Assembly (NCBI GenBank): GCA_976226885.1
Contig: OZ320317.1
Location: forward strand, 36,084,001 to 36,148,000
DNA: 64,000 nt
Source: Iphione sp. A-MEVVRFRX5
Lineage: Eukaryota
Direction of reading: 5' to 3'
Shown here: piece by piece, positions 1 to 64,000 of the stretch
Layout: the number at the start of each line of letters is the position of its first letter
Position numbering within the stretch: position 1 is the stretch's first letter
The notes under the pieces: model-generated
Databases searched by the model: none
What the model was told of the DNA's origin: nothing
The model's input: only the letters and a program-made list of their open reading frames with translations
Translations under genes and position numbers: made by a program

Positions 1-12307: not shown

Positions 12308-15300
12308 ACCGTCGAGCTCGTGTCACCTGGATACCGTAGTGGTGGCGTTTGCAAACCTCTTTCCTCCCTTCAACCTGCCAGTCTAGGAACGCGGACCTTG
12401 CACGTGAGACCTCCGATTACTGCATTGTTAAAAAGGAGGGGTCCCAGTATTCCAGGCACACTGCTCGTGCTAACAAACCGTTTCAGCCAAACACGGCAAA
12501 AATTATCCCAAGTCTTAAAGCAGTCAAATGTGCTGGTTAGTTATCAGGTTGCTTGCCCCCGCCCCCCATCGATTCCAACATCAGCCAAGGTAACAACAAA
12601 AGTTTTAAAAAAAAACCCACACAAGTCTCCTTTTTTCCAGATATGTGGTATTTATGACCAGTGGATAGCCACAATGTTTAAAGGTAACTGTTTTAGTCTA
12701 AAAATATACGGCTACATGTATCCCCAACATTGTTCTGAAGCAGTATCGGAAAGGAATGTTATGCACATAGTTGGAGTCCTTAATAAAACACTTGAAGCAC
12801 TGCTTATTACTTTTTGTTAAGCTTTTCCACATTACTGTTTTCCCTGCCTCAGCCACCATCCTTGGAAATGCATACCAAGATCGCGGCTAACACCCATTCT
12901 AATAGTACAGACCATTAAGGCGTCGGACAACAGATGCTAGGACCCTTCATATTCCCAATGCTGATATGTATGATCTAATATCGGCTATAATTAGTACCTC
13001 TGCATAAGAATTTGGGAGCTCGGCATTCTTTTTTTTTAGCGGATTACTGTTGCTAAGGTCAGCTGCAGCTGAACACCTTTACGCCGCCCTAAAATAATGC
13101 TTGATGAAGGGAAGTGAGCAAAACCTTGAAAGCATACACTTCGTATATATTATACATCATTATTATACGCGATGACACCGCTCTGTGAAAATTGTATTAT
13201 GCAGAAATAACACCGCTCTGTGAAAAATGATATCCGCATTTATTTCATACTGTTTGATACCCAGAGGACACCACTGTGACAAGGGCGAACAATTCCCTTT
13301 TCACATGACTCTGCCTCGCAAAAGTATGCCTGAGCAAACGTTTTCGTTGTAGCATAAGCGGAGAAAGGATTACATGTACTCTCTAGCCAATACAGTACTA
13401 ACATCTCACAAATTAAATTTTTGTAACTAACTTAAATGGACAGGGTCAGGAATGGATCGTGAGAAGATATTGTTTACTGATAGTTTGTGCATTCACTACA
13501 TGAAACACTAGTGACCGACTGACACACACACATACACAGTCTCACACTCACACACACACTCACTTCCTCCCCTCCCCTTCGTCACGTTTGTCCCTATACT
13601 TGTGCCCTATTCCATTGTCTCCCACCATTTGTCTCCCACCACTTCTTTATTTTGTTGGTAATCCAAATTAAAACCAGTATTGATGTAAACTTATCTAATG
13701 GTCCATCCCTATACATGTACATGTTTAAACCTTCTGATTTTCTTTCTCCATTATCAAGGCACTACCTGAACGATAAACACAACAGACCTCAGTCGCGTTC
13801 TTCGATCAGGAGGTGCTCCCATACATGAGCAGGTACAGGATATAGCCCTCTCAAGCTGCGCCCCTAGACATGATAACACAAAAGTGTCTGGCCTCAAACT
13901 CGATACAAGAAGCTGATCTGAGAAAACCTGGGCGCTGACAGAACACTCATTTGACCTCGAAATCCAGGCATCTTCCTGTGTCTGCAGGTATTCAATATAG
14001 AAACAAATGCAGCAGTAAACCAAGTAACAGTAACTAATGTCAGGTATAATGTTTTAATGTAAAGTCAAAAGATACAGGAAAGTCTATTACTCCAAATGTG
14101 AACATGCTACCATTTGTACATGTACAGACAACATGTCGTCGTTTTGTTAGTTCCGTATGATATTCACCATAATTCTGAAATGGGGCGGTTCCATGACACT
14201 AATTAAACCCATATATCATATATGGAATATACTCTCAGAGTCCCATTGAGGGACAATAGTGAAATGCTGGAATTATTACGCAGGAAATCAAAGATACAGA
14301 TACTAGAAGATGATGTACTGTATCCTGTAGGTACTCCCTGTTACACTTCTGCAACAATTCTGACATGTAAATCATTTTTTTATTTATCCAAAAAAAAGGG
14401 ATAAATAGGGCTATGCGGAAGTAGGGCAGATGAGACGGCGATCGATATGGATGACACTGATATTTAGGTCGAGACTGGCGGCGAGAGCACAAGCGAGCAT
14501 GACACACGGCGCTATGCGTCAGCCTCCTTTCAGACGAGCAAACCCGTTTACAATCTAGACCGAACGTGGGCCATAGAGAGGCCCCAGGCTACTTTACCGC
14601 TGCCGCACTTGGGCATGCTATGCATAGGCACAGTGGCTACGTGACTCTAGTTCATGTTGTGCTCATGTTCAAGTACGTGGGACACACATGGACAGGTAAA
14701 TAACGCTACATATGCGGATAGACAAGAGACCACTGCGCCGTTTCTGCCCAGTGTTCTCCACGGGGGCTGGGGAAAACCCTACTTTTCTGGGTGTACGAGC
14801 TACAAGTCTGAACTGCAGTCCACGCATATTTGGATACAGTATTCATTAATGCAGATGTATAACATTCTTATAAAAATGCATCTAAATTGCACAGGTATTT
14901 CCCTATGCGTACGTTTTAAACATATATATCCCATATACGCATCATCCTGTTTTCTTGCCTGATTTAACCTGACTGACTCCACTGACTGTAAGTAAATCCT
15001 ATCGCCAGGACGAACGGCCAAGCTGTTCCCCCGGTGGAAAGATGCACACCTGTACAACAATGGCGACTACGACTCACTGTCTCAGTCGGTTACCTACCCG
15101 AATGCGATCCGGGCAGCAGAGTGCAAAACGGTGAATGTATACAGCCAACAGTAAAATCTGAGTAGAAGCTACATGTTAACAAAACCATCAAGTGCATCAG
15201 TTAGAACTAGTTGTTATTGCTGTGGGCTAAGTTGTACTATTGGGCTGAATGGGAAAGGGATAGAATACATTGAAAATATTATTGCTAAAGATTGTCATAT

Positions 15301-15516
15301 AAAAAAGGTACCTTCTAAATTTCTTATGAATAACACTAGAGCGAAAAATCACACATGCTTCAGTTCCTATCTCTATAAAATATGCACATGGTCAACAAGC
15401 TTCTTAGGGTCTTTCCATGTAGAGCCATTTTGTCCGGGGTTTCATTCGTAAATGTCTATTTCCACACTTTTAGGTGGTGAGAAGACAGGCCTCGTTAACC
15501 GCAGGGTATCTACTTG

Positions 15517-15547
<31 letters not shown>

Positions 15548-16150
15548 ACATGATAAGCACACAGGTGGTGGGGAGACTTTCTCAACATGGAGAGGATCCG
15601 GAGTACATTTTCCCGCCAGCAAAACCGGGCTTGTGGTCGAGCGCTCTCCCATATCAGCGGTCACGTAGGCGTTACCTGGCGCCGACATGGCATGATTTCA
15701 TGGTGTCTTGTACGTAATTTCCCTACGAGGTACTTGCACGCTCTATACCACTGACAGCCACTTTTTACATTTTAATTTCACTTCAATTATTTTTAGGTGG
15801 GAAGGCGAAGAAAATGTCATGAGAATTGTTTGCAAGTCATGCTGCTGCTCAGGATATACAGGTCGAACTTCTTCTATGGCAATACTTGTAAACTAGCGCC
15901 GATCTGTGTCAAATAAAGCTCATCTTCAACGCGGTGCTCAAACTGGCCATTATGTATATCACGTAGTGTGGTGGTAGTCACATTCGTGCTCTACGAAAGA
16001 ACGTTATAGACATTTCTGTAGAGAAACCCAAAACAGATCATTTTCATTTCATTGCGTCTTTTACCAGGAACTAGATATTCCCTATCGCATGACAGTCATG
16101 TTCCCCTGACTTCTGCATTTCAAGGGCAAATTTTCGACCACAACTCTTTA

Positions 16151-17023
16151 GACTCATTCTCAGTTAAGTCTGGCGTTTGGGGGTATGCACATGGCAACAA
16201 AAATTCTCTTCTCAACATTTCATATTGATTTTCCAAAAGAAGACATGCAATGGAACATATTTTCAGTTAATTAGAACTCAGGCCAAAGAAAAAAATTTTC
16301 CCACTATATTTCTCATATGTACATTGATGATTATGATGTAAATGACACATGATGTAAATGATAAAAAGCTATTAGCATTTTAGTTGTATTCTTCATCTCT
16401 GCTACAAGGGACCATTGTTTACCAATGATATGGCCATGACGTAAATGACAGCCTTAAAAATACTGTCTGATACTGAAATGGTTATGATTAGCTGTCAATT
16501 AAAATAAATGGACAGATTGTTTTAGTAAAGGTTTTTTCATGAAGAACCCCCAAATGCCAAATAACAGATATAAACATTATACCTTCAGATTTCCTTTTTA
16601 TTACTAATCATTTTCCTCATCATGATGTAAATGACAGTAAAACCACAGACATTAAACATTATTACAAAACTCAAATTTGGTAGGTACTATGATTGCAAGT
16701 TTGAGAATATGTTATTGACAGTTGTTAAATCTCTGTTAGGAACACCCTAAAATCCATTAGATAATGCATTTGCAAACACTGAAGTATCTAAAATATATAC
16801 ATGCAATGCCTAAGACTTACTGGTATTGTTGTACTGTATATATTCAAAATGATATTACTAAATATTAATCAACAATTCTCTGGTAAAATTGTACATCATA
16901 TTAAGGAAAATCATGTCAGGAATTTGAAACTACCATCTGTTTTAATGGCAATATAAAATACAAGTCTTCACAGGAAAACAATGTCTAAGACATCGAATAG
17001 CCAGACTTAACTGAGAATGTATC
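16151..17023. mobile_element. Non-autonomous TIR element, Kolobok-like (873 bp, copy A)
   Basis: 24-bp inverted termini GACTCATTCTCAGTTAAGTCTGGC / GCCAGACTTAACTGAGAATGTATC (2 mismatches), flanked by TTTA and TTAA. AT-rich interior with repeated TGAYGTAAATGAC. Superfamily inferred only from the TTAA-like flank and purine-purine terminus. Confidence 0.6.
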
Positions 17024-17665
17024 TTAATAGTGTGGTGTGTCTTTACCTGAGGGAGAATGATCTGTATCCATGGTAACCAAATTTTCTTAAGGAAAGATGC
17101 GATACTGTCATAACCATGGCATCGTAATTCTTCCCACTTTCAAAACAAGAATAAAAGAGAATGTATGTAATTTTTCTTGTTTCAGGATAATTGGTATATG
17201 TGTATGCATATGTGCCCTGAAATCCTGATTTTTTAAAAATCCATATTAACCCCGTACCTTGGTAGATTCTAAAACGTAAAAAGAAAAATTCAATATTTCC
17301 CACCATAATAATGTTATTATATGATTCATTATCCAAATGTGGACACTTGCATTGTGTTTGTACATTTACAAATGTAATTGATGAAAAATATCCAAAGTAG
17401 TAAACCATTCAGAGTGTTGGGGCCACATGTTCCATTCTATTTTTACATGATATTAAGCTTCTTTAAAGATCCCACTCAAGCCCGCATATAGCTTAATAAT
17501 GGGAACATAGAGGCTTATGATGGGTAGTCTCCTTATCCACTCCGCCCACATGTAGTAGAGGGGTGAGAACAACTGATGTGCGAATCCTTTTTGAGGTTTT
17601 CACATCATTTCTGTTTTAATCTTTATCAGTATGCAAGAATGATGTGCTAAGGGCCAGAGCAGCTT

Positions 17666-18999
17666 CAGGGTTCCCAGCATTTCAAGAAAACAAAATTCCC
17701 TGATATTTCCCTGATTTTTCCCTGATGAAGTCTCAAAATTCCATGATAAATACTTCAACTCATTTCTAGTTTCATGTTTTCTATGTTGTTGCAGTGAACT
17801 ATTTGCAGTTTAAATCATTGTAATGTAAAACAAATTTGTACTATTACACAGGCATGTAATGGCCTCCCTTCTCCCCTTACAACAATCCTTTCCTTACCTT
17901 ATACAGACAGAGATTGATTCAAGGTAATTCAAGTACACATCATTGAATCACAGCACACTATGTTAAAGGTGCCAATTTCAATACTGGATTACATTGGAAT
18001 GTGCAAAGACATGAAGATCTATATGTTGTAGAGGGTTTAATCAGCACAGCTGTACTTACAATGATACAAAAAATTACTTAAGTCTCTTTGCATTAAGAAC
18101 CATTTTTAATATATAAAATTTGGAATGGAGTAAAATGAGGATATCAGCAAAATTTTGTACATACACATATTGTTTTATAGTACATCCTGATATCACAAGC
18201 CTATCTCAAATTTGAAAATGATGGCTGCAATGCTTCCTAGGATTAAACTGAATCAACCTCTGTTATGGAATAGCCTGTGTGAACAGTATGTCCAAACTAC
18301 ATTGAAACACTAACTCATAATCCTGAAACTTGAACAAGTAAAGGGGGATAGATGAGCTTTCAAATGATATTTAAATCAAGGATAACTGAAAAGCGAATAA
18401 AAATTTATTTAGTGTCAAAATAGAATTACAGAACTTTTTTGAAGGATTTATATTTAATAAAGCCCAGACTGAGTGGAACTCTGTGAATATTGATTGTTGC
18501 AGCTTTGGATATGTACATAATTCTATTCCACTCAGGGACTTGGACAGTCTTCTCCTAAAACACCAAGGCTTCAGTCTGGGCATAAGAGTTCAAGGTGGTA
18601 TGTCTATGGTCTGGGCCACAATCTACAGTTCCCCATCATGGTGTGTAAGGAGAAGCAGCTCTGGAGGCATGGGGCACTACTCCATTTTGGTATTTTAGTG
18701 TACACAATCATGTTTAAAGTTAAAGGCCTTATTTAGATGAGGCACTTCAACTACTTGTACTACAGTCAAAGAAGCTACACTAAAAAAAACACCATAGCCA
18801 GTCATCCAATGGATGTTGTTTTGATGTACAACAAAAAAAAAGTCTGACTGACCACTTTCGACTTTTGGGTCAATCAAATTCCCTGATTTTTCCCTGATTT
18901 AAGGCATTTTTAACTAATTCCCTGATTTTTCCCTGACTGGAAAAGAGTAAAATAATTTTCCCTGATTTCCCTGATTTCCCTGATGGGCTGGGAACCCTG
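17666..18999. mobile_element. Non-autonomous hAT-like element with a 5-bp TSD (1334 bp)
   Basis: 13-bp perfect TIR CAGGGTTCCCAGC. AGCTT duplicated at 17661-17665 and 19000-19004; single AGCTT at the empty site in copy B (28532-28536). Arrays of TTCCCTGAT near both ends. Confidence 0.85.
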
Positions 19000-20229
19000 A
19001 GCTTGAAGGACATTTATACATGAAGTTATGATACGAATATTCATCATTATTTTTTGGCCAGATACTGCAGTAACAGAGGTTAAAGGGAATGTATCAATCA
19101 TTTGCGTGACAATTTCAATGATATGATCTGACGTTTTTATGTTACCCGATCAAATACATGCACTACCTATAGAAATTAAATAATCCAAAAGAGAAATTCA
19201 AACCAAAAATAGAGGACTTTCAAATGAACACCATTGTACCAAAATTGGAAACGAGGATCCCTTAATATTATAACTGTGCTGTATTCCACAGAAATAGGCA
19301 AATTTACATTTCGATAGGACTATGTGACAGTTGTCAATGGCTGTTACTACCACAATGAAGACTGAAAACAGAATTTAAGAAAATGCAGTGCAGATATACC
19401 AGTTCTAAGCTTAATGCTTAATGGTACAGTGGAATTTATTACGAAGGATGTCTTTAAACAGGCCAACTTTTGCATTTTGGTCAAATATACGGCTGCCTTA
19501 ACTAGAGCGGACACGTGTTTCTCACAACAGCAACATTGCAAATAAGTGAAGGTGGTTGTAGAATCTGCTCAGAGATCAGGGAAAGTGTTAGCATTTATCA
19601 CTAACCCATGAGACAAACCAGAGTGCCAAGTAGCAGTGGCTGACAAATGCCATCATGAACGGGAGGTTGCTCGCAGATCAAAGAGATTTCTGATTGCTTC
19701 ATTCCCACACTTTTTCCTGGCCTTCTTACACCTCCCTAGCTGGCCTTCTTACACCTCCCTTTCTTGCCCTCTAGCCGCATATGTCCTTGTAACGTGAACG
19801 AACGGGACGGTTTGCTGGTTGCAGAGTATACATGTGGAAACAGCCGAGTAAATCAAACGCAAAGAGTCATTTTCCAGCGCAAAATCAAGTGCTTGAAACA
19901 ATTCCTCATACAGAGTTTGTTTTTTGTCAGGGGAGGGATCTGTGCTGAAGTAGAGCTTAGAGATCTTAGATGATTACTGAAACACATGGTCCCTAAGTTC
20001 TGCCTCCTCTCAGTTTAATGACAAGGTTTCCAGCTCATTCAGACTGCCAGATTCATGAACGTTCTCATATCTGCTAATCTGTGATTCATATTAAACCCCT
20101 AGCTTTTATCTTCGAACTGGAGATGAAAGACAGGCTTGCAGAGTTAGAAGACCTAAAAACTCTATAGGAAGCATCTAGATTTCATTTCACTAGTTGACAA
20201 GACTGAAGCACTGTCTAGGAAGCTTCTAT

Positions 20230-20329
20230 NNNNNNNNNNNNNNNNNNNNNNNNNNNNNNNNNNNNNNNNNNNNNNNNNNNNNNNNNNNNNNNNNNNNNNN
20301 NNNNNNNNNNNNNNNNNNNNNNNNNNNNN
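20230..20329. other. Assembly gap (100 N, placeholder-sized) between duplication copies
   Basis: Run of exactly 100 N. Confidence 1.
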
Positions 20330-23122
20330 CACCTTGATTGGCACTTTGTTTTGGGGTGGTTGGGTGGGTCCTTCAAGTTTACAACCCTGAACACACACAA
20401 ACCTCAGTTCTGCCTGACTGAGCACACTATCCTCGGTTCGGCCTGACTGAGCACTAAACTGCTACAAGCTAATACTGGTAGAACAGAGGGATTGGTGAGT
20501 GTATGTGTATTGGTAGACCCTGGAATTCATAAACCAGGTATGTATGTTTTCAGGTGTGTTAGCAAAAGAGTACAATTGACATAACGTCACCTTATAAATA
20601 CTTGAATTACTACCAAAATTACCCAGTGCCATAGGACTATGTGTACAAAAATTAAGTATAACAAAATATCTATTAAATATGCAGAAATATGAAATCTGAG
20701 GGTCCAAAGTAGGCCTTAATAGCCATTGTACTTTTATTTCTATGAAAATCTGGTATTTTTGGCTGTAACATTCCTATTTATCTCTTGCTGTAAAAAACGC
20801 TATTCCTGCTATCCTGTTACATAAGATCTTAGTGAAAAACAATCAAACTGCTTGATATCAAAAAACTCATTTTCATTGCTACTTGCACTGGCCGGCTGTC
20901 ACCATGACAACTAGCCACTCCCCTTCCACAGGGGCAAAAAATTTACACTTATTTAGGCAAGACAATATTGTTACTTGAAGAAAATGTTTGTTACTTGAAG
21001 AAAATGTTCAATCAAGAAAATGTATTGATAACTTATTTATATGTATGACTTTAGTCCGTTTTTTTTTCATATCAATTTGAGTTCATGCTTGTTAACATCC
21101 AAAAAAGTTACTGATGTCATCTTAATTTAAGATGTTGCCATGGTAAAAATGTTTGTAGGAAATATTTCCATCTTATAAGATGTCCCCTTATAGAATAAGT
21201 TAATGTAGTAGCTTAAATTATTCCTAAATTTAACCATGAAAACTACATATTTTTATATGGTTAGTACCTAGTATATGATAGAATATATAACCATTAGTTG
21301 CATATGCATAAACTTCTACCAGATAAAGTTATTTGACATTCACAATGAACAAGCTGATAGGCTGTTATTACATATGCTAACTAATAAAGCTAACTAGCCC
21401 ATAATTTATTCATGTGACATGAATCTCTTTAATGCAATTCGGACATGAATTGCCCATTTATCTAGCTGCATATGAAGTGCCTGTACTTATATGCCAAAAG
21501 TGGCAAACAATCGTATGGTTAGTCTGGAATGGGTTAAAAAAAAAAAAAGAGTAAGCAATATGATTCATACTTCAGCTCAAAGCAGAGATAACACCTCACA
21601 GACAGGGATCCATGTCTCTCTGCTCCTTTATCACCGACTTACTGAGATGACAAATCTTACCCATCTTACTGTCCATTTCAACTTGATGAATAAGCATGCG
21701 CTCCCCATTCCACTGTAAGACCTGGGTTTTAATCTTACCTAAGTTCATCTAAATGTCCATAGTACATTAAGTACATCATCATTACTCTCACTTCATGAGA
21801 GTCACCTTTGAGGCTGTTTCTGTCGCAGCACAGACATCCCGTTTGCTCTGATAGCTAGTATTTGAGGGGTACGACCGGTGACTTTCACACCGCAATATTA
21901 CATCACTTGCTTTTTTGTTTGTTTGATTTTTTAAAGATCGCGATTGACACCATCTAGTGTTAGATTGTGCGAATGGAGTGTTGCTTTTTGTTGTAGTGCT
22001 AATTTCCTGCAACACATAAACGTACCTTTTCATGACGGGTGTTGTAAATACACAAGTACATGTAGACCTATACATATGCAGATTATCGGCCCGGGAGCCT
22101 AAATGCTCGAACCGAAGCTACAGTACATGTACTGCCCTTTCGCACGCCCTTGCTCGGTATCGTCAGAGGTCGCGAGATTGTTTATACTCTGCAAATTCTC
22201 CCTTCTCTCATCATGATGACTCTGCGTTTATTACTTGTGTGGCCGAAGTGGCCCACATAGAAATTTACATGTGCGCGGGCGATCCGCTTATGTCTAGAAT
22301 GCTACCATAGCCGCAACTGCAACAGAATCACCCAATACAGGTACTTTCCGACAGGAGAGAAAAGACTCCTTTCGTGGAGGAAAAAAGAAACGAAACAATA
22401 ACACTTAAGCAAGAGGACCGGCGAAGGGAGACAATCTCTTGGGGATACCGTCGCAATATGCAGTTTTTCCCGTACAAATGACGTATTGTCGGAAGAATGG
22501 ACCTCCCCGGGAAAAGGCGACCAGGGCAGAAATTAATTGTCTTTACGGAGAGGAAAGGGTGAAGGTTAGGTGGAGACGGGCATCACTGCCGACTGTTGAT
22601 AGCCCATAATAATCCAATTTATAGTGAAGGATCTAGGAAGACGAAAGCGCTACTACTACACCGCCTGACAGGCCACAGGACAGCCAGCATCAGCATCACT
22701 AGATGCGACCGCTCCAGCGCAGTTGGGCGGGTGGGGGTGGGGTGGGGGGAGATCTTCGGGAGCCCTGGCTCGGTAAAGCCGACGGCGATGAAAGCCGTAA
22801 TGAACGCTGCCGAGGCAATGGCAATGGCAATGGCGGCCAAGATGGCAGCCAGCCGCAGCAGCGTTGACCTTGGTGTACGGCCACCAGGTTGCGGTAATTT
22901 TGGCGGATGGCAACTATTTGGAACCAACTCGCCGATTGTAAGGTAGTTAATACCCATGCAGAAAATAGCCACCAATGGCACCGTAAACAGAAATGTCAGC
23001 CGAAAGCCAATTGGGGGCTAAAAACGGCGCAACGCTCTGTTAATGAAATGGAAGTTTGCAGCCATTGGAGGTCATGACTCAGATCCGCGGGGGCCGACAG
23101 CGATGGCAGCATCGGGCAAGCA

Positions 23123-23136
23123 GTTGCCATGGCAAC
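23123..23136. promoter_or_regulatory. Perfect RFX X-box (copy B)
   Basis: GTTGCCATGGCAAC, identical to copy A. Confidence 0.5.
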
Positions 23137-26100
23137 ACCGTCGAGCTCGTGTCACCTGGATACCGTAGTGGTGGCGTTTGCAAACCTCTTTCCTCCCTTC
23201 AACCTGCCAGTCTAGGAACGCGGACCTTGCACGTGAGACCTCCGATTACTGCATTGTTAAAAAGGAGGGGTCCCAGTATTCCAGGCACACTGCTCGTGCT
23301 AACAAACCGTTTCAGCCAAACAGGGCAAAAATTATCCCAAGTCTTAAAGCAGTCAAATGTGCTGGTTAGTTATCAGGTTGCTTGCCCCCGCCCCCCATCG
23401 ATTCCAACATCAGCCAAGGTAACAACAAAAGTTTTAAAAAAAAACCCACACAAGTCTCCTTTTTTCCAGATATGTGGTATTTATGACCAGTGGATAGCCA
23501 CAATGTTTAAAGGTAACTGTTTTAGTCTAAAAATATACGGCTACATGTATCCCCAACATTGTTCTGAGGCAGTATCGGAAAGGAATGTTATGCACATAGT
23601 TGGAGTCCTTAATAAAACACTTGAAGAACTGCTTATTACTTTTTGTTAAGCTTTTCCACATTACTGTTTTCCCTGCCTCAGCCACCATCCTTGGAAATGC
23701 ATACCAAGATCGCGGCTAACACCCATTCTAATAGTACAGACCATTAAGGCGTCGGACAACTGATGCTAGGACCCTTCATATTCCCAATGCTGATATGTAT
23801 GATCTAATATCGGCTATAATTAGTACCTCTGCATAAGAATTTAGGAGCTTGGCATTCTTTTTTTAGCGGATTACTGTTGCTAAGGTCAGCTGCAGCTGAA
23901 CACCTTTACGCCGCCCTAAAATAATGCTTGATGAAGGGAAGTGAGCAAAACCTTGAAAGCATACACTCCGTATATATTATACATCATTATTATACGAGAT
24001 GACACTGCTCTGTGAAAATTGTATTATGCAGAAATAACACCGCTCTGTGAAAATGATATCCGCATTTATTTCATACTGTTTGATACCCAGAGGACACCAC
24101 TGTGACAAGGGCGAACAATTCCCTTTTCACATGACTCTGCCTCGCAAAGGTATGCCTGAGCAAACGTTTTCGTTGTAGCATCAGCGGAGAAAGGATTACA
24201 TGTACTCTCTAGCCAATACAGTACTAACATCTCACAAATTAAATTTTTGTAACTAACTTAAATGGACAGGGTCAGGAATGGATCGTGAGAAGATATTGTT
24301 TATTGGTAGTTTGTGCATTCACTACATGAAACACTAGTGACCGACTGACACACACACACATACACAGTCTCACACTCACACACACACTCACTTCCTCCCC
24401 TCCCCTTCGTCACGTTTGTCCCTATACTTGTGCCCTATTCCATAGTCTCCCACCATTTGTCTCCCACCACTTCTTTATTTTGTTGGTAATCCAAATTAAA
24501 ACCAGTATTGATGTAAACTTATCTAATGGTCCATCCCTATACATGTACATGTTTAAACCTTCTGATTTTCTTTCTCCATTATCAAGGCACTACCTGAACG
24601 ATAAACACAACAGACCTCAGTCGCGTTATTCGATCAGGAGGTGCTCCCATACATGAGCAGGTACAGGATATAGCCCTCTCAAGCTGCGCCCCTAGACATG
24701 ATAACACAAAAGTGTCTGGCCTCAAACTCAATACAAGAAGCTGATCTGAGATAACCTGGGCGCTGACAGAACACTCATTTGACCTCGAAATCCAGGCACA
24801 ATGCCGCAGGGCCATCTTCCTGTGTCTGCAGGTATTCAATATAGAAACAAATGCAGCAGTAAACCAAGTAACAGTAACTAATGTCAGGTATAATGTTTTA
24901 ATGTAAAGTCAAAAGATACAGGAAAGTCTATTACTCCAAATGTGAACATGCTACCATTTGTACATGTACAGACAACATGTCGTCGTTTTGTTAGTTCCGT
25001 ATGATATTCACCATAATTCTTAAATGGGGCGGTTCCATGACACTAATTAAACCCATATATCATATATGGAATATACTCTCAGAGTCCCATTGAGGGACAA
25101 TTGTGAAATGCTGGAATTATTAAGCAGGAAATCAAAGATACAGATACTAGAAGATGATGTACTGTATCCTGTAGGTACTCCCTGTTACACTTCTGCAAGA
25201 ATTCTGACATGTAAATCATTTTTTTATTCATCCAAAAAAAAAGGGATAAATAGGGCTATGCGGAAGTAGGGCAGATGAGACGGCGATCGATATGGATGAC
25301 ACTGATATTTAGGTCGAGACTGGCGGCGAGAGCACAAGCGAGCATGGTACACGGCGCTATGCGTCAGCCTCCTTTCAGACGAGCAAACCCGTTTACAATC
25401 TAGACCGAACGTGGGCCATAGAGAGGCCCCAGGCTACTTTACCGCTGCCGCACTTGGGCATGCTATGCATAGGCACAGTGGCTACGTGACTCTAGTTCAT
25501 GTTGTGCTCATGTTCAAGTACGTGGGACACACATGGACAGGTAAATAACGCTACATATGCGGATAGACAAGAGACCACTGCGCCGTTTCTGCCCAGTGTT
25601 CTCCACGGGGGCTGGGGAAAACCCTACTTTTCTGGGTGTACGAGCTACAAGTCTGAACTGCAGTCCATGCATATTTGGATACAGTATTCATTAATGCAGA
25701 TGTATAACATTCTTATAAAAATGCATCTAAATTGCACAGGTATTTCCCTATGCGTACGTTTTAAACGTATATATCCCATATACGCATCATCCTGTTTTCT
25801 TGCCTGATTTAACCTGACTGACTCCACTGACTGTAAGTAAATCCTATCGCCAGGACGAACGGCCAAGCTGTTCCCCCGGTGGAAAGATGCACACCTGTAC
25901 AACAATGGCGACTACGACCCACTGTCTCAGTCGGTTACCTACCCGAATGCGATCCGGGCAGCAGAGTGCAAAACGGTGAATGTATACAGCCAACAGTAAA
26001 ATCTGAGTAGAAGCTACATGTTAACAAAACCATCAAGTGCATCAGTTAGAACTAGTTGTTATTGCTGTGGGCTAAGTTGTACTATTGGGCTGAATGGGAA

Positions 26101-26983
26101 AGGGATAGAATACATTGAAAATATTATTGCTAAAGATTGTCATATAAAAAAGGTACCTTCTAAATTTCTTATGAATAACACTAGAGCGAAAAATCACACA
26201 TGCTTCAGTTCCTATCTCTATAAAATATGCACATGGTCAACAAGCTTCTTAGGGTCTTTCCATGTAGAGCCATTTTGTCTGGGGTTTCATTCGTAAATGT
26301 CTATTTCCACACTTTTAGGTGGTGAGAAGACAGGCCTCGTTTACCGCAGGGTATCTACTTAAAAAAAAAAAAAAAAACCTACATGATAAGCACACAGGTG
26401 GTGGGGAGACTTTCTCAACGTGGAGAGGATCCGGAGTACATTTTCCCGCCAGCAAAACCGGGCTTGTGGTCGAGCGCTCTCCCATATCAGCGGTCACGTA
26501 GGCGTTACCTGGCGCCGACATGGCATGATTTCATGGTGTCTTGTACGTTATTTCCCTAAGAGGTACTTGCCCGCTCTATACCACTGACAGCCACTTTTTA
26601 CATTTTAATTTCACTTCAATTATTTTTAGGTGGGAAGGCGAAGAAAATGTCATGAGAATTGTTTGCAAGTCATGCTGCTGCTCAGGATATACAGTTCGAA
26701 CTTCTTCTATGGCAATACTTGTAAACTAGCGCCGATCTGTGTCAAATAAAGCTCATCTTCAACGCGGTGCTCAAACTGACCATTATGTATATCACGTAGT
26801 ATGGTGGTAGTCACATTCGTGCTCTACGAAAGAACGTTATAGACATTTCTGTAGAGAAACCCAAAACAGATCATTTTCATTTCATTGTGTCTTTTACCAG
26901 GAACTAGATATTCCCTATCGCATGACAGTCATGTTCCCCTGACTTCTGCATTTCAAGGGCAAATTTTGTACCACAACTCTTTA

Positions 26984-27856
26984 GACTCATTCTCAGTTAA
27001 GTCTGGCGTTTGGGGGTATGCACATGACAACAAAAATTCTCTTCTCAACATTTCATATTGATTTTCCAAAAGAAGACATGCAATGGAACATATTTTCAGT
27101 TAATTAGAACTCGGGCCATAGAAAAAAATTTTCCCACTATATTTCTCATATGTACATTGATGATTATGATGTAAATGACACATGATGTAAATGACAAAAA
27201 GCTATTAGCATTTTAGTTGTATTCTTCATCTCTGCTACAGGGGACCATTGCTTACTAATGATATGGCCATGACGTAAATGACAGCATTAAAAATACTGTC
27301 TGACACTGAAATGGTTATGATTAGCTGTCAATTAACATAAATGGACAGATTGTTTTAGTAAAGGTTTTTTCATGAAGAACCCCCAAATGCCAAATAACAG
27401 ATATAAACATTATACCTTCAGATTTCCTTTTTATTACTCATGATTTTCCTCATCATGATGTAAATGACAGTAAAACCACAGACATTAAACATTATTACAA
27501 AACTCAAATTTGGTAGGTACTATGATTGAAAGTTTTAAAATATGTTATTGACAGTTGTTAAATCTCTGTTAGGAACACCCTAAAATCCATTAGATAATGC
27601 ATTTGCAAACACTGTAGTATCTAAAATATATACATGCAATGCCTAAGACACACTGGTATTGTTGTACTGTATATATTCAAAATGATATTACTAAATATTA
27701 ATCAACATTTCTCTGGTACAATTGTACATCATATTAAGGAAAATCATGTCAGGAATCTGAAACTACCATCTGTTTTAATGGCAATATAAAATACAAGTCT
27801 TCACAGGAAAACAATGTCTAAGACATCGAATAGCCAGACTTAACTGAGAATGTATC
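26984..27856. mobile_element. Kolobok-like non-autonomous element (copy B)
   Basis: Same TIRs and flanks as 16151-17023. Confidence 0.6.
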
Positions 27857-30800
27857 TTAATAGTGTGGTATGTCTTTACCTGAGGGAGAATGATCTGTAT
27901 CCATAACCAAATTTTCTTAAGGAAAGATGCGATACTGTCATAACCATGGCATCGTAATTCTTCCCACTTTCAAAACAAGAATAAAAGAGAATGTATGTAA
28001 TTTTTCTTGTTTCAGGATAATTGGTATATGTGTATGCATATGTGCCCTGAAATCCTGATTTTTTAAAAAATCCATATTAACCCCGTACCTTGGTAGATTC
28101 TAAAACGTAAAAAGAAAAATTCAATATTTCCCACCATAATAATGTTATTATATGATTCATTATCCAAATGTGGACACTTGCATTGTGTTTGTACATTTAC
28201 AAATGTAATTGATTTTTATGTGTAGTCTATTTCATCAGATTCCTATTATTGATGAAAAATATCCAAAGTAGTAAACCATTCAGAGTGTTGGGACCACATG
28301 TTCCATTCGATTTTTACATGATATTGAGCTTCTTTAAAGATCCCACTCAAGCCCGCATATAGCTAAATAATGGGAACATAGAGGCTTATGATGGGTAGTC
28401 TCCTTATCCACTCCGCCCACATGTAGTAAAGGGATGAGAACAACTGATGTGCGAATCCTTTTTGAGGTTTTCACATCATTTCTGTTTTAATCTTTATCAG
28501 TTTGCAAGAATGATGTGCTAAGGACCAGAGCAGCTTGAAGGACATTTATACATGAAGTTATGATACGAATATTCATCATTATTTTTTGGCCAGATACTGC
28601 AGTAACAGAGGTTAAAGGGAATGTATCAAGCATTTGCGTGACAATTTCAATGATATGATCTGACGTTTTTATGTTACCCGACCAAATACATGCACTACCT
28701 ATAGAAATTAAATAATCCAAACGAGAAATTCAAACCAAAAATAAAGGACTTTCAAATGGACCACTGTACTAAAATTGGAAACGAGGATCCTTTAATATTA
28801 TAACTGTGCTGTATTCCACGGAAATAGGCAAATTTACATTTCGATAGGACTATGTGACAGTTGTCAATGGCTGTTACTACCACAATGAAGACTGAAAACA
28901 GAATTTAAGAAAATGCAGTGCAGATATACCAGTTCTAAGCTTAATGCTTAATGGTACAGTGGAATTTATTACGAAGGATGTCTTTAAACAGGCCAACTTT
29001 TGCATTTTGGTCAAATATACGGCTGCCTTAACTAGAGCGGACACGTGTTTCTCACAACAGCAACATTGCAAATAAGTGAAGGTGGTTGTAGAATCTGCTC
29101 AGAGATCAGGGAAAGTGTTAGCATTTATCACTAACCCATGAGACAAACCAGAGTGCCAAGTAGCAGTGGCTGACAAATGCCATCATGAACGGGAGGTTGC
29201 TCGCAGATCAAAGAGATTTCTGATTGCTTCATTCCCACACTTTTTCCTGGCCTTCTTACACCTCCCTAGCTGGCCTTCTTACACCTTCCTTTCTTGCCCT
29301 CTAGCCGCATATGTCCTTGTAACGTGAACGAACGGGACGGTTTGCTGGTTGCAGAGTATACATGTGGAAACAGCCGAGTAAATCAAACGCAAAGAGTCAT
29401 TTTCCAGCGCAAAATCAAGTGCTTGAAACAATTCCTCATATAGAGTTTGTTTTTTGTCAGGGGAGGGATCTGTGCTGAAGTAGAGCTTAGAGATCTTAGA
29501 TGATTACTGAAACACATGGTCCCTAAGTTCTGCCTCCTCTCAGTTTAATGACAAGGTTTCCAGCTCATTCAGACTGCCAGATTCATGAACGTTCTCATAT
29601 CTGCTAATCTGTGATTCATATTAAACCCCTAGCTGTTATCTTCGAACTGGAGATGAAAGACAGGCTTGCAGGGTTAGAAGACCTAAAAACTCTATAGGAA
29701 GCATCTAGATTTCATTTCACTAGTTGACAAGACTGAAGCACTGTCTAGGAAGCTTCTATATCAGTGTTTACAAGGAAGGAGATGCAGGAAAGTGGCTCGA
29801 ATGATTGCCATCCATCACGGGGAGGTACCAGATGCTGTCTTTGTAGTGGCCATCAGTGTATACTATACACGCTGGCAGTGAGGAAGAAGGAGGAGGAGGA
29901 CCAAGAGATTGATATTTTCGGTATCTGCGTCCGGTGAGGTGAGACGACACTGGCAATAACCATGGTCTTCACTCTCCCACCACCTAATGTCTGCTCTCAC
30001 TTTATGAAATCGATCCCAAAGAAAGATGATCTTTAAGCCCTGGAAATGCAAATGCTGCTTCACTCACTGCCCTCTCCCCCGCCTGGACCAAAGCATCATT
30101 CATTTCAGCCATGTCTTATCTGGGAAAGTACAGGCACAGGTAATGAATGAAGTGGATGAGACAGATGACCTCAAGTCTGTGATGGCAAAGGTGAACGGGC
30201 ATTGGATGATCACTGGATCAGAGACTTCATGAAAAGCCGTGAGGGTCTTCACAGTTGAAAGCTGCTTTGTCTGGTCCAGAATACAACCCTCCACTGAGTT
30301 GACAGAGGATAACGTGGATAACGCAGGAGATGTACAACCTATGGACTTCCTTAAAGGGTATCGACTTGCCTGCAGTCTACATGACCTCAAACGAGAACAA
30401 GGCCATAGTAATATCCACGCCCAGCCTACACTACAGATAAACGGGGAGACTGAGACTATGTCTTCAGAACATCTCAGACCAATATGAAGATAATGAAGAA
30501 ACTCCTCCATAAATGAAGTCTACTACATATGAAGACATCCAGGAGATGGTCACTGTCGTCGAGAACCACTTTCAGAGAACCACTAGTCATCGAGAACTAG
30601 TCATCGAGAACCACTAGTGATCTGAACTAGTTAGAGGGACAGCTCAGAGATCAGCAATGAAGGTTTAGTAAGAGCCACGATCCCTTACAACTCCCTAGAC
30701 AATTCTGCCATTCATACACCATTGGCAAACTCAAAGGCACTCACATATAGCGACTTAGAATTAGATTGTTGATACCTGGACCAATGCCAGGTCCCGAATG

Positions 30801-32595
30801 AACACTCAGTGCACGTAGTAACATACCTACACAGCCACTCACACACATACACACTCAGTGCCTTCTTGTCAATCTCCCTGAAACTCGATGGCCAAGCATC
30901 TCTTTGCCTCGAAGTAATTTTTCGAACATACCAATTAGCCGCACAGTCATGTCCAATCAAGTCTGATCATGACGTCTTATGTTCAAAATATGACGAGCTA
31001 TACAGTTCAGTCTGGTCCTTAAGACGAAGTTCGGCCGAAGCGGCAAACAATAGGGTAGGGGGGGGGGAGTGCAGAATGTTACATTGCCCATAAGAGGGCA
31101 GTGAAAGTGCTATCTCATGTCACCCTACATAAGCCAGCCGCAGGCCTGGCAACATATGACCATTAACTTCAGAGACCTCACACGAATAGTAGCACACGTA
31201 CTGTCAGTAGAGGTCAGTGACATAATATTCCAGTGCTTGCGTGCCAAACTAAAAATGGCAAACTAATACGTAGTCTTGTCGATTCTCACTGCCTCTAATG
31301 CGGAGGCATCTTTGATGCAGTTTAGTAAATGACTGGTGTCTACGTGAATGTGGTAGCTATAATATTTTGGAAAAGATATTACCTGATGTACGATACTTTG
31401 CTTACCCTCCGACAAAAATCCAGCATGGCATCTATTGTGGGTTTGAATAATCATCTGTGGGGTCAGACTTATAAAGGAAGGAGACATGTTTTTTGTATGA
31501 CAGAAATGGTGGCGAGGTGATGAAAAATGGTCACCTTTAACGATCCAATTATACATTTTGCATCTAAATTTCAAAAGAGTCACGATTATTCTAAAATCGA
31601 AATCCATGTACATACAAACAGCACGCGAAACCAAGAGAGAGAACAGTGTTTGCACTTCGCTTCTAAAATTTTAAAATGCAGGTCATCATATGCAACAAGA
31701 CATGACGCGATCATACAAACCAATGACACAAGGTTTACAAAATAATAAAACAAAACTGTGGAACAGATGAAGGATCTGTGTATTGTTTTTTTTTATTAAA
31801 AAAAAAACGCACCACGGTAAGTGGATTTCTCATTTAGTTACCAGAACCGAGCTTTAAGTATAAACATCTACACACTATAGACCTCTCATACATTGCCCTG
31901 TAAGTCTGGACTGTTTGTTAATAAATTGCACCCACACAGTATGTAGTAGTGTTTCATAAGTTCTCCGATGAGACACCAGTCACATTTCCACACGATGAGG
32001 TGGTCAGTTCTATGTCACATGCAGTTTTCCCCTCATTTATGATAGGAAGCTAGTCTTGAACCCTGATTAACTTTGTCGTCACTTTCTGTGGTGATGAGAT
32101 GGTAACACATACAGTGTGTATTTGGTTATATCAATGTCCAACACCCATGTTAAATCAGTACTGGTGGGAGGTGATCATTTTTCTTCGGAGTTCAGCCTCA
32201 AACGTCACTGTCTGATCATGAAGCACGAGTTGCGGGGGGGGGGGGTTCAAAATAAAGCTTCATCAAAATTTAGGAAGGTATAATAAGTGGTACTGGACTT
32301 TGAAGACAAAGATTGGTGTTGAAACTGAGAGGGTTATAATACTGAATTCTGGAAGCAAATAACAATTGCTGCCGAATTATACGGGCATTTGATCACCAGC
32401 ATACAGAATAGTGTAGTTGCCCCCATCGCCTCCCCACTGAAGCTTTTTACCCCTACAAATTTGGCGCCAAGTGCTACACGTACATGTGTATCTGGAATGA
32501 CTACCTTCATCGCGGAACCTAAGCACGTCGTTTGCACGTCAGCCATAGAAAATGTTACAAAGTAAAAGGTTTTCTTTTTTAGAGGGAAAATACAA

Positions 32596-32619
32596 GTCTG
32601 TCTGTCTGTCTGTCCGTCC

Positions 32620-32667
<48 letters not shown>

Positions 32668-32668
32668 G
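32596..32668. repeat. (TCTG)n microsatellite
   Basis: Read directly; source of the DRQT-repeat ORF. Confidence 0.97.
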
Positions 32669-35600
32669 CCATCCGCTTACTAGTCTTTATATCTTCATAA
32701 GGGATACAATGGCAGTGGGCGTAAGTTCGATCAAACTCTATACGGTGTTAACGTACTGACGAAGTGTATCTATTGCCTTTTATTACTGATACCAGACGGG
32801 TATATCCCCGGTTATCATTCAGAAAGTTACGCATTATGCATCAGCAGGACTGGATTCACCTAGCACTGCTGCCTTCTTGACCCTTCCGTCTCAAAGAAAG
32901 TAATCCTGAAACCAAGCAACCCCGCTGGGTCTTCTTCCTTCAAAACGGTGTCAGCGCGACTTGTTCCCCTGACCTCAACAGCCTGGCACAAGGCCGGCCT
33001 GCCTACCGGCAGGGCAAGGGGCAACTGCGGCACCTTGACAGATTCAGGTCGACGAGTGAGGATGCGCAACAAACTACTCTAAACATTCACAGCTTTGCCC
33101 TCAATCTCTCGAGAACTCGACACTGTGAAGTAGTGAGAGATTGCTGCGGATACAAATTCATGCTGAACATCAGTGAGACGTCGTGGTAAGGACGTCAGGA
33201 CACACCCAGATTGTGCACAGTTGGGAAAACCCCTCTGATGCTCATTAATCGAAGTTGAGTATATACAAGTAAAGCGAATAAATGAATAGGGTATGGAAGG
33301 TGTGGCAGTTAATTCCAATAAGAGCGAGTCCGAATGCTACATATGGTAGTTTTCATTAGAATGATAGGTTTCATGCAATGTGTACCAGTGTTCGTGTACA
33401 TACATACATGTAATTACATACAGTTTTACTACAGACAGCCAACCATGAATCATAGCCACATATTACTTCCTAGTTGCGTCACTAATGCAACCATAGCTGT
33501 GCAATTGTCTGTACCGTAATACCTCGAAAGCACCTTTGTTATGGACAGAAATGGGGCGAGGCGGCCCCACTCCCACGAGGGCAAGACTATGGCAGCCTGT
33601 TTCCATTGTGTGAGAAACGCCGCTGACACAATTAACTTAACATAATAACCTCTCACAATGTACATGTACATAGGAACTGTATAGGAGTTGTGGGCTTAAC
33701 AAATCCTCCTAAAGTAACCCAATTGGGAAACGGTCGGGCTGGCTAAGTGTGAGCCTGCAGAGACTCGTAAACTGATCTACAAGTATACGTATATTTTGTA
33801 GGTCAATATCCTGTGTAGGTCACATACGTGAAATCTAAGCCATGCTGAAGTTATATGAGCGAAAAATGTTCGCGTGCTCATCAACGTACATGCCAGTAGG
33901 AGGTAGCAGGGTGTTAAACGCGCCCGCTTAATGGATGATTTAGGACGTAGTCTTATTTCATGCATACAACAATATCATGTATTGTTTATGTACAGCAGGT
34001 GAGGGGACCTGCTTATTTATGAGTTGTTGAAATGGAACGAATCTGCTGAGAGCTTCAACGTAGAGACAATCTGTGGTGAGACCGACAAGGAAGTGGTGCA
34101 GGAACAAGCAGTTTAAGGAGGACGCATCATAAGGACATTCAAATAATAAGTTCTCACATATGCACATCTACGGAATAGGGACGTTGAAAACTGTATCCTG
34201 TTGCACACGGCTGTGCATCGGTTTATATTAATGTAGACATTGAGGTACCTAACGCTCGCTGAGCGTCTGGTCGAACGGACGGCAGCTGTTCTAACACCAC
34301 AGGGCGTCATGTAGGGCCAACTCAGGAGTGACGTTGCTTTTAGCCACACCCGGTAGGAAACAGAAGGTTGGGCAGGTTGACCGAAACAATAAATTATGCA
34401 ATAAAAAAAACCAGCTGCGCACGTGTATCTAATGGGATCGCTTGCTGATGCTCGACCAGGAAGACGCACAACACGTAAACACCCGATGTTGATTGTAATT
34501 TGATTTAGATATATAGACGTAAAGATACACAGAAAGACAGATAGATAGTGCTCCGTTGATGAACTGGATGATACACACAACCAGTAACCTGGGAACACTA
34601 AGACACCTTAGAACAATAATTAATCCACCTGTCGCTAATGGGAGAACCAAAAGGACAAATTGTTATATCTCAGACGTCTCGAGATAAAGGGGCTGCTTAA
34701 CTAAAATGCATTCGACCTCAGTACAGAGGTAGAGCTGGTTAGGAATAGGCGGCTAGGTCGGTCGGGGCGGCCTCAGCATCCGTCATGGCGGCCACGCTCG
34801 ACGCGGCTTTGTCAGTAGTCGCCGCCCAAGATGGGTTGGCGGTTAGCGTCTGCTTACAGCGGCGCCCGGTCCGCCATCAAAATTCACACAGGGGGATGCT
34901 GGGGGTGGCGGTGGGTGGTCAGGAGCGCTGGGGTGCAAAACCCGACGCCACTAACAGCATTCAGTTTTGGCGCCTGTTGAGGCCAAATGCCCGATAAAAA
35001 AATAAAAGACAAAAAAGAAAGAAAAGGGGGGCCGTATGAAAGGCCCAGTAGAATAAAGGCGCACCTGCCAGTGGAAGGAGGCGAAACGTCAGCGGGAGCA
35101 CTGAGCGTGCTTCGTTGACGACCAGCGTCGGGAGGGGTCAGGTAGGAGAATGGCACCCACAGATGGTGCAGTCTTTAGCCCCAAATATCAGCTCCCGTGC
35201 GCAGTTCGCTCCACAACCATCACCACATACCAATTATGTACGTTGGGTTCAGCATCGGGGAATATAGGGATCTATTTCCAGCTGCATCTATTTTGTTATT
35301 TTCCTTCCAACATACAGCATATCTCAACTGTGTACGCGAGTCAACTGTATTTGAGATCGAGAACAATCATGTTGGCACATGTTCGCCCATAATCAGACGG
35401 TTCGATGGGGCCACGCGTGCAGAGAGGACGCCCGAACAATGGCGAATGAATAATTACCGGGGCACGACGGTGCACGGTCATTATGCGCGCCGAGCCAGCT
35501 AGTCGTCTCCAACCGCGAGGAGACCCGTCTAGCACTAACCGCGGCGGCCAGGGTGTGTAATTTACGGGGAAATACACGATTAGCTGCTATTCCGGCCGTC

Positions 35601-36439
35601 TACGATGTACATATGAACAGTTTAGGCGAGGATGAGAACGTAGGGAGGGGTTCGCGCGAGTGGGAACTGAAGGGGGCAAGCCCATCATTTTCGCTGCTCC
35701 CAGTATGGCCGATCTATGCCACCCACACGGCCTCCGGACTGCCACCGGCCTCTGCTCTATGAGGCATGACAGATCGCTCAACTATGATCTTCTTCGAAAC
35801 CCACTGCAATCCTTCTCACAACAGTGTTCTATTTGTGTGGTTCTTATTGATTGATGTCTAAATTGTTAATAACTGGTAGCAAAACCTCCCAGACGCTTTC
35901 ACTGTTCGTAGTTATGAGATGAAAAAGAGCAGGCTTATAGCAATACATGTTTAGCAGCTATGCTGCACGATCTTTTAAGTGGTACGTCATCATGTAATGG
36001 TATTTTGCTTCACAAATGATATATTTTATTTCCAGTGAGATGCATCCCCAAGGCGTAGGGATGCAAACACGAAGCACAAACGGCCTCAGGTCAATGACCT
36101 CAACGACAACGACCTGGGTGGCCACCTGGCGTTCAAATAAATAACAAACAGTACTAGGGGTCCACCTGGTGATAGACGCATGATCGAAACTACGTCAGTA
36201 TCACCTCGCTATTATCTGGGTTTTTTTTTTTTTCAAGGAAATTAACTATAATGACGATGAATACTCTCCTTCTTCTTCTTCTTCTTCTTCATAAATACCC
36301 CCCCCCCAAGTTCTCTCATCCAAATGTCAGGTAAACGGAAACATAACGAGAGGATTGTAAACTACGCTAAACGGTAAACGTCCCCAATTAAATATTTACG
36401 CCCAAACCTGCCAGTTGCAAAATACACGTACATGTATAT

Positions 36440-36623
36440 TGTAGCGGAGGTACTCCGCAGTTACTAAGGTTCCGCAATTATCTAGTGCTCCGCCACTTAT
36501 GGCTACATGTATATAAGGAGGGTGTGCGGAGAAGTCAGTTCAGTTCTCGTTTTGACGTTGAATAAACAACACCTCTTCTACAAAGACGCCTTTATTGAAA
36601 TATGTTGAGGTCGGGTCGTAACA
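36440..36623 (+). repeat. 5' LTR (184 bp)
   Basis: TGTAGCGG...CGTAACA, identical by eye to 45293-45476. TATATAAGGAG at 36510-36520, AATAAA at 36561-36566. Confidence 0.98.
36444..36531. promoter_or_regulatory. GCGGAG site cluster in LTR U3/TATA region (predicted targets of the element's zinc fingers)
   Basis: GCGGAG at 36444 and 36526, CTCCGC at 36453 and 36488, variant TTCCGC at 36470. The first two form the palindrome GCGGAG-GTA-CTCCGC. Confidence 0.7.
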
Positions 36624-37906
36624 TTGGTGGCAGCGGTGGGATTGTGCCTTTCTCCGAGGCGGAGAATGAGACGTCCCCGCCGGCGGAGTCGGCGCTGGGT
36701 GCGGAGTCCTCCTCGGCGGCGGAACTCGCTGAAGTGGCGGAGACGCCGCTGGATGCGGAGAACGCGAGTGAGTTCCTAGTGGAGGTTCGAGGAGGGGCTA
36801 GGACCGTGCGGCCGAAGGAGGAGACGGAGGCTACCCCGGTCTCACGGAGGAGGGCACTCTCACCCCTTGACGGTGCTGGCGAAGGGATCGTGGTTGGGCG
36901 GTCCGCGACAGCACCACGACCCGGAACGGTAGAGACAGAGGTGAATAGGTTGAGGCGAGAACTCGAAGACCCTGGAAGCGACGAGGACTCGTCTGATGGG
37001 AGGGACTCCTCGAGCGATGAGGAATTGGTGGAAGCCAACCCTACAGAAGACCAGGCAGTACGTGGGTTGATGGACGAGCTGCGGAGGGTGATGGCTCCCG
37101 CCGAGAGGTCACGGCGATCAAGCATCAAGGCCGACACGTTCGATGGCACCACCTCACTACCAGATTTCCTTCACCATTACGAACTGGTTGCGGCGGCAAA
37201 TCGTTGGAATGATCGTGAGAAGGCCTTACAGTTGGGGGTATCCCTGCGGAAGGCGGCGCGGACGGCTTTGAGGAATGCCCAGGTCGACATGGATGAAGAG
37301 GGCGCGTATCAGAAGATTGTCAAGACCTTACAGGACCGCTTCCAGCCAGCCGACCAGACAGACGCTTATATGCAACAACTGAAGTATAGGCGCCAAGGAA
37401 AGAGTGAGAAGTTGGCAGACTTGGCCGATGATGTGGAACGCTTGGTGCGGCTCGCCTATCCAGAAGCAGCAGGCCAATGGAAAGACCGGATGTGCAGGGA
37501 ATATTTCCTGGGGGCGCTCGCCAATGAGAAGGAGAGGAAGTGGGTCACTCAAGCCCGAGTCACCACATTCAGGACCGCACTCTCGGAGGCCCAACTCGCA
37601 GAGTCGTATTACGATAGTAAGAAGGAGCGGAGCCCTCGGAGAGTTCACGCCATCGAAGCCCCTGGGGTTGCCCCCGCGGAAGGAGGTAAGGAGGCAACGT
37701 CTGGTTCCTGGCGACGCATCGAGGAACTGTTGCAACAACTTTTAAAGAAGCAGGAGGAAGTCATCGTCCCCAGGCGACAGAAGAAGAAAGGATGCTTCCT
37801 GTGCGATGACCCGGGACATTTCAAGCGGGACTGTCCGAAGCTGAAGGATGCTACTACCAGTCAAGCAAAGTCGGGAAACGGGGGACCGGCCGCTCCCAAT
37901 CAGTAG
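36602..37906 (+). CDS. gag: Gag (434 aa) with C-terminal CCHC zinc knuckle
   Basis: Capsid-like segment FDGTTSLPDFLHHYELVAAANRW... and CFLCDDPGHFKRDC at 37793-37834. The ATG at 36602 is the first ATG after the predicted TSS and has A at -3. Confidence 0.9.
   Translation: MLRSGRNIGGSGGIVPFSEAENETSPPAESALGAESSSAAELAEVAETPLDAENASEFLVEVRGGARTVRPKEETEATPVSRRRALSPLDGAGEGIVVGRSATAPRPGTVETEVNRLRRELEDPGSDEDSSDGRDSSSDEELVEANPTEDQAVRGLMDELRRVMAPAERSRRSSIKADTFDGTTSLPDFLHHYELVAAANRWNDREKALQLGVSLRKAARTALRNAQVDMDEEGAYQKIVKTLQDRFQPADQTDAYMQQLKYRRQGKSEKLADLADDVERLVRLAYPEAAGQWKDRMCREYFLGALANEKERKWVTQARVTTFRTALSEAQLAESYYDSKKERSPRRVHAIEAPGVAPAEGGKEATSGSWRRIEELLQQLLKKQEEVIVPRRQKKKGCFLCDDPGHFKRDCPKLKDATTSQAKSGNGGPAAPNQ
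36625..36643 (+). other. Primer-binding site complementary to tRNA-Leu 3' end
   Basis: TGGTGGCAGCGGTGGGATT, 1 nt after the LTR; complement of the recalled eukaryotic tRNA-Leu(AAG/UAG) end ...AATCCCACCGCTGCCA-CCA. Confidence 0.85.
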
Positions 37907-37919
37907 AGCGAGCGGCCGG
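37873..37919 (+). other. Programmed -1 ribosomal frameshift signal (gag-pol)
   Basis: G GGA AAC heptamer in the gag frame (37873-37879), 6-nt spacer, perfect 10-bp stem CCGGCCGCTC (37886-37895)/GAGCGGCCGG (37910-37919). The pol frame is -1 and open from 37810. Confidence 0.9.
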
Positions 37920-40900
37920 AGTTTGTGAGAGCCCCTCGACCCTAGAAGAGCACCTGCGTAGGGTGACGGTGGATGACGAAGGTTGGCGGCAAGTCCGGCT
38001 AGATGGCGACCCGGACAGGACGGGACGAGGAATCATCGTGAGCGGCTACGTTCAAGGTCAGAGGATTCAGTGGTTGGTGGACACTGGGGCCTCCCTCACC
38101 TTGCTGAGCGCGCGGAAGGCGGCCACCCTTCGCTTGGGACACCCAGAAGACGTGCCCGGACGAGTGTTGTGTGCGGATGGGAACCCCCTACAGGTGGAGG
38201 GACGCGTGGAGGTAGAGGTGACCCTCGACGGGGTCCGGTTACCGGTAACTGTGTTAGTGGCGAACATCGACTGTGACGGCATACTAGGCATGGACACTCT
38301 CACCCGTTGGAGAGCAGTGTTGGACACCTCTGCCTCTGTCCTACATCTGACGTTGCCCGCGGAAGCGCCTGCGAGAAGTCGATTGGTGAGGTTAGCCGAG
38401 GATACAGCAGTGGAAGGCGGTAGCATAAGTTATGCAGAGGTGACCCTGGAGCCGGGCACGGGTACCGCCGAGGAGGTCCTGGTGGAAGGAGCGGCGGGGT
38501 TTGAGGCCAAGACAGGAGTCCGCGTAGCCAGGTCGCTGTGGGAGGCTGACACCAGTACCGGCTGGGTGCCCGTGTGCAACCCAGGGTGTTCCCGCGTGCG
38601 TTTACGGAAAGGGATGGTGGTCGGACAGACCTCGGCCGTGAAGCTGAGTGCCCCGGAAGATGGACCGACAGAAGAGGTCAAGAGCTGCAAGCCTAGCCCA
38701 GCGGTCGAGCTGTTGAAGTCCAGTCTCCCCGACGAATTGTCGACCTCCGAGAAAGAAGCGATAGGGCAGATGCTGGAACGTTGTCGAGAAGTTTTCCAAG
38801 AAGAAGGAGGGTCGTTGGGACGTACCGACGTGATCGCGCATGGGATAGATACTCAAGGGCACTCCCCTCTTCGCCAGAGAGTGCGACGCCTTCCCCCCCA
38901 GAAGAGGAAGATCGTACAGCAGGAGATTGAGAGTATGATGAAGAAAGGCGTCATCGAACCCTCCACTAGTCCGTGGGCCTCTCCGGTGGTGTTGGTACGG
39001 AAGAAGGACGGCGGGTGGAGGTTTTGTATAGACTACCGCGGCCTGAACCGGGTTACCAAGAAGGACGCGTATCCTTTACCACGAATCGATGACACCTTAG
39101 ACGCTCTACAAGGGGCTACGTACTTCTCAGCCATCGACCTAGCTGCGGGGTACTGGCAAGTGAAGTTAAAGCCCGAAGACCGTGAGAAGACCGCCGTGTG
39201 TACCACCTCCGGATTATTCCAGTTTACCGTGATGCCATTCGGACTGTGTAACGCTCCATCGACGTTCGAGCGACTCATGGAGGCAGTACTTCGGGGGTTG
39301 GTAGGACAAACCTGCCTCGTCTACCTAGATGATGTTATTATCATAGGGAAGGATGTGAACGAGATGGTTGATCACCTTGAAGAAGTGTTCCTTCGGTTAT
39401 CCGCTGCGGGCCTGAAAGTGAAACCCAGTAAATGTCAGCTATTCCGAAGAGAGGTCGCTTACTTGGGACATCTAGTCTCAGCCGAAGGAGTTGGGCCCGA
39501 TCCGGGGAAGATTGCAGCAGTTCAGAAGTGGCCGCGGCCACGGTGTCTAACGGAACTAAGGAGCTTCCTGGGGTTATGCTCCTATTACCGGAGCTTTGTA
39601 AAAGGGTTTGCTATGTTGACTGCTCCCCTGAATGCCCTTCTACAGAAAGAGGCGGAATTCCGTTGGAATAGCGATTGCGAGACGGCGTTTGAAGACTTGA
39701 AGAATCGTCTCACGTCCGCTCCCATTTTAGGATACCCACGGCCCGACGGAAACCTTCATCTGGATACAGACGCCTCGGCCGGGGGCATCGGAGCGGTCCT
39801 TGCCCAGGATCAGGACGGCGTAGAACGGGTGCTCGCTTACGCAAGCCGGACCCTGACGAAGGCTGAGCGCAATTATTGTGTCACACGGAAAGAGCTATTA
39901 GCGGTGGTGTTCGGCTTGAGGAAATTCCGACCGTATTTGGGAGACCAACATGTGACTATTCGCACTGACCACAATTCCCTACGCTGGCTCTGTCAATTCA
40001 AGGAGCCGGAGGGGCAGCTGGCCCGTTGGCTCGAAGAAGTGTATACGTACAACCTCACCATCATTCACCGCCCTGGGCGGAACCATGGTAACGCCGACGG
40101 GTTGTCACGGGTGGAGTGTACACAGTGCGGACGCCGGGAAGTGACCGAGGAGACAGCCCGAGTTGGTTCAGTGCAGTTGGCCGAAGAAACTGGTAGCGCC
40201 CTTCAAGAAGCCCAATACGCCGAGCGGATGTCTAAGGCCCTGTTGCTTGCCCTCCGCGGAGGGGTTGAAGATGAAGAGCTGCCTGCCCCCTGCGATGCAG
40301 AAGAGCGCTGGCTTCTTGGAGAGAGAGCCAGGCTGGTAGAAGATGGTGGCGTCCTCCGTCGGAGATGGGAGAGAGAAGACGGGAGCGTGCTGTTGCAGAC
40401 CTATGTGCCTAGGGCTCTCCGACATCCCATCTGGCAACACGTACACGCTGGGCCGATGGGGGGACATCTGGGGATCAAGAAGACCGAAGGAGCTCTACGC
40501 CTGAGGTACTGTTGGCCCCATTTGCGGAAAGACGTAGAGTGGTGGGGACAGAGTTGTGTGACTTGCCAGCAGGTTAAGGCCCCATCGATCAAACACAGAG
40601 GACCACTACTAGCCCGCCCGGTGGCTGGCCCTTGGGAGTTCGTTGCCGTTGACGTCTGTGGTCCGTTCCCGCAAACGCGTCGAGGGCATCGGTTCATTAT
40701 AGTGGTCGCGGACCATTTTACCAAGTGGGTGGAAGCCTTCCCCACTCCTGACGGCACTGCCGAGACTACAGCCCGAGTACTTCTACAGGAAGTAGTGTGT
40801 CGGTTCGGCCCCCCACGAGCGGTGCATTCAGACCAAGGACGTAATTTCGAGTCAGCAGTGTTTCGGGAACTTCTGCAACTCCTCGGTATTGAGAAGTCCC

Positions 40901-43900
40901 GCACCACACCTTACCACCCACAAAGCGACGGGGTGGTGGAGCGGTTTAACCGAACCCTAGCGAAGATGTTGGCCGCTGTAGTAGATGAAGAACAATCTGA
41001 CTGGGATGAACGAGTTCCTTTCGTGGTTGCAGCATACCGGGCCACCCCCCATTCCAGTACGGGCTTCACCCCGAACTGGTTGATGCTCCACAGAGAGACG
41101 ACACTTCCGGCTGAATTGATGTTCGGTGCACCACCCGGGGAGGTGCCCCCCAGGGGGGAGTTAGTGAGCAGGACACAAGGACGCATCGTCGAGGCCTATC
41201 AGTTGGCGAGGGAGCGTCTCCAGAGATCAGCAGTACGTCAGAAGGATTACTACGACCGGCACGTGCGAAGTCAGACGTTTCAACCAGGGGCATTGGTGTG
41301 GTTGCTCAACCCCACGAAGAAAGTTGGACGTTCCCCGAAGTTAGAGAAGACCTGGCAAGGGCCCTGGATTGTCAGTGAGCGGCTATCAGACGTTGTTTAT
41401 CGTGTGAAGAACGGATCTAAGCAACGAGTAGTACATACAGATTTACTGAAACCTGCATCGCAGCCCCCGAGTGACAACGTCATAGGGGTGGTGAATATGC
41501 TGCGGACACGTAGCCCAGGGGCGCATGTCCCCGAGGGGAGACCACGAGTTGATGTGCAAGGAAGGACGAGAGAGGTCACGACGGGCCTTGTGGGGGGGCA
41601 GGGGGGGCTGAAGGACCCCCGGCCCTCCCCTCGTCTGCCCCTGCCGAGGGTGCATCACCAAACAGGGGGAGGACCGAAACCCCCACCTCGCTGGTATCGT
41701 CGGGACTCTGTGGTCCAAAAGAGAGAAGAACCTCCTCGGGACGCGAGCCGCTGGCTAGAAGGGGAGCGACCTCCCCCACCTTCTCGACGTGGCCCATGTG
41801 GGCCTGTGCGGGAGAATGCGGACCTCCCCACGGAAAGTAGATGGAAACCTCGGACACGCCTGGAAGGAGCATGGGTGAAACTCCTTGCCCCACTCCTTCA
41901 GAGAACTTACCTGGCAGGCATATTATCCAGACAAGGAGGCCGGAGAGGAGGAGATTACAGGTTCGGACGGTTGATGTGGAAGGTAAAGGGATTCAGAAGA
42001 AAGATGGATCAACGGTTAGGAAGCCTCACCACTACCGCGATCTTCGCTGAATTAGGCAGGTTGAACGAGGAACGCTACAGGAGGTCTCAAGCGTGGAAAG
42101 AAACTAATCTTCGTTCTCCGCACCATCGGCGGAGAAGGGCGGAGAATCGAGACGTGGCGGAGATCGAAGCCCAGGCGGCGAACGACACAAGAGCGGAGAA
42201 ACGTCGGCGACGGAGTTCTACCCCAGTGCGAGGAAATAAGAACAGGCGGGGAGAAGAAAACGATTGGAATCGACACGAAACCTTAGCCCATTTTCGGAGA
42301 AAACAACGAGGCGGAGGGTTGCATGATGACGACCCGCCGCTACGGCGGAGAAGCGAAAGCTCGCGTGGCACGAGATTCGAATGGACCAATCAGCGGCCGG
42401 CGGAGACAGGCCAAGGGCTATATAAGGAGAGCGTCGTGCGGGGTACCCTCCCCATTCGACAATTCGATTTCGTGGAATACAGAACTCGTGGCGGAGACAA
42501 AATCGACAGCGGTTCCTGTTTTGGTGCGGAGGGCGACAATTGGCGTGTCCCGACGGCTGCGCAGAAACGATCTTCGCTGGGGACCTTGCGAGGCGGAGAA
42601 TACGAGGGCGGCGGAGACTGGTGCGGAGAATACAGCGACGGCGGAGAATCGGGGACGTGCGGAGTAACAGGCGCCACTATGCCAGACTGCCAGTTTTGCT
42701 GCAGCGACTGTGGCTTGAAGTTCAAGCGCAAGGCCAATCTCATCAGGCACTTCAAGGTCCATGAGAAGAGTGGGTTCGGGCGACGATGCCCCGTGCCTCG
42801 TTGTCAAGGCAAGATATTCAAGAGAAGAGATGACTTCCGTCGTCATCTGCGCCGAGTACATCGAGACTACCCCCCACACTACCTGGCCCTGGGGCAGGAT
42901 GTAGATGTGGAGTTTTTGACGTATCGCCTGGTTGACGGGTCACTACAGGGGATTACTACAGAGGTGCCACCGCAGAGAGCCAGGGAGTTCGCCCGACAGC
43001 AGGAGGACGAGGCCTTCGAACGTGAGAAGGAGGCAGCCATGATGAGGGGAGAGGAGCCGCCGAGAAAGAAGAAGCGCTCGAAAATAGAGGACGATTCTGA
43101 AGACGAGAGTGGCGAGGATGAGGATTCAGAGCCGGACGATGATGACGGGGGAACATCCGCCTCTGGGAGTGGAGCGACGGCGACCCGACCTGCCGGTGAG
43201 AAGAGGTCAAGGGCGTCGTCTAGATCGGAGCCCCAGCCCTCTACTTCATCCTGTGCTGACCCTCAACCGTCCACATCAAGAGGCACAGGAGGGAAGAAGC
43301 GCCCCCCTTCGGCAGCCAGGGGGCGACCCGCAACACCTTCCCCTGGCTCATCCCCGGCGAGCAGCTGCACGCTGCACCCCCCCACAGTGACCAGCACCAG
43401 CGGAGTGGGGACAACACCGTGCAGCCTACCTGCCCCGCCCCGAGTGGCGCGGGCTACCACTACGGCCAGCACCCCCCAGACAGGCGGCATGCATCTCCAG
43501 CTGTGGGGGTTGGACTCTGAGAGCGTGCCCTCCACGCCTGCACTCACCCCTCAACTAGTCGAAGCTGCAAGGGTGAGCGAGTGGCGGCATCATCGTTCGG
43601 CAGAGGACGAAGGAAGAAGACGGCCAGGGTCTGGCACCCCAGCCTCTAGCACGGTCTCTCCGATCACCCCTGGCCGTGGGTGGGATTTATCAGATCCCCG
43701 TCGTCCTCGAGGGAGAGGCCTGGGAAAGAAGACGACGTCGCCAGCCCAGTCTCCCCCCTGGACCAGAAGCCGGGGACCCCCGACCCCTTCCACCCCTATG
43801 TCGGGGGTGTCTTCTAGTTACGCGGGTGCAGCAGAAGAACTGGACCGTCGACTCGAAGAGATGCGCTCCCCTTCGGGACTTTCGCCAGTGCCAGAGAGCG

Positions 43901-44898
43901 AAGAAGAGCGGACTTCCCCCAAGCGAACGGTGTTTTCGGTGACCGAGTCGGAGAGGGATGAGGGAGAAGTTCGCCCAGGAGCACCCAGCCGGGTGGGAGG
44001 CAAGACGTCTGGCGTGCCCGCGGCGGAAGCCCCACCTACACCGGGCGATCCCGACGAGACGGTCCCGAGGGACGGCTGTGGGGCTGCTGCAGGGTCCGCT
44101 AGGGCCCTCCCCCAGTCCCCGACGGTCGACTCCGAGGGCCACCGCGAGCCGCCATCTGAAGAGGCCCCCCCGAGCGGACGCAATTCGCCAGCCGGCAGCG
44201 ATGGAGTCCCACCTGGGGAGGAGGAGGGTGTCCCTCTTCCGCCTGATCAGCCATCCAGGCAACCCCGAGGGACTCCAAGAGAGGCTGGCCCGGACGCTGA
44301 CCCGGGCATCGTGGCGGCCCCGGAGGTTGGAGGCGACGGCAACTTGACAGCGGCTCACGGGTCCTCCCCCGAGAGGGAGGATCAACCTGCTGGGCCACTT
44401 GGCGTAGGGCCCGCCGATGCGGGTCCCACCGACGAGGGCGGCACCGAGGGCGACGAACAAGACATCGCGGATGAGGGCGACCAAGGAGACGCAGGGCCGG
44501 CTGACCAAGGGGCAGGCCCTCAGGCTCCCGCACGACCGCGGTGGCCTACCTGGTCAGTGCAAGAGGAGGACGAGCTCTACACCTGGGCGTATGGGCGAGC
44601 CCTCACAACGACTGAGCGACCCCCGGACGGCTGGCAGTTCTTGTCGGCTGTCACTCGAGTGAGGATGCAGCTCCAGGGGGCGAGGCCCCAAGTGCAGTTT
44701 GATCATCGAGCTGACTTCCGGCAAGTGGAAGAGACCCCCGGACAATCCATCTGGACGTGGTTTAGACTACGGTCCGGCCGGACCCAGGGTCCCCGGATGC
44801 GAGTATCCTATCAGGACGTTAGTGTCTCGGCACGAGACCTAAGGACCTCCACATTGGAGTGTGATGAACTGTTTTGCCAGGAAGAGGTTGGCCAGTAG
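37876..44898 (+). CDS. pol: Pol polyprotein (protease, RT, RNase H, integrase) with about 1140-aa in-frame C-terminal extension; entered by -1 frameshift
   Basis: PR DTG at 38080; RT YLDD at 39322-39333; RH DTDASAGGIG at 39763; IN H-H-C-C at 40444-40566 and D(40651)-D(40831)-35-E(40939); GPY/F-like WQGPW; typical IN end near 41460; no stop until 44896-44898. Confidence 0.93.
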   Translation, partial: KRGTGRSQSVERAAGVCESPSTLEEHLRRVTVDDEGWRQVRLDGDPDRTGRGIIVSGYVQGQRIQWLVDTGASLTLLSARKAATLRLGHPEDVPGRVLCADGNPLQVEGRVEVEVTLDGVRLPVTVLVANIDCDGILGMDTLTRWRAVLDTSASVLHLTLPAEAPARSRLVRLAEDTAVEGGSISYAEVTLEPGTGTAEEVLVEGAAGFEAKTGVRVARSLWEADTSTGWVPVCNPGCSRVRLRKGMVVGQTSAVKLSAPEDGPTEEVKSCKPSPAVELLKSSLPDELSTSEKEAIGQMLERCREVFQEEGGSLGRTDVIAHGIDTQGHSPLRQRVRRLPPQKRKIVQQEIESMMKKGVIEPSTSPWASPVVLVRKKDGGWRFCIDYRGLNRVTKKDAYPLPRIDDTLDALQGATYFSAIDLAAGYWQVKLKPEDREKTAVCTTSGLFQFTVMPFGLCNAPSTFERLMEAVLRGLVGQTCLVYLDDVIIIGKDVNEMVDHLEEVFLRLSAAGLKVKPSKCQLFRREVAYLGHLVSAEGVGPDPGKIAAVQKWPRPRCLTELRSFLGLCSYYRSFVKGFAMLTAPLNALLQKEAEFRWNSDCETAFEDLKNRLTSAPILGYPRPDGNLHLDTDASAGGIGAVLAQDQDGVERVLAYASRTLTKAERNYCVTRKELLAVVFGLRKFRPYLGDQHVTIRTDHNSLRWLCQFKEPEGQLARWLEEVYTYNLTIIHRPGRNHGNADGLSRVECTQCGRREVTEETARVGSVQLAEETGSALQEAQYAERMSKALLLALRGGVEDEELPAPCDAEERWLLGERARLVEDGGVLRRRWEREDGSVLLQTYVPRALRHPIWQHVHAGPMGGHLGIKKTEGALRLRYCWPHLRKDVEWWGQSCVTCQQVKAPSIKHRGPLLARPVAGPWEFVAVDVCGPFPQTRRGHRFIIVVADHFTKWVEAFPTPDGTAETTARVLLQEVVCRFGPPRAVHSDQGRNFESAVFRELLQLLGIEKSRTTPYHPQSDGVVERFNRTLAKMLAAVVDEEQSDWDERVPFVVAAYRATPHSSTGFTPNWLMLHRETTLPAELMFGAPPGEVPPRGELVSRTQGRIVEAYQLARERLQRSAVRQKDYYDRHVRSQTFQPGALVWLLNPTKKVGRSPKLEKTWQGPWIVSERLSDVVYRVKNGSKQRVVHTDLLKPASQPPSDNVIGVVNMLRTRSPGAHVPEGRPRVDVQGRTREVTTGLVGGQGGLKDPRPSPRLPLPRVHHQTGGGPKPPPRWYRRDSVVQKREEPPRDASRWLEGERPPPPSRRGPCGPVRENADLPTESRWKPRTRLEGAWVKLLAPLLQRTYLAGILSRQGGRRGGDYRFGRLMWKVKGFRRKMDQRLGSLTTTAIFAELGRLNEERYRRSQAWKETNLRSPHHRRRRAENRDVAEIEAQAANDTRAEKRRRRSSTPVRGNKNRRGEENDWNRHETLAHFRRKQRGGGLHDDDPPLRRRSESSRGTRFEWTNQRPAETGQGLYKESVVRGTLPIRQFDFVEYRTRGGDKIDSGSCFGAEGDNWRVPTAAQKRSSLGTLRGGEYEGGGDWCGEYSDGGESGTCGVTGATMPDCQFCCSDCGLKFKRKANLIRHFKVHEKSGFGRRCPVPRCQGKIFKRRDDFRRHLRRVHRDYPPHYLALGQDVDVEFLTYRLVDGSLQGITTEVPPQRAREFARQQEDEAFEREKEAAMMRGEEPPRKKKRSKIEDDSEDESGEDEDSEPDDDDGGTSASGSGATATRPAGEKRSRASSRSEPQPSTSSCADPQPSTSRGTGGKKRPPSAARGRPATPSPGSSPASSCTLHPPTVTSTSGVGTTPCSLPAPPRVARATTTASTPQTGGMHLQLWGLDSESVPSTPALTPQLVEAARVSEWRHHRSAEDEGRRRPGSGTPASSTVSPITPGRGWDLSDPRRPRGRGLGKKTTSPAQSPPWTRSRGPPTPSTPMSGVSSSYAGAAEELDRRLEEMRSPSGLSPVPESEEERTSPKRTVFSVTESERDEGEVRPGAPSRVGGKTSGVPAAEAPPTPGDPDETVPRDGCGAAAGSARALPQSPTVDSEGHREPPSEEAPPSGRNSPAGSDGVPPGEEEGVPLPPDQPSRQPRGTPREAGPDADPGIVAAPEVGGDGNLTAAHGSSPEREDQPAGPLGVGPADAGPTDEGGTEGDEQDIADEGDQGDAGPADQGAGPQAPARPRWPTWSVQEEDELYTWAYGRALTTTERPPDGWQFLSAVTRVRMQLQGARPQVQFDHRADFRQVEETPGQSIWTWFRLRSGRTQGPRMRVSYQDVSVSARDLRTSTLECDELFCQEEVGQ
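42129..42664 (+). promoter_or_regulatory. Putative internal promoter with CCAAT box, TATA box and 14 GCGGAG sites
   Basis: CCAATCAG at 42386-42393; TATATAAGGAG at 42419-42429 (same 11-mer as the LTR TATA). GCGGAG at 42129, 42139, 42157, 42193, 42311, 42345, 42400, 42491, 42526, 42593, 42611, 42623, 42641, 42659. Confidence 0.75.
42679..44898 (+). CDS. Putative element-encoded C2H2 zinc-finger transcription factor (739 aa), in frame with pol
   Basis: ATG in GCCACTATG context, the first ATG after the internal TATA. ZF1 CSDC-x3-F-x5-L-x2-H-x3-H (42700-42762); ZF2 CPVPRC-x4-F-x5-F-x2-H-x4-H (42787-42861). NLS-like PPRKKKRSK (43057-43083), acidic tract, long P/S/T/E-rich region, aromatic-rich C-terminal ~120 aa. 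Confidence 0.8.
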   Translation: MPDCQFCCSDCGLKFKRKANLIRHFKVHEKSGFGRRCPVPRCQGKIFKRRDDFRRHLRRVHRDYPPHYLALGQDVDVEFLTYRLVDGSLQGITTEVPPQRAREFARQQEDEAFEREKEAAMMRGEEPPRKKKRSKIEDDSEDESGEDEDSEPDDDDGGTSASGSGATATRPAGEKRSRASSRSEPQPSTSSCADPQPSTSRGTGGKKRPPSAARGRPATPSPGSSPASSCTLHPPTVTSTSGVGTTPCSLPAPPRVARATTTASTPQTGGMHLQLWGLDSESVPSTPALTPQLVEAARVSEWRHHRSAEDEGRRRPGSGTPASSTVSPITPGRGWDLSDPRRPRGRGLGKKTTSPAQSPPWTRSRGPPTPSTPMSGVSSSYAGAAEELDRRLEEMRSPSGLSPVPESEEERTSPKRTVFSVTESERDEGEVRPGAPSRVGGKTSGVPAAEAPPTPGDPDETVPRDGCGAAAGSARALPQSPTVDSEGHREPPSEEAPPSGRNSPAGSDGVPPGEEEGVPLPPDQPSRQPRGTPREAGPDADPGIVAAPEVGGDGNLTAAHGSSPEREDQPAGPLGVGPADAGPTDEGGTEGDEQDIADEGDQGDAGPADQGAGPQAPARPRWPTWSVQEEDELYTWAYGRALTTTERPPDGWQFLSAVTRVRMQLQGARPQVQFDHRADFRQVEETPGQSIWTWFRLRSGRTQGPRMRVSYQDVSVSARDLRTSTLECDELFCQEEVGQ

Positions 44899-45280
44899 CT
44901 TCAGTAAGACTCTTCAAACCGTAAGTTACCTCTAAGATATTGTTTTTAAGAGTGGCTAGTATAGGCCATTGGTCTAGAATTAAACGAGGTCTCGTGCCAT
45001 ATACTTTAGAACTTAGGACAAGAAGGACTTGCATACCGTCGCTTTAGCTATGTGATATTCACTTCAGATTTGAGTAGAATAAGTAACTTAGAGAATAGCA
45101 GTCAAGTACATGACAGAATTGGTTAGCGTGTTACTGCTGTCCAGTTGGACAATTATTTTCTTGCATGGGCCTGCCCAGTCCAAGGTGGGAACCCTCCTTT
45201 TCCCTCCAGGATTATTCTGTGTATGTTAAATCATTACCTACATGTAAGATCGGACTTACTCAGGGACTGAGTTAGATTTT

Positions 45281-45292
45281 AGGAGGGAGTAG
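45281..45292 (+). other. Polypurine tract
   Basis: AGGAGGGAGTAG immediately before the 3' LTR. Confidence 0.9.
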
Positions 45293-45476
45293 TGTAGCGG
45301 AGGTACTCCGCAGTTACTAAGGTTCCGCAATTATCTAGTGCTCCGCCACTTATGGCTACATGTATATAAGGAGGGTGTGCGGAGAAGTCAGTTCAGTTCT
45401 CGTTTTGACGTTGAATAAACAACACCTCTTCTACAAAGACGCCTTTATTGAAATATGTTGAGGTCGGGTCGTAACA
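45293..45476 (+). repeat. 3' LTR (184 bp)
   Basis: Identical by eye to the 5' LTR; AATAAA at 45414-45419. Confidence 0.98.
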
Positions 45477-46439
45477 ATATGAATGTATCCTAACGATCAA
45501 AGCTGAACTAAATAGAGGTGTATTACAGTGTCCTATCTTGCTTGTGAATTTAGTTATTTTCTTTATTCTGGTACCATTTCTTACGTTTCAAAAGGGAAAC
45601 AGGAGGGTACATGCCCACCTCAAACCGTGCGTGTCAGGGACAAACCCCAGTTATCACCCCCAGTCCATGGGTCCATGGGTTCCATGGGTACAAAGAACAG
45701 CTTCAGGAGCCTGGCGTTCACTGCCTACGAAAGGTTTTTGACAGATGCATGAGATGTATTCAGGCATATTTAGAGCATTTCATAGATACGGCTTCGCTGA
45801 AATAAGTGTCCCAGACCAAAGGAATATTCTTGTTGAAAGTATCATTCCCAGTTCATACCACGATAGTGAAATCCCTTGTTCGCCACTTACAGAACAAGAA
45901 CGTTTCATATAGATGCACATAATACGTAGTCTGCTAGAACTTATACCAACAATATGAGTTGTACACAAGGCAATTACATTCGCGCTATTTACTGAGAGTT
46001 AAGTACGCACACCATTAAAAATCTTCCTACAACTCTCTTGCACCGCCTGACAAATTTAGGAATCGATGAGGGGAACCGGGGAGATCCACCTGTATCGATG
46101 TCATTAGTTCATCTTCATTAAGTTGTGGCAGATAGATGAAACCATTGGTCTCACTAGCGATGCGACAACTCAAGCTTCCTACCAAAGCTGTCCATGACTT
46201 TTTTTTCAGGGACAATACCACTAATTCGTGTGTGTCTGGTGTCATCTTCATACAGGAGTTTCATAGGAACAGACTGTCCCCATTTGATAACCCAACCTAC
46301 AACCAGCGGCAGACACAGACGGCCTGACGGAAGGTAAAGTACCATCTACACGGACATGTACTGCATCTTGGAGAGGAAGAGTCAGCCTCGCCACGAGTTG
46401 TTTATACCATGGGCCACGAAGGAGATAAGCAGTACTTAC

Positions 46440-46530
46440 ATGCCACCGCGTCCTCGATGAGTGTGACGTTGGCAAAGTGGGCTGTGTTGGGGATGCCCAG
46501 GCATCGCATGCCGTGAGCGTGGCGCCACTC
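46440..46530 (-). CDS. SF3A3: SF3A3 coding exon ([30 protein letters not shown])
   Basis: 91 nt, tag acceptor, gtaagt donor; near-identical to the recalled human peptide. Confidence 0.97.
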
Positions 46531-46838
46531 CTAGGAGAAGGGAAAAACCAGTTATTTATACTGTGGGGTTTTGTTAGGCATGTACCCAGTATATAAGATA
46601 CACTGTCAACACGTATCATAAGTATAGCTATAAAGAAAGTACGCTATGGGTTACATTATAGCAAGATAACATCTTCGCGGATAACAAGAAATCCGAAGAG
46701 CCCATGTTAATGTCTATATAAATCCAATACAAAAAGAAGGTAAGGCTATTAGTAGTTTCAAGTAATGTATTAAAAACTCCAATATAACATAACATCCGCA
46801 TAATTTTTCAAATATTATTTTTAAAGTAGAAAACTTAC

Positions 46839-46949
46839 CGCAAAGTGTCTCTGGAATGCTTTTGGACCTCTGTACGTGAAGTTGCCACATATTTCACAAC
46901 TGTAGCTGATATTGAGACCGTGTAGCTTGTATAACCAGTAGGGAATAGG
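46839..46949 (-). CDS. SF3A3: SF3A3 coding exon ([37 protein letters not shown]; matrin-type zinc finger)
   Basis: 111 nt, ttgcag acceptor, gtaagt donor. Confidence 0.97.
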
Positions 46950-48493
46950 CTGCAAGAGAGCAAACATGTTTCACGCTTTATTAAAGCTCATCTCCGCTGA
47001 TATACAACAATTATTAATGACGAGCATTTTAGCGAAGCTAGAGGGATTCAGTCTGGTTGGAGTAATCTTAGCTGAGGGAACTACCATAGGCACAAACCGA
47101 GTGAATGATACACCTATAGGCAGGTGAAAGCTGCAGGGTTGGTGGGTTTGACTACTGTGTGAAACTGTACATGTGTGTTTTGAGGCAGTTATCATTTGGT
47201 TCCCATGTTGAAGAGCTGTCTTTATTATATATATGTGTATGCAAAGTCAGATACAGTGTCAGAAATTACACATCGACTGGGATATGGCGGAGTGGGGGCA
47301 GTAAAAAAACTATGCTGTAAATATTCTGTCCGCCTCTCGCTCTCACCAACACTTCATCAGTCTGACCTGTGATGACGTATTATCACATTTAGATAACCTC
47401 ATGGTCCCAACCTCTTATTTTTTTCTAGTATCTATTCTCATGGTCCTTGTCACCAAACAGACCCTTCTTCTCATTATGCACCTATGCCACCAGTACTATC
47501 ATTCCAAGACTGCAACACTATCTATAACTGACCTTTTGTTCACCTACCCATCTAGCCTGGGTAGTGTTCCCATCACAGTTCACTGCTGTGACCTCTCACA
47601 TCTTCCCCGGGCCATTTCCTGACCAGCCTCATCTATGCCCACCCCCTCCCTCATTCCAGTCCCACGACCGCCAATACCTACCACCTCCTCACCTGTCACT
47701 TCCTGCTCTCAACCAAGCCTCTACCCTCTACTTCGAGTGGCATGATCCCCAGCATGCTCCTGCTCCAGCAGTCCTCATGTGCTGCTGACTAGCCTCACCC
47801 ATGCCCACTCCCTCTCATTCCTGTCCATTACCACCAGTACCTTCCTCTAAACCAGCAGCTGACTAGTGTCATCTACATAGCCGCTATTGTTTCTGTCCTT
47901 GACAACCATTACCCTCTTATTCACTTGCCAGTGGATTGACTTGCCTGTGCCCCTGCCCGCCCTCATCCCTGACCGCTATCACCTTTGCCCTCTCCAATAC
48001 CTCATACACATGCCTGGCTGTAAAACCAGTGAAGCAACAGAAGTAGCGTACCAAGGAAAAGGGAGACAGGTGTGGCAGTCTACCCCACTGTCAATGTCAA
48101 GTCATCACTTAAGGGAGGTTGGCGGGTAAAAATGTTAGCCCTCTACCCATCACTCTTTTTCTTTCAATGGCAACTTACATACTTGTTTGCTCATGCGGAC
48201 AGGGCACTATGCTAGTAAGGCTGCCAGGGAAAAAAGTGATGCATGCAGGGCTAAACATTTCACACATCAACATCCTTAAAGCTCGCACCCCTGGGCAACA
48301 CTACCTTAGAGGAGGCTCGTATCTGATGGCAAATTTCCAGGGCTGTGCAGTTGCAGACCAAGGGTCCTAGCTGCTGAACTGCATACAAATTGTAACGACT
48401 CTCCCAGCTTTGATGAGATGCTCTCTGTGGTATCTTACGGTGGCGCACAGCAAAAAAAATGCACAATATGATATGGCAGAACACTGAACCGAC

Positions 48494-48728
48494 CTTGCCA
48501 TCCCAACCCAGCGGGAGGTTCTTGGGGTTGTAAGGGATGTCATTATCTTCATCATCAGAGTCGTCGTCTGTGATATTGTCATCGTCTGACTCGTCTCGCT
48601 CCTCCCCGGTGCGTGCCTGCTTTCTTTGTACGTTATCACGGGTGGATGACCGTTGCTCACTGAGTAGCTCAGCAAAACGGTACACCTGTGCCTCTAGACT
48701 TGCTACCTCGTGGTTGCGCTCTGAATCT
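48494..48728 (-). CDS. SF3A3: SF3A3 coding exon (DSERNHEVASLEAQ...YNPKNLPLGWDGK)
   Basis: 235 nt, cag acceptor, gtcggt donor; RKQARTGEER and YNPKNLPLGWDGK conserved. Confidence 0.97.
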
Positions 48729-49066
48729 CTGCCAAGATAAATTGCACCAGTGATAGCCAAGAATGAAATGTTTTCTCAGAGAACTGCATCACGTTATTTT
48801 TTAATGAAACCAGTTTTTGTCTTTTCAAAGTAACTGATGCAACTATACTCATACAGAGCTGATAAATCTTGTTCACTTATGAAAAAAAGGGTGATATCAA
48901 TCCAAATATATGTAGTACCTAAAGGTTTACATAAACAAATTTTAATATGATAAAATAATAGATGTACCAGGCCGAAATAAAATGAGCGAATACTCCGCAT
49001 GATGGATCAGTACTGACAGGTACTTCCAATAGGAGACGGTGGCTTAAAAGAAAAGAATTCACTCAC

Positions 49067-49314
49067 TTGTTTCGGCCAGCTTTGCCAGGCTTTGACTTGG
49101 CAAACATGGATGGGTCGAGGTCTTCCAAACTCTTGCCCTTAGTGCTGAAGAGACGCTGTGCACGCTCTTGTAGTGATCCCCCACATTTCAGCCCAAGTGC
49201 CATCAAGGCGGACTTGAGTCGATCAAGTCCAAGGGAGGCCAGCTCCTCGGGGGATGAGAAGGCAGAGAGGTCCAGATGGGCGCCGGCATGTGTCAGTGCC
49301 CCGGATGCCTCTTT
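49067..49314 (-). CDS. SF3A3: SF3A3 coding exon ([21 protein letters not shown]...[12 protein letters not shown])
   Basis: 248 nt, cacag acceptor, gtgagt donor; includes the SAP-like [22 protein letters not shown]. Confidence 0.97.
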
Positions 49315-49346
49315 CTGTGAGGAATAAAAGTATGCACATGTAGTTA

Positions 49347-49520
49347 CAGTGTCCCCTCAGACTGCGATCACCTCTTTAATCAGACCATCTCCCTCACAAG
49401 ACCATCTTTATGAAACAGAATGACATACATATACATAAATATTCCTCTCTAAAAGACAACTCTCTATTCAGACCATATACGGTCAGAACCAATGGTGGTC
49501 GTGTTAACGAGGTGACATTG
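49347..49520. mobile_element. Small Tc1/mariner-type MITE (174 bp)
   Basis: TA flanks; imperfect TIRs CAGTGTCCCCTC / GAGGTGACATTG; internal AGACCA repeats. Confidence 0.55.
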
Positions 49521-49965
49521 TAGTATTTTTTTTTCATCTGAGGAAGCATGACTAGAAACATGACAACAATATTCTAAATGTCAGTTTTTGTTGTTGTTTG
49601 TGTTTTTTTTTTGGGGGGGGGGGAATCACACTTATTTCCTTCTTTTCTGGCATGTATTTAAAATTGCTTGTCGACAGAAATATCTTAGCGGAGAACAAGC
49701 TTGTCGTGGGGCAAAGTTCTAAGAGGGTAGTCCTAAACGTTTATGCAACGTAATGTTTAAAATCTTTCACGAGGGTTTCCAGGCAAAGAGAAACATTGTC
49801 ATGTCATAAGAAATTCAACTTTATCAGGCATTCCATTTGCCAATAAAAATTCTATCGACCACATTAGTTTCCTTTTGTTAGCGACTATGACCCCAAAGGG
49901 CAGCCGTTGCCATGCTATCTTTATGAGGAGTTGAGCTTATCATCACTGTTATCATCGGCACTGAC

Positions 49966-50104
49966 CGGCCAGCCTGGGAAGTTGCCTTCCTGCCACTGTC
50001 TGTCGAATTCACTGTGGACGACCTCCATCTCGCTGCACAGATCGAAGATGGGCTGAACACGCATCATGTAGGCCTCCAAGTACTCCAGCAGGTGTTCCAG
50101 GTAC
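49966..50104 (-). CDS. SF3A3: SF3A3 coding exon (YLEHLLEYLEAY...EGNFPGWP)
   Basis: 139 nt, aag acceptor, gtcagt donor. Confidence 0.95.
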
Positions 50105-50614
50105 CTTTTAACACAGGTGAGGAATGCATTGGTAATGATAAAAGTAACAAGTAGACCAAGAGGCACTAGGTTGGCCCTACAAAACGGCATTAGTTGCACG
50201 GTCAACAATAAAGGTTTTTCAAGGTCCTCATACCCGGGATGATCTAAAGCATGCCCTCTCATTGGATGAATGCCATATACCGGACCCTCCATAATGCAGA
50301 CGTGACCGTGATTCATAACAATTTAAGTAGGAACGAATGCTGAATAAACTGGTTCAACAGCTGGCCACGATGCGGACAAGGCGAGAGTCTTACACAGTTT
50401 AGCCAAGGTGGTGTCCTCAATGTGACTTTCACGTTTATTTTTTTGTCCACACCAAACTTTCATAGTACTGACTGTGATATTCAACCATAAATGTAGCGGT
50501 TCAACCTAGTCAAGAAAGCCATGATTATTATGGAAAATAAAATGTACAATGGATTTAAAATTAAATCACGTAAACTATATGCTATAAAGAGTAGAATATC
50601 CAGCGAAAACTTAC

Positions 50615-50697
50615 TCTTTGTAAGCTGCATTTTTCCGCTCTTTCGGAATGTCAAACAGCTGGTCAAAGATGGCGATGTAGGTGATGTAGTCCACTTT
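50615..50697 (-). CDS. SF3A3: SF3A3 coding exon (KVDYITYIAIFDQLFDIPKERKNAAYK)
   Basis: 83 nt, ttacag acceptor, gtaagt donor. Confidence 0.96.
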
Positions 50698-51015
50698 CTG
50701 TAATGAAAATATGGATATAAGCGCCAATAGTATATAAAACACTATAACATTTCAGGTTATTTTATTCACTGCAGTCACAATAAAAGTTCATCTTTTAAAA
50801 TCCAATGCAGCAAGTAAGTTTATTGTAGCTTAAGGTTAAAACGCCGAGTCGTGCCACTCATCTATACCGATACAGACTGATGCCTCAATTAAATTTCCAG
50901 CCAGAGAGTAACGTAAGGCTTTATTTTAGTGTATATTTATCCGGTACTGGTCCAACTCAAAGGAATTAATGTTTCACAAGTTGAAAAAAAGGCACTGATC
51001 TACACGTTCACTTAC

Positions 51016-51107
51016 GTCTACTCCTTTAAGATTGATGTATTTCTCGTAGCACTCATGAAGATCCAAGTATTTCCCATATCCTTCTTCATCGGTGAATTCA
51101 ACCATGT
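51016..51107 (-). CDS. SF3A3: SF3A3 coding exon (MVEFTDEEGYGKYLDLHECYEKYINLKGVD)
   Basis: 92 nt, aacag acceptor, gtaagt donor. Confidence 0.96.
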
Positions 51108-52230
51108 CTGTTAAACAACAAGACTTAAACTTTAATAAAATAGATAAATCTATCCACGTAAATCACCCGAATTGTATGACAGCCCAAGATATTCACTTAA
51201 CCCACTGTTTACACAATGTAAATTTAATGTGTATTCAACTCAGAATCAAGATCACCAGCAGGACCAGAGAATGTTGCCCGTAACTGTAACATGCTACATC
51301 AGTTGCTTATATTATAGAAATACACCAATGGGACAAGCTCAACCTGCCCTTCACCCTGAGTTGCCTTCCTATAAGAGTTGTCCATATGATGGGTCCCTAC
51401 CGTACACTATGTTGTCAAAATGATGGTTCAGAAGTTAAAGAACTGAAGTGCATACTATCTAGAAGATGTTACGATCATGCGCACAGGCAACAGCAGAAAG
51501 TAAGCTGACAACATTGACTTCTCCACCGACACTTTTTAATATTATGTACTTGACAAGTGCCACCCACAGATTATCCAGCAAGGGTACGTCGTGAACTGGG
51601 CCACAAAAAGTGAATTGCTCTTTAACCAAAACACAAATGAGACCCAGATTTAGCAGCTGAAATTTCTATATGTCTATAGTCTTCCTTCTACCCATTGACA
51701 CAAAGCAAACAGACAAATGGTCATCCTAGCCTAGCCTATCATACGTACCAGACCCACAACCTAGAAGATTCCACACGCTCTCTCGTTACTCTAACCCATG
51801 TAAAATAACCATAAAATTGGCAAGAACCATCTCAAGTAACTCTAGAAATCAGATTGCAGACTAATACCGCCCCGCTCGTTCTCAGGGGGGAAATGTCTCC
51901 CGGTACACAGTAAATCGTTTAGTAAAGGTTGTTAAAGCAGATGGGTTGTACCGATAGTCTGGGCATGGCTAAGGATTTACACGAACGCTGAAATACAGCG
52001 CGGCATCCCATCTTGCTCACGCCTCCTCTCCCCTTTCCTTCCATGTATATGACCTCTCTCTTGCTACATTCACTCACGAGACAGCACGGCCATGAATGAC
52101 ATGTTACCAGAAATTCCCCTGCTACTGTCCTACTGCATTCAAGACAAAGCTCAAGTGCAGTGATCGCACTGCTTAGCGGAGGCCTGCTCTATTCCTTCAG
52201 ATCTAGGACTTAGATATATTTCACCCAGAC

Positions 52231-52475
52231 NNNNNNNNNNNNNNNNNNNNNNNNNNNNNNNNNNNNNNNNNNNNNNNNNNNNNNNNNNNNNNNNNNNNNN
52301 NNNNNNNNNNNNNNNNNNNNNNNNNNNNNNNNNNNNNNNNNNNNNNNNNNNNNNNNNNNNNNNNNNNNNNNNNNNNNNNNNNNNNNNNNNNNNNNNNNNN
52401 NNNNNNNNNNNNNNNNNNNNNNNNNNNNNNNNNNNNNNNNNNNNNNNNNNNNNNNNNNNNNNNNNNNNNNNNNNN
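52231..52475. other. Assembly gap (245 N)
   Basis: Run of N. Confidence 1.
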
Positions 52476-52943
52476 TAGCGACAGAGAGGGAGTGTACTGG
52501 ATCCTGTGGAGTAGATACTGTACGAGGGCGCAGTAGAAAGGAAACACACACGCACACACATACATATACAGAGCAATTTCTCCATCTACCTCGTTCTGTC
52601 TCGTCTGTCTGTCTATCTGTTTGTCTCTTACTTGGCTATGATACAATAGAGCAATCGACAATAAACCATTTGTGGGGACATTTAATTGGGCTGTCGGAGT
52701 CAGGTGTCAAAACATCATTATGACGTTCACAACGGAACGTCTCTGTGATACATGGGATCTGTCAATTGTGAGCGTTCTACAAGAGGAACTTCCTCACCGT
52801 ATAAAGTGTCCTCCCACCTGTCCTGTGGCCTATAACGCAGGAAATATAAGAGTCCTCTCAGCTCAATATTTTATTTATGACTTTCATCACTAGAGTTCTG
52901 AGTAAAATTCATTACCAAAGACAACATTCAATACTGCACTTAC

Positions 52944-53016
52944 TCTGCATCTCTTCCGGCGGATTCTCACGTAACTTGGAAAGTTCTTCAAACTCAATAG
53001 ACATGGGGATGCTTAA
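52944..53016 (-). CDS. SF3A3: SF3A3 coding exon (LSIPMSIEFEELSKLRENPPEEMQ)
   Basis: 73 nt, tttcag acceptor, gtaagt donor. Confidence 0.95.
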
Positions 53017-53201
53017 CTGAAAGAGTATTTTTAATTGATAAAAAGAGCACAAAATGTATTGAGTCCATGCATTTCATAAGAGAGACGTATGAAACGAAAG
53101 CTAGATAGAATTACTACTTCCATACATACACTGCAGTGAAATCTATTTGATATCTACAGTTTCCTATTAAAACTATCCACTTTATATCCATATACAATAT
53201 A

Positions 53202-53377
53202 CAGTAAACCCTCGTTTCCCAAATGAAATTAAATTTCAGACAATATTGTTTGGTTAGGAGGTTTGTTCGGATATAAGCCACTGTATTGTATGAGAATAAG
53301 TCAAAATGTTCCCTTAAAATGTGTTCGCATATAGAGTAAATTTATATACTCAATGTTCGGTACGCAGGGTCCGACTG
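53202..53377. mobile_element. Small pogo/Tigger-type MITE (176 bp)
   Basis: TA flanks; imperfect TIRs CAGTAAACCCT / AGGGTCCGACTG. Confidence 0.45.
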
Positions 53378-53587
53378 TACTAACAGCTGCTGCTCACAAC
53401 CTTATGGACTATATAAACCATTGGTTGCCCAAGCAGGTACAACAGGTGTCGACCATTTTTCAATGAATATAAAGCCTTCATGATCCCGCATTGTACCTTA
53501 ATAATACATGTTCGTGTGCACTGTACATGCACTGCCTCTCTAACAATAAAAAACGTCTCTATAGATAGGCAATCATGCAAGTCTAAC

Positions 53588-53693
53588 CTCGTTTGGATGT
53601 TTCTTGTGAAACTCCCTGATGACTTTCAACCTGGAGTAGAATTCGGCAAATTCATTGGGCCCTGACAGGGCTGCCACCTCTTCCTTTCGCAAG
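53588..53693 (-). CDS. SF3A3: SF3A3 coding exon (LRKEEVAALSGPNEFAEFYSRLKVIREFHKKHPNE)
   Basis: 106 nt, ttttag acceptor, gttaga donor. Confidence 0.97.
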
Positions 53694-53925
53694 CTAAAAC
53701 ATTAAAGACAAAACATGATTCGATTCTGAACTAATTGAAAGTATGAGGCGGGATGCTGCAAAGTGGAGGCTATCTACCAAAGGGGGCATATAGTGTAGGA
53801 AGTATGTTTGTTAGGTGGAGGGGGACATAGGGTGGAGGGGTGAAGTAGTGGGCAGAGGCAGGGCAGTGGGGTAAGAGTTCGAGAGTTGTATTGTAGAGGG
53901 ACATCATGGGTACAGGGCAGTAATT

Positions 53926-54301
53926 GACCGTTCGCCGAAAAACGTCATTATGCGATAAAATGACGTTGTATACATTCGCGGTAAAAATAACGTCATTTTT
54001 ACTGTAAGTCTGCAGGAAAATTTTAGAGAGCCATACAATCGTCCATAATGGTCCTAGAGATACATGGTATGGCTCATTTTCTTCCTTAGATCTTCAGCTT
54101 TAATTTGATATAAATTTTATTAAAATCAGACAACTAGAACTTTGTGATTGGGGGTTGGAAAGACACCCCCTATCTTGATTTTTTAGCAGCAGCATATGAT
54201 AGCTGTCGTAGTCTGATCTGTATCTGTCGTAGGCTGTCTACCAGTTACTATGATTGTTGTGCTTAATTTTACGTCGTAATGACGTTTTTCGGCAAACGGT
54301 C
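53926..54301. mobile_element. MITE (376 bp) flanked by AATT, tentatively Sola-like
   Basis: TIRs GACCGTTCGCCGAAAAACGTCATTA / TAATGACGTTTTTCGGCAAACGGTC (25 bp, 1 mismatch); AATT on both sides. Confidence 0.7.
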
Positions 54302-54902
54302 AATTGGGCGGAGGTTTTTTTTCTTGGTATTATTTAAGGCGTTGGGATGGAGGTCTAGTTGTTAGTTGTGCCAGCTCTCTCACTGAATAAACAAGTCAAA
54401 TTTTACATGGAGTCAACTCTTTATTATGGCAGAGGCCAACAATACTCTTAACACAGGAAAGTTCTGTAATAGATCCCCCCAAATCCAATCACGTCAAAGA
54501 ATATTAGGTAAAAGCAACCCTGCTATCCATACGGAGGTCTTGGCCTTAGTGAAAACTCAATAACAGGAAATCTTATAAGCAAGACCTCTATTAATGCACT
54601 CATTTCTGATTTGGGACTAATCTTAAACCAAAATAAAAACTAAACTAAACACTATGGAGTCCGCCAAAATGACTATTAAACGTGTTAACAATTATCTGAT
54701 TCCACAGACGTCATGCCGACCTATTGCAAACGAGAAACAACCCCCCCCCCCCTTACACACATACGCACGCACACACACGCGCGTCATGTTGAGTCAAGAG
54801 AGTAATATTCGATTCTTCCTTCCAGTATGGTTTAACCCTTATGAATCTGTAGGTTAACTTTCTTTCACTCTGACAACAAGGACGAAAGAGCAAAGCACTC
54901 AC

Positions 54903-54955
54903 CCATCTTTGTCTTCATAGAGGTCACGCAGCTCTGATGAACATTCCATGTATCT
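54903..54955 (-). CDS. SF3A3: SF3A3 coding exon (RYMECSSELRDLYEDKDG)
   Basis: 53 nt, ttatag acceptor, gtgagt donor. Confidence 0.95.
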
Positions 54956-55116
54956 CTATAAGAGAAAGTGGTGAAGACCGCGTTATTAAAAAATATGTGA
55001 AAATTTTGTTTTGCTAACCACAAAATGGATGCATTATTCTTTCCAAGTGTTAAATGGAAGTCTTAATGACTACTGTAACTCTGTGTTGTATCGAAATAAC
55101 TGAGCAAATGGCTTAC

Positions 55117-55164
55117 GTCCAAGAGCTGCTTCAGTCTGTGGTCGGAATTTATCTGCTCTCTTTG
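55117..55164 (-). CDS. SF3A3: SF3A3 most 5' coding exon found (QREQINSDHRLKQLLD); ATG exon not located
   Basis: 48 nt, ttgcag acceptor, gtaagc donor. The 13 mapped exons total 1413 nt (470 aa plus stop), lacking about 32 N-terminal residues. Confidence 0.93.
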
Positions 55165-58100
55165 CTGCAAAACGACAAAATAACATGATGAGATCGTCTG
55201 GAAGAGTGAAGCAAGTCTAGGCATGTTCATGTGCTGAGTACAAGAAAGTGCCCTTCGGTGAAGAGGCACGTTCAAAACACACCACTGTGGCATACGCAGA
55301 AACAGACTGACTACAGGCAGAGAACGTGTACGCCGATAGCTTTTAGCACATCCTCGAAGACACTACCAAGCTGGCCTACGCGAAATAGAGGAGGTGGAGT
55401 TCCCTTAGTGACAGATTACACAGCTACTGGTTCTACCTAGTCCCCTCTTTTTCCCACGATGAGGATACTGGGGGTGGGGGTGGGGACAGGGCGAATATTT
55501 TTAGCAGCCTCTGGATTGATATATGAAATTATTAAATACGTATAAAAATAAACATGTTCATGGACATGGTGAGCCAGAGCCGTTGTGGAACACTAACATT
55601 CTACCTTCGGAATACGTATACATGTCCTAACTGAATTTCAACTATCACACTGGACGACTCGAGGCGCGGCTCGCCTTCCAGGGGAGACTCGGGATCTATG
55701 CTCCAAGTATGACTTTGTAAAGATAAAAGCCCCCCCCCCCCCCCGGGTGTAATAAACAAGGGGGGAGGGGCGGGGGCTATCTCTCATGATGAAAACACCG
55801 AAACTGGAATGAATGCCTTTTGCTCCAAAACAAGAGGTCTCGTGAGTCACAGTTTGTGTGTGTATAAAAGGGAAAGATCCAGTGAATTATTGCGGCTGTG
55901 ACTAGACCATGATATTTACACGACCACTATATTTACACCTCTACAATAATTTGGGTGGGGAGCTCAGTTGGTAGAGCACTGGTCCAGGGAATCTTGATCA
56001 TGACCAGACACATTTACTGTAGCCTGAACCCGGAATGGTCCACAAATAGTAAAAAAGAACCAACCAACCAAGAAGTGTCCCATTATATGCAGAGACAGTA
56101 AAAGATATATCGATCTGATGCTTTATATACATATGCCAGCCTCTGATTGATTTTTCTCCAACAGAATTGTGCTTCGATACAGTGTCCAATGAATGTATGA
56201 GGTATCAGATGTTATGTTTCTGTTCTATAATATTCCAAGTGCTGATTTTGTCATCTTATACTGTCACAGAAGGATAGATAAATATATATATGATGGATCC
56301 CTGTCAAACTAATACATAGACCTCTAATAAGTATATGAGCTAAGCAGTGAAATATGACCCTGACTTTAGGAAACTGCTGCACACAGGTGTATATCTGAGA
56401 GGTGATCACGTAATAATCAACCCACCCATAAGCCATTCAGTCGAAAAAATATAGATTGTGAAGTACAACCAATTTTCTGTTATGTTATAAGTACATGTAC
56501 TTTCATCTTAAGCATTATGGCCGCTGCAAAGTAATTCCAGTCGGTTCAGGTATTGTCCATCGATATTCCATGGGTTCACAGTCTTGTATCATATAATTAT
56601 CTACAATAAAAGGTTACAACCCCATTCCTACTCAATGTCCCTTTCAAAGTATGAATACTCCGCACAATGCCAACCAGTAGTTTCCTCTATGGCAAGCCCT
56701 GCAACTACTTCATGCACGTACTATTTGCGTATATCGAATGATTCGAGCAGGAGAGACGGTGAGCATGGATACACCAAGCAGGGATCCGCCCCTCTCGTCA
56801 CGTCACCTGGTATAGAGGGCTGACGGTCGCTTTAGCAGCGCGCAGACCAGTAAAATCTGTGTTCATCGGATTGCCATCATTGTTTCACTGAGTTACTTAA
56901 TATTACACTGAATATATTTTTGACCAGGTGGAACTACGGCAGAAAGACAGACAGACAAATAGGCATGCATGGGCCTGCCTGCCAAACAAAAAAAACTAAT
57001 ACAGCCTATAAATGACTGATTGGACAGTAAAATGCTCTCATTATACTCCAAGATGACAACAGTGAACAGAAATGATAATTAATTAATCCAAGATCAAAAG
57101 ATGTAAGTTTCCTGATGAGCCCGGAAGGGCAAAACCCTGATAAGCCCCAAACAGTTTCAATTCTACTCTTCAACACGGATTTGTTACATTCCATGTCCAA
57201 TACTCCCAAACCCATATAAAACATGTTTAAGAGAGGGACTTTCTCCTGTCAACTACTAGAGGGAGGGAATGGCCAAAGCAACACAACAGGAGGCATGACA
57301 ACAACATTCTTTGTGTCACTTCAGGGTAGCAATCTTGGTCTGAGGTGATGTTTCACCTCGTTTTCCGATGTCTTTTCATCAATTTGTGACCCCCCCCCCA
57401 GCCCCGGGAAAAAAAAGTGTAAAGTCTCAAATACAGCTAGTACTAGATATGAGCAGCGGATTAAATAACTCCGCTGGTGTGGGGCATATATACGTGTCTT
57501 AATGGTGACAATCTGTACGGACAGAGAGACTACCAGTCCAATATCACGAGGTATGGTGGACAAAACCGGCCGGCAGGACAGGCTGAGTTCGATGAACATT
57601 CACTTCTTGTTTGCTCGCCACCCGCAGCAATGGCGTCACGTAACAGAACCAAAGTTGGCAATTCTATTACCACATCCGAGACTTGCTGAGGGCTCCTTTT
57701 TATCCATCTTGTTGACTTCTCTTCCACATATACACCCAAAACATTTTTCCATCTTCTTTTCTATTACAAAGTAGTATTGGTGCTGATAGTACCCTCTTTT
57801 TGCCAAGTCATGTCAAAATTCTTTGCGACTACGAACCTTCTACTAAAAAAAAACCATGGACACAATCTCCGTATAAAAACATAACACACATTCCCTGTGT
57901 GTTATGACACATTTCTCGTTTTGTTGCTGTACATTTCTGTCCCACATCAAGCATCTTCCAGTAACTCCAAATATGTTGCACTTATTTTTTATTTCCTTCA
58001 TATTGAAACTTAAGGTCATGTCTTTCTCGGAGCAATCCTAGTGGTTAGAGATCTGGCATGTCCTCACGCGGATCTAGCCAACTTAAAAAAGGCAATTCAT

Positions 58101-58313
58101 AATGAAAATTAATACATCTGCATCACATGGTCAGAAATGCGTATACCATAAAAGCGTCCGTCTAGCCTTTGCTGTATGTGACTCTCACGGTGTCCAGATT
58201 TTACTACCTGCCAGTTTACCTACCTGTCCGCTGGTCGCCTGTGTCGGTGGGTATCTGACCGGCGATCTGTCTTATTCGCCATCTCCGTGTTTCTTTGTCT
58301 GTCTCCGACTCAC

Positions 58314-58760
58314 TTAGCACAGTGGGAGGCAAACAGGAACTCCCTCAAGTCATCTCCGGAGAATGAACCGAGGCTGGATTACTTTGTAAACCCCATCCGT
58401 CGGGAGAAAGGCAGCCAAGAGAACCTTCCCGTGTGATCCGCATTACAAGCCGCCGTCTGGGCGACTCGCTTAGATCAGCAGCGCTGCACTGGGAGCTTTC
58501 CCAAGGGCAGGGGCGAGTTCCTGGCTCCAGGCAGAGGAGAGCAGCTCGCCAGACGGAGTGTGCGAGAGAAAGAGAGTTACGTGATGCCCCAGTCTGATCA
58601 CGTTGAGAGTGCTCAGTATCGACCACCGGCCGTCTGTGGCGTGGCGGAGGCGGTACCGGCTACGGTGTTAGTGCGGTCGTCCTATTGGCTGTACTGGGTC
58701 GTTTACGGTTCAATGCAGCTATAGCCGACGGTTCTGGTCGCGAAGCCGTAGCATATTACG
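58314..58760 (-). promoter_or_regulatory. GC-rich promoter/first-exon-like segment oriented like SF3A3
   Basis: GC/CpG-rich, CCAAT on the minus strand (58688-58684), consensus donor GTGAGT at 58313-58308; no recognisable coding frame. Confidence 0.35.
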
Positions 58761-59756
58761 CACGAAAGCGCGAAGAACAGGTCTCATTGGGTAGTTTTAT
58801 ACATGCGTGACATAGCACGGACCGCCCGTATGTGTTACAGATCTCCATATTCACGGTACCAGTACGTGCTAATATTCCCATACTCTGAACACGAAAAAAA
58901 ACCCATTTAATGACGACCATGGTTATCGTGCAGTCAGGTGAATGGGGAATGACATCTACATTCTTTCGTCGTTTTTCATGGACGCCTCCCCTGTCTAGAT
59001 CTTTTCTGTGTGGTTGCTACTGGGCTCATTTCTCCTGTTTGACATGCACGCAATGTTCCCCAGATGCTTCACACACGTATTGGGCTATGGATCGACGCGG
59101 GGCACCTTCGTACAATAACTCCTATTTCGTGATGTCTTTGAATTACTCTTCCCTGTTATTACTACTTTATATGAATATATAATTAATATTTACACAGAGA
59201 AGTGTAAGAGGGGGTCTGCATTTCATGTTCGCATGAGATTTATTAAACAACATATTCACTCGTACGTTCTGCCCAAAATACCACATTGCTGAACTCCTTG
59301 GCTTCGAAGACATTCCCAATGCAATTTTAAGGTAATGCGCAAGTGCTACATCTTTTTCACAGTCTGTACCGTGTGGAAAATGCACGGTCAGTGCTCTGGG
59401 CTGTGCTAACGTTTCCAGCAGCGGTAAACCATCTTCCTTACACTTCTGATTCCCGCGACACTATTTAAGTACGCTACCTTATAGAACAGCACAGTATCAC
59501 TATCGTTCTTCTACATTCTCCGTAAGAAACGGGGCGATGCGATACTACCTTTTCGCTTCTCAAAACCACACTCAGTGTGATGTCATAATTCCTTAATTCC
59601 ACTTCAATATGCCAAGTGTCATGCTATTTTATCATAACAGTGACTTGAGGCATCTTTGTTTCATGCAGCCAAAAAGAGAATACGTCTAAGTTACACAGAT
59701 CATGTTATCTGTAACATTCATAGTCGACATGGTAGCTATGACGCCGGGGATGATAA

Positions 59757-60402
59757 NNNNNNNNNNNNNNNNNNNNNNNNNNNNNNNNNNNNNNNNNNNN
59801 NNNNNNNNNNNNNNNNNNNNNNNNNNNNNNNNNNNNNNNNNNNNNNNNNNNNNNNNNNNNNNNNNNNNNNNNNNNNNNNNNNNNNNNNNNNNNNNNNNNN
59901 NNNNNNNNNNNNNNNNNNNNNNNNNNNNNNNNNNNNNNNNNNNNNNNNNNNNNNNNNNNNNNNNNNNNNNNNNNNNNNNNNNNNNNNNNNNNNNNNNNNN
60001 NNNNNNNNNNNNNNNNNNNNNNNNNNNNNNNNNNNNNNNNNNNNNNNNNNNNNNNNNNNNNNNNNNNNNNNNNNNNNNNNNNNNNNNNNNNNNNNNNNNN
60101 NNNNNNNNNNNNNNNNNNNNNNNNNNNNNNNNNNNNNNNNNNNNNNNNNNNNNNNNNNNNNNNNNNNNNNNNNNNNNNNNNNNNNNNNNNNNNNNNNNNN
60201 NNNNNNNNNNNNNNNNNNNNNNNNNNNNNNNNNNNNNNNNNNNNNNNNNNNNNNNNNNNNNNNNNNNNNNNNNNNNNNNNNNNNNNNNNNNNNNNNNNNN
60301 NNNNNNNNNNNNNNNNNNNNNNNNNNNNNNNNNNNNNNNNNNNNNNNNNNNNNNNNNNNNNNNNNNNNNNNNNNNNNNNNNNNNNNNNNNNNNNNNNNNN
60401 NN
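59757..60402. other. Assembly gap (646 N)
   Basis: Run of N. Confidence 1.
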
Positions 60403-60665
60403 TGGTGTATGAGGCGTGTGTGATGTACTTTTGAGTGTCGTATGTGCGGCATGTCTGTGTTGTTTGCATACGATGTGTGTGCGTGTGTAGTGTGTGAGGG
60501 GTTTTGGTGATGCGGGGGGATGTATGTATTGTGTGTGAATGGGATGTTTGATGTGTGTCGTCTGTGTTTATTGTGTTGTGTGAGGTGTTTGTTAGCGTGT
60601 GTGGTGTTTGCGGCATGTGTATGTGGTGCGTGTATGTGTGCGCGTGCATGCGTGTGTGCATGCGT
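60403..60665. repeat. Degenerate (TG)-rich simple repeat
   Basis: Read directly; source of H/T-rich spurious ORFs. Confidence 0.9.
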
Positions 60666-62897
60666 GCCCTAGCTGTTCTATAAGAAGTGAGTTAACACAT
60701 CTTTTGCCCTTTATCAGATGTATCCTTCTTAGAAGGCCCAGACTCTCAAAACGTCCTAGAGAGAAAGTCTGTCAGTTTAGCGCATAAAAGGGACCGCAGG
60801 TGCGACGGGTTCTAATAATGTGGAAGATCACTCCCAACAAATCCAAAATTAGCAGATAAAACGGCTCATTAAACAGATCTGCTGGGTTGTTCTACAGAAA
60901 GAGTACACATAAACAGTCAATTATCTTCTCTCAAGGATGCCAACTACCTCACCCGGTACAGCAATACAGTTTTTGATAGGAACCGTAAAAACTTACTAAA
61001 TACGTGTACGTGTTTTAAAAGGAGCACCACTCGCGAACGTGTCAGGTATTACCATTATCTACATTGTGTTTGTTAAATTTGTTCATATGTTAATCCTAGA
61101 TTTGATGCTCATGCTTGGTAGTTATACTTTGACCAACATGTCTCGTCCCGTATATAGCCTACACAAGGTAATATCTGTCCTTTTTTTTGTGTGGAGAGCG
61201 ACCCAGTGATGCTCCATTTGCCTTGTTTTCTCTGACACACGTTTAACCTGCTGTAGAATGGATGGAAAGCACGGAGTAAACAGCAGTGGGAAACTTCGTT
61301 ATGAGAGGCAATCGTTATGAGATGTCTCTATTCTTTTAGGGTATTTTTTCTGAATACGTTGAGAGAAAGTGGGCTGGGGCCACTAAGTCTGCCGAAAAAG
61401 CCAGTGTTATTGTATAAAGGAGCTTTTCGTTATCAGAGGCTTTCTTAAAAGAGGTATACCTGTAGAATACTGGGGTAATCCCGGCGTCTACGTCTTGCTG
61501 TGTCTGATAGCGGGGATTTATGTACGAGTACACCTGCTCTGCCATAAGCACCTGCAAAATATTGTGCCGGGCAGCCTCTCTGGTCAAAGTTTCATTTTTT
61601 TCTTAGGCTCATGGATTAAAGTCACTCATACTGAAGAGTATTCTGTCAAAAAAAACGTAGTAAAGACCTCTGTGTGCACAGAAAACCTACCCTCTTATGA
61701 CACATGGAATCAGTTGTCATTTCTCTGATCACTTGGCAACCATATGTTAATATGGGTTTGACAGAAAATAGTTATGTTCTTCGTTTAATGCATAATAAAG
61801 AGAAGTCTTAGGCATTTTATCAATGACGGATTGGTTCATTATGGTTCAGGGTAACTGGGTTTCACTCTTACGGAGTTACAGGCTTGTCTTTTCTGTTTAC
61901 TGTATTGAAATGTCATCAGCTGTTCCCTGCAAGGAGTAGGAAATACACAAAATAAAAGCAAAAAAAGAATCAAGAGTATTCTGCGCAGCCTGAGGAACCA
62001 ACCATAAGATATAGTTTTCCTTTTCAGCAAGCTACATGACAAGATGTGCAGTTTCAGCCGTTCTACTGGTTTCTGGTACAATATATTTGTGACTACCGTT
62101 CCATCTTCCCCAAGATTGCGATTGTTTACTACGAAGTTTATTTCCTTGGGTGGCCTTTGATCACATTCGTGATTTTGGAGAAGAGGGTTTTGACGATTTT
62201 AGGCCATCCAAAGAGAAGAAGTACGGGTAGTCTGCATGTCCGACCATATAGTATGTTCTGATTTCAGTGTAGTAAACCTGGTCATTACATTATAACTTCA
62301 TTGCTTTTATTCATAAACGACATTCGTGCCATACTACCACATTTTTAGCAATTCAAAACTGAGACAGCACCCTAGGCGTGTGTCACTACTAACTTGGCAT
62401 GGTATACGTACGAGTACCAGCACCCTGCGGTCGTTTGGTATTTATTCTATACATATATTGTACAGTGAAGTGTTTTAAATGCTTACTCCTACTTTGCATC
62501 GTACATGGAACCGCAATCTTGGATTTTTAAAGCGTATTTTATATACTTTTATTTATTGGAAACATGGAATAATTACCTAAAGCTATATTTTTGTAATAAC
62601 TATTGTTAACCGGTTTCAGAATTGATTTGATTATAATACTGCTAGGAACAGAAATAACTGACCGTGCATATCATAGGTGTATTCTACTGTGAACGCCATA
62701 GTGATGTATATTAATGGAACAATCGCCTGTTTTCGCAATTACGACGCAGAATGAACAACGACAATCGGTGTAATTGATAGAGAGCCTATGACCAGCAAAA
62801 CCTTACAAAACTTTCCGAACAAAAGTCCAAAATTTATACCAAATGTGCAGTTTTTTACATTCAAATGTACTGAAGTTGTGACAATCACGATGAGAGT

Positions 62898-63290
62898 AGA
62901 TGGGCTTGCCGTGCATTCCTTCCTATCCCCCACCCACCAGTCGGCATCTCTCAATCAGGACAGAGCACAACTGTAGATGGGCTCACTGCACATTCCTCAC
63001 TTCCTACCTCCCAGTCATCACATGTCAATCAGGAAGGAGGCAGATGGGCTTGCTGTGTATTCCTGGTTATCCTCCTCCAATCCAGTCATCAGTAGCAGTC
63101 AATCAGGACAAATGCAGATGAACTCACTGTGCATTCCTCACAGTCAGCAGCAGTCAATCAAGACAAATGCAGATGGACTCGCTACCTCCCAGTCATCACA
63201 TGTCAATCAGGAAGAATATGGATGAGCTTGCTGTGTATTCCTCCCTATCCACCTCCCATCCAGTCGTCAGCTGTCTACCTCAATCAGATA
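62898..63290 (+). repeat. Degenerate tandem repeat (AGATGGGCT...CAGTCATC...TCAATCAGGA, variable 40-75-bp units)
   Basis: About six recurrences of the AGATG(G/A)(G/A)CT and TCAATCA(G/A)GA anchors. Confidence 0.7.
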
Positions 63291-64000
63291 AGGTATTCTC
63301 TTACCAGGACATACCCTTTAACCCTACTGACAAGATGGTTCAAAGATCACAGAACTAACTTCATTATCAGCTCTGTTATACACCATATCCACTTGAGATT
63401 CAAAGTACAGAATTCAGTGAACTTAAAGGAAAACTCTCAGCCAACCCTCAAGTAGTGCCTTGTTTAGGGATTTTTGTTGGAATATGAAATATCAACAGAG
63501 CTGCAGTTCAATAAAGATCTACCGATTTGTCACTGCGTATATTGGAGATCCAACGACATGTCAGATCTCCACTCATAAGGGATATAATGGGTGCAATTTA
63601 TATACATGTACAATGGAATCGGCTTTGACACCGCTTTGTTTGACCTAAACGTGGAACTGGTACATACAAAGTACCACTGCATATTGGGACAGATTGGCCT
63701 CACGAGTCACATGATCACTAACAAAGGATGAGGAAAACGAAACAGAGAGCATGGTCATCTTCGATGATGAAGGACGAAGAAGAAGAAAAGAACTGGGACA
63801 GTACTGATACATGGGCAACCAGTGACCGTGACCAGTGGGCAACTTGACAAGTGTCTGAATGCTGAAATCACACACATCTGCTTTGTCTTTGGGTAGGCAT
63901 CTAGCTTCTTAGACATTATGTAAGATGAGTGGCTGACCGAAGTCATAGAAGAACTGCCACCTGACCTTATTCCAGCTGTGTTTCTTACTTTTGTACCCAA

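Follow-up and report, generated by a model that had tools for sequence, protein, structure and literature searches.

Structure of the element

Our analysis of a 64,000-nucleotide stretch of Iphione sp. DNA (hereafter, the window) located an intact Ty3/Gypsy LTR retrotransposon, described as young, at positions 36440-45476 (Table 1). Its two LTRs (184 bp each) were identical and flanked by an ATAT target duplication. The assignment to Ty3/Gypsy was based on the paired LTRs, primer-binding site, polypurine tract, and target duplication, and on the domain order of gag followed by PR-RT-RH-IN in Pfam. The primer-binding site is presumably of the tRNA-Leu type. Because pol lies in the -1 frame relative to gag, and considering the GGGAAAC heptamer with its predicted stem (the heptamer is present in sister family B too) and the established biology of Gypsy elements, Gag-Pol is probably produced by -1 frameshifting. 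The 3' open reading frame (ORF) carries C2H2 fingers at its start and low-complexity sequence over the rest, and gave no match to an env family. This layout (LTR-PBS-gag-pol-PPT-LTR, PR-RT-RH-IN, and a 4-bp target duplication) is likewise that of env-less Ty3/Gypsy elements (Metaviridae; 412/17.6/K02A2.6-like Pol); compared with a typical Ty3/Gypsy element, however, Pol extends 1145 residues past IN.

Table 1. Features of the retrotransposon, in window positions
Feature	Position	Strand	Evidence and remarks
5' LTR	36440-36623	+	TATA box, four GCGGAG/CTCCGC sites; ATAT duplication at 36436-36439
Primer-binding site	36625-36642	+	Assigned from sequence
gag frame, stop to stop	36599-37906	+	CCHC knuckle, weak Retrotrans_gag match
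GGGAAAC -1 frameshift heptamer, predicted stem behind (z -2.0)	37873-37879	+	Presumed frameshifting
pol core: protease, RT, RNase H, integrase	37810-41460	+	Ends at p58-type C-terminal module
V-x-x-V, aa 1224-1227, candidate protease site	41479-41490	+	Presumed cleavage
Linker part L1, R/G/P-rich	41461-41838	+	Weak constraint, open
Basic three-helix domain, aa 1344-1427	41839-42090	+	Conserved; matches no known family
Linker part L3, upstream promoter region	42091-42418	+	Eight GCGGAG/CTCCGC sites, CCAAT at 42386; near-neutral protein, open
Internal TATATAAG box and ATG-free leader (L4)	42419-42678	+	Seven GCGGAG sites; presumed promoter activity
Met-Pro start, two C2H2 fingers, conserved post-finger segment	42679-43050	+	
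Low-complexity tail with conserved islands	43051-44535	+	Second V-x-x-V/I at aa 2041-2044 (43930-43941)
Conserved alpha/beta C-terminal domain, then the sole stop of the frame	44536-44898	+	Matches no known family
Polypurine tract	45281-45289	+	Assigned from sequence
3' LTR, same sequence as 5' LTR	45293-45476	+	ATAT duplication at 45477-45480 follows

The pol frame (37810-44898) comprised 2362 codons encoding PR-RT-RH-IN, a linker, two C2H2 fingers, and a tail. Pfam matches to PR, RT, RH, and IN fell within aa 77-1215 and those to the C2H2 fingers began at aa 1629, with the linker unmatched; after the post-finger segment came a basic, nuclear localization signal-like run and an acidic run. 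Both position 41461 and the ATG at 42679 lie in the pol phase. The first-pass annotation had described a linker (41461-42678) open for 406 codons, even across promoter motifs, with the other frames interrupted, and this observation of a fused open frame is confirmed: the pol frame had no stop, the remaining forward frames had 12 and 10, the reverse-strand frames had 7, 8, and 7, and the open frame crosses both CCAAT (42386) and TATATAAG (42419). None of 20,000 dinucleotide shuffles of the linker was open (mean, 12.1 stops). Chance openness is thus improbable, as had been proposed, although the rough figure of 1e-5 was too high against a composition estimate of 3.5e-7. The linker, described there as R/G/P-rich, is not low-complexity sequence throughout: aa 1344-1427 constitute a conserved folded domain.

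This domain (84 residues, basic) was about 65% identical between family A, to which the window element belongs, and family B, and was modelled as three helices (pLDDT, 86). It was not detected outside the two families, including in a search of the relative P0287, and a homologue search with aa 1200-1430 returned zero scored matches. A fold search gave no match that rose above background; its best was a membrane transporter (Z, 9.7; rmsd, 2.5; 79 aligned residues), as is usual for helical bundles. The C-terminal domain was 46-49% identical between cassettes with a low dN/dS. Its best fold match was a phage neck-type alpha/beta protein (Z, 7.0; rmsd, 3.7; 98 aligned residues), at background; Foldseek E values were above 1e-3, and one of five models was confident. 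A faint resemblance of this domain to phage neck and tail-terminator folds was seen at background Z. The ESM Atlas yielded nothing usable for either domain, and the modelled structures and fold searches demonstrate neither a known nor a new fold for either of them.

Conservation of the frame among copies

Forty scored DNA matches to the window element were listed (96-100% identical), and the best 30 copies were 99-100% identical, so that these top copies amount to one observation. Among the 29 other near-identical copies returned as loci, the linker contained a stop in one and a frameshift in none. A query with the fingers recovered sister family B at 63-66%, with frames of about 2380-2420 codons. 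Protein identity between A and B was 51% overall, 82-84% over RT-RH, and 64% over IN, and their synonymous sites were near or at saturation. The fusion frame was found conserved in many A copies, in family B, in five finger cassettes (one in A and four in B), and in relatives from other assemblies. A stop before 42679 in other intact copies had been named in advance as evidence against the fusion; such stops do occur, in single copies, and they leave the claim standing.

The alignment used to count such breaks contained 120 of 129 fetched copies (nine degenerate or truncated ones were dropped), in a sampling that favoured best hits. The linker was broken in 40 of the 120 aligned A and B copies versus 28 of 115 for IN. 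In family A, the linker was open in 51 of 72 copies, IN in 49 of 68, and finger and tail in 51 of 70; the corresponding counts for family B were 29 of 48, 38 of 47, and 37 of 48. The excess of broken linkers in B (19 of 48, versus 9 of 47 for IN) was mostly located at two C runs. These runs, 8 and 9 bases long and about 160 and 230 nt past the IN end, are hot spots for slips, which may be either biological or assembly errors. Linker breaks were nearly all private or recurrent, and those found in more than one copy were CpG transitions or C-run slips, considered recurrent rather than inherited since their carriers share 0-2 exclusive variants. The exception was a related pair, L109/L112, with different slips that result in the same frame, and here the break could be copied. 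At about 50.24-50.28 Mb of contig G000:C11, family A was represented by at least six copies or fragments (L002, L007, L008, L014, L015, L051, and L161), nearly identical to one another and lying within 40 kb on both strands, with one LTR flanked by element sequence on either side.

Selection on the open frame

Selection was assessed from non-CpG single-base changes common to at least 2 of 117 copies, with the three oldest dropped; these counts are not fully independent, because the B cassettes have a common backbone, and changes private to the reference were counted as shared. The dN/dS values were 0.11 for IN, 0.43 for L1, 0.04 for aa 1344-1427, 0.83 for L3, 1.04 for L4, and 0.04 for the fingers. 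Over L1, L3, and L4 together, 323 shared changes included 0 stops versus 10.8 expected, and the shared linker indels (114, 18, and 6 nt) were all multiples of 3. Five mutually unalignable leaders, that of A and those of four B cassettes, were all open and in phase, with TATA-to-ATG lengths that all leave a remainder of 2 on division by 3 (260 nt, or 278 nt in a subfamily of A; 371, 296, 392, and 347 nt). The shuffle chance of an open leader was 0.096, 0.042, 0.068, 0.014, and 0.093 per cassette (product, about 4e-7 if independent), and the window leader was open in one additional frame besides that of pol. The absence of stops among 323 changes, the leader phase, and the 3n indels indicate that the frame has been retained where amino acids are free, and we take openness of the linker to be under selection. 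The single frame and its conservation are thus accompanied by selection, which acts on the helical domain and on the fingers and, at positions where the encoded residue is of little consequence, against stops.

These data also bear on a reading in which the open linker arose by chance or is a leftover of recent capture in a young family. The near-identity of the top 30 copies and the stop-poor nature of GCGGAG-rich repeats are what such an origin would leave behind; however, the frame is still open even though synonymous sites have reached saturation, both from A to B and among the B cassettes, none of the shared changes is a stop, and the layout recurs in other assemblies. This reading is scarcely credible, and chance openness was rejected on the saturation with an open frame and the 0 of 323 stops.

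Internal promoter and finger cassettes

CCAAT, GCGGAG, and TATATAAG, as well as their spacing, were conserved at the DNA level within the linker. In family B, an initiator-like CCACTT located 29 nt past the TATA box was also conserved at this level. The leaders were free of ATG in 6 of 6 cases (shuffle chance, 0.01-0.15 each), and Met-Pro opened the finger gene in every cassette. The proposal that the finger protein occurs on its own as well as in the pol product was strengthened and is probable in view of the conserved promoter, ATG-free leaders, Met-Pro start, and separate finger ORFs found in other elements.

Family B consisted of one backbone, mostly 92-100% identical from the LTR to the helical block, which carried four cassettes (L036, L042, L039, and L103) that were about 50-65% identical from the internal TATA box to the 3' UTR and shared one LTR. 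The identity between cassettes fell directly after CCACTT. This pattern resembles what would result from an exchange of cassettes, or from allelic diversity of a regulator maintained over a long time. One hypothesis for the identity step, drawn from its position, is recombination with a subgenomic RNA starting at CCACTT; selection on the promoter could likewise create such a step.

Finger recognition sites and insertion targets

The finger helices R-x-x-N-x-x-R and R-x-D-D-x-x-R were present in all five cassettes. By the Zif268-type recognition code, we take them to predict binding to GCGGAG. GCGGAG/CTCCGC outnumbered every other hexamer across the LTR plus L3-L4, with 22-28 sites per kb in the LTR, 5' leader, L3, and L4 compared with 0.9 in gag-pol; the remaining 55 kb of the window had 16 sites. 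Two of the four LTR sites lay within 25 bp of the LTR 5' end, and most sites were internal. These distributions point at the element itself as the object of the fingers and, because the hexamer is dense in the LTR, make binding of the finger protein to its own LTR plausible.

The first-pass annotation had further suggested that the fused fingers might bind LTR ends or guide integration, and had likened their position to that of the chromodomain of chromoviruses. In 57 flanks (from 60 loci with three dropped, many being the two ends of a single insertion), no GCGGAG/CTCCGC was found within 200 bp, and its density out to 1500 bp was 0-0.4 per kb, similar to the rest of the window. The target 4-mer was TA-centred in all 57 flanks and also in each of the five copies examined from families C and D, whose fingers are not fused, indicating that local target choice belongs to the integrase core. 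Guided integration is thus unsupported over these distances, and local targeting to GCGGAG was rejected on the 0 of 57 flanks. The chromodomain analogy fared poorly as well, with the fingers 406 residues past IN and behind a protease-site-like motif. The position C-terminal to IN and the conserved fusion do suit fingers that direct insertions toward GCGGAG sites of the host or toward a particular type of chromatin; in light of the flanks and of the TA-centred targets shared with unfused elements, we regard such steering as very improbable.

Relatives in other assemblies and unfused families

The RH-IN region was 35-47% identical to the relatives listed, which comprised 120 RH-IN matches of 1299-4134 aa. 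By a strict pattern, C2H2 fingers followed IN in 9 of these 120, with atypical fingers recognized by eye in P0179 and P0237, and 97 of the 120 had fewer than 200 residues past IN. P0179, P0217, P0257, and P0287 shared the layout of the window element (a long basic linker, two fingers, and a low-complexity tail) and grouped with A/B with a support of 0.999 in a tree of 97 sequences and 0.975 in one of 99; 25 partial hits were dropped from these trees, which contain no named reference elements. The fingers of the P0179 family aligned to those of A/B over 81 columns, extending past the fingers, and the tails of A and P0286 showed no significant alignment. Among the members listed, the P0179 cluster had the full-length fusion in 5 of 11 and the P0232 cluster in 8 of 15. 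In a second group of nine members, the linker was short and acidic, and Met-Pro or Met-Ala usually preceded the fingers. A metagenome scan with P0217 returned just two contigs, both short and distant, generic poly-finger proteins filled the results of a profile search based on the finger alignment, and a homologue search with the finger region among longer proteins gave zero scored matches. A search with the P0179 fingers also detected an isolated 150-codon two-finger frame on the reverse strand of L133 (about 5493-5942), with no pol in the 10 kb examined.

The same genome contained two further Gypsy families, C (L135, L140, and L141) and D (L136 and L138), whose elements were intact with near-identical LTR pairs; their placement in the tree had a support of 0.48. 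Similar to the window element, they have an internal TATA box, an LTR motif beside it, and a 3' ORF encoding two C2H2-like fingers that opens with Met-Pro. Unlike the window element, their pol ends after IN, and the finger ORF is separate, lying 2.3-3.1 kb past pol behind the TATA box; every frame of the gap is interrupted, by 17-42 stops each, and the phase varies. BLAST of the C/D finger protein against the A-type finger protein showed no similarity at E 0.5. A motif repeated in the LTR recurred just past the internal TATA box, GGGGTACCCC-like in C and GTTCGTGGTAC in D. This recurrence suggests that C and D follow a self-regulating design like that of the window element, with different specificities. 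Their separate ORFs indicate that a finger gene can naturally stand alone and that elements tolerate a long gap, and, since these elements are intact, that the fusion is dispensable for some elements of this kind.

Families C and D also inform the possibility that translation itself is selected, with ribosome passage through the helical domain and promoter region stabilising the RNA by avoiding a premature-stop signal and the finger link being a by-product. L3 and L4, near-neutral at the protein level yet never losing the frame, would follow naturally from it. However, owing to the gag stop at 37906 and the -1 shift, most ribosomes would stop more than 7 kb before the 3' end, and C/D elements with near-identical LTR pairs stop after IN and carry gaps full of stops. 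Translation as the selected trait is therefore quite unlikely; the C/D gaps and the early gag stop weaken decay avoidance in particular, which was rejected as the main cause.

A candidate protease site past the integrase

Only 7 residues past IN, a V-x-x-V motif forms part of a 9-residue island that does not differ between A and B. The stricter form V-x-[AGST]-[VI] occurred three times in 2362 residues, at the RH/IN junction, past IN, and in the tail at aa 2041, where all five cassettes conserve it as an island; the stricter form was also present in the gag CA/NC region of family A, and V-x-x-V/I was present at the RH/IN junction of both A and B. In a study of a Copia-type protease, Ty1 protease sites mainly have Val or Ile at P2 and P2' (PMC6952103). 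The motif used here is short and was defined after inspection, and the post-IN motif has a hydrophobic P1, in contrast to the hydrophilic P1 of Ty1 sites. In all 7 long-fusion members, the looser V-x-x-V/I fell within 45 residues past IN, as it did in 6 of the 97 other relatives; in the short-linker finger group, it was present in 1 of 9 members and missing directly past IN in the other 8. In the sister group, Arg tends to be second at both the RH/IN and post-IN junctions. The post-IN motif is a predicted site for the protease of the element.

Taken together, we consider it fairly probable that the finger protein is made both alone and as a Gag-Pol tail, packaged, cut from IN, and bound to GCGGAG. 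In this scenario, -1 frameshifting would yield a Gag-Pol-extension protein that would be packaged together with Gag, and the protease of the element would cut it past IN and again in the tail. Once freed, the finger protein would bind the GCGGAG sites that the new cDNA or provirus carries in its LTRs and internal promoter, and there it might regulate (probably start) transcription or escort the cDNA. Stand-alone finger protein from the internal promoter would provide feedback control in the cell. An uncut IN-linker-finger protein could instead clamp the LTR ends of the element through GCGGAG, or supply a nuclear import signal, at integration. A frame selected as one piece and two of four LTR sites within 25 bp of the LTR 5' end suit an uncut protein, and the cleavage motif is weak evidence, missing as it is in the short-linker group; the junction-type motif 7 residues past IN in an island identical in A/B, the 406 residues of largely free sequence between IN and the fingers, and the internal position of most GCGGAG sites, away from the ends, argue against it. 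On balance, we hold the uncut protein to be unlikely and prefer the released finger protein.

More tentatively, and with rather more doubt than confidence, we propose that a widespread group of animal Gypsy elements may encode their own sequence-specific C2H2 transcription factor, made by two routes (from an internal promoter and as Gag-Pol cargo released by the protease) and delivered by each particle to newly made cDNA, with cassettes swapped at the transcription start site and the frame kept across the promoter at every swap. Such cassettes would have been swapped between lineages as if subgenomic RNAs had been co-packaged and recombined in.

Relation to known systems

Retrotransposons are usually thought to rely on host transcription factors. 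If the released finger protein acts as proposed, an LTR regulator carried in the particles would permit self-restart right after insertion, before silencing, in a manner comparable to virion-delivered viral activators. The foamy virus Tas/Bel1 protein is a DNA-binding regulator expressed from an internal promoter, with sites in that promoter and in the LTR. Should the predicted promoter and binding sites be functional, the finger protein would be its functional analogue in these respects, although the element here has no retroviral env, its regulator is a C2H2 protein, and that protein would be made in Gag-Pol too.

Among elements with a 3' gene, Oikopleura Tor3b/4b use an internal promoter, located within pol in Tor3b, to express env, a membrane glycoprotein (PMC4402516). 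Like Tor3b, the window element has a promoter within its pol frame, here predicted from motifs, but its 3' product, encoded in the same frame as pol, is predicted to bind DNA and is not env. The C. elegans Cer1 protein CERV, an accessory nuclear regulator for the expression of its own element, is translated from a spliced mRNA and acts in the export of genomic RNA (PMC10309623, available text); in contrast to the protein described here, neither C2H2 fingers nor a pol fusion is mentioned for CERV in that text (PMC10309623). Chromoviruses carry a chromodomain at the integrase C-terminus (PMC2774666 and PMC3605345). They are alike in adding a nucleic-acid- or chromatin-reading module to the pol frame past IN. 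The window element differs in that the module consists of C2H2 fingers placed 406 residues away, with their own start codon, a putative promoter, and probable cleavage, and Pfam found no chromodomain in the whole frame or the linker. A C2H2 extension is not mentioned in the available portions of PMC2774666 and PMC6338049. Our literature search, which covered few subscription journals, found no report of a Gypsy pol fused to C2H2 fingers, and such a group of animal elements is apparently undescribed, although it may have been annotated before.

In this element, one stretch of DNA appears to serve as promoter, 5' leader, and coding frame, providing a clean natural case of selection on the frame alone. 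The presence of fused (A/B) and unfused (C/D) families in one genome, and of four cassettes on one backbone, makes the question directly testable. Elsewhere in the window, we observed a local duplication of about 10 kb (approximately 8100-19500 versus 20400-29100; 97-100% identity; spacings, 9.5-12.3 kb) and a G-rich tandem array at 10612-11036 with a 71-bp unit in about six copies.

What the first reader, a model, noticed from the sequence alone, without database searches (positions are those of the whole stretch)
42679..42861. Retrotransposon-encoded tandem C2H2 fingers whose recognition code spells the element's own repeated motif (self-regulating circuit)
ZF1 helix positions -1..6 are R-K-A-N-L-I-R (R-1, N3, R6 predict GAG); ZF2 is R-R-D-D-F-R-R (R-1, D3, R6 predict GCG, with D2 favouring G at the start of the next triplet). 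These match the established Zif268-derived modules RSDNLVR (GAG) and RSDDLVR (GCG). Fingers bind antiparallel, giving 5'-GCG GAG-3', exactly the hexamer clustered in both LTRs, at the Gag start and around the internal promoter. With an NLS, an acidic tract and a long disordered region, the ORF looks like a dedicated transcription factor for the element's two promoters. This would be convergent with foamy-virus Tas, which is made from an internal promoter and acts on both it and the LTR. I know of no such circuit described for a Ty3/Gypsy element, but cannot search the literature. Activator versus repressor is unresolved, and the site contains a CpG, so binding could sense or block methylation.
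Basis: partly seen in the sequence, partly recalled or inferred. Interest (0 to 1): 0.97.

Follow-up and report, generated by a model that had tools for sequence, protein, structure and literature searches.

The report
Retrotransposon encoding its own promoter-binding zinc fingers
A young Gypsy-type jumping gene carries, after its integrase, a conserved internal promoter and a two-zinc-finger protein whose predicted DNA target (GCGGAG) is the motif packed into both of its promoters, and a distant relative with different finger residues carries the correspondingly different motif, so the element probably regulates itself.

Summary
The window holds an intact Ty3/Gypsy element (36440-45476, 184-bp LTRs, TSD ATAT). 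A C2H2 finger pair lies at 42700-42861.

GCGGAG is the top-ranked hexamer in the LTR (4 seen, 0.04 expected). It is also top in the 620 nt upstream of the fingers (15 seen, 1.0 expected).

New findings:
- The finger protein (ORF3) defines a superfamily of at least 1,100 copies and at least 8 diverged families in this genome. Finger 2's helix (RRDDFRR) is nearly invariant (variants only in a minority of individual copies).
- All families keep an internal promoter of the form CCAATCAG, GCGGAG, TATA, GCGG(A/G)G, Inr, 276-395 nt upstream.
- All keep a Met in Kozak context, preceded by an ATG-depleted leader (3 ATGs seen, about 24 expected).
- ORF3 also stays in frame with integrase in every family.
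- Motif sites are more conserved than their flanks, occur in all codon phases and on both strands.
- A distant relative (ENA contig L056) has finger 1 residues Q/S/R, the GTA module, and its enriched motif is GCGGTA (20 seen, 3.6 expected). That motif appears in the same LTR and internal positions.

One family (KRANLDR) does not fit the code. No RNA or binding data exist. Other first-stage readers of this scan noted the same idea on other copies in this genome; none of those notes is marked as followed up.

The parts
36436..36439 (.). Target-site duplication ATAT (5' copy)
   Evidence: Same ATAT at 45477-45480. All 5 complete copies examined (own copy, L021-L024) are flanked by ATAT on both sides, and a sixth copy (L025), seen only at its 3' end, also has ATAT there.
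36440..36623 (+). 5' LTR (184 bp, TG...CA). GCGGAG sites at 36444(+), 36453(-), 36488(-), 36526(+). TATATAAG at 36510. Inr TCAGTT at 36535-36545. AATAAA at 36561.
   Evidence: Direct repeat with 45293-45476 at 99% identity. GCGGAG is rank 1, 4 seen against 0.04 expected.
36625..36643 (+). Primer-binding site (TGGTGGCAGCGGTGGGATT)
   Evidence: Read directly from the sequence, 1 nt after the LTR end. Assigning it to a tRNA-Leu 3' end rests on memory only.
36602..37906 (+). gag (434 aa, CCHC knuckle). Its ATG lies in U5. The GCGGAG array at 36659-36760 has mostly 18-nt spacing.
   Evidence: ORF and Pfam zf-CCHC. 27 synonymous against 4 non-synonymous fixed differences versus subfamily B. Sites listed.
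37963..41390 (+). pol: protease, RT, RNase H, integrase (ends with the GPY/F module), in the -1 frame relative to gag
   Evidence: Pfam RVT_1, RT_RNaseH, Integrase_H2C2, rve, Asp_protease. 65 synonymous against 21 non-synonymous.
41391..42678 (+). Open-frame linker between integrase and ORF3. It contains the internal promoter and the ORF3 leader.
   Evidence: No stops in the pol frame against 2-14 in the other frames. 41301-42100 shows a codon-position signal (3, 7, 15). 42101-42678 shows none (4 synonymous, 15 non-synonymous).
42386..42460 (+). Internal promoter core: CCAAT 42386-42390 (within CCAATCAG 42386-42393), GCGGAG 42400, TATATAAG 42419, GCGGGG 42438, Inr-like CCCCATTCG with A at 42454
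   Evidence: The same layout occurs in 10 other loci from diverged families. The genome-wide pattern gives 1601 hits against 480 for the control.
42116..42664 (+). Cluster of 15 GCGGAG sites (14 on the + strand) flanking the internal promoter and filling the ORF3 leader
   Evidence: All 15 are conserved in subfamily B while 19 fixed differences fall outside them. Sites lie in codon phases 0, 1 and 2 as 5:7:2.
42679..44898 (+). ORF3 (739 aa): finger pair, conserved beta-hairpin plus long helix (to about aa 125), NLS, acidic tract, disordered region with conserved short motifs, constrained C-terminal region
   Evidence: Conserved Met with a purine at -3 in all families, and an ATG-depleted leader. 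Conserved blocks across families. Indels against subfamily B are multiples of 3. ZF 2 synonymous, 0 non-synonymous; middle 28:19; C-terminus 9:1.
42700..42762 (+). Zinc finger 1, helix RKANLIR (R-1, N3, R6; predicted GAG)
   Evidence: Pfam PF00096 E 1.4e-6. N3 and R6 are invariant in alignment A1.
42787..42861 (+). Zinc finger 2, helix RRDDFRR (R-1, D2, D3, R6; predicted GCG)
   Evidence: Helix identical in most copies of all diverged families. R, D, R are retained in the distant relative P0160.
45281..45292 (+). Polypurine tract
   Evidence: Read from the sequence immediately upstream of the 3' LTR.
45293..45476 (+). 3' LTR with the same four GCGGAG sites

Best explanation
The element is a 'complex' Ty3/Gypsy retrotransposon. 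Besides gag and pol it encodes ORF3, a nuclear protein. Its N-terminal two-finger domain binds double-stranded GCGGAG: finger 2 reads GCG and finger 1 reads GAG.

The motif sits in the LTR promoter, both upstream of the TATA box and between TATA and the initiator. It sits at the same positions in a second, internal CCAAT/TATA promoter inside the 3' end of the pol frame. It also forms arrays just downstream of both start sites.

ORF3 is made in two ways. It is the C-terminal part of the Gag-Pol polyprotein, because the frame is kept open. It is also made as a free protein from a subgenomic mRNA that starts at about 42454 and is translated from the first ATG at 42679.

The protein therefore feeds back on both of the element's promoters. 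The acidic tract favours activation, in the manner of foamy-virus Tas, but the sign of the effect is inferred, not shown.

Shown here: the anatomy, its conservation, the selective constraint on sites and fingers, and the co-variation of finger residues with the motif. Inferred: binding, transcription from the internal promoter, and the regulatory outcome.
For: 1. The canonical contact residues give GCG-GAG, matching published modules. That hexamer is rank 1 in the LTR and in the internal region.
2. The same finger architecture occurs 1008 times outside this family against 0 for the reversed-pattern control. Finger 2's helix is nearly invariant across families, finger 1's N3 and R6 are invariant, and every family's motif starts with GCGG.
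3. A distant relative, P0160/L056 (44% identical in Pol, from another sample), has finger 1 Q-1, S2, S3, R6. These are the contact residues of the GTA-specific module QSSSLVR (PMC2632909). Its finger 2 has R, D, R.
4. That relative's enriched hexamer is GCGGTA: 20 seen against 3.6 expected, maximum 10 in simulations. It lies in the gag 5' region with 18-nt spacing, upstream of the fingers, and on both sides of the LTR TATATAAGG in the same layout as here.
5. The internal promoter layout is conserved across families. The leaders hold 3 ATGs against about 24 expected, and a conserved Met in Kozak context follows.
6. Site positions change less than their flanks between subfamilies despite holding a CpG: 0/90 against 19/488 here, 1/84 against 117/512 (p = 5e-8) and four further pairs at p <= 0.05.
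7. Sites occur in all codon phases and on both strands, so double-stranded DNA is the likely target.
8. The modelled finger pair superposes on DNA-bound pairs.
Against: - There are no binding, expression or reporter data. No RNA run was listed.
- The KRANLDR family (L047) carries GCGG(T/G)C, although the code predicts GAG for K/N/R.
- RKANLVR and RKANLLR families carry GCGGGG about as often as GCGGAG despite N at +3. The HPSNFKR family also has CCGGAGT.
- Finger 2 has 13 rather than 12 residues between the second Cys and the first His. The linker is not TGEKP, so canonical docking is assumed.
- Two fingers give only a 6-bp site.
- A site between TATA and Inr could just as well mean repression.
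- The co-variation rests on a single outgroup.
- LTRs of the other families in this genome could not be fetched.
Confidence: 0.6

Rival explanations
1. The fingers do bind the element's motif, but mainly as part of the Pol/integrase polyprotein. They would hold integrase, or the pre-integration complex, on the ends of the element's own DNA, as a transposase's site-specific DNA-binding domain does. They might also help nuclear import. Transcriptional control would be secondary or absent.
For: - The ORF3 frame is continuous with integrase in every family and in L056. There are no stops in the last 500 nt in 9 loci examined (plus this element), against about 1-10 per other frame.
- In both lineages motif copies lie within 30 bp of the U3 terminus of the LTR: positions 5-19 here, 12-32 in L056.
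Against: - Most sites are not at the DNA ends. They lie around an internal CCAAT/TATA promoter and downstream of both start sites.
- The U5 end has no nearby site.
- The conserved Met, its Kozak context and the ATG-free leader point to a free ORF3 protein.
- The NLS and acidic tract fit a transcription factor.
Confidence: 0.15
2. GCGGAG is the site of a host transcription factor or a core-promoter element that these elements exploit. The element's fingers would have another target, such as host genes, chromatin or RNA, and the match to the recognition code would be coincidence.
For: - The motif lies at fixed core-promoter positions next to an NF-Y-type CCAATCAG box and a TATA box.
- Exceptions to the code exist: L047, and the GCGGGG sites.
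- Many C2H2 fingers do not follow the simple code.
Against: - The full 6-bp prediction equals the top-ranked hexamer in two lineages that differ in both finger 1 and the motif: GAG with R/N/R, GTA with Q/S/R.
- The invariant half of the motif pairs with the invariant finger.
- Outside the element the window shows no enrichment: 16 sites in 55 kb.
Confidence: 0.15
3. The motif is a by-product of something else: Ala-Glu peptide repeats in the open frame, or an RNA signal for packaging, export or a hairpin. It would then be unrelated to the fingers.
For: - GCG GAG reads Ala-Glu in the gag N-terminus, and 'SARAEH' repeats occur in two families.
- In this family 14 of 15 internal sites are on the + strand.
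- Inverted pairs such as CTCCGC-N4-GCGGAG could fold in RNA.
- In the HPSNFKR family CCGGAG is mostly in phase as Pro-Glu.
Against: - Sites fall in all three codon phases (5:7:2 here) and on both strands in the families examined (in this family's internal region only one site is on the minus strand). In L056 the gag cluster is on the minus strand and the internal one on the plus strand.
- The LTR U3 sites are non-coding, and those upstream of the start site are not transcribed from that LTR.
- The 42101-42678 region shows no codon-position signal, yet its sites are conserved.
Confidence: 0.05
4. The fingers, fused to integrase, steer integration towards GCGGAG-containing genomic targets, as chromodomains in chromoviruses or the fingers of R2 do.
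For: The fusion to integrase is in frame.
Against: Five complete copies are flanked by ATAT on both sides (a sixth, seen only at its 3' end, also has ATAT there) in AT-rich DNA, with no GCGGAG in about 2,300 nt of flanks.
Confidence: 0.03

Closest known systems
Foamy-virus Tas (Bel1) with its internal promoter
   Same: A retroelement encodes a DNA-binding regulator downstream of pol. It would be expressed from an internal promoter lying inside a coding region, with target sites in both that promoter and the LTR. This is a two-promoter feedback layout.
   Different: - There is no sequence relation: ORF3 found only generic zinc-finger proteins among 1.84 billion representatives.
- The DNA-binding domain here is a C2H2 pair.
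- The host element is a Ty3/Gypsy retrotransposon without env.
- ORF3 is also in frame with Pol.
- Activation is not shown.
Tor elements of Oikopleura dioica (Penv internal promoter; PMC4402516)
   Same: [quoted passage not shown]
   Different: The third gene there is env, not a DNA-binding protein. No self-encoded factor or shared motif between the two promoters is described.
ZFP57 two-finger recognition of the CpG-containing hexamer TGCCGC (PDB 4GZN/4M9V)
   Same: Two classical fingers suffice to read a 6-bp CpG-containing site. The model here superposes on it (rmsd 3.3-3.6 A, TM by target 0.66, 32-33% identity).
   Different: ZFP57 is a host KRAB repressor that needs methylated DNA. Methylation dependence is unknown here.
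Integrase C-terminal targeting modules (chromovirus chromodomain) and the N-terminal C2H2 fingers of R2 elements (from general knowledge)
   Same: A nucleic-acid or chromatin reader fused to the retroelement's polyprotein.
   Different: Those domains pick the genomic target. Here insertion flanks lack the motif and the sites lie inside the element itself.

Membership tests
Ty3/Gypsy (Metaviridae) LTR retrotransposon | LTRs ending TG...CA, target-site duplication, PBS after the 5' LTR, polypurine tract before the 3' LTR | tested here: met
   184-bp LTRs at 99% identity, TSD ATAT, PBS at 36625-36643, PPT at 45281-45292.
Ty3/Gypsy (Metaviridae) LTR retrotransposon | gag with CCHC knuckle; pol domain order PR-RT-RNase H-IN | tested here: met
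   Pfam hits in that order. Best Pol matches are annotated retrotransposon polyproteins.
Classical C2H2 (Zif268/Krueppel-type) DNA-binding finger pair | C-x2-4-C-x12-H-x3-5-H with conserved hydrophobic residues and a beta-beta-alpha fold | tested here: met
   Finger 1 passes Pfam (28.8 bits against a 25.2 cut-off). The model has hairpin plus helix for both fingers, pLDDT 82.9. It superposes on DNA-bound pairs.
Classical C2H2 (Zif268/Krueppel-type) DNA-binding finger pair | Canonical 12-residue spacing and a TGEKP-type 7-residue linker, which underlie contiguous triplet reading | tested here: not met
   Finger 2 has 13 residues between Cys and His. The linker is EKSGFGRR, 8 residues with no TGEKP. 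Contiguous docking is therefore assumed, not established.
Classical C2H2 (Zif268/Krueppel-type) DNA-binding finger pair | Sequence-specific binding to double-stranded DNA through helix positions -1, 2, 3 and 6 | not testable with these tools
   Only indirect support: the code prediction equals the enriched motif in two lineages.
Foamy-virus Tas-type autoregulatory circuit (works like, not a member) | Internal Pol II promoter inside a coding region upstream of the regulator gene | tested here: inconclusive
   Conserved CCAAT/TATA/Inr layout, ATG-free leader and conserved Met. No transcript evidence was available.
Foamy-virus Tas-type autoregulatory circuit (works like, not a member) | Regulator's binding sites present in both the internal promoter and the LTR | tested here: met
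   This holds for the predicted site: 4 sites per LTR and 15 around the internal promoter. The same is seen for GCGGTA in L056.
Foamy-virus Tas-type autoregulatory circuit (works like, not a member) | Homology to Tas/Bel1 | tested here: not met
   No match other than generic fingers. Pfam finds only zf-C2H2.
Integrase-fused targeting domain (chromovirus type) | Domain fused in frame to the integrase C-terminus | tested here: met
   The frame is open from the GPY/F module to ORF3 in all families.
Integrase-fused targeting domain (chromovirus type) | Insertions lie at or near the feature the domain reads | tested here: not met
   No GCGGAG in about 2,300 nt of flanks of 6 copies. The target is ATAT.

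The most novel reading that the evidence does not exclude
Retrotransposon families carry private, co-evolving pairs of transcription factor and binding site. The element-encoded two-finger protein and the motif arrays in its LTR and internal promoters change together: GCGGAG with R/N/R, GCGGTA with Q/S/R. The factor is also delivered inside the particle as a Pol fusion, so a new insertion would arrive with its own activator. This would be a natural, evolvable zinc-finger code operating in a mobile element. It would be the retrotransposon counterpart of the transactivators of complex retroviruses.
Probability: 0.3. Interest if true: 0.92.

Novelty: new variant of a known kind. Interest (0 to 1): 0.85.

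Why it matters
LTR retrotransposons are usually thought to depend on host factors for transcription. Self-encoded transactivators are regarded as a hallmark of complex retroviruses.

If ORF3 binds its own motif, this abundant superfamily would show that a Ty3/Gypsy element can run its own promoter circuit. The superfamily has at least 1,100 copies, several families of them very young.

It would also provide a natural series of two-finger domains with matched sites, useful for testing the zinc-finger recognition code. The exceptions (KRANLDR, and the GCGGGG sites) would be informative there.

It raises the question of what a transcription factor fused to integrase does inside the particle. The CpG in every site makes the system a candidate for interplay with DNA methylation.

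All of this can be tested directly with a 125-residue domain and two short promoters.

Tried and rejected
- RNA evidence: the look-up of sequencing runs listed no RNA run. Expression is untested.
- Homologues of ORF3: a word-based search on the finger region of the 2311-aa ORF found nothing.
- An exhaustive HMMER search of ORF3 found only generic multi-finger proteins.
- A search with the finger region of P0160 found only P0160 itself.
- A JGI metagenome scan found no relative.
- The Atlas feature search of the C-terminal 140 aa gave no usable hit.
- A single-sequence fold of the ORF3 C-terminus was unreliable (pLDDT 47.6) and was not searched further.
- Homodimer test of ORF3 1-147 (prompted by palindromic site pairs and a long helix): no verdict, score 0.00. 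This is not evidence either way.
I did not try to get those letters another way. The co-variation test inside this genome is therefore limited to the 1.5 kb upstream of the fingers.
- Peptide-repeat explanation: rejected, because sites occur in mixed codon phases and on both strands.
- Integration-targeting explanation: rejected.
- Spliced ORF3 mRNA from the LTR: no polypyrimidine tract or acceptor context before 42679 (read). Unlikely, but not excluded.
- Literature searches for a Gypsy element with post-integrase C2H2 fingers or a self-encoded factor found none.
Full report
**What is at the coordinates**

The window holds an intact Ty3/Gypsy element at 36440-45476.
- It has 184-bp LTRs at 99% identity, a TSD of ATAT, a PBS at 36625-36643 and a polypurine tract at 45281-45292.
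- gag (36602-37906, with a CCHC knuckle) is followed in the -1 frame by pol, with protease, RT, RNase H and integrase.
- The pol frame does not stop after the integrase GPY/F module (about 41390). It runs on to 44898, giving 2311 aa.
- At 42679 an ATG precedes two C2H2 fingers. Finger 1 lies at 42700-42762 with helix RKANLIR. Finger 2 lies at 42787-42861 with helix RRDDFRR.
- Pfam recognises finger 1 (E 1.4e-6).
- Finger 2 has one extra residue in its hairpin, and the linker is not TGEKP. The pair still aligns to Aart, PRDM9, ZNF568 and Zif268.
- An AlphaFold model built on an 11-sequence alignment (pLDDT 82.9, pTM 0.68) superposes on DNA-bound CTCF, ZFP57 and Tramtrack pairs at 2.4-3.6 A.

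**The motif**

- GCGGAG occurs 49 times in the window against 13.8 expected, and no shuffle reaches 49.
- Of these, 33 are in the element: 4 per LTR, 5 in the first 160 nt of gag (mostly at 18-nt spacing) and 15 in 42116-42664.
- In an unbiased ranking of hexamers seen at least three times it comes first in the LTR (4 against 0.04) and in the 620 nt before the fingers (15 against 1.0).
Published tables pair GAG with RSDNLVR and GCG with RSDDLVR (PMC5260015).

**The element is one of a superfamily**

- The genome is 1.18 Gb. It holds at least 138 near-identical copies and a 96.8%-identical subfamily B.
- A pattern of the eight Cys/His codons with this exact spacing, made to exclude this family, gives 1008 hits against 0 for the reversed control.
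- The 30 loci returned belong to about eight families whose ORF3 proteins are 30-47% identical to this one.
- Finger 2's helix RRDDFRR is the same in nearly all copies (variants such as RRDDFHG, RRDDFCR, RRDDFWH and HRDDFRR occur in some copies). In finger 1, N at +3 and R at +6 are invariant, while -1 is R, H or K.
- ORF3 also shares further blocks across families: LGQxVD, PVP, an E-rich long helix, QLWGLD, LTPQL and TPGRGW.

**ORF3 is a selected gene**

- Fixed differences between this copy and subfamily B are 2 synonymous to 0 non-synonymous in the fingers, 28:19 in the middle and 9:1 at the C-terminus.
- Indels in ORF3 are multiples of three, whereas those in the 3' UTR are not.

**A conserved internal promoter and start codon**

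- In every family the same arrangement lies 276-395 nt before the first Cys. It reads CCAATCAG, about 10 nt, GCGGAG, about 13 nt, TATA(T/A)A, about 10 nt, GCGG(A/G)G, then an initiator-like CCATTCG or CAGTT.
- Here it lies at 42386-42460.
- The LTR promoter has the same TATA, motif, Inr core.
- The genome-wide pattern CCAATCAG-N15-30-TATAWA gives 1601 hits against 480 for the control. Most listed hits carry GCGGAG or its CpG-decay forms.
- Between the predicted start site and a conserved Met (purine at -3 in all families) the leaders contain 3 ATGs in eight families, where about 24 are expected.
- This argues for a scanning ribosome on an internally initiated mRNA.
- There is a precedent for an internal promoter in a Gypsy-like element: Tor elements of Oikopleura (PMC4402516).

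**ORF3 is also part of Pol**

- In all families the finger frame has no stop in the 500 nt upstream, while the other frames have about 1-10 each.
- In L034 that frame is the integrase GPY/F frame.
- Here 41301-42100 still shows a codon-position signal, whereas 42101-42678 shows none (4 synonymous, 15 non-synonymous) yet stays open.
- So the promoter and leader double as an unconstrained but open Pol linker, and a Pol-ORF3 fusion must be translated from genomic RNA.

**The sites are selected as DNA**

- All 15 internal sites are unchanged in subfamily B, while 19 fixed differences fall around them.
- In other families site positions differ less than their flanks:
  - 1/84 against 117/512 (p = 5e-8);
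  - 2/84 against 49/524;
  - 3/72 against 72/527;
  - 12/60 against 156/503;
  - 11/48 against 178/481;
  - one pair is not significant.
- Sites lie in all three codon phases and on both strands. This rules out a simple Ala-Glu repeat and argues against an RNA signal.

**Co-variation**

- Within this genome every family's motif begins with GCGG, the part assigned to the invariant finger 2 plus R6 of finger 1.
- The last two bases are AG in the R/N/R families, AG and GG in RKANL(V/L)R families, and TC or GC in the KRANLDR family.
- The KRANLDR case and the GCGGGG sites do not follow the simple code.
- The search with the full polyprotein found one protein of the same length and design, P0160 (2317 aa, ENA sample ERZ25072730, 44% identical in Pol).
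- Its finger pair aligns to the family profile (hhalign probability 93.9%).
- Its finger 2 keeps R-1, D3 and R6. Its finger 1 reads Q-1, S2, S3, R6, the contact residues of the GTA-specific module QSSSLVR (PMC2632909).
- I noted a G-N-A expectation from these residues before fetching the DNA.
- Its contig (L056) contains no excess of GCGGAG near the fingers. It has GCGGTA 20 times against 3.6 expected (maximum 10 in 200 simulations).
- Those sites lie as three in the gag 5' region at 18-nt spacing, nine within 620 nt upstream of the fingers, and two before plus one just after the LTR TATATAAGG, followed by CAGTTCTC. This is the same layout as the LTR here.

**What it is not**

- Six copies have ATAT targets in AT-rich DNA, with no GCGGAG in about 2,300 nt of flanks. 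The fingers therefore do not steer insertion to such sites.
- ORF3 has no relative beyond generic fingers in 1.84 billion representatives.

**Limits**

- No RNA run was listed, so the internal transcript is inferred.
- Binding is inferred from the code and from co-variation with a single outgroup.
- Activator versus repressor is open. The acidic tract suggests activation, while the site between TATA and Inr could block initiation.
- LTRs of the other families could not be fetched.
- A homodimer test gave no verdict.

**Verdict**

The best reading is a self-encoded, motif-specific DNA-binding regulator, expressed both from a conserved internal promoter and as a Pol fusion, acting on the element's two promoters (confidence about 0.6). 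It works like the foamy-virus Tas circuit but is unrelated to it. Literature searches found no described Gypsy counterpart. Other first-stage notes in this scan flag the same idea on other copies of this genome. None of those notes is marked as followed up, and they are not independent evidence.

Noticed in passing
window 36436-36439 and 45477-45480; L021-L025: All five complete copies examined (this copy and four subfamily-B copies) are flanked by ATAT on both sides, and a sixth copy seen only at its 3' end has ATAT there too. This points to a strict palindromic target site for this integrase.
   Followed up: partly
G000:C11:50243373-50281833 (L004, L010-L013): Five copies of this family lie within about 40 kb in mixed orientation. 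Two are spaced 8,853 bp apart, which is the LTR-to-LTR distance, so they probably share an LTR in tandem. Others have overlapping predicted extents, suggesting nested or rearranged copies.
   Followed up: no
window 36625-36643: The PBS TGGTGGCAGCGGTGGGATT looks complementary to the 3' end of a tRNA-Leu. This is from memory and was not checked against this genome's tRNAs.
   Followed up: no
window 36602-36760: The first ATG of the LTR transcript lies in U5. gag is therefore read through the PBS, and its N-terminus carries the GCGGAG array as Ala-Glu codons. Subfamily B has a sixth site at 36719.
   Followed up: partly
genome-wide hits (e.g. G000:C1:7644172, 22388908, 59002057): Some copies show GTGGAG, GCAGAG or GCACGGAG at the site between CCAAT and TATA. 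This is the pattern expected from CpG deamination and hints that these sites are methylated in the germ line once copies are silenced.
   Followed up: no
L036, L037, L042: about 350-720 nt upstream of the fingers: Repeats of about 110 bp, each with a CTCCGC and GCGG(G/A)G site, lie just upstream of the internal CCAAT box in the RKANL(V/L)R families. The arrangement is enhancer-like.
   Followed up: no
window 43220-43260; P0160 about residue 2117: A short motif (E/S)PQPSTS(G/S) recurs in the disordered part of ORF3 in several families and in the distant relative P0160. It may be a conserved docking or modification site.
   Followed up: no
L033, L034, L044: last 300 nt before the fingers: In two families the sites come as inverted pairs, CTCCGC-N4-GCGGAG, inside 'YSARAEH' peptide repeats. 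The LTR here has the opposite arrangement, GCGGAG-GTA-CTCCGC. This suggests paired or dimeric binding, but the homodimer prediction gave no verdict.
   Followed up: partly

Follow-up and report, generated by a model that had tools for sequence, protein, structure and literature searches.

Can an LTR retrotransposon encode the regulator of its own transcription? This question is raised by a locus within a 64,000-nt stretch of contig OZ320317.1 of Iphione sp. A-MEVVRFRX5 (hereafter the window; all coordinates refer to it), where an initial annotation had proposed an internal promoter that copies the TATA of the LTR, is embedded in coding sequence and bracketed by seven plus seven GCGGAG sites, and would drive a ~3-kb subgenomic mRNA autoregulated by its product. 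We found that the underlying observation is correct. The interpretation is only partly supported, and the predicted product can also be made without any subgenomic RNA.

A Ty3/gypsy-type element

The locus lies in a 9,037-bp Ty3/gypsy-type LTR retrotransposon (36440-45476), all of whose features described below are on the + strand unless indicated. The element looks intact and very young. Its two LTRs (36440-36623 and 45293-45476, a small correction to the limits first given) are 184 bp long, identical at 184/184 positions, end in TG..CA, and are flanked by a 4-bp ATAT target-site duplication (36436-36439 and 45477-45480). ATAT is one of the palindromic targets reported for gypsy-group elements of Drosophila (PMC5408687). 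The 11-mer TACATGTATAT (36429-36439) spans the last ten bases of host flank and the first base of the 5' LTR, and recurs just before the LTR TATA (36504-36514), so the element may have landed in a sequence resembling its own TATA region, or this may be chance. A primer-binding-site-like stretch starting with TGG, inferred from its position, lies one base after the 5' LTR (36625-36642), and a polypurine tract abuts the 3' LTR (45281-45292).

The element codes for a Gag of 434 aa with a CCHC knuckle (36602-37906), followed by pol proper (37810-41454), whose frame opens 97 nt before the gag stop, in the -1 frame. Pfam hits to protease, reverse transcriptase, RNase H and integrase appear in that order, up to about residue 1164 (nt 41454). 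No stops or frameshifts were seen in gag or pol. The best Pol relatives are gypsy-type proteins of arthropods, fish and environmental contigs, at 44-52% identity. No other copy or relic of the element is present in the window, at either the DNA or the protein level, and six other long ORFs in the window gave no Pfam match. The stretch between the end of the last ORF and the 3' LTR (44899-45292) is AT-rich (GC 0.41, CpG observed/expected 0.44), which resembles the host flanks and differs from the rest of the element (GC 0.57-0.64).

GCGGAG arrays

All 14 + strand GCGGAG sites reported between 42129 and 42664 were confirmed, seven upstream and seven downstream of 42419, spanning 536 bp. Dinucleotide shuffles of the 550-bp block give 0.8 +/- 0.9 copies, with a maximum of 5, and the commonest hexamer of any kind in a shuffle reaches at most 8. 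However, the sites are not strictly on one strand, since a minus-strand copy at 42116 abuts the block and forms an inverted pair with that at 42129, bringing the block (42116-42664, CpG observed/expected 1.43) to 15 sites. The statement that only isolated copies occur in the PR-RT-RH-IN region also holds, this region having only one overlapping +/- pair at 40252/40256.

The initial annotation had dismissed a peptide repeat because the sites occupy all three reading frames. We confirmed this, as relative to the open frame they fall 5, 7 and 2 in the three phases, although the last five share one phase. Moreover, the same hexamer clusters elsewhere in the element. Each LTR has four copies on both strands around the TATA (in the 5' LTR, 36444+, 36453-, 36488- and 36526+), of which the first two form a head-to-head palindrome (36444-36458) lying 5-19 bases from the U3 tip of each LTR, close to where integrase acts. 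The leader has a further five + strand copies (36659-36760), spaced 24, 18, 36 and 18 nt. These are all read as Ala-Glu codons in the N-terminus of Gag, whereas the internal ones fall in other phases, which indicates that the constraint is on nucleic acid and not on peptide. An enrichment test against the rest of the element, which the initial annotation had called for, showed that 28 of 33 copies lie in 1.1 kb of LTRs, leader and internal block (24.9 against 0.63 per kb, about 40-fold; Fisher p 4e-21). GCGGAG is the commonest hexamer of the whole element, and its extended form is K-GCGGAG-A-M.

The block might be a by-product, without function, of slippage expanding an 18-nt unit. In fact, an 18-nt tandem array is called at 42621-42664, and an 18-nt spacing recurs six times. 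However, only the hexamer is conserved between units, not the spacers, the same hexamer recurs in three separate blocks and on both strands in U3, and the reading frame stays open through the block. We therefore consider this possibility very unlikely.

The motif might also act in RNA, forming purine-rich single-stranded platforms (GGAGA-type splicing enhancers, export or packaging signals), with the downstream ORF being reached by splicing. Consistently with this, 19 of the 20 sites in the leader and internal arrays are on one strand, which a double-strand binder does not require, and the internal arrays are unstructured as RNA (z +0.9). In addition, a GTGAGT donor-like site at 36768 directly follows the leader array, and one strong acceptor-like site is present at 41902, 225 nt before the internal block. 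However, the U3 sites lie upstream of the transcription start and on both strands, seven internal sites lie upstream of the TATA, the phases of donor and acceptor do not join gag to the frame of the downstream ORF, and we could not find any shared RNA fold, nor any Rfam or tRNA hit. An RNA-level role thus appears unlikely.

A predicted two-finger DNA-binding protein

The ATG at 42679 opens an ORF of 739 aa (ORF3, 42679-44898), which begins, five codons later, with two C2H2 zinc fingers (42700-42861; ORF3 residues 8-28 and 37-61). These have the Cys2-His2 spacing and conserved hydrophobic residues of the family and score above the Pfam cut-off (PF00096, 36.7 bits against 25.2, in two stretches), and a short model shows a predicted beta-beta-alpha fold twice. 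However, the linker between the fingers has 8 residues and is not of the canonical TGEKP type, and finger 2 has an unusual 13-residue Cys-His spacing. A fold search with this model gave only non-significant C2H2 neighbours, among the nearest being the two-finger binders ZFP57 and Tramtrack (4gzn, 2drp), which show that two fingers suffice to read a hexamer, but with which there is no specific sequence kinship and whose contact residues differ.

The helix register was fixed by alignment to PRDM9, Aart and ZNF568 chains, in agreement with the helix starts at residues 18 and 50 in the model. Positions -1, 2, 3 and 6 are R,A,N,R in finger 1 and R,D,D,R in finger 2. Published tables pair RNR with GAG and RDR with GCG (PMC5260074), and the N-terminal finger reads bases 4-6 of a two-finger hexamer (PMC4005693). 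The predicted site is therefore GCG-GAG, which is exactly the enriched hexamer. Although the recognition code remains a prediction, this is the strongest evidence that arrays and protein belong together, and we consider such a self-binding link fairly likely. It gives a concrete basis to the proposal of regulation by the product. Alternatively, the arrays could be sites for a host factor, acting as an enhancer or insulator like the Su(Hw) site cluster in the gypsy leader, with the fingers unrelated to them. Site clusters occur in the leaders of gypsy-type elements, and the mixed orientation of the sites in U3 is typical of enhancers. However, this would need a coincidence, the element's own two fingers decoding to the very hexamer that is enriched 40-fold, and appears unlikely.

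Downstream of the fingers lie a basic nuclear-localisation-like heptad followed by a 20-residue acidic tract (43063-43146; both inferred), and a long Pro/Ser/Gly-rich region, most of ORF3 being predicted disordered. The full-length ORF3 model was too poor to use (pLDDT 39). Protein searches with ORF3 and with the post-integrase part found nothing beyond generic fingers, with no relative of the remainder among 1.8 billion representative proteins, and Pfam at E up to 1 gave nothing for the C-terminus of ORF3 or the post-integrase stretch.

The finger protein as the tail of Pol

The initial annotation recorded only that the proposed promoter lies in coding sequence. We found that the ATG at 42679 is in frame with pol, with no stop in between, so that a single 2311-aa ORF runs from protease to the fingers and beyond, ending at 44898. 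The intervening Arg-rich extension (41455-42115) has no family match and no stops. Chance does not explain this openness: the other two frames carry 26 and 38 stops over 41455-44898, and in shuffles the probability of no stops is 0.004 for the motif block and below 0.001 for the stretch before it. The promoter-like block is therefore truly coding, and the fingers can be made as the tail of Pol.

This leads to the main rival reading, in which the fingers are solely a DNA-binding tail of Pol/integrase, traveling in the particle and holding the enzyme or the pre-integration complex on the element's own DNA copy, or steering integration, while the internal TATA is incidental. The site pair near the LTR tip would fit this view, and retroelement-encoded C2H2 fingers that pick DNA targets exist in R2-type non-LTR elements. 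However, it does not explain an 11-base copy of the LTR TATA, the like-spaced downstream arrays, or a well-placed ATG five codons before finger 1. There is no GCGGAG within 1.5 kb of this insertion in host DNA, so site-directed integration is not supported, although this is one insertion only. Moreover, none of the 120 best Pol relatives lists a C2H2 domain. We therefore regard this reading as doubtful.

A possible internal promoter

We scanned the element with generic consensus patterns for TATA, initiator, CCAAT, poly(A) and splice donor signals. The 5' LTR has a TATA (36510-36520), an initiator-like TCAGTT twice (36535-36545), and AATAAA at 36561. The TATA 11-mer TATATAAGGAG occurs three times in 64 kb, in the two LTRs (36510 and 45363) and at 42419-42429, against 0.03 expected, and the internal copy is the only TATAWAW match in the interior of the element. 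It is followed at +19 by a one-mismatch site (GCGGGG). The two modules share a layout, each with the TATA, a site or near-site 16-19 nt later, and an array ending about 240-245 nt downstream, the downstream arrays sitting at similar distances from the two TATAs (+173/+191/+227/+245 against +174/+192/+222/+240). However, the LTR plus leader and the internal block do not align beyond the TATA and the hexamers, which rules out a simple duplicated LTR. The ATG at 42679 is the first after both 42381 and the TATA, and has A at -3. No AATAAA occurs before the 3' LTR, where that at 45414 would end a roughly 3-kb internal transcript. The CpG excess of the block also favors a promoter.

Other elements of the proposal are weaker. 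The ATG-free leader, taken as a supporting feature, is not exceptional, as the 298-nt ATG-free stretch is only the seventh longest in the element. The CCAAT at 42386-42390, 33 nt upstream of the TATA, could be chance. The TCAGTT initiator of the LTR is not copied, and the candidate is a weak initiator-like CCCATTC (42451-42457), a putative transcription start whose A lies 35 nt after the start of the TATA. An active internal promoter, inferred here from sequence signals alone, thus remains tentative.

Taken together, our preferred explanation, which we consider about as likely as not, is that the 550-bp block is an array of binding sites for the element's own two-finger protein, built around a second TATA-type core promoter inside the long 3' extension of the pol frame, with a matching module at the 5' end. 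In this view, the finger protein would be made in small amounts as the tail of Gag-Pol, and probably in larger amounts from a roughly 3-kb RNA starting near 42450 and ending at the poly(A) signal of the 3' LTR. It would then enter the nucleus, occupy the arrays and regulate both promoters, activation being more likely than repression because an acidic tract follows the basic nuclear-localisation-like motif. A two-finger domain reads only six bases and binds weakly, which would explain why many sites are clustered. While the motif statistics, the layout, the open frame and the finger register come directly from our analysis, binding, transcription from the internal start site and the direction of regulation are inferred, from the sequence of a single copy.

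Relation to other systems

Promoters inside coding regions have precedents. In the gypsy-like Tor elements of Oikopleura, 5' RACE showed that a third gene is transcribed from a promoter (Penv) in pol or just after it (PMC4402516), but this gene codes for an envelope protein, and no self-encoded DNA binder or site array is described. In foamy viruses, a promoter lies inside a coding region upstream of the gene for the regulator Tas, which is needed at both the LTR and the internal promoter (PMC8670036; PMC13220597). Here, the hexamer matching the predicted finger specificity clusters at both places, with more sites in the internal block (15) than in the LTR plus leader (9). However, the present element is a Ty3/gypsy-type retrotransposon with no envelope-like ORF, and its putative regulator is a C2H2 finger pair fused in frame to Pol, for which searches returned only generic C2H2 hits and no homology to Tas.

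In gypsy, a cluster of repeated zinc-finger-protein sites lies just downstream of the primer-binding site, but the binder is the host protein Su(Hw) and the motif differs. The likeness is one of layout only, as the arrayed motif here is GCGGAG, its predicted binder is element-encoded, and a second array surrounds an internal TATA. Finally, En/Spm TnpA and the Ac transposase are element-encoded proteins that bind many short repeats on both sides of the element's own transcription start and regulate it, but these are DNA transposons with unrelated proteins.

LTR retrotransposons are thought to depend on host factors for transcription, and self-encoded activators with internal promoters are regarded as a hallmark of complex retroviruses. 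We tentatively propose that a Ty3/gypsy element may have become "complex", encoding its own sequence-specific C2H2 transcription factor, seeding the six-base site in arrays at its LTR, leader and a second internal promoter, and so running a self-contained feedback circuit, a design otherwise known in retroelements from foamy viruses, with unrelated parts. Our literature searches found no such case in a gypsy-type element, although this is only a negative search. If confirmed, it would show that such circuits arose independently outside retroviruses, and would be a natural case in which a protein's recognition code and its sites can both be read from one 9-kb sequence. It would also caution annotators that long "Pol" tails can hide regulators.

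Other features of the window

Outside the element, the window contains a direct duplication of about 12 kb (8121-20229 and 20387-29759), whose copies are 96-99% identical and each preceded by a run of N. The first copy carries an extra GC-rich tandem array of a 71-78-nt unit (10612-11036). In total, four runs of N are present, at 7660-7851, 20230-20329, 52231-52475 and 59757-60402.
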